A stretch of DNA of 64,000 nt from an uncultured Eubacteriales bacterium (GTDB lineage Bacteria; Bacillota; Clostridia; Christensenellales; CAG-917): contig ONYW01000003.1 of the NCBI GenBank assembly GCA_900322215.1, positions 9,199 through 73,198 of the forward strand. Direction: 5' to 3'. Positions within the stretch are counted from its first letter, which is position 1; every line of letters starts with the position of its first letter. Below, piece after piece: positions 1-64,000 of this stretch. A model generated the notes under the pieces. It had not been told where the DNA came from. It saw only the letters and a program-made list of their open reading frames with translations, and searched no databases. Made by a program: the position numbers and the translations under genes.

Positions 1-1
1 A

Positions 2-1378
2 AAATACGGCACGCCGTACTTCTCCAACTATATCAACAGCGATATGGAGCCGTCGGACGTCCGTTCTATGTGCTGCCGTCTCCGCCTCGACCTCCGCGAA
101 CTCAGAAAGAAATCCGGCGGTTTCTTCGGAAGCGGTGAATCAACGGGTTCTGTCGGTGTCGTCACAATCAATATGCCTCGTATCGCATACGTCGCAACGA
201 CTGAGGCGGAATTCTTCAAAGAACTCGAACGCCTTATGAATATCTCCGCGCGTTCTCTCAAAATCAAGAGAAACGTCATCACAAAACTTCTTGAAGAAGG
301 TCTCTATCCGTACACGAAGAGATACCTCGGCACCTTCAACAACCACTTCTCCACAATCGGTCTTGTCGGTATGAACGAAGCCTGCCTCAACGCTCGCTGG
401 GTTGGCAAAGACCTCACGCACAAAGAAGCTCAAGAGTTTACGAAGAAAGTCCTCAACTTCATGCGCAACAAACTCTCCGACTATCAAGAGATGTACGGCG
501 ACCTCTACAACCTCGAGGCAACTCCCGCAGAGTCCACCGCATACAGACTTGCAAAGCATGACAGAGAGAAATACCCGAACATCATTTGCGCAAAGAACGC
601 GGACAACGTTCCGTACTACACCAACAGTTCTCACTTGCCGGTCGGCTATACGGCGGATATCTTCACCGCTCTCGACATTCAAGACGAACTTCAAACGCTC
701 TATACGTCGGGTACAGTCTTCCACGCCTTCCTCGGTCAACGCTTAGACAGCTGGCAAGCGGCGGCAAACCTTGTTCGTAAAATTGCGGAAAACTACAAAC
801 TCCCATACTACACGCTCTCTCCGACATATTCTATCTGCGCGGATCACGGCTACCTCGAAGGCGAACAATACTCCTGCCCGATCTGCGGCAAGAAGACGGA
901 AGTTTACAGCCGTATCACAGGCTACTATCGCCCTGTTCAAAACTGGAACGACGGCAAGACGGCGGAATTCCACGAGAGAAAGACCTACGACATCGCGCAC
1001 TCCAACTATCACGGAAAGCCGATCGAAGAGTTCGCATGCGACAAGATGCAGTATGACGTAAAAGTCGGCGCAAGCAAGAAGGCAGAACCACAAGCGGAAT
1101 GCAAGTGCGAAGACGAACCAAAAAAACAAACCAACGAAGCTGGCAACGGTATTCTCATCTTCACGACAAAGACTTGCCCGAACTGCAAGATGGCAAAGGC
1201 TATGCTTGACAAGGCAGGCATCGCATACACGGTTATCGACGCGGAAGACGAAAAGGAAACGACGGTCAAATTCGGCGTAAAGAAAGCCCCTACTATGTTT
1301 GTTCCGAACAAAGACGGCGGCTACGACGTTTACGACAACGCAAGCAAGATCAAAGGCTTCATCGAGGCAAACAAATAA
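2..1378 (+). CDS. nrdD: Anaerobic (class III) ribonucleoside-triphosphate reductase, 3' part (gene starts upstream of the window), with C-terminal glutaredoxin-like domain
   Basis: Frame is open from base 2 (KYGTPYFSNYINSDM...). Motifs: finger loop SMCCRL, EATPAE, YYTNSSHL, Zn site CADH...CPIC, glycyl-radical motif YSRITGYY. After a linker comes IFTTKTCPNCKMAK (CxxC glutaredoxin-like). Confidence 0.95.
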   Translation, partial: KYGTPYFSNYINSDMEPSDVRSMCCRLRLDLRELRKKSGGFFGSGESTGSVGVVTINMPRIAYVATTEAEFFKELERLMNISARSLKIKRNVITKLLEEGLYPYTKRYLGTFNNHFSTIGLVGMNEACLNARWVGKDLTHKEAQEFTKKVLNFMRNKLSDYQEMYGDLYNLEATPAESTAYRLAKHDREKYPNIICAKNADNVPYYTNSSHLPVGYTADIFTALDIQDELQTLYTSGTVFHAFLGQRLDSWQAAANLVRKIAENYKLPYYTLSPTYSICADHGYLEGEQYSCPICGKKTEVYSRITGYYRPVQNWNDGKTAEFHERKTYDIAHSNYHGKPIEEFACDKMQYDVKVGASKKAEPQAECKCEDEPKKQTNEAGNGILIFTTKTCPNCKMAKAMLDKAGIAYTVIDAEDEKETTVKFGVKKAPTMFVPNKDGGYDVYDNASKIKGFIEANK

Positions 1379-1380
1379 CA

Positions 1381-1414
1381 AAAATTCGCCTCCCAAGCGG
1401 GAGGCAATTTTTTT
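1381..1414 (+). terminator. Rho-independent terminator after nrdD
   Basis: Stem GCCTCCC (1388-1394), loop AAGC, stem GGGAGGC (1399-1405), then a T-run. Confidence 0.75.
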
Positions 1415-1442
1415 CTCAATACCCAAAGGAAAGGAAGAAATT

Positions 1443-2363
1443 ATGAAAAAATACGACGTAATCATTGTTGGCGCAGGTCCTGCAGGTATGACGGCGGCTC
1501 TCAACTGCCTCCGCGCAGGAAAGACGGTGCTTTTGCTTGAAGGTGAAAGCATCGGCGGTCAAATCGCTCTCTCTCCGAGAGTCGAAAACTACCCTACCGT
1601 CCAAAAAGCCGCGGGCGCGGACCTCTGCGACCAACTCTTTCAACAAATCACCGAATGGGGCGTAGAGTTTGAGTTTGAAGGCGTGACAGGCATTGAAAAG
1701 AATGAGAAATCTTTTGTCGTCACAACCGACTACAACACCTACGAAGGCACGGCGGTTATCCTTGCCACAGGCGTCAAGGCAAGACATATCGGCGTCGAAC
1801 GCGAGGAAGAACTCGTTGGCAAAGGCGTGAGCTACTGCGCACTCTGCGACGGCATGTTCTACAAGGGCGAAGACGTGGCAGTCATCGGCGACGCAAACAC
1901 GGCTCTTCAATATGCCTTGAACCTTGCAGGCTATTGCAAATCCGTGCATATCTGCATGCTCTTTGACAAGTTCTTTGCAGACAAAGCTCTCGTGGACTTG
2001 GTGCTTGCTCAACCAAACGTCAAAGTGACAAAGAACATCGCGCTCAAAGAGTTTTTGGGAGACGAAGAACTCTCCGGTCTCCGCTTTGAAAACACAAAGA
2101 CGAAAGAGGAATTCAAGGTGGACTGCAAAGCGGCGTTTGTGTGCATAGGTCAAGTGCCGAACAACAAGATGTTTGCAAACCTCGTCGAACTCGACAAAAA
2201 CGGCTTTATCGTCTCCGACGAAAACTGCGCCACTTCCTGCGACGGTATCTTTGTCGCCGGCGACTGCCGTACAAAGAAGATCCGCCAATTCATCACCGCG
2301 GCTTCCGACGGCTCTATTGCCGCTTTCTACGCTTCCCAGTACGTGGACAAGCAAAAGGCGTGA
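1443..2363 (+). CDS. trxB: Thioredoxin-disulfide reductase (FAD/NAD(P)-binding)
   Basis: GAGPAG FAD motif, CALCDG redox CxxC, GIFVAGD. Start moved to ATG 1443 (MKKYDVIIVG), behind a purine-rich RBS. Confidence 0.9.
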   Translation: MKKYDVIIVGAGPAGMTAALNCLRAGKTVLLLEGESIGGQIALSPRVENYPTVQKAAGADLCDQLFQQITEWGVEFEFEGVTGIEKNEKSFVVTTDYNTYEGTAVILATGVKARHIGVEREEELVGKGVSYCALCDGMFYKGEDVAVIGDANTALQYALNLAGYCKSVHICMLFDKFFADKALVDLVLAQPNVKVTKNIALKEFLGDEELSGLRFENTKTKEEFKVDCKAAFVCIGQVPNNKMFANLVELDKNGFIVSDENCATSCDGIFVAGDCRTKKIRQFITAASDGSIAAFYASQYVDKQKA

Positions 2364-2477
2364 GCGAGCGACCTACGTCGTCAACTACAACAAATACACC
2401 CCGCCATGTACGCAAGTACATTGGGCGGGGTGATTTATTTTGTTTCCTTGTATCTCATCTCGCTCACGCCTTTTGCT
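2350..2477 (+). repeat. Dispersed palindromic element, copy A (ERIC/MITE-like)
   Basis: Perfect 19-bp terminal inverted repeat (2350-2368 / 2459-2477), core GTCAACTACAACAAA (2380-2394), inner hairpin CACCCCGCC-ATGTAC-GCAA-GTACAT-T-GGGCGGGGTG. About 90 nt match copy C with ~8 mismatches. Confidence 0.85.
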
Positions 2478-2523
2478 AAATTGTATATATCATATACGGA
2501 TATAAAACAAAAACTTTTCTATA

Positions 2524-2552
2524 TTTACATATTGAAATTAGTAATATATAAT
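2524..2552 (+). promoter_or_regulatory. Sigma-A-type promoter for the esterase gene
   Basis: TTTACA (2524-2529), 17 nt, TATAAT (2547-2552), in an AT-rich stretch. Confidence 0.55.
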
Positions 2553-2674
2553 ATAGATATCAATAATAATCCACAATGGAGCAGATGAAATTTGCGAGAA
2601 TTCATGGAGCGGATTTTTAATCCGTGAGAATTCATGACACGACGTGTCTATTCATCTTGCCATAAGGAGCAATT

Positions 2675-3574
2675 ATGCGTTCACCGGGGGAATGGTTTTT
2701 TGCGGTAAAGGTCAAAGAGGCAGACGAAAAGCGTATGGCGACACAGCCTGTGCCGGACTTTGACGAGGAGTTTCTTAACATTCCGTATATGGAGGACGGA
2801 CACCCTCTTCATACGCTCAACGTATATCGTCCAAAGGACAGCGGCAAGGCAAAACTTCCCGTCATCTTTGACGTACACGGAGGCGGTTGGTATTATGGAG
2901 ACAAAGAACTCAATGCGAGTTATTGCAAGTATCTCACAAAAAACGGTTTTGCCGTTGTGGACATCTCCTACCGCGTGTCGCCCGAGGTAGACTTCTTCGG
3001 ACAAATGCAGGACGTAATCACCGCTCTCAATTTCTTGCCGAATATCGCGGAAGAATACGCGCTCGACCTTGACAACTTCTTTATCACGGGCGACAGCGCG
3101 GGCGGACATATCGTGTCGCTCATCGTGAACATGGAGAGAAACGAGAAATTGCAGGAGAGATACGGCGTACACTTCACGCAGGCGTTCAAAGGCGCGTGCC
3201 TCACCTGTCCTGCGCTTGAACCGCTCGAAATCACCCCGACAAAGGGACTTGCAAAACTCTACTTCAACCCCGTCTTCGGCAAAGGATTTTTCAAAACGGA
3301 TATACCGACCGTCACGTCTTTCAGCAAGACATTCACAGGCGAAGCCTGTCCGCTCTTCTTCATCACCGCATACGGCGACTTCCTCAAAAAGATTTCGCTC
3401 GCAGGTTATGAATTTGCAAAGTCCAAAGGCGTCAAGTGCGAACTCTTCTTTGTGGGAAACCCGCCCGACGACGGCAGGAAGATAGAACACGTCTTCAACA
3501 TCATCCGTTGGGAGTGGCAGGAGTCTCAAGCCGCCAACGACGCAATGTGCGCTTTCTTCAAATCCTTAATGTAA
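2675..3574 (+). CDS. Alpha/beta hydrolase (hormone-sensitive-lipase-like esterase)
   Basis: HGGGW oxyanion motif, GDSAG nucleophile elbow, C-terminal HVF. RBS AAGGAG before ATG 2675. Confidence 0.9.
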   Translation: MRSPGEWFFAVKVKEADEKRMATQPVPDFDEEFLNIPYMEDGHPLHTLNVYRPKDSGKAKLPVIFDVHGGGWYYGDKELNASYCKYLTKNGFAVVDISYRVSPEVDFFGQMQDVITALNFLPNIAEEYALDLDNFFITGDSAGGHIVSLIVNMERNEKLQERYGVHFTQAFKGACLTCPALEPLEITPTKGLAKLYFNPVFGKGFFKTDIPTVTSFSKTFTGEACPLFFITAYGDFLKKISLAGYEFAKSKGVKCELFFVGNPPDDGRKIEHVFNIIRWEWQESQAANDAMCAFFKSLM

Positions 3575-3662
3575 TAAACAACGCCACCAAATGTACATAA
3601 GCGTACATGGTGGCGTTTGTTTGTTGTAGTTGACGAAGTATATCGCTCGCTCACGCGGTTTT
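3575..3662 (-). repeat. Dispersed palindromic element, copy B (distal arm missing)
   Basis: Minus strand from the proS stop: TAAAACCGCGTGAGCGAGCGA...GTCAACTACAACAAA, then hairpin AACGCCACC-ATGTAC-GCTTAT-GTACAT-TT-GGTGGCGTT. Confidence 0.85.
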
Positions 3663-5112
3663 AATAGGCGCGAGCGAAATAAATGACAGTCTCGGCATCC
3701 TTCCCACAGCAAACACATTTCTTCGCTCTAAAATGTCCAGACGAAGTCTGGTCGAAAGGCATACAACGAGAGGTAGCGGAGAGTTCGGCTTTGATCTTGT
3801 CTTCGCATTCGCGGCAGCCGCACCACATTGTCTTGACGAAGTTTTTGCTGTCAAGTGCCTCTTTCATCTCGTCCATGTTTTCACACTCTACGATGTGAGA
3901 ATAGGTGAAGTCGTGAGACTGCTTGAACATATTCTCGTGAATGTCGTCGAGGAGCGTTTTGACCGTCTCTGCGATGTTCTCGATAGGTGCGGTGATCTTT
4001 TCGTTGGTATCGCGACGAGCGAGGACGACCTGACCGTTTTCTATATCGCGAGGACCGAGTTCGAGACGGATAGGAACGCCCTTCATCTCCCATTCGTTGA
4101 ATTTCCAACCCGGAGATTGTTCTCTATCGTCAAACTCGACTCTGATGCCTGCGTTTTTGAGAGTGTTTGCGACTTCGCTTGCCTTCTCCAGCACGCCCTC
4201 TTTGTGTTGAGCGACAGGAACGACCGCGACTTGAATAGGAGCGACTCTCGGCGGAAGTTTGAGACCGCGTTGATCGCCGTGCGCCATGATGAGCGCGCCG
4301 ATGAGACGAGTGCTGACACCCCAACTCGTTTGGTACGGGCGCTTTTGCGTGCCGTCGCTATCGAGATATTTGATTTCAAACGCTGATGAGAAGTTTTGAC
4401 CGAGGTAGTGAGAAGTGCCCGCTTGCAAGGACTTACCGTCCAGCATCATAGCCTCCATCGTGTAGGTGTCGACTGCGCCCGCAAACTTCTCTTTTTCCGT
4501 CTTCCTGCCGACGAGGACGTCGATAGCGAGGACGTTTTGCATAAATTCGCGGTAGACTTCGAGCATTTTGAGCGTCTCTTCTCTCGCCTCTTCCTCCGTT
4601 CTATGGAGAGTGTGTCCCTCTTGCCACAAAAATTCGCTCGTCCTGAGGAACGGTCTCGTGGTCTTTTCCCAACGGACTACGTTTGCCCATTGGTTGATGA
4701 GGACGGGCAGGTCGCGGTAGGATTGAACCCACTTTGCGTACATAGAGCAAATGATAGTCTCGCTCGTCGGGCGGACGACCAAATTCTCTTCAAGCGGAGT
4801 ATTGCCGATATGTGTGACAAGCGCGACTTCCGGCGCAAAGCCCTCCACGTGATCCGCCTCTTTGACGAGGAAACTGTACGGAATGAACATCGGGAAATAG
4901 GCGTTTTTGTGCCCCGTTGCCTTGAAACGCTCGTTGAGAGCGGCTTGAATGTTCTCCCAAATCTCGTAGCCGTACGGACGAATAACCATCGTACCCTTGA
5001 CAGGACCGTAGTCTACAAGTTGAGTTTTGAGCACGACGTCCGTATACCACTGCGGAAAATCGACCGTCATATCTGTGATTTCTTTTACAAATTGCTTTTG
5101 GTCTTTTGCCAT
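3661..5112 (-). CDS. proS: Proline--tRNA ligase (archaeal/eukaryote-like type, no editing insertion)
   Basis: WYTDVV, VRPTSET, QWANVVRWE, FLRTSEFLWQEGHT, QTSWGVSTR, and C-terminal Zn-binding tail ending FARAY. Confidence 0.96.
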   Translation of the reverse strand: MAKDQKQFVKEITDMTVDFPQWYTDVVLKTQLVDYGPVKGTMVIRPYGYEIWENIQAALNERFKATGHKNAYFPMFIPYSFLVKEADHVEGFAPEVALVTHIGNTPLEENLVVRPTSETIICSMYAKWVQSYRDLPVLINQWANVVRWEKTTRPFLRTSEFLWQEGHTLHRTEEEAREETLKMLEVYREFMQNVLAIDVLVGRKTEKEKFAGAVDTYTMEAMMLDGKSLQAGTSHYLGQNFSSAFEIKYLDSDGTQKRPYQTSWGVSTRLIGALIMAHGDQRGLKLPPRVAPIQVAVVPVAQHKEGVLEKASEVANTLKNAGIRVEFDDREQSPGWKFNEWEMKGVPIRLELGPRDIENGQVVLARRDTNEKITAPIENIAETVKTLLDDIHENMFKQSHDFTYSHIVECENMDEMKEALDSKNFVKTMWCGCRECEDKIKAELSATSRCMPFDQTSSGHFRAKKCVCCGKDAETVIYFARAY

Positions 5113-5142
5113 ACTTATGACCTCTTGAATTATTTCTTGTCT

Positions 5143-5171
5143 ATTGTAGCATTTTAAGTTGTAAAAAGCAA
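5143..5171 (-). promoter_or_regulatory. Sigma-A-type promoter of proS
   Basis: Minus strand TTGCTT, 17 nt, TG-n-TACAAT; about 30 nt upstream of the ATG. Confidence 0.55.
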
Positions 5172-5179
5172 CCTAAAGC

Positions 5180-5292
5180 GTTATATTCACCTGACGGTGA
5201 TTATAAGTGTATTCACCTGTGGTGAGTTATATTCACGTTGTGAGTGATATTCGCCTGCGGTGAGTTATATTCACGGCTCTACCGTGAGTTGT
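5180..5292. repeat. Tandem array of five mini-hairpin units, GTTATATTCAC-(variable loop)-GTGA
   Basis: Units: TTATATTCAC-CTGACG-GTGA; GTATTCAC-CTGTG-GTGA; GTTATATTCAC-GTT-GTGA; GTGATATTCGC-CTGCG-GTGA; GTTATATTCAC-GGCTCTACC-GTGA. Confidence 0.85.
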
Positions 5293-5346
5293 GGAAAAAA
5301 ATCATCAATGCGGAGTATTGTATATTGTCACGCTTGCGTGTATATC

Positions 5347-5381
5347 AAAACAAAAGCGCGACCTCTGTCGCGCTTTGTTTT
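5347..5381 (-). terminator. Terminator after the acidic-protein gene (probably bidirectional)
   Basis: AAAGCGCGAC-CTCT-GTCGCGCTTT, flanked by A-rich and T-rich runs. Confidence 0.75.
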
Positions 5382-5847
5382 ATTCTTCGTCCTCTTCGGG
5401 CTCCTCGTCTTCGTCCTCGTCGTAGTCGTTTACGTCGCCGTAATCGAAATCGTCAAAGTCGTCGGGAGTTTGTTCTTCTTCCTCTTCCTCGTCCTCTTCC
5501 GTCTCGTCGTCTTGAAGTTGAGAGAGAGAAAGTTCCTCGTCCTCGGATGAGACCGGTTCTTCTTCGTCGACGAATTCCTTCCAGCCTTCGTCGTCATCTT
5601 CGTCCTTTGAGGAGAGTTTGTCTGCGCGCTCGGCACGGCAGGCGGCGCACATATCTTCATCGCCTTCCAAAAAGTTGACTTTGCAGATAGGGCAAATTCT
5701 TTCTTCGTATTCGCCCTCTTCGTCGTCCTCTTCGAGCAGGCTGATTTTGCTTTCTTTTCCGAGTTCCGCCTTGCAGACTTCGCAAAGTTCCTCGTCAACT
5801 GCGATCCAATTGAGTTCGCAACGTGGACATTTCTTGTATTTCCCCAT
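5380..5847 (-). CDS. Hypothetical highly acidic protein with two putative Zn ribbons
   Basis: Four CxxC motifs (CPRC, CEVC, CPIC, CAAC); C-terminal half almost entirely D/E. Confidence 0.8.
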   Translation of the reverse strand: MGKYKKCPRCELNWIAVDEELCEVCKAELGKESKISLLEEDDEEGEYEERICPICKVNFLEGDEDMCAACRAERADKLSSKDEDDDEGWKEFVDEEEPVSSEDEELSLSQLQDDETEEDEEEEEEQTPDDFDDFDYGDVNDYDEDEDEEPEEDEE

Positions 5848-6201
5848 AAAAACCTCTAAGGTGTTTTAGTTCCTATATTATATTTATAATGAGACGATAT
5901 GTAAACTATTTTTTTCATTTTTTCAAAAAAAATTCTTTCAACATATTTTGTGCGCTTTCACCAATTTTTCACCAATATGTTGTGTTTGAAAAAATTGGTG
6001 AAAAATTATGTTGAAAAAAATGGTGAAAGAGTATATGTTCTTAGCGTTTACAGACGAAAATTGAAGGATTTTTTCATTTTTGTGGCTAAATAACAAAATC
6101 GAATATATTACGACAAAAAACCGCATATCTCGTGGTTTTCTTCTCTCAACGCAAAAAAATAAACATGCTAAGATATAGTCGTACTCAGGAGGATAAGACT
6201 T

Positions 6202-6939
6202 ATGGCAAAAACAATAGTTATCGCGGACGACAACACGCTTTTGTCGTCCGGACTTAAAGACTTTTTTTCTCAAAGCGAAAAGTATGAGGTCGTCGGCGTA
6301 GCGGAAAACGGAACTCAAGCCCTCGCGCTCGTCGGCGAGTACAACCCGGACTTTTTGCTCCTTGATATAGTTATGCCCGAACTGGACGGTTTTGGCGTTC
6401 TCTCGCAAATGGAAACAAAAAAGACCATCGTCGTGATGATGTCGCAACTCCGCCCGGACGGATTTGTGCAAAAAGCCATTTCCTACGGCGCGAGTTATTA
6501 CCTCGCAAAGCCGTTCGACTATGGCATGCTCCAAAAAGTCCTCGACGGCTTTGACTCACACTTCGCACCAAAACCCGCCCCACGCGCCAACAAAAACCTC
6601 GACGAACGCATCTCAAACCTCTTCATCTCGGTCGGTATTCCCGCGCATATAAAGGGCTACCAGTTCCTGCGCGAGGCAATAAAGATGACAATAGAGCAAC
6701 CCGACATCATCAACTCTATCACAAAACGCCTATACCCAGGCATCGCGGAGATATATCAAACCTCTCCGTCCAAGGTCGAACGCGCTATACGCCACGCGAT
6801 AGAAGTCGCTTGGAATAGGGGCAAAATCGAGAATATCAACAACGTCTTCGGCATAAAAATCTATTCTCCGAACGAAAAACCGACAAACGGCGAATTTATC
6901 GCTCTCATAGCGGACAAACTGCTGCTCGAAAGCGCGTAA
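6202..6939 (+). CDS. spo0A: Sporulation transcription factor Spo0A
   Basis: Receiver domain (IADD, LLLDIVMPELDG, YLAKPF) plus the Spo0A C-terminal signature GIPAHIKGYQFLREAI...SKVERAIRHAIEVAWNRG...KPTNGEFIA. RBS AGGAGG. Confidence 0.96.
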   Translation: MAKTIVIADDNTLLSSGLKDFFSQSEKYEVVGVAENGTQALALVGEYNPDFLLLDIVMPELDGFGVLSQMETKKTIVVMMSQLRPDGFVQKAISYGASYYLAKPFDYGMLQKVLDGFDSHFAPKPAPRANKNLDERISNLFISVGIPAHIKGYQFLREAIKMTIEQPDIINSITKRLYPGIAEIYQTSPSKVERAIRHAIEVAWNRGKIENINNVFGIKIYSPNEKPTNGEFIALIADKLLLESA

Positions 6940-7080
6940 ATGTCACCTTCGGTGAGTGAATTTTCACTGCGTGCCGCAAATCTAACCGCCCCAACAACTG
7001 CATGATGTCAATATATTCTGCGTTTGTATAGCAGAACTATTGAATGTACACATCATGCTGTCCATCTTCCCCTTTTACCC

Positions 7081-7118
7081 AAAGAAAGAACGAGTCCGCA
7101 AGGGCTCGTTCTTTCTTT
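7081..7118. terminator. Strong bidirectional terminator between spo0A and the XRE gene
   Basis: AAAGAAAGAACGAGTCC-GCAA-GGGCTCGTTCTTTCTTT: 17-bp stem with one G-U pair. Confidence 0.85.
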
Positions 7119-7123
7119 GTTAT

Positions 7124-7453
7124 TCATTTTGTCTCCGCTGTCAACATATCTTTCAAAACGCTTGTTGCTATCTTTTGTCTATCTAAAGACAGTGCGGAAA
7201 ACATCGCAAGTATATTCTCTTGATTTTGATCGAGCCCGCTTCGAACGACTACGTTGCCAAAATCGTTTTCCCTGCCAATAAGATAGTCAACACTACACTC
7301 GAACATATCCGCAAGAGCAATAAGATCGGCTACACTCGGATCGGCTCTTCCCTGCTCCCAATTGCCGATTGTATAGTTCATAACGCCGATTTTTTCGCCA
7401 ACATCTTTTTGCGTCAGCCCCTTGCTCTTTCTTATTTCGTATAGTCTCAACAT
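7124..7453 (-). CDS. XRE-family helix-turn-helix transcriptional regulator
   Basis: LYEIRKSKGLTQKDVGEKIGVMNYTIGNWEQGRADPS...LADMFECSVDYLIGR. Start at 7453 preferred; the ORF extends to 7492. Confidence 0.88.
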   Translation of the reverse strand: MLRLYEIRKSKGLTQKDVGEKIGVMNYTIGNWEQGRADPSVADLIALADMFECSVDYLIGRENDFGNVVVRSGLDQNQENILAMFSALSLDRQKIATSVLKDMLTAETK

Positions 7454-7598
7454 ATCTTTTTCCACCAAAATTTGATATGCCAATGATAGCATTTTATGCT
7501 AACTCATATATTGACATTAGCAATAATTATTGCTATTATGCTTATATATTAGCAATTTATGCTACTTACAGCAAAATTTACGACTTTAGAGGCGGACT

Positions 7599-10268
7599 AT
7601 GAAGAAGATTTTTACATCTATATTGCTTATTGCACTGTTTGCAACTTGCCTTGCACTCGTTGCGTGCAACGAACAAACAGCCACACCCGAATACTTTGGG
7701 ACATACCAAATTCTAATAAATAACGACCTAGACTTCTCAATTCAAATTGATGATAGAGGCTTTAAAATCTCAGACACTACTTATACATATGAATTCAACG
7801 ACTCTTATTTTTATATTAAAGATATTCCAAATCCATCTATGAGGCGTTTTTATAGATATGAAAACGGAAACTTGTTGAGTCCGCACATATTTATGGATCA
7901 TACAATGGGGCAAATCACGAGTCGAGATGGGAATATTAATACAAGGCTTATGTGGTTATCCGGAACCAGTGTGGAACGCGCCTGGTCGTTTTCCCTTGAT
8001 GGCACATACCAAATACTAGATACATCAGATTACTCCAATAATGCATCGGGCACATATATTTTAAAAAACGGGCTTCTTACCCTGACTGGGAAATTTACTC
8101 TAAGCGGAAAAAAAGATTATCGTAGATTCTATATAGATTCGTCTTTTAGGATCCATGTAGTTGCATTTGTCAAAGACATGAGCATATTTGAGCGCGAACA
8201 AACACCTTCTCAACCTGGTGACGACAATCCAACAACTCCTGTGGACGACAATCCAAGCACGCATGAGCATAGTTATACGGCACACGTAGTCCAACCAACT
8301 TGCACAGAGCAAGGCTACACAGAATACGTTTGCTCTTGTGGAGATAGTTATAGATCTGATTATACCAACGCGCTTGGACACAATTACAACTCGGTTGTCA
8401 CAGAACCAACTTGCACCGAACAAGGATACACTACCAAAACATGTTCTAGATGCGGTGATTCATACAAGACAGACACAACTTCTGCCCTTGGCTACCACAG
8501 TTATGCAAAAATTGGCGAACCTAATATCGACACATCTTGTGCGCTCTCATCCACACAAAAGTATAAATGTTCGGTCTGCGGAGATGAAATCGTGCGATTT
8601 GTCGACCTCTCAGAGGGAGTGTCAGACTGCCACAATCATCTTGAAGTTGGAGACGTATGCGAACATTGCGGATATAAGGTTCATTTCAAAAACAATGATG
8701 GAACGGTGCTTATGGACATTGGCAATAACAATTTGTCCGTGGAATTCTATGGTGAAACAGCAAATAGCATCAACAATTCATTGAAGCCTTGTGTGACAAA
8801 CGTGTTTTTCTCAAGTGCTGTCAAAGAAATACGCGACACTTGCTGTGACTGTGACAACTTGGAATATGTCACAATTCCACAATCTGTCATTTCTCTCGGT
8901 AGTAGTGCTTTTAGCTATTGTAATAAACTACGAATTGTTAATATGCCACAACATCTATATTCTTTTATAAGATCTTTTGAGGATACACCATGGTATAACA
9001 ATCTTGTAGTAGAGACTGTAGACGGAATTGAATATAGAGGCAACGTTGCAATGGGCGTTGCAAACAACGGCGGACTCCCGCCGACTTCCGTTAAACTCAA
9101 AGACGGAACCGTCGGCATTGCATATAGCGCATTTGACGGTTGTGATTATTTGTTAGACATAACAATCCCGGACAGCGTGACAAGCATAGGAAGCTGCGCA
9201 TTCTATGATTGCACTGGTTTGACATCCGTCACCATCCCGGACAGCGTAACAAGCATAGGAACAAGTGCGTTCTATGGATGCAGTGGTTTGACATCCGTCA
9301 CTATTGGCAACGGTGTAACAAGTATAAGTAAGGAAGCATTCGAGAATTGCAGTGGTTTGACATCCGTCACAATCCCAGACAGCGTGACAAGCATTGGATA
9401 TTATGCATTCGATGGTCGCAATTTAACAACAATCAACTATGCGGGCGATATAGCAAGTTGGTGCGCAATAAGCGGACTTGGAAACTTGATGGATTATTGC
9501 AGTTCAACAAAATCGCTGTACATCGGTGGAAAGTTGGTTGAGGGTGATTTGGCAATCCCTGACAGTGTGACAAGCATAGGAAATGATGCATTCTGTTATT
9601 GCAGTAATTTGACATCTGTCACAATCCCGGACAGCGTGACAAACATAGGAGAGAGCGCATTCTACGGTTGCACCGGTTTGACATCCGTCACAATCGGCAA
9701 AGGCGTGACGAGCATAGGAGATTATGCATTCTATGATTGCAGCGGTTTGACATCCGTCACCATCGGTAGTAGCGTCACAAGCATAGGGGATCATGCATTC
9801 TATCCTTGTAATAATTTGACAACAATCAACTATACGGGAGATATAGCAAGTTGGTGTGCAATAAGCGGACTTGGAAACTTGACGGAATATGGCAGTATAT
9901 CAAAAGCGCTGTATATTGGTGGAGAGTTGATCGAAGGTGAATTGACAATCCCTGACAGTGTAACAAGCATAACAAGTAATGCATTTAAATATTGTTGCAG
10001 TGGATTGACGTCAGTCACCATTGGCAACGGCGTGACAAGCATAGGATATAATGCATTTTATTATTGCAGAGGTTTGACATCCGTCACCATCGGTAGTAGC
10101 GTCACAAGCATAGGAGAGTGTGCATTTTCTAGCACTAATTTGACGTCCATCTACTTTGGTGGGACAAAAGAACAATGGAATGCGATTTCAAAGGGCGAAG
10201 ATTGGAACGAGATAACGGGCGAATACGTCATTCACTGCACAGACGGTGATATAGATAAAGGAGAATAA
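7599..10268 (+). CDS. Surface lipoprotein with BspA-type leucine-rich repeats and Cys/His-rich PTCTEQGYT repeats
   Basis: Lipobox LALVAC; many VTIPDSVTSIGxxAFxxC repeats; two PTCTEQGYT units. Confidence 0.9.
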   Translation: MKKIFTSILLIALFATCLALVACNEQTATPEYFGTYQILINNDLDFSIQIDDRGFKISDTTYTYEFNDSYFYIKDIPNPSMRRFYRYENGNLLSPHIFMDHTMGQITSRDGNINTRLMWLSGTSVERAWSFSLDGTYQILDTSDYSNNASGTYILKNGLLTLTGKFTLSGKKDYRRFYIDSSFRIHVVAFVKDMSIFEREQTPSQPGDDNPTTPVDDNPSTHEHSYTAHVVQPTCTEQGYTEYVCSCGDSYRSDYTNALGHNYNSVVTEPTCTEQGYTTKTCSRCGDSYKTDTTSALGYHSYAKIGEPNIDTSCALSSTQKYKCSVCGDEIVRFVDLSEGVSDCHNHLEVGDVCEHCGYKVHFKNNDGTVLMDIGNNNLSVEFYGETANSINNSLKPCVTNVFFSSAVKEIRDTCCDCDNLEYVTIPQSVISLGSSAFSYCNKLRIVNMPQHLYSFIRSFEDTPWYNNLVVETVDGIEYRGNVAMGVANNGGLPPTSVKLKDGTVGIAYSAFDGCDYLLDITIPDSVTSIGSCAFYDCTGLTSVTIPDSVTSIGTSAFYGCSGLTSVTIGNGVTSISKEAFENCSGLTSVTIPDSVTSIGYYAFDGRNLTTINYAGDIASWCAISGLGNLMDYCSSTKSLYIGGKLVEGDLAIPDSVTSIGNDAFCYCSNLTSVTIPDSVTNIGESAFYGCTGLTSVTIGKGVTSIGDYAFYDCSGLTSVTIGSSVTSIGDHAFYPCNNLTTINYTGDIASWCAISGLGNLTEYGSISKALYIGGELIEGELTIPDSVTSITSNAFKYCCSGLTSVTIGNGVTSIGYNAFYYCRGLTSVTIGSSVTSIGECAFSSTNLTSIYFGGTKEQWNAISKGEDWNEITGEYVIHCTDGDIDKGE

Positions 10269-10270
10269 AA

Positions 10271-10765
10271 ATGCCATATATTTTGGACGACCTGAAAGAA
10301 CAACTGACCGAATTGCTTGACAATATGATCATTGATGAACTTATCACAAGCGCAAACGGGGTTGAAAACAATCAACATTTCAAAATATACAAAAAAGAAT
10401 GGATGGATGATGACAATTTGTTTGAATTTCATTATGAAATTCAACAGAATAAGGTGCACCCTGAAATATTCTATTTAAGGATTGATTGCCACTTCCACCC
10501 TTATGGCGAGAGTGCCAATTTGAACAGAGAACAGTATATTGAGCAATACGGCGAGAATAATGTCTATAAGAGAATTGCGCTTATGAAAGACGTTGACAAT
10601 AATATCAATATAAACGAAGCCCGCGTTTATAGGCAGAGATGGAGTTACAATTCGGTTTGGTGTTCAAAATGGGATTTGTCAACAATTGAACTCCCGCATG
10701 CAGACTTTGTTAAAAATATTATTGAAAACACCTTTGAGGTTGTAGACCTCACATATAAAAAATAA
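10271..10765 (+). CDS. Hypothetical protein
   Basis: 164-aa ORF starting 2 nt after the LRR gene stop; RBS GGAG; AT-rich like its neighbour; no motif recognised. Confidence 0.7.
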   Translation: MPYILDDLKEQLTELLDNMIIDELITSANGVENNQHFKIYKKEWMDDDNLFEFHYEIQQNKVHPEIFYLRIDCHFHPYGESANLNREQYIEQYGENNVYKRIALMKDVDNNININEARVYRQRWSYNSVWCSKWDLSTIELPHADFVKNIIENTFEVVDLTYKK

Positions 10766-10778
10766 AGCAAAAAACTAA

Positions 10779-10905
10779 TAAAAACCGCTCAGTTTTGATG
10801 AGATGCAAGGAAACAAAATAAATCACCCCGCCCAATGTACTGACGTACATGACGGGGTGTATTTGTTGTAGTTGACACAGCAGGTCGCTAAACTGTGCGG
10901 TTTTT
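10779..10905 (-). repeat. Dispersed palindromic element, copy C
   Basis: Terminal inverted repeat 15/16 (10780-10795 / 10890-10905); core at 10862-10876; inner hairpin nearly identical to copy A. Confidence 0.85.
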
Positions 10906-11526
10906 CAACGCAAGCAAATAGTGCTCTTCGCTCTCTTCGGCAAGGTCGACCGTGAAGAGCGGAGCAAAGGATTTTGCCTCGTCGAGGGGCGAGCCTATCA
11001 TGCGGGAGACGTGATCGGCGTGTTGCTTGTGGTGAGAGTTGAGAATGTTCCTGCCGAGTGAATGAACGATTGCGAGTCTACCGCCGTCTTTCAAAAGTAC
11101 GTGCGCCTTTTTTGCAAGTGCGCGTGGATCGAGAAAGTGCGGATAGGCATTGTAGATGACGATATCGTCGAAGGCTTCGCCTTTTTTGTTTTGCTGTCGG
11201 GGCTGTTCAAACTGTACGATGGGGCTCGGCTCGAACTGCAAAAAGTCTGCTTTTTCAAACTTTGCCCATTCCTTGCCCTCGAACTTGCGCTTTGCGACGT
11301 TTATCATCTCGCCCGAGACGTCTATGCCAAGCACCTCCCTGCCCGTGAGCGAGTGGAGTTCCTCCGTTATTGCGCCCGTACCGCACGCTACGTCAAGGAC
11401 GTGCGCCCCTTCACCAATGCCTACTTTTTCAAGGAGCGCGCGCTTGACGTCCGCAGGACACTCTTGATAGGAGTCCCACTCGCCTGCAAGATGGTCAAAA
11501 TATTTTTCTATAATTTCGTTTGTCAT
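10888..11526 (-). CDS. Class I SAM-dependent methyltransferase
   Basis: VLDVACGTG, GIDVSGEMI, FEKADFL. Lies 6 nt downstream of the ABC binding-protein gene. Confidence 0.9.
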   Translation of the reverse strand: MTNEIIEKYFDHLAGEWDSYQECPADVKRALLEKVGIGEGAHVLDVACGTGAITEELHSLTGREVLGIDVSGEMINVAKRKFEGKEWAKFEKADFLQFEPSPIVQFEQPRQQNKKGEAFDDIVIYNAYPHFLDPRALAKKAHVLLKDGGRLAIVHSLGRNILNSHHKQHADHVSRMIGSPLDEAKSFAPLFTVDLAEESEEHYLLALKNRTV

Positions 11527-11532
11527 AATGCC

Positions 11533-12708
11533 TTATGCAAAGAACGTTTCTGTGTTAATCTTTTGGTATCCGCCAAAGCTATTGCCACAAGCAAAGATGT
11601 CGCTTGCAAGGTCTTTACCGAGGAATGCGCGAGTAACTTCGTTGGTCTTTTCCGTCATATCGATGTCCGCAAAGAGGGTTGGATATGCGACCTTTGCGAT
11701 ATACCAAGTGTTGATGAGCGCGATTTCAAGGTTTGTATAATATGCGTTGTATGCCATCTCAAGATACACTTCGCCGTTTTGCCATGCCTTGATATCGTCA
11801 AACATTGTATCGTCCTCTTTGTAGAGAGGCTTGATATTCTTTACCGCCGCCGCGTCAACAATCATAATGTCGATATTTGCGCCAAGTGCGACAAATTTTT
11901 CTTCCTCAATCGCTTGAATGCCATCCGTTGCAAGACCGCTGACCGCGTTCTTGATGTGTGCGACGTTGAACGGCGCATAGTTTTGAGCAGTCATGAGGTG
12001 GTTTGTCGTGCCCCAGTTGCCGAGACCGCAGATATACACAGACTTTTTGTCCGCTTCCGCTACGTTTGCTGTTCTATCGGAGATGAGCTTTGTCTGCTCT
12101 GCGATGAATGCGTTGAGTGCCGTAGCCTTCTCTTCTTTGCCGAAGATCTTGCCAAGCATTGTGAAGCTGTTCTTGACGTTCTCATCAAAGACGCCGTTTG
12201 CACCGTATCTGAGTGTGACGACAGGGACGCCGAGTTGTGCTTGGAGCGCGTTCTCTTTTTCTACGTCTTCATACTCGGAGATGACGATGTCCGGATTGCA
12301 AGCAAGGATTTTCTCCGCTTCTGCCGCTTGAGCTTGAGGACCGCCTACGCCGCAGGAGTTTTCGATAGCGTCAAACACCGCCTTGTTTGCGAGTTGATAT
12401 GGTCTTGCCGCCGCGTCAAACATCTTTGGACGATTTGCAAGCGTAGTGTTGTCTATATCCTCGATACCTGCAAGCAGCGACACGTCGCCGATGTAGGAAT
12501 ACATACGGAGTGCGCCTGCGCCGATGCACACGACTCTCTTGTATGAACCGGGTGTAACGGCAACTTCTCTGCCTATCATATCTGTAATGACGATCTCACC
12601 TTGTACGTCAGACTTTTTGTTGCACGCGACAAATCCGACTACCGCAACAGAAAAGATCAAAACTGCTATAAGTGTACAAACGACACTTTTCCTTGCTATT
12701 TTGCTCAT
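11533..12708 (-). CDS. ABC transporter substrate-binding lipoprotein (iron-siderophore/cobalamin class)
   Basis: Lipobox GFVAC; ITDMIGREV, AEKILACNPDIVI. RBS GGAGG before ATG 12708. Confidence 0.85.
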   Translation of the reverse strand: MSKIARKSVVCTLIAVLIFSVAVVGFVACNKKSDVQGEIVITDMIGREVAVTPGSYKRVVCIGAGALRMYSYIGDVSLLAGIEDIDNTTLANRPKMFDAAARPYQLANKAVFDAIENSCGVGGPQAQAAEAEKILACNPDIVISEYEDVEKENALQAQLGVPVVTLRYGANGVFDENVKNSFTMLGKIFGKEEKATALNAFIAEQTKLISDRTANVAEADKKSVYICGLGNWGTTNHLMTAQNYAPFNVAHIKNAVSGLATDGIQAIEEEKFVALGANIDIMIVDAAAVKNIKPLYKEDDTMFDDIKAWQNGEVYLEMAYNAYYTNLEIALINTWYIAKVAYPTLFADIDMTEKTNEVTRAFLGKDLASDIFACGNSFGGYQKINTETFFA

Positions 12709-12709
12709 A

Positions 12710-13465
12710 TTAACCTCCAAATACGATGCCTTTGTGCCCTTCTACATCAAAGATTTTTGCCTTTACGCCAAAGACGTCGTCTATTGTTTGCTCGTTTATT
12801 ATTTCCACCCCGCCCGTGTGCTTGATCTCTCCGTTCTTCATCATAAAGAACTTGTCCCCAAACTCCATTGCAAAGCCTATATTGTGAATTGCTATGAGAA
12901 TTGTGATATTCTTTTCGCTTGCGATTTTCTTTGCAAGCGTCAAAATGAGTTGTTCGTTTTGAATGTCGAGATTGCCGGTCGGCTCGTCAAAGACAAGCAT
13001 CTTCGGCTCTGCTGCGAGTGCGCGAGCAATCGCCACCTTTTGTCTTTCACCGCCAGACAGTTCGTTGACGTTCTTGCCCTCGATATGAGCGAGTTCAAGT
13101 TGTTCGAGCGTACGCGCGACCACTTCTCTGTCCGCTTTGCCCGCGACGAGTCCGAAGTGAGAGAGCCTGCCCGTCAACACGCTGTCAAACACGGTGAGGT
13201 CGCCAAAGGATATCTCTTGCGGAACGTAAGAGATGAGTTTTGCCCTCTCTATGCGCGAGAGTTTTGCAATATTTTCGCCGTCAAAGAGCATCTCTCCGCT
13301 CCCCGCCTTTTGTATGCCGAGGACGCACTTGAAGAGCGTGCTCTTACCTGCGCCGTTCCTGCCGAGGAGGACGCCTATCTCGCCGTCTTTGAGCGACATG
13401 TTTACACCGTTTAATACGGGCGCGTTCTTTTTGTATGCAAATCTTAAATCCCTTATCTCAAACAT
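12710..13465 (-). CDS. ABC transporter ATP-binding protein (FecE/BtuD-like)
   Basis: Walker A GRNGAGKST, signature LSGGERQ, Walker B FDEPT. Start MFEIRDL overlaps the permease stop. Confidence 0.92.
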   Translation of the reverse strand: MFEIRDLRFAYKKNAPVLNGVNMSLKDGEIGVLLGRNGAGKSTLFKCVLGIQKAGSGEMLFDGENIAKLSRIERAKLISYVPQEISFGDLTVFDSVLTGRLSHFGLVAGKADREVVARTLEQLELAHIEGKNVNELSGGERQKVAIARALAAEPKMLVFDEPTGNLDIQNEQLILTLAKKIASEKNITILIAIHNIGFAMEFGDKFFMMKNGEIKHTGGVEIINEQTIDDVFGVKAKIFDVEGHKGIVFGG

Positions 13466-14541
13466 CACGCGCGCTCCTTTTTTGAAAACAACATAACGAG
13501 GAAGAACGGCGCGCCGAGCAGCGACGTAATCGCCCCAACGGGAAGTGCCGTACCGCCCGCGATAGAGCGGGAGAGCGTGTCCGCAATGAGCAACAGGAGA
13601 CTGCCGACAAGCGCGGTCATAGGAATGGATACGACGTGGTTGTGCCCGAGGAGTTTTTTGACGATATGCGGACAAATGATGCCGACAAAGCCTATAATGC
13701 CGAGGAAGGACACGCAAACCGACGTGATGAGCGAGGCGATGAGAAGCGACGCGACCCTCAGCGCCGACACGTTCACGCCTACCGTCTTTGCGACGTTGTC
13801 ACCGCCGAGCATGGCGTTGTAGCGCCAGGAGAGGCAGAAGAATGTGACGAGCGACGCGCCGACCACACCTATCATAATATAGTCCTGCGTAAACGTCGCG
13901 CGCCCGAGGTCTCCGAAACTCCATATAACAGCGGCGGAAAGTCCAACGTCGGTTGCAAAGAATTGCAGAATCGTCGTCCCTGCCGTCCAAATCGCGCCGA
14001 TAGCGATACCCGCAAGCACGATGGTGTTCGGAGAAAAGTTCCTGAGCCTGCACAGCGCAAGCACGAGGAGCGTTGACGCAACCGAAAACACAAACGCCAC
14101 GGCGGACACGGCAAACGGGTTGAAAGTGTTGACGGCGTCCGCCATATTCTTGCCCATAGTGAGAAAACCGCCGGCAAAACCGATGATCGAGAGGTTTGCG
14201 CCAAACACAGCGGCGTTGGACACGCCGAGCGTGGACGGAGAAGCCATGACGTTGCCGAGATTCGTCTGCATGATGAGACCTGCGACGGCAAGTCCCGCGC
14301 CTGCCACGATAGCGGCTATGACGCGCGGAAGACGAATGTAGAGCATGATCCTGTTGTTTGCGTTCGTACTCTTGCCCGCAAGTGCCTTGAAGCACTCCTC
14401 TATGGACATCTTGGACGAGCCGACGAACAGGCATACGAACACCATAAACACGGTAAGCACAAAGAGAGCGCAGATGATGACTGTCTTTCTCGTGCGCGCC
14501 CTCTTGATGTCTTGAATTGTGCTGAGTTCCGTGTTTTTCAT
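13465..14541 (-). CDS. ABC transporter permease (FecCD/BtuC family)
   Basis: IRLPRVIAAIVAGAGLAVAG...NVMASPSTLGV, IIGFVGIICPHI, LPVGAITSLLGAPFF. Confidence 0.92.
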   Translation of the reverse strand: MKNTELSTIQDIKRARTRKTVIICALFVLTVFMVFVCLFVGSSKMSIEECFKALAGKSTNANNRIMLYIRLPRVIAAIVAGAGLAVAGLIMQTNLGNVMASPSTLGVSNAAVFGANLSIIGFAGGFLTMGKNMADAVNTFNPFAVSAVAFVFSVASTLLVLALCRLRNFSPNTIVLAGIAIGAIWTAGTTILQFFATDVGLSAAVIWSFGDLGRATFTQDYIMIGVVGASLVTFFCLSWRYNAMLGGDNVAKTVGVNVSALRVASLLIASLITSVCVSFLGIIGFVGIICPHIVKKLLGHNHVVSIPMTALVGSLLLLIADTLSRSIAGGTALPVGAITSLLGAPFFLVMLFSKKERA

Positions 14542-14663
14542 GCCTAAATCATATCAATTTGCGTGAGTTTTTGCAAGTTTTTTTGAAAAATGTTCGGTTT
14601 TTTCTTGATTTTTCCGCACATGCAGTCCTATAATGAGTCAAATACTAAACAGGAGTACCGATT

Positions 14664-15218
14664 ATGGACAAAAGAGTCAAAAAGACGAGGCAACAAATCT
14701 ACAAAGCATTCGCCGAAGTCCTCAAAGAAAAGGGCTATGCAAAAATGACCGTCGAGGACATTTTGCAGGCGAGCGGAGTGTCACGCTCCACCTTTTACAC
14801 GCATTTCAAGACGAAGGACGACGTGCTTGACTCTATATCGGCGAATATATTTGAACACGTCTTTTCGCACTCGCTGACGGTGGAGGAGACGCACGACTTT
14901 TCAAAGTCGAGCATCTTTGACTACTCTCACCTGCTCACGCACATATTCTACCACCTGCACGACGAAAAGGATCTCATCACGGCGATACTCGCCTCGTCCA
15001 GCAAAAACGCTTTTCTGCACGATATGCGCCTACACGTCATGCCGATTATCGAGAGACTCATCTCCGACCGTCTCGTCAAGCGCATAGACGTCCCCGAAAA
15101 GCTCTTGAAAGACAAGGTGTGCGAAGACTTTATACTCTCCGTCGTATATTGGTTTGAAAACTCCTGCGCCGAGTCTCCCGAAAAAATCAAGGACTACTTC
15201 TTTGCGATGAACACCTGA
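14664..15218 (+). CDS. TetR/AcrR-family transcriptional regulator
   Basis: N-terminal HTH MTVEDILQASGVSRSTFYTHFKTKDD; RBS AGGAG; divergent from the ABC operon. Confidence 0.92.
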   Translation: MDKRVKKTRQQIYKAFAEVLKEKGYAKMTVEDILQASGVSRSTFYTHFKTKDDVLDSISANIFEHVFSHSLTVEETHDFSKSSIFDYSHLLTHIFYHLHDEKDLITAILASSSKNAFLHDMRLHVMPIIERLISDRLVKRIDVPEKLLKDKVCEDFILSVVYWFENSCAESPEKIKDYFFAMNT

Positions 15219-15256
15219 ATTGCCTCGGCGACCGTACAAAAGCGATTTCCTCATAC

Positions 15257-15284
15257 AAAAAGACCGGCAAAAACCGGTCTTTTG
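15257..15284. terminator. Bidirectional terminator between TetR and the 2881-aa gene
   Basis: AAAAAGACCGG-CAAAAA-CCGGTCTTTT between convergent genes. Confidence 0.8.
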
Positions 15285-15304
15285 AATTGTTTAGAAGTTG
15301 TTCG

Positions 15305-18300
15305 TTATCTCTTGAGCGGATCGACGTTCTTTTCTCTTTGGACTGCGTCGTTTAGCCCGAGCAACTGGTTGTTGAGTTCGATGTCGTCCTCGTCAAGATC
15401 GATTGTAAAGCGTTCGCCGAGATCCTTGTCGTTCTCCGGCGCGTCCACCTCTTGCTCGAGCAAGTAGTCGTCCTTTTTCTCTTCTTTCGGAGCGACTTCG
15501 ACTTCTTCTTCGTCGAGATTTACTTCGACGTTTTCAACCTTTGCTTCTTTTTGTACGCCTGCGTTATTGACTTGTTTTTCAGACTTTTCCTTTTCTTGGA
15601 GCCTTGCTTGTCTTTGACGCTCTTGTTCTCTCTCTTCGCGGTTGAGTTTCTTCTCTACCTGAGTGAGTCCCTCTTGCTCCATATAGCCTTTGAGGAAGTA
15701 CGCTTTCTTGTTGTTGGCGACGTCTTTGAGATACTTCGCATAATCCGCGTCGGAGGTTGCAAAAATGCCCTTTTCCGCTCTCTTGTTGTCAAACTCGCGT
15801 CTTGTCATCGGCTTGTCTGCTTCAAAGAGCGGGACGTTCTTGTCGTACGGACCGTTTTCGAGTTGCGCGGTGCGTCTCTCGACGTATTCCTTTGGCACTC
15901 TGCCCTGCGCATATGCGTCGAGGAGCGCTTCCTTTCTCTCTGCGACAAGGGCGTTCTTTTGCGCCAAAAGTTCATTGAGCGTGCGCTTCTCTGCTTCGGT
16001 TGCAAGGTGCGGACCTTTTCTTTCGATCTTGCCGATTTGATCTTCGAGACGTTTAAGAGTGCGGTTGAGACGTTCGTCTTCTGAAATCACAGGTTTTGCG
16101 GCTCTTTGAGCATTCTTTGCCGCATTCTTGATATAGTCTGCGTAGCCGCGGATTATATAAGGATTCGACGGTTGGACGTTCAAGCTGAATTCATTCACGT
16201 CATGTTCGAATTCGCCTCTGTTTTTTGCTTCCGTCAGCACGTTCTTTATGTATGCGCCGCCGTTTGTCGCAAGTTGTTTGAGCTGCTCGTATGCCGGTCC
16301 GCGCTGTGCGCTCTTGTCAAGTGAGATAGCAAATTTGCTTGCTGCGGTGGCGTACGCGTCGATGAGCACTTTCGAATTCAACATGGTTTTGCCAAAACTG
16401 TCTTTCATCGTCGAGAAGGATTTGACCATCTCTTCATTCATTCTTGCCATGAAACCTTCGATAGACTCATCGTTGTTTGCAAGATACTTGGCTTCGTCAA
16501 AGTATTTGGCTTCGCCGACGCGTTTTGTGCCGTCATGGTCAAACAGAGGCAAGCCCAAGAGGTCGCCGTTTTGTTGTGGATCTTTGACGAGTAGGAATCT
16601 GTCGAGTCTGTTTTGAGCGGCGTTGAAAACCTCGGTACGCTCATTCAACCCGTCCGTAAGCATTACGGTCGTCATTCTATAGCCGTATTCCGCCATAGAA
16701 TTCTTCCTGGACATATCCGGATCTTTTTCGAGTTTGCTCATTGCCTCAACGGCTCTGCTTGCCGCCGCGGAGTTAGGCCTATTGATGAGGAAGGAAAATT
16801 CTTTGCCCACCTCATGGATTGCATCCGCACCGCTCTTGCCTGTGAGAGCCTTGTTGAAGTTCAAATTGTCAATCGTTTTTTGCATCCAATTGTTCAAAGC
16901 TTTCTTTGGCGCATTGACAAACTCTTCAGGCGATACGCCCATTTGTTTCATCATTCTGTACGACATATAAAGGCCGTTGAGCGTGGATATGCCGGCGATG
17001 TCCTCACGGAACTCCGGAGGCATAATGGCATTGCGCGAGACGTCCAGATTGCCCGGGTACATAACGGTGTCTCCCTCGACCGCGAACGACTTGTGAATCA
17101 TGCCCAAAAGTTCTTTGGTATGCGCGAATTCCTTGTTCATTCTCTCGGCGGATTCTACCGCTTTGAGTTTTTCCGCAGGATCGTCGCTCTCAATCTGCTT
17201 TTGGAAGTCGATACGCGCGTTGTCATACAAACGAAGTCCGTAGATTTTATAGCCTTCTTCGCCCTCGAAAGGTACTTTGTCATAGCCGTACTCGTCCATC
17301 TTTTTGAACACGTCGAGAATGGCTTGCTTGGTTTCAGGTCTATACTCGAAGTCCATATCGTGCAAGCGATCGAAATCTTTTTGCCCGCTTTCGTCGAGTT
17401 GAGGCAACTTTACCTGCGTTTCTTTTCCGGCGATATTTAAGTTTGTATATCCCGCTTCTTTAGTAGTCCAAGCAGTCAGCCTCAAGTTGGTCTCTTCTTC
17501 ATACGACGCGCTGATGCCCTCTTTTTCCATTTCTCCGAACGCGTTTTGAACATGAGCATAGTTCATGCCATAGTCGCCGTTTTCTCTGCCACCTCTCTTT
17601 TTCTCGAGAGCGTCGCGATAATTCGGATCCAGATCCGCCATGTGGGATCTTGCTTCTTCCAACGTGTCGCGGATTTTCAGCTTGTCCTCATCGGTCAACT
17701 CTTTGCCGTGCAGGTATTTCATATTGTCCGTAATCTCTTTTACGGAATTCACTTCTTTTTCGTATCTGCCTACGAGGTTTTCTTCCAGCCCTTTTTCTGC
17801 GACGACGACGGTGTTGTCGGCAATCTTCGCAATTCTGTCGACGTCCTCCGGCTTGAGTCCGCCGATGACGATATTCCAAAGTTTTGGATCTCTGTTCAAA
17901 ATACTCGAGTTGTATTGCACATTGCCGAGCATTTCAAGTTGCGGGTTGGCTTTTTCCTCTGCCGTCAAATATGGACTTGCCGCCTGCTTGACTTCCGCAA
18001 GGCTCATAGTCTTCATGTTGTCGTGTATCCTATCGCTCAACTCTTTTGCGGCGCCGGTCTTTTGTCTCAACACCCTCCAATACTCGTGTTTGACTTTTTC
18101 TTCAAGGCGTTCTCTGCCGACAGCGTCCATAAGGGCGTTCTGGCTCTCCGGAGTCATCACTTTGAGCGCTTCACTAAAAAACACGCCAAGACGTCTTACG
18201 TTGTTTTCGGCTCGCTCGATAAATTCTCTCTTTTCAAGCCAATTCTTGCCTTGAGGCTCGTTCTTCGGGGCTTTTTCGAGTGCGAGTATCTTGGCGACGA

Positions 18301-21300
18301 TGTTTTCTTTCGTGACTTCTTCGCCCTTCTTAAAGAGCCTTCCCGAGAATTCCTTCGGGACTTCGACTTCTTTTTCCGGTTCCGCTTGGACTTGTGCGAC
18401 AGGTCCTTGTTGCGCCTGGAATTCCTTTCCGTCCGTCAAACCGTATTCTTTTGCGAAACGGCGAGTTGCAAACTCTTCCGCCTCTTGGAGAAGTTGTGGG
18501 CTTTCTCTTTCCACGTACGCCTCATAGAGAGCGTCGCGATCCGCCTCGTCATAGTCGTTTAGGTCAATCTTGTTGCCTTCAAAAGCGTTGTTTGCCAAGG
18601 TGGCTATATACTCCTCTTTTGACATCAAACCGCTCTTTTTAAACGGCGTCGGAAGCGTGTCGAACTCGCCACGCATGATGACCTGATTTGAACGCGCTAC
18701 GCGGTAGGACTCCGGAATACGACCGGAAGCGACGTCATCCTCGAGTTGTTTGAGATAGTCGGATTTTTGATTTGTGATCTCTTTTTCCTTGGCGGATTTT
18801 GCTTGCTCCAAAACCTGAAGCTCGTCGTCCTTTGCAAAGTCGGCGTCTGCGCCAAGCGATTGCTTTCTTGCGGCGATTCTGTCTTCAAGTTTTTTAAGCT
18901 CTTCCGCCTGCTTCTTCATGAGGTCGTTGAAGTCTTTGTCAGGCTTTAAGTCAAGCTCGTCTTTTGCGGTCTTGTAGAAGTTTTCGACCTTTGCATTGAA
19001 TTCGTCAACTTCTTTTGCAAAACTCGTCTTGCCCTTTGCAGTGACTTGGATCTTCTTCTTTGTCTCGTCGGAGATTTCCGTGCTGTTCGCCACAACGTCT
19101 TTGATATATTTGTTTGCGTCTGTAAGCAGCTCTTGAAGCGCACGATAATCAGGGGTGCCACGCTCTGCGGATTTTGCAATCAAAACCTTTTTTGCCGCGG
19201 TTTGCGCGATAGCCACGAGTCTTTCTTGTGAAATAGCCTGCGTTGTTTCTTTGTCTTTTCCCACCCTAATTTCCGCATTAAGTTTGAGATACTCGGCGAT
19301 ATTCGCGTCTATTTGCGCCTTCATCTCCGAAACGGATCTGCCGTTGTCTTTTATGTAGGCGAACTCGTCGAACGGCTGTGGCTTTGTGAATGCCAAATCC
19401 TTTCCTACATAGTAGGAAATGCCGAGTATAGACGCGTCCTTTTGAGGCTCGTTCATAAAGAAGAGTCTTTCAAGGTGGGAGTCCGGATCTTTGAACGCAA
19501 CCTTGCGGTCGTTGATCTCCATTTGCGCGTTGTTCATAACGGTGGTATCAAAGAATTCTCCAAGACCTGCGTTGTGAGCGCGGACTTCCGGATCTATATC
19601 CATATAGCGGAATGCTTCAAACGTACGCGGAGCGCCATAACTTACTCGCGGTGAACTTTTGCTGTTTTTGCAAACTTCGAATAGCGCCTGTGCGCCCGTC
19701 TTGCCTGCAATTGCGTGATCGAGGTTTTGGCTCATCTTTTCTTGGAAGGTCTCGCGCATATATTTTGCGGGATGCTCCAGGAACTCTTCCGGCTCGATGC
19801 CGTTTGCCTTTGCAAAGTTCATTGCAATATACATCGAGCTTAGGTGAGTGACTGCCGCGTCTTCATATCTAAGGTATGGCGGGAACAATTCGTTTCTTAC
19901 GACTTCGATGTTGCCTGCCATAGCAAAGTTGTCCTCTGTGACGGGGAAATGCTCTTTGATATAACCGAGGAGTTCGTCCACGTGGGCGCGCTCTTCGTTC
20001 ATCTTTCCGGCGGCTTCGGCGATCTTCAATGCGTCACCGGATTCTATGGCTTTTTTGTATTCGCGAATCGTGTTGGCAAGAGGTTTGAGTCCGTATTCTT
20101 TTGACTCACCCTCTTCGCCGACGACGCCTGCGCTGTCATAGCCGAATTCGTGCATCTTGGCAAACACGTGCAAGATTGCAGTCTTCGTCTCGGGAGACAT
20201 CTTGAATTCCGCGTTGTTCCATTTTTCCATTTCCTCTTCTTTGCCTTCTTTGAGGACAACGAGGGTTTCGTTCGTTCGAGGATTTATGGTCGTTTCGACT
20301 ATGGTTGGATCGAGTCCTTCCTTTTTCATTTGCTCCGCACCGGCGTCACGCTCTTTGTGCAAAGACGCGTTTTGCATCTGCCTGCTGTTTTCCGTATAAC
20401 TCGAAAAACTCGGATCGTCAGGTTTCAAAAGGAATTCGTTGGCTTTTTGCAAGTCGTCCGCCATTTTGAGTTTGTCCTTCCACTTCAAATCCTCGTTTTT
20501 CTGTATGTCGTCCAAGGCTTTGAGCGTCTGCTTGGTATATTGTGGAGAACCCATATATTTTGGATCCCTATCCCTTGGCAAAACAAAATTGTCGCACTCT
20601 TTCGCCAAGGCTTTCATATCCTCTTCTTTCAAATACTTTGGCAACTCTGCGGCGATATATTTGATGTTTTTGGCAAAATCCTGAGTTCTGAAATTGCCGA
20701 GCATTGACTTCTCTATGCCCTTTAATCTTTCTTTCGAAATGTAAGGACTGGCCATTCGGAGCGCCTCATCAGGCTCGATAGGTGCTTTGCCCGTAAGTCT
20801 TGTCTTAATAGCGCCTATTCGATCCATCTCTTGTTTGAGTGCGTCCTTTTCCGCGCCATCGGGCATGGCGTTATATTCCTTGTCCTTTTGGTTGTAAATC
20901 TCGTTCATTGCCGTATCAAGCCTACGAGAAAACACCTTGTATGCTTCGTTTTTTACGTTTTGAGGCAACTCTTTAAAGATTGCGTCCTTTTGTTCGGGCG
21001 TGAGCTTTTTAAGGAGCGAATCTACAAACTCCTTTCCTCTCACCCCGTCTCCTATACGGACGAAATCTGCCCTAACGTTTTCCATCTCGGTCTTGTTCGG
21101 GTCATTGTATTTATCGCGATACGAGTATGATATAAAGCGTTCCGTGAGCGCCACGAAGTTGTCTTTCGTGACAGTTTCACCCTTGCGCACGAATTTGATG
21201 CGCTCATCGTGCGGCAACGCGTTTTCCTTGTCTATTGCAGCCTGTCTCTCCGCCTCTTCGCGCGCTATACGCTCCTGCTCTTCGCGGTGCGCCTCTTCGT

Positions 21301-23950
21301 TTGCGGCGGTGTAGATCTTTTCCATCTCCGTCTGCGTGAAGAATTGACCGCGCTCTACAAGCCCTTTTTCGAGCATATATCGCTTTGTGAGGAACTGACG
21401 TTTCTCTTCAAGCGCTCTTTCAACGAAGTTGTCGTAGAGGTATTTCTTCTCGCTGCTTGAAAGTTCGCTTGCCGTTTCTTTGTCGTAATATCTTTCGATA
21501 TAATCCTCGACGTCGCCGAGGTCGTCCGCCGCAAAGAAAGGCGGGAGTTGTGCGTTCACGTCACCGTTATCCAGTTGTTGCATACGCGCGTTATAGAACA
21601 TAGCGGGCACTTCGCCGTTTCTGAAACTCTGCGTAAGGTATGCCTTCTTCTCCTCAACGGATTGTTGTGCGGCTTCGCCCTGTGCATAAGCGCTTGTGTC
21701 GCCGGGCTCGTTCATTTGCGCTCTGTAATTTGCGACGTTCTGAGCAACCATATTCTTGTACGGGTTGTTGCAAGTGACGGTCGCCTTATACTCGGCGGCT
21801 TTTTCTTCAAATGAGTATCTTTCGATATATTCATGGTCGATCCATTTGTCAACGTAGGATTTGCCGTCGTTGACAAAATTAAACATATCTTTGAGCGCTC
21901 TTTCGTCGCCAGTCAGTTGACTGTTTGGCTTTGTGAGCGCATCGCCGAGACCGTGTACCATCAAATATTTTGCCGCCGCCTTTTGCGCTATCTCGACGAA
22001 CTCGCTGTTTGAAAGCGCCCTGTCACCTTCTCCCGTCTCCAGTTCGTTGGTCTCTATATAGGTGACGACGTTCTCTTGGATTCTTGACAAGAAATCTGAC
22101 GGCGATTCATAGTTGTTTGCCATATATTCGCACTCGTCAAAGCCCTGCGACTCGTGAATCGTAAACGTCTTGGAATCATAATTCGTTATATTCAACAATC
22201 GTCCGTCCTCAACAGGCTCTTTGACGATAAGGAACCGATCAAGGATAGATTTGTGGGCACGGAGTTCTTCGCCATGATGCTCATACATTTGTTGGTACGG
22301 TCCAACCACCGTCGTGTGGAAAGTGAATGTTGCCACCTGGTTGTGCAGTTTGAGGTCCGCGTCTTTTTCAAGACCGCAGAGCGTCTCGATGACGTTCATC
22401 TCATTGTCATCGCCATACCTACCTGCCCCGTACACTTTGTGTTGAAGGTCATAGATTGCCGATGCAGGAGATGTTTGATCCTTTAGAAGCTCGAACGAGT
22501 TGACTTTTTCGAATCCCTCCGTATAATGCTTTTCAACCGCTTTTAACGGAGACGCCAAAAACTCGTCGACGTCCAGGTCGTTTTCTTTGATATAGTTGTA
22601 AACGTTGTATAATCCGTTGATTATGGACACGCTTCTTACGTCTTGTCTCATATCCGCCGGCAAATTGTTGTTTGACATACCGCCGACGTTGCTTTGATAG
22701 ATGTCCGACTCGTCCATAGAGAAGTTGTTGTGCACCACGTCCAAGATGTCTCTCATCTGCGTGTTATGCTTGTTCCATTCCTGCGCTAGACGGACGCTCT
22801 CTTTTTCGTCGTGTGCGTCGAGGGCTTGTTTGTATGCTTCAAACGTGTTGTTGAGCGCGGAGAAAGCATAGTTTTTTGTGTCCAAATCTTCTGCGGATCC
22901 CGTTGGCGCATAGCCGTACTCCTCAAACTTTGCAAACACCTCTTTTATGGCGTTCTTCGTCTGGTCGGAGTAGCGCATATCAAACTCGCGCATACGCTCA
23001 ACGTCCGCCTCTTTTCCCGGTTGTATCGTGCTGAAATAATTTTCTCTCTTGTCAGGAGTTTGCACCACCGCAGTCGGATCCATGCCCATGTCGACAATTG
23101 CCTGTTCTCTCGTCTCCTCAAGGTTGTGCCGAGCCGATGTCTCTAAGCTCTCTCTATAATATTGGAGTTCTTTGAGTTGCTTATCGGTTGTCACGATATT
23201 GGCGTTTATATCGTCCATTATCGCCTTGACTTGCTCCTTCTCTTCTTGGGACATGGAGGCGTCATTGTCGACTCTTTGTTTCATATCCTCTGTCGGAGCG
23301 GACAGGGTGTGCGTGCCAATGCTTGCGACTGTTCTGTCGCTGACAGGAATATATTTGTCTGCCGCTGTCACGATCTCGTCAATCGTCTCGTTCGGCAGGT
23401 TTTCCGCAACCAAATTGAAGAATAAATCACGTCTGTTATCGATATATGAAGTCGGAATCTCCAGCTCTGAAAAGCGAGGGTCCGAAAGGCTTTCCTCTGA
23501 CATGAACGAGGAGGCAATTCCTTTTGCCTTGTCAAGCGACTCCGCGTTTGCGATAACGTCGGCAAGCTGGTTTTTTGCGTTTTGAAGCTTTGCGTTCGGG
23601 TTCTGCTGCTTGAGTATTTCAAACGCTTTTTCGTCCGTAATCTCGGGATTGTTTCTGATTGCCGATGCGATGTTGTCTTTTGCGCGGCTGTAAACACGGT
23701 TTTTCTCATCATCCGAGAGACCGTTAAAAATCTCGCGTTTCTTTTCTTCAGGCAACGCGGCATAGAGTTTTTGAATCAATCTGTCGTAGACGGCGCTATC
23801 TTCATTCAAACTATATCCTTCTACTGCGATTTGGAAGTAAGATTTCCCTGCCTCGTCAACCGTTCTTTTTGCGACAGCGCGAAAATCATTGAGAATGGAA
23901 ACTATATTTTCCTTTGTAGCCTTTTGGTTTTCTTTAAGCAATTTGCCCAT
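15305..23950 (-). CDS. Giant (2881 aa) charged protein of three ~930-aa tandem repeats; candidate secreted substrate
   Basis: Uninterrupted ORF with RBS AGGAG; no signal peptide or TM segment visible; repeated motifs TKxAIxxVFxKxxEYGY and KGExVTKxN; acidic C-terminal tail. Function unknown. Confidence 0.85.
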   Translation of the reverse strand: MGKLLKENQKATKENIVSILNDFRAVAKRTVDEAGKSYFQIAVEGYSLNEDSAVYDRLIQKLYAALPEEKKREIFNGLSDDEKNRVYSRAKDNIASAIRNNPEITDEKAFEILKQQNPNAKLQNAKNQLADVIANAESLDKAKGIASSFMSEESLSDPRFSELEIPTSYIDNRRDLFFNLVAENLPNETIDEIVTAADKYIPVSDRTVASIGTHTLSAPTEDMKQRVDNDASMSQEEKEQVKAIMDDINANIVTTDKQLKELQYYRESLETSARHNLEETREQAIVDMGMDPTAVVQTPDKRENYFSTIQPGKEADVERMREFDMRYSDQTKNAIKEVFAKFEEYGYAPTGSAEDLDTKNYAFSALNNTFEAYKQALDAHDEKESVRLAQEWNKHNTQMRDILDVVHNNFSMDESDIYQSNVGGMSNNNLPADMRQDVRSVSIINGLYNVYNYIKENDLDVDEFLASPLKAVEKHYTEGFEKVNSFELLKDQTSPASAIYDLQHKVYGAGRYGDDNEMNVIETLCGLEKDADLKLHNQVATFTFHTTVVGPYQQMYEHHGEELRAHKSILDRFLIVKEPVEDGRLLNITNYDSKTFTIHESQGFDECEYMANNYESPSDFLSRIQENVVTYIETNELETGEGDRALSNSEFVEIAQKAAAKYLMVHGLGDALTKPNSQLTGDERALKDMFNFVNDGKSYVDKWIDHEYIERYSFEEKAAEYKATVTCNNPYKNMVAQNVANYRAQMNEPGDTSAYAQGEAAQQSVEEKKAYLTQSFRNGEVPAMFYNARMQQLDNGDVNAQLPPFFAADDLGDVEDYIERYYDKETASELSSSEKKYLYDNFVERALEEKRQFLTKRYMLEKGLVERGQFFTQTEMEKIYTAANEEAHREEQERIAREEAERQAAIDKENALPHDERIKFVRKGETVTKDNFVALTERFISYSYRDKYNDPNKTEMENVRADFVRIGDGVRGKEFVDSLLKKLTPEQKDAIFKELPQNVKNEAYKVFSRRLDTAMNEIYNQKDKEYNAMPDGAEKDALKQEMDRIGAIKTRLTGKAPIEPDEALRMASPYISKERLKGIEKSMLGNFRTQDFAKNIKYIAAELPKYLKEEDMKALAKECDNFVLPRDRDPKYMGSPQYTKQTLKALDDIQKNEDLKWKDKLKMADDLQKANEFLLKPDDPSFSSYTENSRQMQNASLHKERDAGAEQMKKEGLDPTIVETTINPRTNETLVVLKEGKEEEMEKWNNAEFKMSPETKTAILHVFAKMHEFGYDSAGVVGEEGESKEYGLKPLANTIREYKKAIESGDALKIAEAAGKMNEERAHVDELLGYIKEHFPVTEDNFAMAGNIEVVRNELFPPYLRYEDAAVTHLSSMYIAMNFAKANGIEPEEFLEHPAKYMRETFQEKMSQNLDHAIAGKTGAQALFEVCKNSKSSPRVSYGAPRTFEAFRYMDIDPEVRAHNAGLGEFFDTTVMNNAQMEINDRKVAFKDPDSHLERLFFMNEPQKDASILGISYYVGKDLAFTKPQPFDEFAYIKDNGRSVSEMKAQIDANIAEYLKLNAEIRVGKDKETTQAISQERLVAIAQTAAKKVLIAKSAERGTPDYRALQELLTDANKYIKDVVANSTEISDETKKKIQVTAKGKTSFAKEVDEFNAKVENFYKTAKDELDLKPDKDFNDLMKKQAEELKKLEDRIAARKQSLGADADFAKDDELQVLEQAKSAKEKEITNQKSDYLKQLEDDVASGRIPESYRVARSNQVIMRGEFDTLPTPFKKSGLMSKEEYIATLANNAFEGNKIDLNDYDEADRDALYEAYVERESPQLLQEAEEFATRRFAKEYGLTDGKEFQAQQGPVAQVQAEPEKEVEVPKEFSGRLFKKGEEVTKENIVAKILALEKAPKNEPQGKNWLEKREFIERAENNVRRLGVFFSEALKVMTPESQNALMDAVGRERLEEKVKHEYWRVLRQKTGAAKELSDRIHDNMKTMSLAEVKQAASPYLTAEEKANPQLEMLGNVQYNSSILNRDPKLWNIVIGGLKPEDVDRIAKIADNTVVVAEKGLEENLVGRYEKEVNSVKEITDNMKYLHGKELTDEDKLKIRDTLEEARSHMADLDPNYRDALEKKRGGRENGDYGMNYAHVQNAFGEMEKEGISASYEEETNLRLTAWTTKEAGYTNLNIAGKETQVKLPQLDESGQKDFDRLHDMDFEYRPETKQAILDVFKKMDEYGYDKVPFEGEEGYKIYGLRLYDNARIDFQKQIESDDPAEKLKAVESAERMNKEFAHTKELLGMIHKSFAVEGDTVMYPGNLDVSRNAIMPPEFREDIAGISTLNGLYMSYRMMKQMGVSPEEFVNAPKKALNNWMQKTIDNLNFNKALTGKSGADAIHEVGKEFSFLINRPNSAAASRAVEAMSKLEKDPDMSRKNSMAEYGYRMTTVMLTDGLNERTEVFNAAQNRLDRFLLVKDPQQNGDLLGLPLFDHDGTKRVGEAKYFDEAKYLANNDESIEGFMARMNEEMVKSFSTMKDSFGKTMLNSKVLIDAYATAASKFAISLDKSAQRGPAYEQLKQLATNGGAYIKNVLTEAKNRGEFEHDVNEFSLNVQPSNPYIIRGYADYIKNAAKNAQRAAKPVISEDERLNRTLKRLEDQIGKIERKGPHLATEAEKRTLNELLAQKNALVAERKEALLDAYAQGRVPKEYVERRTAQLENGPYDKNVPLFEADKPMTRREFDNKRAEKGIFATSDADYAKYLKDVANNKKAYFLKGYMEQEGLTQVEKKLNREEREQERQRQARLQEKEKSEKQVNNAGVQKEAKVENVEVNLDEEEVEVAPKEEKKDDYLLEQEVDAPENDKDLGERFTIDLDEDDIELNNQLLGLNDAVQREKNVDPLKR

Positions 23951-23983
23951 ATCTAAACTCCTGAAAAGTCATTTTCTTATTTC

Positions 23984-24006
23984 AAAAAAGCCTGATTGTA
24001 TCAGGC
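23984..24006 (-). terminator. Terminator overlapping the VirB4-like stop codon
   Basis: Minus strand GCCTGA-TACAA-TCAGGC-TTTTTT. Confidence 0.6.
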
Positions 24007-26658
24007 CTTCTTGTCTTGGAACAGCGACGCAACGCGCTGGGACGCGATGATGTCGATGCTCGTTCTGCTCTGCGGGCCCGTGATGATGAATGCACTACCG
24101 CGCGGATTGTTGATGATTTGATCTTGCTCCGCCTTGTTGATATTTCCCGCCTTGCTGTACAGCGTGCAAAGGTCGTCCATATCGTTCGGCGCAAGCGCGA
24201 AGATGAAGGAATACTGGCAAGCGTTGATGATTGCCGTGGACTTTCTTATGATATCCTGGCTTCCGACAAAGTCCTTTATGTTTTGCGTAATGATGATTTG
24301 CATACCGTTGTACTTTCTGATACGCTTTGCAAGTTGGTACATAAAGTCGAGCGCTATCGGGTATTTCGGATCGATGAAGACGTGCGCCTCGTCGATTGCC
24401 ACGACTATCTTTCTGTTCGTATTGTATTTGAGGTTGAAATCACGGTTTTTGATAATTTCATTATCAAGCCATTTGAGAACGAGGAGCATCTGCGCGTTTG
24501 CGATGACGCCGTTCTTGTTGGCGAGCAGGCTTTGGAAGTTGAAGACCGCAAAGTTTTCCTTGACGGAAAGCGTGCTCGGGCCGTTCCAAAGTTTTGCGTT
24601 TCTTCCGCCCGAGGCAAACTTTGAAATGAAGTTTTTGAGGACGCGGAGGTTTTCTACGTCGTATGCCACCGTGGCTTTTTCGAGTTCTTCCAAAATGTAG
24701 GCGTAGAGGTCGTCGAAAATCGGGTAATCTTCCGCCGTAAGCACGGAGAAGTCGGAGTCTTCGGTGATGCCCTTTCTTCTGTACAGTTCGACCGTCATGT
24801 TGTTGAGCATTTCAAGCGCGTGAGCGTCGATACCCGGCAAAATCTCGCGGTAGAATTGCTCTAAGAATTGCAGGTGTACGGAGAACGCGCTGCTCGCGCC
24901 TTCCGTATCCTCGTCCGCTTCAAGCGTCGTGATGACGTGGAAAGGATTGAGCCTTCCGTGGCTCGCCGTTCCTACGTCGATGAGTTTTCCGCCGAGGTTG
25001 GAAGCTATGATATCATACTCGTTTTCAGGGTCGAGAATGAATATCTTGCAGTTTTCGGTCGCGAGGTGCGTGAGAAGCGTCTTCGTGGAGTAAGATTTTC
25101 CCGAACCGGATTTGCCCATGATGACCATATTCGAGTTGACGCGCTCGTCGTTTCTTGCAAAGAAGTCGACGATGACCGGGAAACCTTTGCTTTGACCTAT
25201 CGTCACACCGCCCTTCTCCATAATGGACGAGAGAACGAACGGGAACACTGCCGCGATAGAATTTGAGTGAATAGAGCGTTGGAACTCCTCCATAACGTCG
25301 TTTTGCGACGGGTTCATAGAGATGAGCGCACGGCTTTGGTTGCAAAAGTCGTCCGAAAGTTCAAAGCCTTGTTCGGACAAAACGCGGAGCAAACGCTTCT
25401 TTAGATTCTTCTTTGAGTCCTTGGACCTGTTGTAGAGTTGAATGTGAATATTGACCTTGTAGAGGTTTTCGTTGTCGTTTTTGAGGAGCGCAAGCAGTTG
25501 GACGAGGGTGTTGATATGCGTCGTCCTGTCAATGATAGAACTTGCCCTGAAAGACTGGTCGCTTTGCGACAAGAGTTCTTGCAAGGAGCGGTCTATCATC
25601 TTGACTGCTTTTTCCTTTTCATACGGCTCGAGGTTCATGACGATCTTAGTGTCTTCCGTGTTGAAAAGTTGGAAGCCCCAAGCGTTACCTACCGCGAGCG
25701 GATAGTTGCGGATTGTGAAGCAGAAGGATTCCTCTCCGTCTATCTTCGTACTTCTGGACGAGAACGTGATTTCGTCGGGAAGGATCCAGTCCATATACTC
25801 GCGTTCGTCCATCACGTCGATGTCCTCTTCGTTGAATTTGTCGGTAAAATTGTATTTCAAGAACACGCAAAGTTCTTTGGTGTCCAAAATATGCGTTGTC
25901 ATACCCGCTTCCGCAAACGTCTCTACGGCGTTTGTCAGAATTTCGTCTATAACGCTCTTTTGCGCGTCATAAACTACGAGATAGAAGCCGGGCACCATGA
26001 TCTTGTCATCGCCCGAAGCATTGAGATTGTTGTAGACCGCGATACGGTCTTGTATGACGCGTTCGCGAACGAAAAGTTCCTGCTCGGTGAGTTCGCCTGC
26101 GTCAAAAGTCTTTTTGAGGTCGTCGCGCTTTTCTTCTTCCGCCGCGATAAAATCGTCGAAGCGGATCTTTCTGTCAATCTTGATGAGTGATGCACGGGTT
26201 TTGCCCGATATCTCGCGAATGACCTTGCCGAAGTAGTTGTTGATGATTTGGTCTTGTCTGAAACCTGTGAGGAGTCTGAATTCTCTCGAGCCGATTTCAA
26301 GCACACCGCCGTAATAGTCGCCGAATTCGATATAGCCGTCTTTGACGTTTTTAAACGCCACGAACGACTTTATGTTCGACGCGCTTTCCATATCCTGTTT
26401 TACGTATCTTTTCCCCGAAAACAGGTATCTCACGAAGGTACGGAAGAAGAGATAAAATCGTTGCCCGTCATACGGAACGTACAAACTCGCCACAACAAGC
26501 ACGACTATCGCCGCGATAAAGAATCTCGCGATGCCTATGTTGCTAAGGCATATAACGACGGCGAGGACTATGCCGAGAAGCGCAATCAAAATATCCGCAA
26601 CGGATATATTCTTGAAAAACTTAACTTTAACTTTTGCAGTTTTTGGAATAACTCTCAT
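24001..26658 (-). CDS. VirB4-like T4SS ATPase with N-terminal PrgI/VirB3-like membrane domain
   Basis: Two N-terminal TM helices; Walker A GKSGSGKS; DPENEY; Walker B VAIDEAH; RIRKYNG...ITQNIKDF. Confidence 0.88.
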   Translation of the reverse strand: MRVIPKTAKVKVKFFKNISVADILIALLGIVLAVVICLSNIGIARFFIAAIVVLVVASLYVPYDGQRFYLFFRTFVRYLFSGKRYVKQDMESASNIKSFVAFKNVKDGYIEFGDYYGGVLEIGSREFRLLTGFRQDQIINNYFGKVIREISGKTRASLIKIDRKIRFDDFIAAEEEKRDDLKKTFDAGELTEQELFVRERVIQDRIAVYNNLNASGDDKIMVPGFYLVVYDAQKSVIDEILTNAVETFAEAGMTTHILDTKELCVFLKYNFTDKFNEEDIDVMDEREYMDWILPDEITFSSRSTKIDGEESFCFTIRNYPLAVGNAWGFQLFNTEDTKIVMNLEPYEKEKAVKMIDRSLQELLSQSDQSFRASSIIDRTTHINTLVQLLALLKNDNENLYKVNIHIQLYNRSKDSKKNLKKRLLRVLSEQGFELSDDFCNQSRALISMNPSQNDVMEEFQRSIHSNSIAAVFPFVLSSIMEKGGVTIGQSKGFPVIVDFFARNDERVNSNMVIMGKSGSGKSYSTKTLLTHLATENCKIFILDPENEYDIIASNLGGKLIDVGTASHGRLNPFHVITTLEADEDTEGASSAFSVHLQFLEQFYREILPGIDAHALEMLNNMTVELYRRKGITEDSDFSVLTAEDYPIFDDLYAYILEELEKATVAYDVENLRVLKNFISKFASGGRNAKLWNGPSTLSVKENFAVFNFQSLLANKNGVIANAQMLLVLKWLDNEIIKNRDFNLKYNTNRKIVVAIDEAHVFIDPKYPIALDFMYQLAKRIRKYNGMQIIITQNIKDFVGSQDIIRKSTAIINACQYSFIFALAPNDMDDLCTLYSKAGNINKAEQDQIINNPRGSAFIITGPQSRTSIDIIASQRVASLFQDKKA

Positions 26659-26679
26659 ATCATTATTTCCTCAAAATAC

Positions 26680-28089
26680 TCACTCTTCGTCTTCCTCTTC
26701 TTCGGACGCTTCATCTATGCTGCTAAGGCCTCCAAAGGTTTGTGCCCCTCCGTTTGTGAGCGCTTCCACGATTTGGTTCGCCGTCATTTGATTTGTTTGA
26801 GACTTGCCGAAGTTGAAATTGTTCGTGTCGGCTTCGCGTCTCGAGCCCGAATCGCTATCCGAGTTGTTCGATCCCGACTTGTTGTCCGTAGGTCCGTCGG
26901 TACTGTTTTTGAGCTTGTCGGCTACGCCGTTCTTGTCGCCGTATTTCGGATCCTCGCTGAGTTTCTCGCCCTCGTTCGGATTGTTGGTCTCGCCCTCTTT
27001 CTTCTCTTTGTCGTCGCCCGACTCCTTGCCTTTGTCCTTGTCCTTTCCGCCGAACAACTTCTTTCCGCCTGCCATAAGACCTTTTCCTGCAAGTTTGAGA
27101 CCGCCCATTGCCGCAGCCGCGCCGAGGCGACCGAGGGACGCGTCCATAAGTTCTCTGGAGCCGGCGCCTGCGCTGAGCAAGTTGCCGATGAGTGCGGAAC
27201 TCCTTTGCATAGCATAACCGCCGCCGATGATAATAAGCAGTTTGAACAGCCCGTTCAAGAATCCGTTGTCAAAGAAGACGACGTCCGTCGGGGTTATCAG
27301 CGAGATGAGCAGACAATATATGTTCAAATACAGAATAATCCCGTAGCCCGACATAAATTTGAGCAAAACTTGTTCTCGCCATAGTTTGAATCTTCCGCCG
27401 TCGTCCAAGACGTTGGAGGCGATAGAAAACGGAGACACGAAGAACAACACGCCGATGCTTATTGCGCGATCCACGAATTGCACAAGTGCGATTGCGAGCG
27501 TGAACAACAGCACGAGTCCCGTGATCCAAGAAAAAATAAAGTCAAAATCTTTAAGATTGATTGCTTCCCACACAAAGTCGGTGTCCATATAACTGTGCGC
27601 ACCGCTGACAATTGCGTCGTAAGCCGTTTGATTGGCGATTTCCGCGTCCTGCGAAAATGCTCCGAACAAGAACGAACCGATACTCCCCGCACCGTTACGC
27701 GTTGCCTCATAGAGCACTCCCATGAGCGTGTTGAGCGCCCAAACAAGCGTCAACATAATGGAAGGCACGAAGAAAAACAGTAGCAGCGTCTTAAACGCTT
27801 TCACCGCCACTTGTCCCGGAGAAACGTCGGGCTTTTCTTTGATAATCACCATAATAATCCGCGCGATTGTAAAGAATATCAACACAATAAAACCGACGAC
27901 CGCGGCAATTCTAAAACCGTTGGAGAGCGTATCGCTCCTCAACATGTAAGAAATGAGGTCGGTGTCAGTCCCGTCGATATTGACAGGCTCTATTCCGCAC
28001 AATTTGTTCGTGCAGGAGATGAGTCCGTCGATAAGTCGCAGTAGAGATTTTGTGATTCCGTATAGAAACTCCCAAAACCAATCAAACAT
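26680..28089 (-). CDS. VirB6/TrbL-like polytopic membrane protein
   Basis: Five to six hydrophobic segments, DRAISIGVLFFVSP...W motif, Gly-rich then charged low-complexity tail, located directly upstream of the VirB4-like gene. Confidence 0.7.
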   Translation of the reverse strand: MFDWFWEFLYGITKSLLRLIDGLISCTNKLCGIEPVNIDGTDTDLISYMLRSDTLSNGFRIAAVVGFIVLIFFTIARIIMVIIKEKPDVSPGQVAVKAFKTLLLFFFVPSIMLTLVWALNTLMGVLYEATRNGAGSIGSFLFGAFSQDAEIANQTAYDAIVSGAHSYMDTDFVWEAINLKDFDFIFSWITGLVLLFTLAIALVQFVDRAISIGVLFFVSPFSIASNVLDDGGRFKLWREQVLLKFMSGYGIILYLNIYCLLISLITPTDVVFFDNGFLNGLFKLLIIIGGGYAMQRSSALIGNLLSAGAGSRELMDASLGRLGAAAAMGGLKLAGKGLMAGGKKLFGGKDKDKGKESGDDKEKKEGETNNPNEGEKLSEDPKYGDKNGVADKLKNSTDGPTDNKSGSNNSDSDSGSRREADTNNFNFGKSQTNQMTANQIVEALTNGGAQTFGGLSSIDEASEEEEDEE

Positions 28090-28099
28090 TTTTTACTCC

Positions 28100-28975
28100 T
28101 TAGTCCGCGTAAATCAAAATCGCGGTAATCCTAACCGGAACCCTCGTATAATCGGGTTCCTTTTCTCTTTCGTATTTGTCTTTTGCAGAGTTGAATGTTC
28201 CTTCTGCCGTGTTGCGCGTGCTGGTCGCTGCGTCAAAGGTCGTTTGAGCCGCCGCTTTGTCCTCCGCGGACGCCGAAGAATCGGACATAATCGCTTGATA
28301 CGCTTCCTTCGCCGCATTGAACGCGTCGACCGCTTTCTGCCACATCTTTTCCGCGATGCTAAGCTCTCGTTTTGCAGGATCGTAGCAGTTGTTGCTTATG
28401 CGAAAAACAATATATTGTCCCTCTTCGAGATGGTATCTCTTTTGAGAGGCTTCGCCCTTTTTGCCCCAACTCTTCAAATACATTTCCTGCCATTTGTCCG
28501 CTTTTCCGGGTACGTGAAAGGAAACCTCTGCAACCGCATCGGCAATAGCAGGCTCGTCACATTCGTCAGCAGAGTAATCTCCGTCCTCTCCCGCGTAGAT
28601 TTTTGTCGGGAGATCGTCTTCGTCCATGACGAAGACTTTGACGTTGACGTCGGCTTCCACCGTAGAATCAAAGAATATTGCGATTTCTCCGACCGAAAGG
28701 GCTTCTTCCGATTTGATGAATATATAGGTATATTCTCTGCGCTCTTCCTCCGAAAGCGGAGAAATGAGATCGTTGACCGCCTCGTCGCTGTAGAAATCCT
28801 CCATACTGTAGTCGTATGTATCGGACTCCGTGTCGACGAGACGAATCAAAGAATAATTTTCTCTATAATCATCATCGTTTTCAGTCCCTTCTCCGAGATT
28901 GTAACAAGCCGTTAAACTGAACGTACAAAGGATAATCGTAATTAATAGAAAGATAACTTTCTTATTAATACGCAT
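28100..28975 (-). CDS. Lipoprotein of unknown function within the T4SS-like operon
   Basis: Lipobox SLTAC; acidic body; C-terminal Ala/Lys-rich coiled-coil; start overlaps the pilin gene. Confidence 0.8.
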   Translation of the reverse strand: MRINKKVIFLLITIILCTFSLTACYNLGEGTENDDDYRENYSLIRLVDTESDTYDYSMEDFYSDEAVNDLISPLSEEERREYTYIFIKSEEALSVGEIAIFFDSTVEADVNVKVFVMDEDDLPTKIYAGEDGDYSADECDEPAIADAVAEVSFHVPGKADKWQEMYLKSWGKKGEASQKRYHLEEGQYIVFRISNNCYDPAKRELSIAEKMWQKAVDAFNAAKEAYQAIMSDSSASAEDKAAAQTTFDAATSTRNTAEGTFNSAKDKYEREKEPDYTRVPVRITAILIYAD

Positions 28976-29264
28976 ATCCTTGCCACCAATCCGTGAAGAT
29001 CGTGATGCCGACTTGGAGCATGATGAGCAATACGAAGATCAGCACGAAGCCGACGATAGCGTGTTGAAGTGATTTTTTTGCATTTTCATGCTCTTGTGGT
29101 TCGCTGGCGCGCGCATATTTTACGCCGAGCAAAATGCAGAAGATCGCTCCCACTGCGCCGACGACTGCGAGCAATGCAGGAACTAAGATCTTGCACACTT
29201 CAATGATTGGGTTGATGATTTTTGTCATTTCCGCAGAAGTGATGCCGATAAGTGTTTGAAACAT
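28965..29264 (-). CDS. VirB2/TrbC-like pilin-sized membrane protein
   Basis: 99 aa; two hydrophobic helices separated by GVKYARASEPQEHENAKKSLQHAIVG; first gene of the VirB6-VirB4 operon; RBS AAGGAAGG. Confidence 0.7.
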   Translation of the reverse strand: MFQTLIGITSAEMTKIINPIIEVCKILVPALLAVVGAVGAIFCILLGVKYARASEPQEHENAKKSLQHAIVGFVLIFVLLIMLQVGITIFTDWWQGYAY

Positions 29265-29306
29265 AGTTCTTACCTTCCTTTTAAAGAATTTTTGTTATTT
29301 AATGTC

Positions 29307-29340
29307 ATTATAATACACGAGGTATTACAAATCTATTACA
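29307..29340 (-). promoter_or_regulatory. Promoter of the pilin operon with tandem TGTAAT-N5-TGTAAT box
   Basis: Minus strand TGTAATAGATTTGTAATA (29340-29323), 10 nt, TATAAT (29312-29307). Same layout as at 50345-50378. Confidence 0.7.
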
Positions 29341-29368
29341 CATTTTAATCCCCGAAGGGGTGTTTTTG

Positions 29369-32300
29369 TTATACTTTGCGACGCTTACGAAGCAGCAAGA
29401 CGACAAACAAACCGATTGAGACGAGCAAGCAAACGACGATTATCGTTATCGTTGTGGCGACGTTTGCGGTGTATTGTCTCGTAAATTCAAAGACTTTTTC
29501 GTTGCCTGCCGCGTTTGTGATGACGATCTTATACTCGCCTTTTTCCTTGATTTCGGGGAGCTTCATCGATTCGGACGTAACGACGACCGTTTGTGTGAGG
29601 TTGCCGTTCTTATACACCTGAATGACGTCGCCGACCTGGCAATCCGTCAAAGTGACGTTCTCTATCGTAGAACCGCCGTTTTCAACACCGCTTAGTTGCG
29701 CCTTCGGGATGGTCTTGTCGATGGCGATTTCAAACGAGAATTGCGCCGACGACACCATAGAAGATACCGTGACGAGATACAAACCTCTTTCGTCAAAGAT
29801 CATCTTTGAATTGTTGGCGTATTGCGTGACGTTGTTCATATACGAGATAAGCACACCGTCGCCCGCGTCGTATTGCACGTTTGTGATCTTGTAGGTGTAC
29901 GGAGAGACGTATTCAAAGCGGGATATCTCGTGCGTTACGACGTAGAAGTAGAAGTACGTCTTGTTGCCGATATCGTCGGAGATGAGGAATTCCCATTTGC
30001 CCGTTTCGCCAAAGCCGATCGCTTGAGACGGATCGTATTCCACACCGTTGAGGACGATGAGGTCTATCTTTGAAGAATCCTTGTTGACTGTCACGAATCT
30101 CGCGCTTCCCTGCGTGATGACTCCGCCGTTTTCTACAGGTCTGTCATTGTAGCCGTTTATGAACGCAAATTCTACGAGAGTGTCCTTTTTGACCATTGTC
30201 GTGAAGATGTTGCCCGCAACGTCGGTGATATAGAAGCGATACGTGCCGTCCGCAGTCATGACGTCGCCGGACTTGTACGGCATTCTCTCTCCGCCGCTGA
30301 GCGAGACTTCACATTTTACGGACGAATCGAATTCGATCTTCACGTTGTCCTGCGTCATCACGACGTCGTTTATCGTGACTATCTTCATGAAGGACGCCAA
30401 ATCGATATCGAGCGTCTTGCGGACGAGGTTGACTTCAAACTCATATTCAAAGCCGTATTCGTCGACGTAAGTCACGACGCTGACGTATTCGCCCGCTTCT
30501 TCTCCGTCCGCCGGGTAGGCAACGACGAGAGGCATATCTGCCCTGTTGCCGTCAATGCGGATCTCGTAGCTTCTTGCGATCGTTTCAAACGTCACGTTGA
30601 AGTTGGAATACACTTTGTTTTGTTCGCCCGCGACGATTTGTATCGGTTCGGGATCTCTCGACGTGCGGATAGTACGGCTCACCGAGATCGTATCCGTGCC
30701 TCTATAATGCAGGAGCGTTTGCGTGACGTTGCCGTATTCGTTTCTCATCTTGAGAATATACACGCCGTCGCCGAGGCTTCCGATGACGTCGGTCAAGAGT
30801 TCGGGCACAAGTCCCGTGCCGTTGCTCTTCAACACGTCGTATGCGACGATTTGTTGCTCGCCGTATTGTACGATCGCTTGAAGAATACCGTCGTTTATCA
30901 TCTTTGTCGCATCAATGGAGAGTTTCTTGTTTGTATAGCCTTCCGCAAGTTTCAACGCCTTTTCGTTGTAGCCCGTCAGGTAGTCGTGTTTGAAGGTGAA
31001 CGACTGACTTGCTATCTCAAAACTGAGTTCTACGACGTTGCCGAACTCGTCCGTGATAACGATCTCGTACATTCCCTCTTCCTTCCAGGCGAGAGAGCAA
31101 ACGCCGGACGCGTCGTGGAGGTGAATTTGTTCTCCGCGGACGCCGTTGCGAGTGAGCACGTAGGTGATGTCTTCAAAGTAGATATCGATAGTAACGCTTT
31201 CGTTCGCCTTGAAGCTGCGCTTTGTCGAAGCGGAATACGTGTTGCTCGTTCCGTCCGTATACTCGGTCGTGACTACCACGCGGAGTTCGCTCGACATGAT
31301 GACGACAAACTTCGCGACTCTACCGTATATGTTCTTTGCGATGACGGAATAGAAGCCTTCCTCCGTCATGAGGATCTTCTTGTAGCCTTCGCTTGGAGTG
31401 TAGACGATTTGATAGTTCTCAAAGTCCGTCGTGTCGGAATGTGCGATTTCAACCGACGTCACGTTTTTGAAGCTTGTCTCGACGATGAAGAATTCGCCGT
31501 TGAGGTATATTATGTTGTCCGTCGACGTAGGCGTTACTTGTTTGCCTTCGTCGCCCGTTATTTCAAACGTAATCTCAGGCAATTCGCCGCATAGGATAGC
31601 CTTGACAAAGTACGGTTGATACTCTTCGCTGTACATGATGCGCATCGTCACGGACGCTTCGCCCTCTTTCGGTGCTTCCACCCTATAATATACGTGACCT
31701 TCCTCGTCTATTCTCACGAGAATGTCGACGCCAACCGTTTCCTCGCTCGTAATTTGATACGTCTTGTTTCTTTCCGCCTTGTTCAAATCCGGAATGATCA
31801 TCGAGGAGTACACTTGTTGATATTGATGAATCACGTTGCCGCTCTCATCGTAGACCACGGTATCTTCGGACAGCGAAAGTTGATATACGACCGAATACAG
31901 CGCGCCGTCGACGACTTCATAGCGGAGATATTGCTTCTTGCCGTTCTTCTCTACCATAAAGACGATGGTTGCGCTTCCGTCGTACTTGACTTCCATGTGG
32001 TCGTACGCATACGCGTCAGGCGGATAGACATATTGACCATCTTCTTCCGAGATAGAGTCCGCCGGGGACAGTTTGAGGCTGAGTTCGCGCTCGTCCACGA
32101 AGAGTTTTGCTCCGTCGGCTTCCTTGTTGACAAACGTAAATTCGCTTTCGTTGCCGAGCGTATCTCTTGCAACGACGCGGTACGTGCCAAAGCGGTTGAC
32201 CGTCACGTTGCTGACGCCTCCGCTCTCGGAGAAACTGCGAATGAGCACGTCGTCGACGTATACGTCTACTTCACTGCAGATAGAATCGTCGGTAAATTGC

Positions 32301-35300
32301 AAAGTGATGATCGGCGAATACACCGTCGAGTTGTTGCGGACTGCCTTGGAGATCGTCTTGCTCACGAAGAAGAACTCGCTGTTTGGCGTGAGATACTTGT
32401 TGCCTTGCTCGTCCTCCGTGATGAGCGTAGAATCGACGATACCCTTGTTTGCGTTGTCGACTTGTTGTGCGTCGACGTACCTTACTATATCCTGTCTTGC
32501 CGTCACGTTGATGATAGGCGCGGTAAGGTCGACCAAGCAGTGGTAGATGACGTAGATTTCAGGGAATTTCGCATAGCGAACGGTGAGCGTCCAGTCGATC
32601 GCTTCGTTGATTCTGACGCGAGTACGGTCGCTGAAATCCGTCTTTCTGTACGTGACGTTCGACTCGGAGAACTGGAACTCATAGTCCGCGTTCGTATCGA
32701 ATGTGAACATGAGCGGTTTGTTGGTGACGATTTGATATTCTCTCTCGCCCATCTTCGAGATCTTCAAATTGGTTTGAGTGCCGTCGTACGGAACGTCCTG
32801 TCCGCCCTCGTTCAAATCGTACCAGAACCATTCGAGTTGCGGTTGTTCGCGCTTGAGTTCGTAGTCGTAGGAGAACGTGTTGCCAAACCAGTCTTCGATG
32901 CGTATAGAGTACACGCCCGCTTGATAGTAGGTCACGTTGTTCACGTAGTTGGATTCGATAAGTTTGCCGTCAAGATAGATTTCGTACGTCTTGATTTCGG
33001 ACGCGTCGCGGTTGCATTGAATGCGGATATTGCGGTTTTCTTCCACGAGGACCTTGACGGTCATCGGCGTGGAGTTCATATACATATTGATTCTGTACAT
33101 GTTGCCGCTTCTGTCCGCGACTTCGACGTAGTATTGTCCCTCGGAAATTTCGATGCCGTATGTCGGGATATCCTCTATACGGTAGACGCTTTCGAGCACG
33201 CCGTTCTTTCTGAACACCGCGATATACGCCATATTGTCGATTTCCGCTATCTTATCGCTGAAGCCCTTGATGGTGAGCGACTTGCCGTTTCTTGACGAGC
33301 CGTCCAAAGACGCGTCGAGTTCGCCGAGAATGCTCTCGCCCTTTGCGTTTTCATAGACGACTTCGATGGTCGGAGCGGTCTTGTCAAGGTACACCTTGAA
33401 ATCGCGGACGCCGTTTGCGTCGCATTCACGGATCCAATAGGTGCCGCTGTCGATGTTAAGGCTGCCGAACACGGTGCCTTCCGGCAAGAGTTTGTATTCT
33501 TTTGCGATAGCCTTTCCGTCCGCGCCGATTTGGTTTGTATAGAATATCTTTGTAAAGTTGCTATATTCAAAACGGTAAGTCGTAACAAGCGAACAGACTT
33601 CTCCGGAAGGCGTTGTTATCTCGCTGTTGTAGATGTCCGGATCGCCCGAGAACGCTACCGCGCTACGCATTTCGTTGCCGGAGAGCGTGAGGTATGATCT
33701 GAGTGCCGACGTTACGACCTGCTCTTTTCTGAGTCTCGGAGAGCCGTTTTCGTCAAGACCGTCGTCATAGCTCGTGAGGTATCTGTACGTTCCGCGGTCA
33801 ACGATCGTCGTGGTGACTTGACCGATTGCGTCGGACAAACTGCTTGGCAAGCGTTCGGGATCTATCTCGGAACTCGTGCCGAGGAAATAGTACACCCAGT
33901 CGCTCGGTTGCGTGGAGTTGTTCCAGGTGGCGCGCTTGTAGCGCACCCAGTATTGACCGACAGACGCCTGAATCGGTGCGTCCGCTGCCGCTTTCAAATA
34001 GCTGCCGTCGCCGGAGTTAAGCGATGTTGCCATACCCGGAGTGCCGATGTAGAGCACGCCGAGGTCCTGCATCTCGTAGAATCTGACGTATTCGATAGCC
34101 TTGTCGCGGGACGAGAAGGACATGACGTCTGCGATACCGCTCTTTTCCGCGCCGACATTTGAATAGTTGAGTTGAGATACACGGCCGTTTGCGTGGTAGT
34201 AGAACACCGCCGTGTCAAGTTGATACACCTTGTTGATAAACAAAGTACCGCTCTGCGTAGCCTTGTAGTTGGCGGTTTCCGCAACATCCGCGCCGAGCGT
34301 CAGGTAGAACGCGACGTCTTCGGAGGTCTGAATCGAACGGTTGGCTTCCATACCGGAGATCGCGATGAAGTTGATGCGGATATATCCGACGAGGTCTTGT
34401 TTGAAGACGACGTGGACTCCGTCGGCGTCGGACGACGAGTTGTCCATGTCAACGTATTGTTCGATACCGCTGTTGTCGATTCTCGTGCCCTCTTCGGTGT
34501 ATGCGACGATCTTCTTGTCGCCGATATACAGCTCGCGAATATCGTATTCGTCCGCCTGTCTCGAGAAGGTGAAGTGGAACTTTGGCAACGTGCCCGCCGT
34601 ACTGAAGACGGGAGTGCCGTCCGCGTTGAAGAATTCGGTCTTTTCGCAGGACATAGTCACGCCCACTTCGGAACGTGCGTCGAAGTTGACGTTGGTCGGA
34701 CAGTAGGTGTAGTTGGTGATACTCGCGACGTTTCCGAGCGAGTCCACCGCATAAAACGCAAGAGTTACGTCCTTTTGGTCTTCCTTGCTTATGCCGAGGT
34801 CGGCATAAGTGAGGAGGAAGGAAACGCGGTTGTTTTCGGGGATGTTGAACTTGTTGAGTTTTTCGTCTCTACCCGCTTCGTACAAGAGAAGCGTCTTAGA
34901 AGCGGACTCGCCTCTGAAGAGATAGTAGGCATAGATTTGCACGATGCCGGAAGAGGCGTTGCCTCTCGGTTCGTCGTTGACATAGAAGGTGACGTTGCGC
35001 TCTTTGAGTGCTTTTGTCGCTTCCTCCACCATGAGTCCCGTAATCGACGGTGCGGAGTTGTCGAAGAGGAAAGGACCGAAGGTTTGCGTGGAGACCTTGC
35101 CGTATACGCTCTTCATATAGACGTGCAGATAGTACGTGCCCGAAAAGCCGTTTGCCTGTAGTCTCACGACTTGCGAGGTGCTTGTCAAGACTTCTTTGTT
35201 CGTATAGATAGCCGGTGCTTCGGGTTCTACCGTCCAAGCGTATTCCATAACAGCGCCCTTCGTCGTCTTGCTGACCGCGATAGGCACAGTCGTGGATTTT

Positions 35301-38300
35301 ATCGGAGCGGCGGGGATGGTATATGTGGAATCGATGTCCATTTTTGGCGTTCTCGTATCGAGCGCGCAGGTCGAATCCCATTCGGAATTGCGCGGGAGCG
35401 AAACGCCGTTCGTACCGACTTTGTTGTTGAGTTTGGACTCGTTGTAGGCGTAGTCGCAAATAGAATCGAAGTTGGAAACGGAAGCGATCGTGATAGCCTC
35501 CGCGTTGATTTCGACTTTTGACACGGACGGATCGAACTCAAAATAGAGCGTATCCGTGCCTGCGCCGCCCGCATAGGTGAAGTCGATACCCGTAAGCGCG
35601 CCAACGACGTTTGCCGTCACGACAGGGTTTTTGCCCGAAACGTAGACCGGCTCCGAGAAACGCACCGACAAGCGGAGTTTGTCTCCGACGCGGATCGTGT
35701 TGTGGTCGATATGCCAACTTTGAACGGTCGGAGCAGTTGAGTCGATAAGGACTGCGTATGCCGTCGGGTCGTTGATGTTTCTTGCAGGCACGATGTAGTA
35801 TGTGCTTGCTCCGCCTTGGCTGTTGTAGACGACATAACTTCCCTCTTGCTCGAATGCGTTGAAGCGGAGGCTTCCCTTCGAGCCTGTCGGCACGAGGAAA
35901 TATCTGCCGGAAATCGCGTCTCCGCGGTTTTCCGACATGACGATAGACGTATTCTTGTCATACGACTCGTTGGACACTTTGAGGTCGCCGTCATAACTGT
36001 GTCCGAAGTGTACGTTCATGTTTTCGTCGATTTCTTTGATGTACACGCGGAAGAGTTGCGAGCCTGTCGTATTGTCCGAGAGCGTGAGTCTGAGGTCGGG
36101 GTAGGTTGACGAATCGTCTGCCGAAAGCGACAATCTCTCGCCGACGTACGCTCTTGCGAGACCGGTGTTTATAAACATGGACATCCAGGTGCTGTCAAGC
36201 GAAAAATCGCTGTTTGCTTCCTGTGTTCTGCCCGTTGATCTTGTGGAGAACAATTTTTCAAATACCACGTTTTGAAGACCTGTTTTCGTACCTGAGAGGT
36301 AAGCCTCGAAGACTTGTATGCCTTCCTTTGACGCGATATTGATTTCTTGCTTGCCGGGGCATGCGCATTCAAGCGTAGCCTTGCCCTTTTCGGCGTTGCC
36401 GACGATTTCGTCGATAAAGAGGTCGAACGTTCTGTTGGCGTATTCGTATGTTGATGTATTGTACGTGGAGAAACCGAGCGGATGCGTTTGAAGAACGACG
36501 ATTTGCTCTCTGTTGTCCGCGGTGAGCGTGACAGTGCCCTCATACGTGTCGTAGTCGCCGAGGGAGGCTATTGCGCTTCTGTCGCGCGTCTTCACCTTCA
36601 CCGTAATCGGATCGACGATTTCGTTTTGAGTGCCGACGTAAACGACGATTCTGCCGCTCTCGTCCGCTTGAGCGACGCCCGTGCTGCTCCTCTCAAGAGG
36701 TCTTAAGTCAATTGCGGCAGGCACGACCGCCTTCTTTGCGATACGGTTGTAGGTCGCTGAGAGTTCGGGATACAGCGTGTAGTAAATTTTGACGGACCAA
36801 CGCTCGGTGGAGTTGACTTTGACGTAGAGATACGTCTTGCCGTCCTCCATCTTCTTCTCTTCCGTCGTATATGTCACGTTGCCCGTAAAGGTGAAGGAGA
36901 AGATGCTCGTCGAATCGACGGAGAACGCGAGTTTGTCGTCGTTTGCGATATAATATGTGTCCGAACGGAACAAACTGACGTCGCCGGCAGGCAATTCGAC
37001 GTATCTATTGTCCGAAGAGATAGAATACCATTTGACTATGTCGCTCGGAACCTTTCTCGTAAGTTCTGCAATAGAGTGAATCATGCCAGTGTCGGGATCG
37101 TTTGCAGGAGAGATAGTATAGCCGTACTTGTCCGTAACGGAGAATTCATAACGACCTGCGTCGGTATACGTAAGTCCGTATGTGCCGTCGTCAAATTGAG
37201 TCGCGACGGTGGCGAAGTCGACTTCTTCTGCCGCATACCCAGGACGGGTGACGATGAGTCTTTCGATTTCGGTTGGCAAACGGTCGGGGATGACGTACTT
37301 CACGTTGTCGTTTTCCGTAATTGTAATAACGGTGTCGAGCACTGTCTTAGCGCGGGAGACCGTCACGGAGAAGCGGTTGCCTGCACGGTCGCAGACTTCG
37401 ACCAAGTATATGCCGTACGGGAGTTCGTAGGACGTATGGTCGCTTAAAGCAAAGCCGTGAACGAACGTCTTTTCGCCGTATGTAAGTTCAAAGATCGCGA
37501 CGTATGCATAAAGGTCCGCGTCTACACCGTCCGAATAAACCTGATAGTTGTCGTTCGGGGTTTTATCTTCGAGATTTCTTATTGTAAAATCGGTTGTGTG
37601 CAAGACGTCGCCGTCGTTTGACTTCGTCCACCAAGCACTGCCGTTTTGACCATCGAGGTCTTTATACTCGATAGAGACGGTCGGAGTGTCCTTGTCGACG
37701 TACACGGCAAAGTCGCGCATACCCTTTTCGTCAAGTTCGCGCACGACGTAGAAGCCGGATTCCGTCACCGATTGAGAAAGATACGGCGTCGTAAGCAGTG
37801 CAAAACTGTCTCTGTATGCGTTCATATCGAGGTTCGGCTTGTCGTCAACCATCTCGGCAGGCGCAAAGTAGATCTTCGTCGAATTGGTATACGTAAATCT
37901 GTAAGACGAGATGAGTTTTGCGTCTTCCTTGCCGTTGTACAAGTCATAATAGATGTCCTTGTCGAAGGTGTAGACAAACTGAGACTCCGTCGCTCCCGTG
38001 TTGACAAAAGTCGTAGTCGGCGCACTCAGCGGATGTTCCACCGTGAACGAGCGCGGAATGCGGATAGGATCGATATATAATGCGCCCGTGTCCGCGTCCA
38101 TACCGGTTGCGGAATTCACGTAGAGATCGGCACCCCTTCCGACGATCTTTGCCGCGACGTTGTCGATAGCCTGTTTGAGGCTTGCGGACAATTCGTTTAC
38201 GTCAATAGAGTCCGGCGTCACGGACGTTCCGCCGTAATAATAGTAGGTCCAGTCGCGTTGCGCCGTGGAGAAATTCCAGGTCGACGCCTTGTATCTTATC

Positions 38301-41300
38301 CAAACTTCGTTGAGAGCAGGTCTTCTGTTTACGCCGCGCTCTATTGTCAGCGTGCCGTTGTTGAAGAGTCTCAAAATGTCGTTCGTGACGCGCACGGGAT
38401 AAAGATCCGAATATTCCATTGCGATGACGTAGTCAAGCGCTTTAAGTTGGTCGGAGAACACCACCGGTTGTTCGGAACCGTTATAGTAAGAACTCGAACT
38501 CGAGCCCATACCCGTGCCGGTACGCGCATAGAAACGCGAGGTGCTGAGTGCGAAAACTTTGTTTTTGATATTGACGCCGACATTGGAGACGGAGTCATAG
38601 TTTTGTCCGACGCTCTCCTCGTTTCCGTTGGTCACGTAGAAGCGTTGCGTGTAGGAGAAGGTCTCTTCCCCTGCGTATTTTGCGTGAGTCGTAAACTCAT
38701 AATAGCCGGGCGTTGTCGCGTCAAACGTGACGAATGCGTCGTTGCCGCCGTTTTGGTCGACGACGACGTTTTCAAAATAAGTTATGCTGTTGTCAGCCGA
38801 CAAGACGATTTTGTCGCCGTCGAAACTGAGCAAAGCGCGGACGTTGTTTTCCATCTTGTGTATGGACGTAAACGCATAGCCGTCAACGGCGTCACTCGCG
38901 CCCGGGTGCCCGATGACGATAGTCTTGCTTCCGCCCGAGATATCCACGACGTAGGCGTCTCCCGCATAGAAGGCAATCTTTTCGCTGGCTTTGTATGGCA
39001 TCAGATAGTTTTCGGTGTCGGAAGGATCGTTGAAAGTGACATATTCGCCGTCAACCTTGACGTACGGTCTGAACAGGACGCGCATATCGAACGACGCCTT
39101 GTCCTCCGTCGAATAGATAGAGGACTGGTTGTTTACGATATCGAGACCCGAGAGCCCGATATAGAAATCGCCGAAGTTCTTCCCGCCTTCTTCTTCCGTC
39201 AAGCCGACGTGTTCTTTTGCCTTTACGGTAAAGGTGAGAACACCGTTTTCAAACGTTGCGCCAAAGCCGTTCGGATCCGAGAAAGTACCGTCGTTGTTGC
39301 GCTCTAAAACCGTGAGCGTCTTCGTCTCGGATTCGGGATCGTCCGCGTCAAAGCGAACTTCTCTGAAGTGTACTTCGATTTTGTTTATTCCTGCCAGTTC
39401 GTCAACGCGAACGGAGACGGTCTTTTGTTGCGCCGAGCCGTCCACCTGTATGTTTTCGAACTTAGGCGCGGAGTTGTCGACCTTGATAGGGCCGTATACG
39501 GTGCGCGTATCATACGCCGACGCGGTGCCGGTTTTTGAATAATTGGTCTTTGCAAGCACGTGCACGTAGTATTTTCCCGAAAGATCTTTAAGGTTTATAT
39601 CAATCGGATCTTTTGTCGAGGACCATATCGGATATGCAGCATCCGCCTTGTACCTGATCGCTTCATTGTACCGTGCCCAGTCTTCGTCGGACATATTGCC
39701 TTGACCGAGATAATAATGATTCGATCCTGAATTAAACCAGTATGCGCGCGCAAGATCCAGTCGCTTGTAGAAATAGTAGGTTTTGCCTTCGACTATATCC
39801 GTATCCGTCGTCTTCACAAACGTCTCGCCGACAAGTTCGAAATAGTTTGCTATATTCTCCTTTTTCGGACTTGCGACTCTGGTATAGTCGAGGTTCGGAG
39901 AGGTGGACACGAGGCAGAACGTGCCGAATATGTTGCCCGAGCCCGACGTTGTGATGGTCGTGGAAAAATCGTTGACGTAGTCGCTCGGAATGTCGTCCGA
40001 CATTTCGACGATAGGAGCCCTGTTGTCAAATGAAAGCGTCATGCTGCTGCGCGTTTGACGCGGAGAGCATTTGTCCGCTTCAAGTGACGCGAGCGTGTTG
40101 TAGTTTTTGCAATAGTTGTTTGAGTCGGATCTGTTTCTGCCGTAGTCGTAGACTTTGTTGAGGTTGGTAAAGCCCTTGACGTCGATACTGCTGATCGTAC
40201 CGAGCAAAGGATTGCCGTTTGTATCGGTTGCGGCATGCGGATCGAACTCGAACACGAGCGTGTCCGTGACAAGACCTTTGATGTGTTGGCCGCTATAATA
40301 GACGTATTTTCCATAATCAACCGCAGGAGAAACGCAGTTGAAAGTTGCATTGTAGCCGTTGAATCCGCCGCTGCCTACGAGCGTCGTGTTGAGTTTTATG
40401 CTGCTGAGATCGCTCTCCATCGCGTTGATAGGCTCGTTGAAACGGACGGAGATGCGGATCTTCTCCCCTTCTTGAATGCTTGATTGGTCGATGTGCCAAC
40501 TCTTGATGTACGGAGAGGTCTCGTCGACGACTATTCCTTGAAGTTTCCATTCGTACGTCTTACGCCAATAGTTTGAACCGCTCAAAAACGTTTCGTATAT
40601 CGTCCCCGACGACAACTTCATAAAGTGGTATTCGGTTGGCCAACTGAGTTTTCCGCTTGACTTGAAATGGTATTCGTCGCTTGCAAAGGACTCGTTTTTG
40701 TGCACCATATCGCCGTACGATTTGCCGAATACCAGCGTGTTCTCATCGATATGGCGGAGTTCTATCGTATAAAGTTGCGTGCCCGCCGTCGAGCCGTCAT
40801 AGATTTTGAGGGTGCAGGTACTCGTCATCGTGACGCCGCTTTCATCAAGTTTCAGCTGTCCGCCGATATACAAATTGCCGAGCCCGGTGTTTATGTATTC
40901 TCTTTGCAGGTCGGAATATCCGCCGTATGAGCCCATCGTTGAGTTTATGAATGATTGAGACGCAGTGAGCGTCTGTCCGGCTTTGTCTTCCGAATAAATC
41001 TCGAGGTTACTGTATGTATCGATAGTTGAACCAACGTATCCGTGGAAGAAAGTGTGGTTCTGCCCGTTGAACAACTGATTGTCCAAATTGTTATAAATAT
41101 ATGATTTTACGTCGGTTGAACGGACTTTGACTTTCACGGCTTTTGCGTTTTCCTGAACGGACAAGTTGTCCGTCAACACGTCGTACAGTTCGACGTAGAA
41201 ATACGGCCAAAAAGCCTGGTCTTGTTGACTATTGCTGCCGATGACAAGTCTCTCGCGGTTTTTGTTGATCGATATCGTGACTGTGTCGTAGTAGATAACT

Positions 41301-41677
41301 TTGTTCCCGACTTTCTTACTGCTTAAGCGACGCAAAGATACGGTCGAGTCAAAATTCGTGTAGTCCTCGCCTGCGACTGCGGTGAAGTTTCTCGTGCGGA
41401 TTTTCACGTCGACACGGTCAAAAAGCACTCCCTCAGGAACGCTGTAAAAAACCTTCACCTGGACAGTGGAGTCTCCCGCTCCCGTCGTCTTTTCCGTCAC
41501 GAGGTTTTCTTCGTCAAAAGACAGTCCGACCTTGTAGTCTTCAAGCCAGTCCGGCGTTGCGTATGCGACGCTCGGCTCCGCGCTTAAAACAAGTGAGAAC
41601 GTAATGCATCCGAGCATCATGACGAATGCTACGATCAAAAATATTTTTCTTGCATATACTGCTTTTGAAACTTTCAT
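29369..41677 (-). CDS. Giant (4102 aa) surface protein / adhesin-like, with duplicated beta-rich module and C-terminal membrane anchor
   Basis: Signal peptide MKVSKAVYARK...AYA; the start overlaps the VirD4-like stop (ATGA). Calx-beta-like TRNFTAVAGEDY; repeated Ig-like DxxAP motifs; C-terminal TM plus RKRRKV; no LPxTG. Confidence 0.88.
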   Translation of the reverse strand: MKVSKAVYARKIFLIVAFVMMLGCITFSLVLSAEPSVAYATPDWLEDYKVGLSFDEENLVTEKTTGAGDSTVQVKVFYSVPEGVLFDRVDVKIRTRNFTAVAGEDYTNFDSTVSLRRLSSKKVGNKVIYYDTVTISINKNRERLVIGSNSQQDQAFWPYFYVELYDVLTDNLSVQENAKAVKVKVRSTDVKSYIYNNLDNQLFNGQNHTFFHGYVGSTIDTYSNLEIYSEDKAGQTLTASQSFINSTMGSYGGYSDLQREYINTGLGNLYIGGQLKLDESGVTMTSTCTLKIYDGSTAGTQLYTIELRHIDENTLVFGKSYGDMVHKNESFASDEYHFKSSGKLSWPTEYHFMKLSSGTIYETFLSGSNYWRKTYEWKLQGIVVDETSPYIKSWHIDQSSIQEGEKIRISVRFNEPINAMESDLSSIKLNTTLVGSGGFNGYNATFNCVSPAVDYGKYVYYSGQHIKGLVTDTLVFEFDPHAATDTNGNPLLGTISSIDVKGFTNLNKVYDYGRNRSDSNNYCKNYNTLASLEADKCSPRQTRSSMTLSFDNRAPIVEMSDDIPSDYVNDFSTTITTSGSGNIFGTFCLVSTSPNLDYTRVASPKKENIANYFELVGETFVKTTDTDIVEGKTYYFYKRLDLARAYWFNSGSNHYYLGQGNMSDEDWARYNEAIRYKADAAYPIWSSTKDPIDINLKDLSGKYYVHVLAKTNYSKTGTASAYDTRTVYGPIKVDNSAPKFENIQVDGSAQQKTVSVRVDELAGINKIEVHFREVRFDADDPESETKTLTVLERNNDGTFSDPNGFGATFENGVLTFTVKAKEHVGLTEEEGGKNFGDFYIGLSGLDIVNNQSSIYSTEDKASFDMRVLFRPYVKVDGEYVTFNDPSDTENYLMPYKASEKIAFYAGDAYVVDISGGSKTIVIGHPGASDAVDGYAFTSIHKMENNVRALLSFDGDKIVLSADNSITYFENVVVDQNGGNDAFVTFDATTPGYYEFTTHAKYAGEETFSYTQRFYVTNGNEESVGQNYDSVSNVGVNIKNKVFALSTSRFYARTGTGMGSSSSSYYNGSEQPVVFSDQLKALDYVIAMEYSDLYPVRVTNDILRLFNNGTLTIERGVNRRPALNEVWIRYKASTWNFSTAQRDWTYYYYGGTSVTPDSIDVNELSASLKQAIDNVAAKIVGRGADLYVNSATGMDADTGALYIDPIRIPRSFTVEHPLSAPTTTFVNTGATESQFVYTFDKDIYYDLYNGKEDAKLISSYRFTYTNSTKIYFAPAEMVDDKPNLDMNAYRDSFALLTTPYLSQSVTESGFYVVRELDEKGMRDFAVYVDKDTPTVSIEYKDLDGQNGSAWWTKSNDGDVLHTTDFTIRNLEDKTPNDNYQVYSDGVDADLYAYVAIFELTYGEKTFVHGFALSDHTSYELPYGIYLVEVCDRAGNRFSVTVSRAKTVLDTVITITENDNVKYVIPDRLPTEIERLIVTRPGYAAEEVDFATVATQFDDGTYGLTYTDAGRYEFSVTDKYGYTISPANDPDTGMIHSIAELTRKVPSDIVKWYSISSDNRYVELPAGDVSLFRSDTYYIANDDKLAFSVDSTSIFSFTFTGNVTYTTEEKKMEDGKTYLYVKVNSTERWSVKIYYTLYPELSATYNRIAKKAVVPAAIDLRPLERSSTGVAQADESGRIVVYVGTQNEIVDPITVKVKTRDRSAIASLGDYDTYEGTVTLTADNREQIVVLQTHPLGFSTYNTSTYEYANRTFDLFIDEIVGNAEKGKATLECACPGKQEINIASKEGIQVFEAYLSGTKTGLQNVVFEKLFSTRSTGRTQEANSDFSLDSTWMSMFINTGLARAYVGERLSLSADDSSTYPDLRLTLSDNTTGSQLFRVYIKEIDENMNVHFGHSYDGDLKVSNESYDKNTSIVMSENRGDAISGRYFLVPTGSKGSLRFNAFEQEGSYVVYNSQGGASTYYIVPARNINDPTAYAVLIDSTAPTVQSWHIDHNTIRVGDKLRLSVRFSEPVYVSGKNPVVTANVVGALTGIDFTYAGGAGTDTLYFEFDPSVSKVEINAEAITIASVSNFDSICDYAYNESKLNNKVGTNGVSLPRNSEWDSTCALDTRTPKMDIDSTYTIPAAPIKSTTVPIAVSKTTKGAVMEYAWTVEPEAPAIYTNKEVLTSTSQVVRLQANGFSGTYYLHVYMKSVYGKVSTQTFGPFLFDNSAPSITGLMVEEATKALKERNVTFYVNDEPRGNASSGIVQIYAYYLFRGESASKTLLLYEAGRDEKLNKFNIPENNRVSFLLTYADLGISKEDQKDVTLAFYAVDSLGNVASITNYTYCPTNVNFDARSEVGVTMSCEKTEFFNADGTPVFSTAGTLPKFHFTFSRQADEYDIRELYIGDKKIVAYTEEGTRIDNSGIEQYVDMDNSSSDADGVHVVFKQDLVGYIRINFIAISGMEANRSIQTSEDVAFYLTLGADVAETANYKATQSGTLFINKVYQLDTAVFYYHANGRVSQLNYSNVGAEKSGIADVMSFSSRDKAIEYVRFYEMQDLGVLYIGTPGMATSLNSGDGSYLKAAADAPIQASVGQYWVRYKRATWNNSTQPSDWVYYFLGTSSEIDPERLPSSLSDAIGQVTTTIVDRGTYRYLTSYDDGLDENGSPRLRKEQVVTSALRSYLTLSGNEMRSAVAFSGDPDIYNSEITTPSGEVCSLVTTYRFEYSNFTKIFYTNQIGADGKAIAKEYKLLPEGTVFGSLNIDSGTYWIRECDANGVRDFKVYLDKTAPTIEVVYENAKGESILGELDASLDGSSRNGKSLTIKGFSDKIAEIDNMAYIAVFRKNGVLESVYRIEDIPTYGIEISEGQYYVEVADRSGNMYRINMYMNSTPMTVKVLVEENRNIRIQCNRDASEIKTYEIYLDGKLIESNYVNNVTYYQAGVYSIRIEDWFGNTFSYDYELKREQPQLEWFWYDLNEGGQDVPYDGTQTNLKISKMGEREYQIVTNKPLMFTFDTNADYEFQFSESNVTYRKTDFSDRTRVRINEAIDWTLTVRYAKFPEIYVIYHCLVDLTAPIINVTARQDIVRYVDAQQVDNANKGIVDSTLITEDEQGNKYLTPNSEFFFVSKTISKAVRNNSTVYSPIITLQFTDDSICSEVDVYVDDVLIRSFSESGGVSNVTVNRFGTYRVVARDTLGNESEFTFVNKEADGAKLFVDERELSLKLSPADSISEEDGQYVYPPDAYAYDHMEVKYDGSATIVFMVEKNGKKQYLRYEVVDGALYSVVYQLSLSEDTVVYDESGNVIHQYQQVYSSMIIPDLNKAERNKTYQITSEETVGVDILVRIDEEGHVYYRVEAPKEGEASVTMRIMYSEEYQPYFVKAILCGELPEITFEITGDEGKQVTPTSTDNIIYLNGEFFIVETSFKNVTSVEIAHSDTTDFENYQIVYTPSEGYKKILMTEEGFYSVIAKNIYGRVAKFVVIMSSELRVVVTTEYTDGTSNTYSASTKRSFKANESVTIDIYFEDITYVLTRNGVRGEQIHLHDASGVCSLAWKEEGMYEIVITDEFGNVVELSFEIASQSFTFKHDYLTGYNEKALKLAEGYTNKKLSIDATKMINDGILQAIVQYGEQQIVAYDVLKSNGTGLVPELLTDVIGSLGDGVYILKMRNEYGNVTQTLLHYRGTDTISVSRTIRTSRDPEPIQIVAGEQNKVYSNFNVTFETIARSYEIRIDGNRADMPLVVAYPADGEEAGEYVSVVTYVDEYGFEYEFEVNLVRKTLDIDLASFMKIVTINDVVMTQDNVKIEFDSSVKCEVSLSGGERMPYKSGDVMTADGTYRFYITDVAGNIFTTMVKKDTLVEFAFINGYNDRPVENGGVITQGSARFVTVNKDSSKIDLIVLNGVEYDPSQAIGFGETGKWEFLISDDIGNKTYFYFYVVTHEISRFEYVSPYTYKITNVQYDAGDGVLISYMNNVTQYANNSKMIFDERGLYLVTVSSMVSSAQFSFEIAIDKTIPKAQLSGVENGGSTIENVTLTDCQVGDVIQVYKNGNLTQTVVVTSESMKLPEIKEKGEYKIVITNAAGNEKVFEFTRQYTANVATTITIIVVCLLVSIGLFVVLLLRKRRKV

Positions 41678-44250
41678 TGCCTTTCCCCTCCTTTCGGAAC
41701 AAGGTCTTGCCGGAATAAATCTTCTATTTTGGCGTTCGGATGACTTTGTTTGTATTGCTTCCACATTCTCGTGATGTCTTGCACGGCTTGAGCGTCATCC
41801 TCCGCTCTTTCTTCCACCATATCGGTCGTTTCTTCGCGAGACGCCTGCGTTTCGGCAAGATATTCGGCATACTCTGCGTCAGCCGCCGCTTCTTTCGTCT
41901 CCGCCTGCCTGTCTATGGTGTTTGTCTCACCGCCCGAAACGGTGTCATAGTCGCCGCTTTCGCCTTGCGTATCGCTGTCAGCCTGCGCGTTTTGCGTCTC
42001 TTCCGCGCCGGTCTGTGCGCCTTGCGTCTCTTCCGCTTGCGCTTGTGCCGCGGCTCTCTTTTCCGCTTTTTCTTTTTGGTCTTTTTCGACGAGGTCGTTG
42101 CGAATCGCAATATTGTAGAACGCCTCTTTCTCGTCAAACAAGCGGTTGTTGAGTTCGGACGTGTCCATCTTGCCCATCTTGTAGAACGGCACCTTGAAGC
42201 TCGGTGTGAAGTACGTCATGAGCGGATAGTTACCAAAGGTAACGACGATAGAGTGCCCGATGTCGCCCGGGTGATTGAGTCTTTGAAGTTCCGACGGGTA
42301 GATGAGAGGTCTCACCTGCATTTGCGTGGTGACGTTGATGTCGCGCGCGCTGTTCGCGCTACCCGAAGAACTGTTTGTTGCAACGGTGATGTTTCCGCAA
42401 AGTTCGCTGTACTCTTTGCAGGTGCCCATATCGTTTGAACCGATAAACATCTTTATGCCGCAGTTGCCCTTGACGATGTCCGCGACCTTGTCGCCGTACA
42501 CGTTGTTGAGCTGTGCGTAGGACTGAATGATCATATTGAACCAAATTTTACGGCTACGTCCGACCGTAATCATCTTGTCGAACTTGTCGATCTTTGGCAT
42601 GTTTGCAAATTCGTCGAGGATGTAGTAGACGTTGCGCGGCAACGACAAATCCTCGTAGGTGGACGCGATCTTGATGAGAGCCTTGTAGATGGACAACATA
42701 AAGATTGCCGCAAGGTTGTATCTCGTGTCCTTTTCGTCAGGTATCTTCAAGAAGAGCGCGGTCGGGCGATCGGCGAGGTTTTCAGGAACAAAGTCACTCG
42801 CGGATGTGAGGGCGCAGATACCCGAGTCGTTGAACATCGTGAGTTTTTCGTACACGATAGACATATAGCTCGCGCGGGTCGATTCCGCCGCGTCGCAGAC
42901 TTGTTTTGAAAGCGCAAGAGCTTTTGATAGCGGATTCCTGCCCGCAAAGTATCTGCGAAGTTCATAGTAGTCCTTGTTGGAGTTTTGCAATATCTTGGCA
43001 AGGTTGAAGAAGTTGAACTTCTCTTTTACCATGCCGAGGCGCGGATCTTCGCTGTCTTCGAGCATTGCAAGAAGCGTTGCGAGCGTGATTGCTCTCGCGC
43101 CTTTTTCCCACATAGGGTCTTTTTCGTTCTCGACGGGTACGAGCGCGGACACGAGGTCGTTGAGGTCCTCGTACACTTCGTCGAACGTTCTCTTTTTGTA
43201 AATCTTGACCGCCGTCTTCAAACTCGCCATGCTCGAATAGGCTTTGTTGTCGAAGACGTACCAGTTTTCGCCCGGCACAAAGGATTCGAGAGGATCCGCC
43301 GGCGCGAAGTCCTTAGAGTTATATTCTTCGCTGTGTCTGAACACGTTGTGACTCGCGTTTGCATACTCCTGGTAGTGATCCCAAATGGAGTCGAGCGGAT
43401 TCCACCTGTACGAGGAGTATGTGTCGCGCAGGTCGATGACCTTGACGTCATAGCCTCTCTCTTTCAAGAAACCGCTGTGCAAGGAGAAAAGCTCGCCCTT
43501 CGGGTCCGTCATAATCATAGAGGAGCCCGCAGCCGACGCGCCGATAAGTTGGATCATCGGGTTGACGAAGGTGGTCGTCTTACCTGAACCGGTAGAACCG
43601 ATGATGATCGAGTGGCAAGGAGAGTTGAACAAGATGTCCATATCCTTGCCCTTGCTGTTGACTTGCGCCATGACGGGGACGCCGTCCTTCTTTGTGTTCG
43701 CAAGTTCGCTGTATTTGTACGGTTTGAAAATGCTGTTCTTTTCTTTGTCGTTCATCCAGCGGGAATTTTCGAGGTTGGCTTCTACCTCTTTGAGTTTGCC
43801 CTTTCCGCCTATACCCGTATATCTCATGAATTTCCAAAGGTCTCTGTCGATAAATCCGAGGTAGACCGCAAGGAACGCGACGAGAATCGAGAACTGAATG
43901 CCGAAGAATCTCCAATCCCAGCGGAAGATTTTGTTGAACGTGCCCGCCCAGTCGAAGTTGTCGAGATGGTCGTGGTTGACGATAAGTCCGAACACTGCGA
44001 TTGCGAGGAACAAAGATATGAGAATGGACGCGCAAAGCGTAAACACGATGTCATACACCTTTCCGCTCAAAATCTTGTGCGAGAAGATGATCGCACCTAT
44101 GTTCATAAGCACGAAGAACGAAAGTCCCGTATATGCAAACGCGTTTGCAACGCTCATCATTCCCGTCGCCGCGAGCACAGGCAACACGACTACGACGGAT
44201 ACGCCGAGACAGACGCCAAACAATATCAATGTAAAAAGCCACTTTTTCAT
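41674..44250 (-). CDS. VirD4/TraG-like type IV coupling ATPase
   Basis: N-terminal TM helices; Walker A GSTGSGKT; TDPKGEL; RWNPLD; Walker B YILDEFAN; TVGRSRKI...IQSYAQLNNVYG. Confidence 0.92.
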   Translation of the reverse strand: MKKWLFTLILFGVCLGVSVVVVLPVLAATGMMSVANAFAYTGLSFFVLMNIGAIIFSHKILSGKVYDIVFTLCASILISLFLAIAVFGLIVNHDHLDNFDWAGTFNKIFRWDWRFFGIQFSILVAFLAVYLGFIDRDLWKFMRYTGIGGKGKLKEVEANLENSRWMNDKEKNSIFKPYKYSELANTKKDGVPVMAQVNSKGKDMDILFNSPCHSIIIGSTGSGKTTTFVNPMIQLIGASAAGSSMIMTDPKGELFSLHSGFLKERGYDVKVIDLRDTYSSYRWNPLDSIWDHYQEYANASHNVFRHSEEYNSKDFAPADPLESFVPGENWYVFDNKAYSSMASLKTAVKIYKKRTFDEVYEDLNDLVSALVPVENEKDPMWEKGARAITLATLLAMLEDSEDPRLGMVKEKFNFFNLAKILQNSNKDYYELRRYFAGRNPLSKALALSKQVCDAAESTRASYMSIVYEKLTMFNDSGICALTSASDFVPENLADRPTALFLKIPDEKDTRYNLAAIFMLSIYKALIKIASTYEDLSLPRNVYYILDEFANMPKIDKFDKMITVGRSRKIWFNMIIQSYAQLNNVYGDKVADIVKGNCGIKMFIGSNDMGTCKEYSELCGNITVATNSSSGSANSARDINVTTQMQVRPLIYPSELQRLNHPGDIGHSIVVTFGNYPLMTYFTPSFKVPFYKMGKMDTSELNNRLFDEKEAFYNIAIRNDLVEKDQKEKAEKRAAAQAQAEETQGAQTGAEETQNAQADSDTQGESGDYDTVSGGETNTIDRQAETKEAAADAEYAEYLAETQASREETTDMVEERAEDDAQAVQDITRMWKQYKQSHPNAKIEDLFRQDLVPKGGERQ

Positions 44251-47200
44251 TATTCTCCCTCACTTTCCGACGTATCGCCTTCGTCGCTTATTGAGTCCGG
44301 ATCCGTTTGCGTCTCCTCTTTGTGCCTTTGGTTGTACGCTCTCACGTCATCCAAGGACGCAACCGTGACAAGGGTGTAGAAGCCCGTATCGACTTCCGGT
44401 TCTATTTGGTATTTATAAACGGATGACAAATTGACTTTGAAGCCTTCCGAATCACGCAGTTCCGTGTATACGACAAAGTCGCCGACGCCACTGATGTTGC
44501 CGATTTTTTCGATGGCGATAGGTTGGGCGTCAAGCGAAGTGTTCCCCGTGAACGGATTCAAAACCGCTTCTTGCAAACCGGTGATGATCTCCACAAATTC
44601 ACCGTCGATGTTGTCGAGCATCGTGTACGGACTATCTTCAAAGAGCAAGCATCTGCCGACAACGTTGATTGCCGTCTTCTCGTCCGACGGGAATTCAACC
44701 GCCGCGCCTGCGTTTTTGATGTTGTTGATCCACATTGCCATATTGCCGTTCGTATCCACAAAGATAAAGGACAATACGGAAGTTTCCGTGAGATCGCTCT
44801 CGAAGACATACGGCAAGATGAAGTAGCCGTTTGACGTATAGAACGCACCGTCATACAAAAGTCTCGTGGACATATACTCTGCGCTCGCGCGCTTTTCGTT
44901 TGCGGCAAGTTTCTCGGTAATCGCGTTCGTGTATGACGTGAACGTTTCGAGATCCTCGAAGCCGAACAAGCGCATTGCGACAGTACGGTAGTCGTCGACC
45001 GAATAGTTGACTCCGCTGCCGTTCAACCAAATTGCGAACGCCTTATTAAGTCCGATGACCACGCTGTCGGACGTCTTGTAATCGTTGTGTCTGCCGTAGT
45101 TTCTGTTTGCAGAACTGTAAAGTTGTTGTGCAAAGTCAAAGAAATTGCTGTATGCGCCGTAGTAGCGGTTGTTTGTGTCAAGCCCCCAATAGTCCTCGTT
45201 CGGGCGACTCTCGAAGAACGTCGCGAAATACCCGCTAAGCGCGTCGAATGAGACGACCGTTTCGTCCTTGAATTGCGCATGATCTTCACGAGCCTCGCGC
45301 TTTGCAAGCACGGAGACGTCTCCGCCCGCTTTCAGCACCTTGCTCAAAAGGTTGTCTTCGCAGTAGTATATGACGGAATTTTCCGTGGAAACGGTATAGT
45401 CTGCGCGATCAAATCCCTCCATTGTTTCCGTGCAGTTGCCGGGAAGTTCGTTGCGGAATTTGTAGACAGAACGGACTTCTTGGAGGTTTTCCGTTCCTTC
45501 CTCGCCGACAAACGTGAAACTTTCGTTACCGCTCGTGACGTATTGTGTGACTTCTTGTCCGTCCACAATGGCAGTGCGCGTGCGCGGGAACCAATGATAT
45601 CCCGGAGATTCCGTCGTTTTGCAACGTCCGTACACGTTGACGCCGTGGGCTTGCGTATCGTTGACGCAATCCATAGCCATACTTGCGTCGCTGATAAACA
45701 CCGTCGTTCTCGGGCTTCCCGAAACGTTGTCTATGATGACGTAAACAAAGAAGCTTCTCTGTTCGCCTCCGTCCTCGGTATTCGCCCACCAAGAAAGCCT
45801 GTACGGAAGGATAAACATATCTCCGCCCTCTACGCTTTCATAAACCGCGCCGTCATAGGCACATTGATCGGCAATAGAATTCATCGTCGCTCTTGCGGAA
45901 TTTGCAAGCATTGTGTCGCGCACGCCCGCCACGTCTGTCAAAAACTCGTCTACATCGGTATATCCGAACATCTTTGCGACAAGATCGCGGTATCCGGAAA
46001 CGGACAAAGGAGTATCGACCGACTGTGCAAAATCATGATCGAGCCCGACGACCGCAGCCGCATTTTGCTGCATTGCCATAGGTTGCGAATTATAATACGG
46101 TTCGACCGTTGCCGCCGAGGCATAAGGTATAAACGCCTCAAGCATTTTTTCGTACATGTTTATTCCGAAAAAGTTTTGCACGCCTTGCTCGTTGCAATAA
46201 CGCAACAGGAGTTCTGCATATTTGGCGAGTTTTTCAAACGATTCTCTCGTCGTGTTCGGGACTTCTCTGTTGAGCGTAATACCTTCAAACGGGATTTCGT
46301 ACGTCGAGGTCCTTATGGCGTCGGGCATATCCGCGTCATAGGTGCATACGATAGCGTTCGCTCCGCCCTCGTGGTAATCAACGAAGACGTTGCAGCCGCA
46401 ATAATAGAGGTCGAGGTCGCCAAGCGTGCGTCTTATATCCTCTGCCACGCAAGAATCAAAGACATAATCCATATAGACGTTCTCGGTTCTTCGCGTCGTA
46501 CGGTCGAGCCAATTCTCGCCGTAGAGCGCCAAGCTGAAATCCGGGAAGGAGTCTACCGTATCCATACGTATTTGCGTCTTCACCGGCGTGACTGAGGTGT
46601 AGTTGCCGTGTCCGTCAAAACCTACGACGACGACATAGTAACCCGTCTCGTCGATTTCGGAGCGTGCGTCCGCACCGTGTACGCCAAACGACGTCAAATC
46701 TTCCACCCAGCCTGCTGTCTTGTAATAGTCGACGCTCGAAACGCTCATGCCGAGAGGAAGGTTCGTTGGTCTGTACTGATTCGCAACGGTGTACGGATTA
46801 TAATATTGAATCGCGCGTATAAACTCTACGTATGACGGATCATATTGATCGATGTAATCTTCTTCAAACCATTCGAGTTCTTCGATGGATTGATCGAGTA
46901 TGTCTCTGTTTCTCGTGATGAATCTTCTTCTTTCAAAGACGACCTTGTCCATCTCCGCCGCGACGGGATCGATGATAAGTTCGGCAGTGAGAGGTCTCGG
47001 AGCGTTGTAGTTTTTGTCCGAAACGCTAAAGGTTGCGGTTGCGCGGTAGGTGCCCGCGTTTACGCCGGAGTTTTGAGAATACGTCACGCTGACTCCGACG
47101 GGAAGCGTGCCTTGAAGTTCTATCTTCTTCTCCGTACCGTCAAACGACTCGCGCGTGCCGTTGAAATGCACTGCGGACATATCATAATCCGCTTTTTCTA

Positions 47201-48218
47201 TTGTTAGAATAGCGGTTTTCGGCTCTATCGGCTTATAGTTCACCGTGTCTTCAACCGCAAAAATCGCCTTCACTTCATAAGCGCCCGCGCTTATTTGTCC
47301 GTTGTTTTCATAGGACACGCTGACGCCCTGCGGAAGCATGCCTTGAACTGCGAGTTCGTGCCTCGTTCTGTCATACACTTCCGTGCTGTTTTCAAACAGT
47401 ATGCCCGAGACGTCGATCGTCGCTTGCTCTATCGTGAGCACCGCCTCTTTCGGGCTTATGAGGTTGTAGTTTGCAGAATCTCCCGCAAACGTCGCTTGCA
47501 CCGTATAGGAGCCTGCGTTTTTTGCGGAGTTTCCGCTCTCTTCTTTTCCGCCTTCGCGGGTTATCGTATAGTCAACGTACAATCCCGCAGGCACTTCGCC
47601 TTCGAGCGCAAGCACGTGCGGATTGCCGTCATAAGTTTCGGTTTTGTCGGCAAAGACAACTTTTGAAAGATCGTAATCCGCCTTTCTTATCGTCACTTTC
47701 GCCTTCATTTCTTTCATTTCGTAGGCGTCTCTTCTGAGAATCGCCGTCGCCTCGTATTCGCCGGCGTTGCGGAATCTGTTCGTCGTCGGATACGTCACCG
47801 TCGTTCCTTCAGGAACGTTCTTCACTTCTACCGTATAAAATTCACCCGTGTATACAACGTTAAGGTCATTGAACTCCGCTCCCTCGAACACGTTGCGACG
47901 AACATTGACCTTTACGATCGTTGTCTTGTCCTTGTAGGAAACGGGGATTTCATAATCGCCTTCGATAAAGAATTTCAATCTGTCGCTTGCCGCGATCATT
48001 TCGGGCGCGAGGGTAAAGACTTCTTGCTTGCCCGAATGATACGTCGCCGTAACGGTATAATCGCCGTATTCAAATTCTCCCACGCGAACGGATATTTCAC
48101 CTGGGTTTACGGAAATCTCTTCAATGTCATCTATGTTACACGCAAAAAGCGTGACAGCGCACAGCGCCATCAAACAAACGATAGCCGATATGAAAAATAT
48201 TCTTTTCTTATTTTTCAT
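44250..48218 (-). CDS. Large (1322 aa) lipoprotein with Ig/MBG-like repeats
   Basis: Lipobox TLFAC after MKNKKR; about four repeats of type YDGxxHxLxxxGxLPxGVxVxY; duplicated C-terminal domain; the stop overlaps the VirD4-like start (TAATG). Confidence 0.85.
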   Translation of the reverse strand: MKNKKRIFFISAIVCLMALCAVTLFACNIDDIEEISVNPGEISVRVGEFEYGDYTVTATYHSGKQEVFTLAPEMIAASDRLKFFIEGDYEIPVSYKDKTTIVKVNVRRNVFEGAEFNDLNVVYTGEFYTVEVKNVPEGTTVTYPTTNRFRNAGEYEATAILRRDAYEMKEMKAKVTIRKADYDLSKVVFADKTETYDGNPHVLALEGEVPAGLYVDYTITREGGKEESGNSAKNAGSYTVQATFAGDSANYNLISPKEAVLTIEQATIDVSGILFENSTEVYDRTRHELAVQGMLPQGVSVSYENNGQISAGAYEVKAIFAVEDTVNYKPIEPKTAILTIEKADYDMSAVHFNGTRESFDGTEKKIELQGTLPVGVSVTYSQNSGVNAGTYRATATFSVSDKNYNAPRPLTAELIIDPVAAEMDKVVFERRRFITRNRDILDQSIEELEWFEEDYIDQYDPSYVEFIRAIQYYNPYTVANQYRPTNLPLGMSVSSVDYYKTAGWVEDLTSFGVHGADARSEIDETGYYVVVVGFDGHGNYTSVTPVKTQIRMDTVDSFPDFSLALYGENWLDRTTRRTENVYMDYVFDSCVAEDIRRTLGDLDLYYCGCNVFVDYHEGGANAIVCTYDADMPDAIRTSTYEIPFEGITLNREVPNTTRESFEKLAKYAELLLRYCNEQGVQNFFGINMYEKMLEAFIPYASAATVEPYYNSQPMAMQQNAAAVVGLDHDFAQSVDTPLSVSGYRDLVAKMFGYTDVDEFLTDVAGVRDTMLANSARATMNSIADQCAYDGAVYESVEGGDMFILPYRLSWWANTEDGGEQRSFFVYVIIDNVSGSPRTTVFISDASMAMDCVNDTQAHGVNVYGRCKTTESPGYHWFPRTRTAIVDGQEVTQYVTSGNESFTFVGEEGTENLQEVRSVYKFRNELPGNCTETMEGFDRADYTVSTENSVIYYCEDNLLSKVLKAGGDVSVLAKREAREDHAQFKDETVVSFDALSGYFATFFESRPNEDYWGLDTNNRYYGAYSNFFDFAQQLYSSANRNYGRHNDYKTSDSVVIGLNKAFAIWLNGSGVNYSVDDYRTVAMRLFGFEDLETFTSYTNAITEKLAANEKRASAEYMSTRLLYDGAFYTSNGYFILPYVFESDLTETSVLSFIFVDTNGNMAMWINNIKNAGAAVEFPSDEKTAINVVGRCLLFEDSPYTMLDNIDGEFVEIITGLQEAVLNPFTGNTSLDAQPIAIEKIGNISGVGDFVVYTELRDSEGFKVNLSSVYKYQIEPEVDTGFYTLVTVASLDDVRAYNQRHKEETQTDPDSISDEGDTSESEGE

Positions 48219-48235
48219 TTCTTTTTTCTCTCCTG

Positions 48236-49027
48236 TCACGACCTGTATTTTTTCGGGCCGGTAAAGTCCGACCAATCGGAGTAGTTTGCCATATATACTC
48301 CCTGATAGGCGTTTATCGCCTTTATGTCGCCTTTTATATAATCGTAATAGTCACAACCGAATTTCTCGGGGTTCACCGCATACGCGTTGTGCGATTTTAC
48401 GAGGATATCCGCTCCGCCGAGTTCCTTCAGCGTCTTCACAAGCACCGCCCACACCTGCGACAGGTATTGGCTGTCTCTGCCCTCTCCGCTGTCCTCGAAT
48501 ATATTGATAAGCAGTTCCGAACGGGTGCAAGCCGCGCCCTTTTTGTCGATGAGATATGCGAGAAGTTCCTTTGCTTTCGCTCTCGGGAAGTGCACTTGCT
48601 TGTCGTTGCAAAAGAACTCGAAGTTGCCGAAGGTCTGCGCATAGAACTTGTTCCCGCCTTTATCCGTCGTCGGATACAACAGATTGTCAAACTGTTCGCG
48701 CAAGCGATCCTCGTCAACGGGTTTTAGCAAATATCCGCTCGCGTGCAGGCGTATCGCGTCCATCATATACTCGTTGTAGCCCGTCACGAACACGATGTTT
48801 ACGTGCGGATATATGACTTTGACCAAGTGCGCAAATTTGATTCCCGTCATCTCGAACATCTGCACGTCGCTGAAAATCACGTCGGGCTTTGCTCCGCCTT
48901 CAAGCAGTTGCAACGCCTTGTTCGGATCCTGAAAAGTAAAGATTTGCGCCTCGGGACGAACGGATTGTATCGCGTCGGTCAGGGATTTCAGTGCGAGTTC
49001 TTCGTCATCAACAACAAAAACGATCAT
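48236..49027 (-). CDS. Response regulator (receiver plus winged-helix-like output domain)
   Basis: VVDDE, FSDVQM, FVTGY, YLLKP; output domain VHFPRAKAKELLAYLIDKKG. Confidence 0.9.
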   Translation of the reverse strand: MIVFVVDDEELALKSLTDAIQSVRPEAQIFTFQDPNKALQLLEGGAKPDVIFSDVQMFEMTGIKFAHLVKVIYPHVNIVFVTGYNEYMMDAIRLHASGYLLKPVDEDRLREQFDNLLYPTTDKGGNKFYAQTFGNFEFFCNDKQVHFPRAKAKELLAYLIDKKGAACTRSELLINIFEDSGEGRDSQYLSQVWAVLVKTLKELGGADILVKSHNAYAVNPEKFGCDYYDYIKGDIKAINAYQGVYMANYSDWSDFTGPKKYRS

Positions 49028-49032
49028 TGCCC

Positions 49033-64000: not shown

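Follow-up and report, generated by a model that had tools for sequence, protein, structure and literature searches.

What does a giant soluble protein do when its gene is the last of a type IV secretion system (T4SS) operon? The case considered here is a 2,881-aa protein encoded in the window, the whole 64,000-nt stretch of DNA that was analysed, from an uncultured Clostridia bacterium. An earlier note on this DNA had described the protein as helical, cytoplasmic and built from three tandem modules of about 930 aa with an acidic tail. It had proposed that the protein is either exported through the T4SS as a polyvalent effector or kept inside the cell as a scaffold.

Architecture and fold of the protein

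The frame was found open over its full length, as claimed, and encodes a protein of 325 kDa. When cut at aa 916 and 1868, the units aligned with one another over their full length, end to end (U1-U2, 23.2% identity, E 6e-37; U1-U3, 23.1%, E 2e-45; U2-U3, 27.4%, E 1e-62). The U2-U3 score was 216 bits, against at most 24.6 bits for 50 shuffles of U2 aligned to U3. The three modules are thus borne out. All 12 anchor peptides quoted for them were found in place (aa 6/922/1874, 331/1255/2207, 570/1493/2449 and 778/1742/2682), and the borders given in the earlier note agreed with the computed ones to within a few dozen bases. In a tree of units, U1, U2 and U3 each formed a clade of their own (100/100 support) common to several proteins, and the order of unit types was fixed; the duplications are old, as had been supposed. 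The gene is three ancient, position-specific copies of a helical module of about 930 aa. The units are acidic (pI 4.7-5.9), and so is the tail, as stated earlier (31 D+E against 14 K+R, pI 4.2). In line with the earlier reading, a 19-residue hydropathy scan showed neither a TM-like segment nor an N-terminal signal; the start of the protein is hydrophilic.

Table 1. Features of the island and of the three-unit gene (positions in the window).
Feature	Position	Strand	Remarks
Island, about 37.7 kb	15223..52891	.	defined against same-genus genome G005
GC-rich palindromic hairpin	15258..15283	.	short T run on + strand, A run on other side; between convergent three-unit and TetR genes
Whole ORF P0001	15305..23950	-	2,881 aa; three helical units and disordered acidic tail; final gene of T4SS operon
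C-terminal tail, aa 2786-2881 (96 aa)	15308..15595	-	acidic; aa 2792-2881 predicted disordered (pLDDT 25-32)
Conserved tail motif GERFTIDLDEDDIELNNQLLGL, aa 2845-2866	15353..15418	-	candidate docking signal for the coupling protein (T4CP)
Weaker upstream acidic-motif copy NVEVNLDEEE, aa 2807-2816	15503..15532	-	in relatives hEhNLDEEE or VEIDLDEE
Unit 3 (U3), aa 1869-2785	15596..18346	-	U3-type; second unit in two-unit paralogs; sole unit left in L011
Unit 2 (U2), aa 917-1868	18347..21202	-	U2-type; also first unit in two-unit paralogs
Best-conserved core of unit 2, aa 1279-1460	19571..20116	-	bears ten residues of the polar constellation (25/26 units)
Unit 1 (U1), aa 1-916	21203..23950	-	U1-type; restricted to three-unit proteins
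Hairpin over VirB4 stop	23990..24006	-	followed by TTTTTT on - strand, just ahead of three-unit gene
VirB4 ATPase, Mycoplasma-ICE type	24001..26658	-	NF045975, 569 bits against cut-off 590; P-loop_TraG
VirB6-like polytopic channel protein	26680..28089	-	MMCAP2_0566 / Mbov_0396 family
291-aa lipoprotein	28100..28975	-	fast evolving; LTAC lipobox
T4SS_pilin-like membrane protein, 99 aa	28965..29264	-	
Surface protein, about 4,100 aa	29369..41764	-	N-terminal signal-like segment, C-terminal TM anchor
Type IV coupling protein (VirD4/TraG)	41674..44250	-	
Lipoprotein, about 1,320 aa	44250..48275	-	MBG domain
Response regulator	48236..49027	-	
p438, mini-member of three-unit family	49033..50349	-	unit C-terminal subdomain, profile positions 609-921, E 2e-25
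Histidine kinase	50511..51821	-	seven hydrophobic (TM-like) segments; His_kinase PF06580 and HATPase_c

AlphaFold models of U2 and U3 were confident (pLDDT 85-88) and nearly all-helical, which upholds the predicted helical character. The AF2 model of U2 had a pLDDT of 87.6 and a pTM of 0.73, with U2 residues 926-952 forming a linker to the next unit that is predicted to be disordered; that of U3 with the tail had a pLDDT of 85.2. Searches with the whole protein against Pfam, NCBIfam and PDB sequences were all empty. The 26 aligned units of the family, searched against Pfam (E up to 1) and PHROGs, gave only scattered chance matches, such as a GA module in four units, and the unit profile reached a best E of 1.4 against PDB sequences. 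Using Foldseek, the U2 model returned nothing useful from the PDB (best E 0.033, TM below 0.2) and a best E of 0.35 from BFVD, and the U3 model a best E of 0.087 from the PDB. A tblastn search of 72,556 plasmids with U2 gave no match. Three larger family members that were scanned, P0046, P0049 and P0066, were likewise without a Pfam domain, and no similarity linked the three-unit protein to the surface protein (4,131 aa) encoded in its locus. A homologue search seeded with distant, aligned single-unit members gave back its own first sequence only. The structure prediction and Foldseek comparison for which the earlier note had called yielded confident unit models and no match in PDB or BFVD. 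That note had held that membership in a known non-secreted family would refute export; no family or fold match was found in Pfam, NCBIfam, PHROGs, PDB or BFVD.

In Gram-positive T4SSs, VirB4 is often followed by a VirB1-like cell-wall hydrolase (PrgK, CwlT, TcpG). The three-unit protein had no lysozyme/SLT, CHAP or NlpC/P60 match in Pfam, and its two confident models had no Foldseek match in the PDB below E 0.03. A lysozyme-like VirB1 substitute, a Fic-like site and a terpene-synthase-like site were each rejected on unfit motifs and the lack of a fold match.

Where the earlier note had suggested a search for conserved catalytic residues, the aligned units showed 11 polar residues that do not vary in 25 of 26, although the units otherwise share 20-25% identity. 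The exception is U1 of the window protein, in which four of the 11 are replaced (D355, G423, S426 and N519). The core of unit 2 carries E1279, K1284, Y1286, N1347, E1349, R1352, R1361, R1442, D1453 and N1460, the first six of which (E1279-R1352) lie in inter-helix loops; R1753 is listed with these ten as a polar-site position. Every module may form an independent functional pocket (E-x4-K-x-Y ... N-x-D-x2-R ... R ... R ... D ... N ... R) that would bind or modify some target. Chaining of modules would multiply or diversify the activity of the pocket.

The island around the gene

The borders of the island were set against a same-genus genome in which the TetR gene directly abuts tRNA-Ala/Ile and a Fic gene, leaving an empty site. 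The three-unit gene starts 50 nt past the VirB4 stop, with GGAG 7 nt ahead of its ATG, and so lies just downstream of VirB4 as described; the T4CP is encoded in the same operon-like cluster. The hairpin over the VirB4 stop is a terminator-like or attenuator-like element, and the one between the convergent genes is likely a terminator. Expression is seen in two bovine gut metatranscriptomes, contigs of which cover both the three-unit gene and its operon with 95-99% identity. The gene for p438 sits between those of the kinase and the regulator.

VirB4 shares 88% identity with that of locus L003, and RpoB 55%; this difference, together with the empty site in the same-genus genome, marks the island as horizontally mobile. 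It moves among the gut bacteria of cattle and sheep. Neither a relaxase nor an integrase was found in the island, nor any oriT-like feature, DDE transposase or CDS22-like gene, and its junctions showed no att-like direct repeat longer than 10 nt. Relaxases of families PF03432, PF02486 and PF03389 were absent from the whole genome, and one unlinked Mob_Pre gene (MOBV relaxase) was present on contig C15. The uncultured bacterium, one of the rumen Clostridia, carries a mobile T4SS island of 37.7 kb in which no genes for DNA processing were detected.

Distribution and evolution of the family

Related loci were gathered with a VirB4 alignment. With 69 clusters among 1.84 billion representatives, the family is very small; it directly follows a Mycoplasma-ICE-type VirB4 in 12 independent loci (besides the window, L003/L020, L006, L007, L009, L011, L012, L014, L024, L025, L026, L010 and L022). 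In L008 and L023 it occurs as a pair immediately upstream of the kinase and regulator genes of the same locus. Two two-unit paralogs, both on contig C34, sit among housekeeping genes (luxS and a purine/uridine phosphorylase-family gene, PNP_UDP_1) with no T4SS close by. The VirB4 type was found in nine of 25 same-genus genomes, the three-unit protein family in only two. Where sister T4SS loci lack the family, at least three other, unrelated hydrophilic families fill the slot after VirB4; compared with the unit profile by hhalign, these gave probabilities below 1%. On the downstream side the neighbouring gene varies by locus and is annotated as an ordinary cellular one (TetR, LuxS, GNAT, bPH_2/PMSR).

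The number of units runs from one (L011) through two plus two (L012) and three (the window protein) to more than three; P0019, of 4,367 aa, has three units and three additional C-subdomains. The single-unit protein of L011 is exactly U3 with the tail, at a branch length of 0.02 from the U3 of L009, and by this measure is a recent deletion derivative.

Among the genes compared in the locus, the three-unit gene is the least constrained: its dN/dS is 0.27-0.29, that of VirB4 0.03-0.05 and that of the pilin 0.01-0.06. Between loci, VirB4 is 85-88% identical and the three-unit protein 33-46%. Against L025, dS was 0.20 for the three-unit gene and the flanking machinery genes were saturated; against L026, dS was about 0.1 in U1-U2 and about 1.2 in U3, with the break at the U2/U3 border. 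On these substitution patterns, the gene recombines independently of the machinery, in one case at a unit border.

A conserved C-terminal tail

The core of the tail motif (h-x-h-D-h-D-D) reads FTIDLDE from aa 2848 and begins 34 residues before the C-terminus; in 31 family proteins it starts 32-34 residues from the C-terminus. The consensus, GERhxIDLDDD..ELNNDIL, is present in members with one, two and three units, and 25 tails align nearly gap-free. When the tail profile was run against the bacterium's own genome, only its three family proteins were matched (E 1e-11 to 1e-16). This search found no further carriers of the motif in the genome, and the other candidate cargo families encoded there were without it. 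p438 scored weakly (E 2.5); GARISVDVDD is visible by eye about 40 aa from its end and is conserved in L008. The unit-family proteins of L014 terminate in ...IDLDD..MSMDD, resembling C52-type proteins. The motif is a candidate T4CP docking signal, and the stretch proposed to contact the T4CP would be GERFTIDLDEDD.

Relation to known systems

In effector T4SSs, VirD4 reads C-terminal signals, such as the Glu-rich E-block of Legionella Dot/Icm, the BID domain and tail of Bartonella Beps and the XVIPCD of Xanthomonas X-Tfes. Like such effectors, the three-unit protein is soluble, lacks a Sec signal, is encoded beside a T4SS, evolves fast, varies in copy number and has a conserved signal-like C-terminal element on a flexible tail. 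It differs from them in its monoderm host system of the Mycoplasma-ICE type, in a motif that is family-specific and is neither XVIPCD nor BID, and in having no immunity gene. It consists, moreover, of three copies of about 930 aa (2,881 aa in all) with an unmatched fold. The XVIPCD is a folded domain of about 120 aa, whereas the tail here is a motif of about 22 aa on a disordered segment. X-Tfe effectors are also encoded beside an immunity gene; no such neighbour was found here, the downstream genes being ordinary cellular ones.

For the VirD4/VirB4 system of the Streptococcus suis 89K island, a substrate, SspA-1, has been reported (PMC4897608), and the island is a transferable ICE (PMC3132442). 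Both cases concern a Gram-positive T4SS-like system proposed to release protein and not DNA alone. SspA-1 is, however, unrelated to the three-unit protein, and the candidate cargo here is operon-encoded with a conserved tail. The conjugation module of the Mycoplasma agalactiae ICEA comprises CDS5, CDS14-CDS17 and CDS19, the last a channel-module protein with TM domains that is conserved across Mycoplasma ICEs (PMC6030558). The VirB4 (NF045975, 569 bits) and VirB6-like protein (NF045848, NF045889) of the window belong to or adjoin the Mycoplasma ICE families, and the island shares with these elements a T4CP, surface lipoproteins and a gene after VirB4. Unlike CDS19, the three-unit protein has no TM segments and matches no NCBIfam ICE model, and its host is a Clostridia bacterium with the standard genetic code. 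Patescibacteria carry a monoderm-type, MPF-FATA-like T4SS with a VirB2-like pilin, usually no relaxase and a proposed non-conjugation function (PMC12102498). The island is similar (MPF-FATA-like, pilin present, relaxase absent), although phylum and VirB4 lineage differ; the passages of that account that were searched make no mention of a candidate cargo family.

The polyvalent proteins of Iyer, Burroughs, Anand, de Souza and Aravind (2017) reportedly fuse methylase, helicase, peptidase, ART and other domains. The three-unit protein resembles them as a giant soluble multi-module protein on a transfer-associated element, with proposed delivery to a recipient, but repeats a single module and has no detectable enzyme domain. 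The label of polyvalent effector in its published sense could not be retained, since one module occurs three times and no recognisable enzyme domain was found in the protein or the 26 units with Pfam, NCBIfam or PHROGs.

Discussion

That the protein is a modular cargo of the T4SS, with a docking tail at its C-terminus, is given about an even chance. Export is suggested by the fixed-position motif on a disordered tail, the varying unit number, the fast mosaic evolution and the variable slot after VirB4. The T4CP would bind the tail motif and thread the unfolded protein through the VirB4/VirB6 channel, beginning with its C-terminus. Its destination would be the cell surface or a contacted cell gripped by the giant surface proteins of the island, and the last module with the tail would be the minimal exportable form. 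A role as a classical antibacterial toxin is unlikely because no immunity-like gene is adjacent. As counterpoints, a cytoplasmic partner could just as well be what the tail motif binds, the motif is missing from the other candidate cargo families of the genome, and the paralogs on C34 have been kept with no T4SS beside them. At 325 kDa, the protein would exceed any experimentally verified T4SS substrate that we know of.

It is unlikely that the protein is a cytoplasmic accessory of the machine (an adaptor, chaperone platform or inner scaffold) that is docked by its tail to the T4CP or VirB4 and not exported. Such a part would suit the constant place after VirB4, the fixed order of unit types, the purifying selection (dN/dS about 0.28), the conserved polar sites and a tail motif fit for docking as well as for export. 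Most T4SSs with this VirB4 type nevertheless lack the family (nine against two of 25 genomes) and hold other families in the slot; unit number varies from one to more than three, some paralogs are unlinked to any T4SS, and the gene is the least constrained of those compared and recombines apart from the machinery. The internal scaffold of the earlier note is disfavoured by this distribution and by the paralogs away from a T4SS. We find it rather improbable that the protein is a passenger of conjugation, entering recipients with DNA that it protects or establishes, as polyvalent proteins are thought to do. The acidic units are poorly suited to coating DNA, the searches showed no DNA-related domain such as a nuclease, methylase or helicase, and neither relaxase, integrase nor oriT-like feature occurs in the island, nor any of the three relaxase families in the genome; the T4CP, the horizontal mobility of the island, the MOBV relaxase on C15 and a mosaic dS pattern that reflects frequent DNA exchange would fit it.

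Only a slim chance is given to exported structural material (an extracellular fibre, coat or intercell bridge) as opposed to an effector that acts on a target within another cell. The large helical beads-on-a-string build with flexible linkers and the giant adhesin-like surface proteins of the island would agree with it, but the polar residues of the candidate pocket, strictly conserved from unit to unit, suggest binding or catalysis over packing. A cytoplasmic protein unrelated to secretion, structural or for storage, for example, and merely travelling with the island, is very improbable. The family adjoins VirB4 or two-component genes in 14 independent loci, in hosts down to 55% RpoB identity, has a mini-member within the regulatory operon of the locus and conserves a fixed-position C-terminal motif on a disordered tail; the paralogs among housekeeping genes on C34 and the lack of an export signal of known type point the other way.

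Returning to export, a bolder form is advanced as a speculation with little expectation that it is right in full. The relaxase-less mobile monoderm T4SS island would inject giant multi-module proteins of a new fold into partner cells, every module being an enzyme or ligand-binding unit around the invariant E/K/Y/N/D/R pocket, and p438, with its C-subdomain and tail motif, would by analogy with FlgM and ExsE of flagellar and type III systems be a secreted regulator that couples the activity of the machine to expression of the island.

To our knowledge, protein cargo of Gram-positive T4SSs is almost undocumented and no translocation signal has been established for it; for this reason the export reading matters. 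The family supplies a candidate signal of about 22 aa on a disordered tail, a natural minimal candidate cargo (U3 with the tail, as in the L011 derivative) and a conserved candidate pocket. Were export refuted, it would still offer a large helical module with a strictly conserved site that merits a structure. If export is true, the protein would be the largest known T4SS substrate, with a new protein fold, and would give a handle on cell-to-cell interactions among uncultured small-genome Clostridia.

Repeat architecture and predicted structure

The 2,881 open codons at 15305-23950 (minus strand) were confirmed in the window, and all twelve anchor peptides named in the earlier note were found, as three collinear sets. 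Cuts at residues 916 and 1868 of the product (the 3-unit protein) gave units that align over almost their full length; the three tandem modules proposed there thus stand, with borders right to within a few dozen bases. Units 1 and 2 (U1, U2) aligned at 23.2% identity (E 6e-37), U1 and U3 at 23.1% (E 2e-45) and U2 and U3 at 27.4% (E 1e-62). The repeat is real and far beyond chance, because the U2-U3 pair scored 216 bits and none of 50 shuffles of U2 scored above 24.6 bits with U3. With pI values of 4.7-5.9 the units are acidic, and the 96-aa tail, at pI 4.2, is still more acidic; as had been claimed, the protein has neither a hydrophobic segment nor a signal-like N-terminus.

Models were built with AlphaFold2, using a 26-unit alignment as input for U2. 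The U2 model (mean pLDDT 87.6, pTM 0.73) is nearly all helices with one small beta hairpin, as the helical protein of the earlier note would be; its last 27 residues, the inter-unit linker, have pLDDT below 50. In the model of U3 with the tail (pLDDT 85.2, pTM 0.74) a four-stranded sheet spans 280-317, and secondary structure is lacking in residues 924-1013 (protein residues 2792-2881), which score pLDDT 25-32. Foldseek gave no match with E below 0.03 in PDB or below 0.35 in BFVD, and TM-scores were below 0.2. As modelled, the fold would be new in the sense of being unmatched in PDB and BFVD.

Unit family and its history

When U2 was searched exhaustively with HMMER against 1.84 billion representative proteins, a family of only 69 clusters emerged, with members of one (~800-1,050 aa), two (~1,900-2,000 aa) or three units (2,880-3,140 aa) and some larger. 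One protein of 4,367 aa (P0019) carries three units plus three additional copies of the C-terminal third, so the unit divides into two or more sub-modules: about 1-580 is an N-terminal part plus core, and about 580-920 a C-terminal subdomain. The U1, U2 and U3 types fall into three clades of the unit tree, each with 100/100 support; the triplication is therefore old, as had been supposed, and the order of unit types is fixed. The 2-unit proteins consist of a U2-type and a U3-type unit. The single-unit protein of related locus L011 is nearly identical to U3 plus tail of the L009 3-unit protein (branch length 0.02 to the L009 U3); it has recently lost U1 and U2 in frame and retained U3 and the tail. 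A tandem pair of 2-unit paralogs (1,927 and 2,013 aa) is encoded among housekeeping genes on another contig of the genome (C34:14740-27059; L001:4740-17059), where the neighbours are luxS and a purine/uridine phosphorylase-family gene (PNP_UDP_1) and no T4SS is close by. In L003, luxS immediately follows the entire T4SS locus; in L024 the T4SS locus is followed by two short genes, luxS and then a phosphorylase-family gene.

Conserved residues and tail motif

In a set of 120 non-redundant units, polar residues occupy the near-invariant positions, which fall mainly in two loops and the adjacent helices (U2 numbering: E363, K368, Y370, N431, D/E433, R436, R526, D537, N544, R837). Eleven polar positions are identical in all 26 close units save the U1 of the 3-unit protein itself (21203-23950, minus strand), where four are replaced (E to D, D to G, R to S, R to N). 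In five relatives U1 retains them, one with a single D-to-N change. The U1 of the 3-unit protein may be a degenerate module. That these positions are so strictly kept at only 20-25% identity between units speaks for each module having a binding or catalytic site, and against a mere spacer.

Twenty-five tails align almost gap-free around G-E-R-h-x-h-D-L-D-D-D-x-x-E-h-N-N-D-I-L, the proteins usually ending in ...K-D-x-L-K-K. Whatever the unit number, the motif core of 31 family proteins begins 32-34 residues before the C-terminus, and a weaker copy, hEhNLDEEE, lies ~35 residues upstream of the main motif. Run against this genome, the tail profile matched the three family proteins only. The small family member p438 contains the C-terminal subdomain of the unit (E 2e-25) and a GARISVDVDD motif ~40 residues before its end. 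L008 has a counterpart of p438 (72% identity) with both features. Its gene sits between kinase and regulator, and it could be a secretion-coupled regulator.

T4SS cluster, island and expression

The 3-unit gene is the last gene of a minus-strand T4SS cluster. Its start codon, preceded by GGAG at 7 nt, lies 50 nt past the VirB4 stop, in keeping with the earlier placement just downstream of VirB4.

Features of the T4SS cluster and of related regions (window coordinates unless a contig or locus is named; cluster genes numbered from the upstream end)
Feature	Location	Strand	Remark
1, LytS-type histidine kinase		-	upstream end
2, p438	49033-50349	-	438-aa soluble protein
3, response regulator		-	
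4, lipoprotein		-	~1,320 aa, MBG domain
5, coupling protein (T4CP)	41674-44250	-	VirD4-type
6, surface protein	29369-41764	-	~4,100 aa, signal-like N-terminus, C-terminal TM anchor
7, T4SS_pilin protein		-	
8, lipoprotein		-	291 aa
9, VirB6-like protein		-	MMCAP2_0566/Mbov_0396 families
10, VirB4		-	Mycoplasma-ICE family; NF045975, 569 bits, slightly below 590 cut-off
Hairpin, then TTTTTT	23990-24006	-	overlaps VirB4 stop
Hairpin	15258-15283		closes 3-unit gene
Single-unit protein vs 3-unit protein	L011:12722-16150; L009:16037-19426		
Second coupling protein region	C52:52003-62446		other contig of same genome

The giant surface protein has no Pfam domain and is likely a contact or adhesion component. 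Its place between T4CP and pilin is constant in related loci, with 57-64% identity in most and 89% in L026.

Two bovine gut metatranscriptome assemblies contain contigs 95-99% identical to parts of the 3-unit gene (for example 16350-17365 and 21230-22584) and to the upstream T4SS genes. The gene is probably transcribed, although contig depth is a poor measure and some of the signal may be DNA carry-over. The hairpin at the VirB4 stop may be an attenuator separating the machinery genes from the candidate cargo gene; contig depth is similar on either side.

The genome comprises 1.59 Mb at 47.8% GC. In a same-genus genome (G005) a TetR gene directly abuts tRNA-Ala/Ile and a Fic gene; window ~15223-52891 is therefore a 37.7-kb island, absent from G005. 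Within it lie the complete T4SS locus and the 3-unit gene, together with the two-component system and an FMN reductase. No integrase or relaxase was found in it, and its junctions have no repeat longer than 10 nt and nothing att-like. Relaxases of PF03432, PF02486 and PF03389 number zero genome-wide, and the single Mob_Pre (contig C15) is unlinked to the island. VirB4 is 88% identical between window and L003 and RpoB only 55%; the island is horizontally mobile. Its VirB4 type occurs in 9 of 25 species genomes of the genus.

Linkage in other loci

The related loci are recorded as coming from uncultured rumen and gut Clostridia. The unit family directly follows VirB4 in the window, L003/L020, L006, L007, L009, L011, L012, L014, L024, L025 and L026, and partly in L010 and L022. 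In L008 and L023 the kinase or regulator of the locus has a pair of members immediately upstream. The machine does not require the family, which just 2 of the 25 same-genus genomes carry. In L013, L018, L019 and L021 the slot is occupied by other hydrophilic proteins; these make up three or more additional families without relation to the unit (hhalign probability below 1%). In L014, two distant unit-family genes precede a member of the family found on C52, which is unrelated to the unit and adjoins the genome's second, orphan T4CP. That T4CP is 58% identical, with an MBG lipoprotein paralog alongside and neither VirB4 nor VirB6 in the region; three paralogous hydrophilic proteins with acidic ...DDLNMSMDN-type tail ends follow it. 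Tails of this type also end the distant L014 proteins (...IDLDDSSMSMDD). In the close relative L026, 5 kb downstream of its 3-unit gene, another T4SS-like locus begins with kinase, regulator, MBG lipoprotein and T4CP (L026:23307-28664).

Evolutionary rates and recombination

Across loci VirB4 is 85-88% identical, the 3-unit protein 33-46%. dN/dS was calculated by Nei-Gojobori against L025 and L026, with values for VirB4 and the giant from L003 and L026, dS being saturated against L025. It was 0.27-0.29 for the 3-unit gene, 0.03-0.05 for VirB4, 0.01-0.06 for the pilin and 0.09-0.12 for the giant. These values show purifying selection on the 3-unit gene rather than decay, yet the weakest constraint among the genes compared. 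Against L025 its dS was 0.20, and VirB4, VirB6, lipoprotein and giant were saturated (pS about 0.75). Against L026, dS was about 0.1 for residues 1-1900 and about 1.2 for 1900-2881, which places a break at about residue 1900, the U2/U3 border. The locus is a mosaic: the history of the candidate cargo gene is separate from that of the machinery, and the units behave as recombination modules. These sharp shifts in synonymous divergence indicate frequent homologous recombination among island variants.

Interpretation

The reading that the 3-unit protein is a cargo recognised by the T4CP is put at about an even chance. It is favoured by the unvarying place of the gene at the end of the T4SS operon, the presence of unrelated families in that slot in sister systems, the variable unit number, the unlinked paralogs, the lowest constraint in the locus and an independent recombination history, the lack of a Sec signal, and a disordered C-terminal tail whose motif has a fixed position and survives even in the L011 deletion derivative. 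Against it stand the size of the protein (325 kDa) and a tail that may instead serve docking in a cytoplasmic role. An accessory of the machine is unlikely, and the findings agree better with a protein that is passed to the machine than with one of its parts. Slightly less probable is a passenger of conjugation; exported structural material is more doubtful again, and an unrelated hitch-hiker the least probable of these. For the cargo reading, we infer that the T4CP would recognise the tail, and all later steps would be equally conditional.

Contrary to the earlier suggestion, the protein does not qualify as polyvalent as that term is used in the literature; a VirB1-like hydrolase and an X-Tfe-type toxin with immunity partner were also rejected. 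The machinery resembles the channel module of the Mycoplasma ICE (PMC6030558). CDS19 of that element is one of several clustered proteins for which TM domains are predicted (PMC6030558), whereas the 3-unit protein has no hydrophobic segment, and none of the ICE family models matches it. Relaxase-less monoderm T4SSs are described for Patescibacteria (PMC12102498), and a T4SS-released protein of a Gram-positive has been reported in S. suis (PMC4897608). A T4SS plus cargo is of a known kind; new here are the module, the candidate signal, and the monoderm and apparently non-conjugative island.
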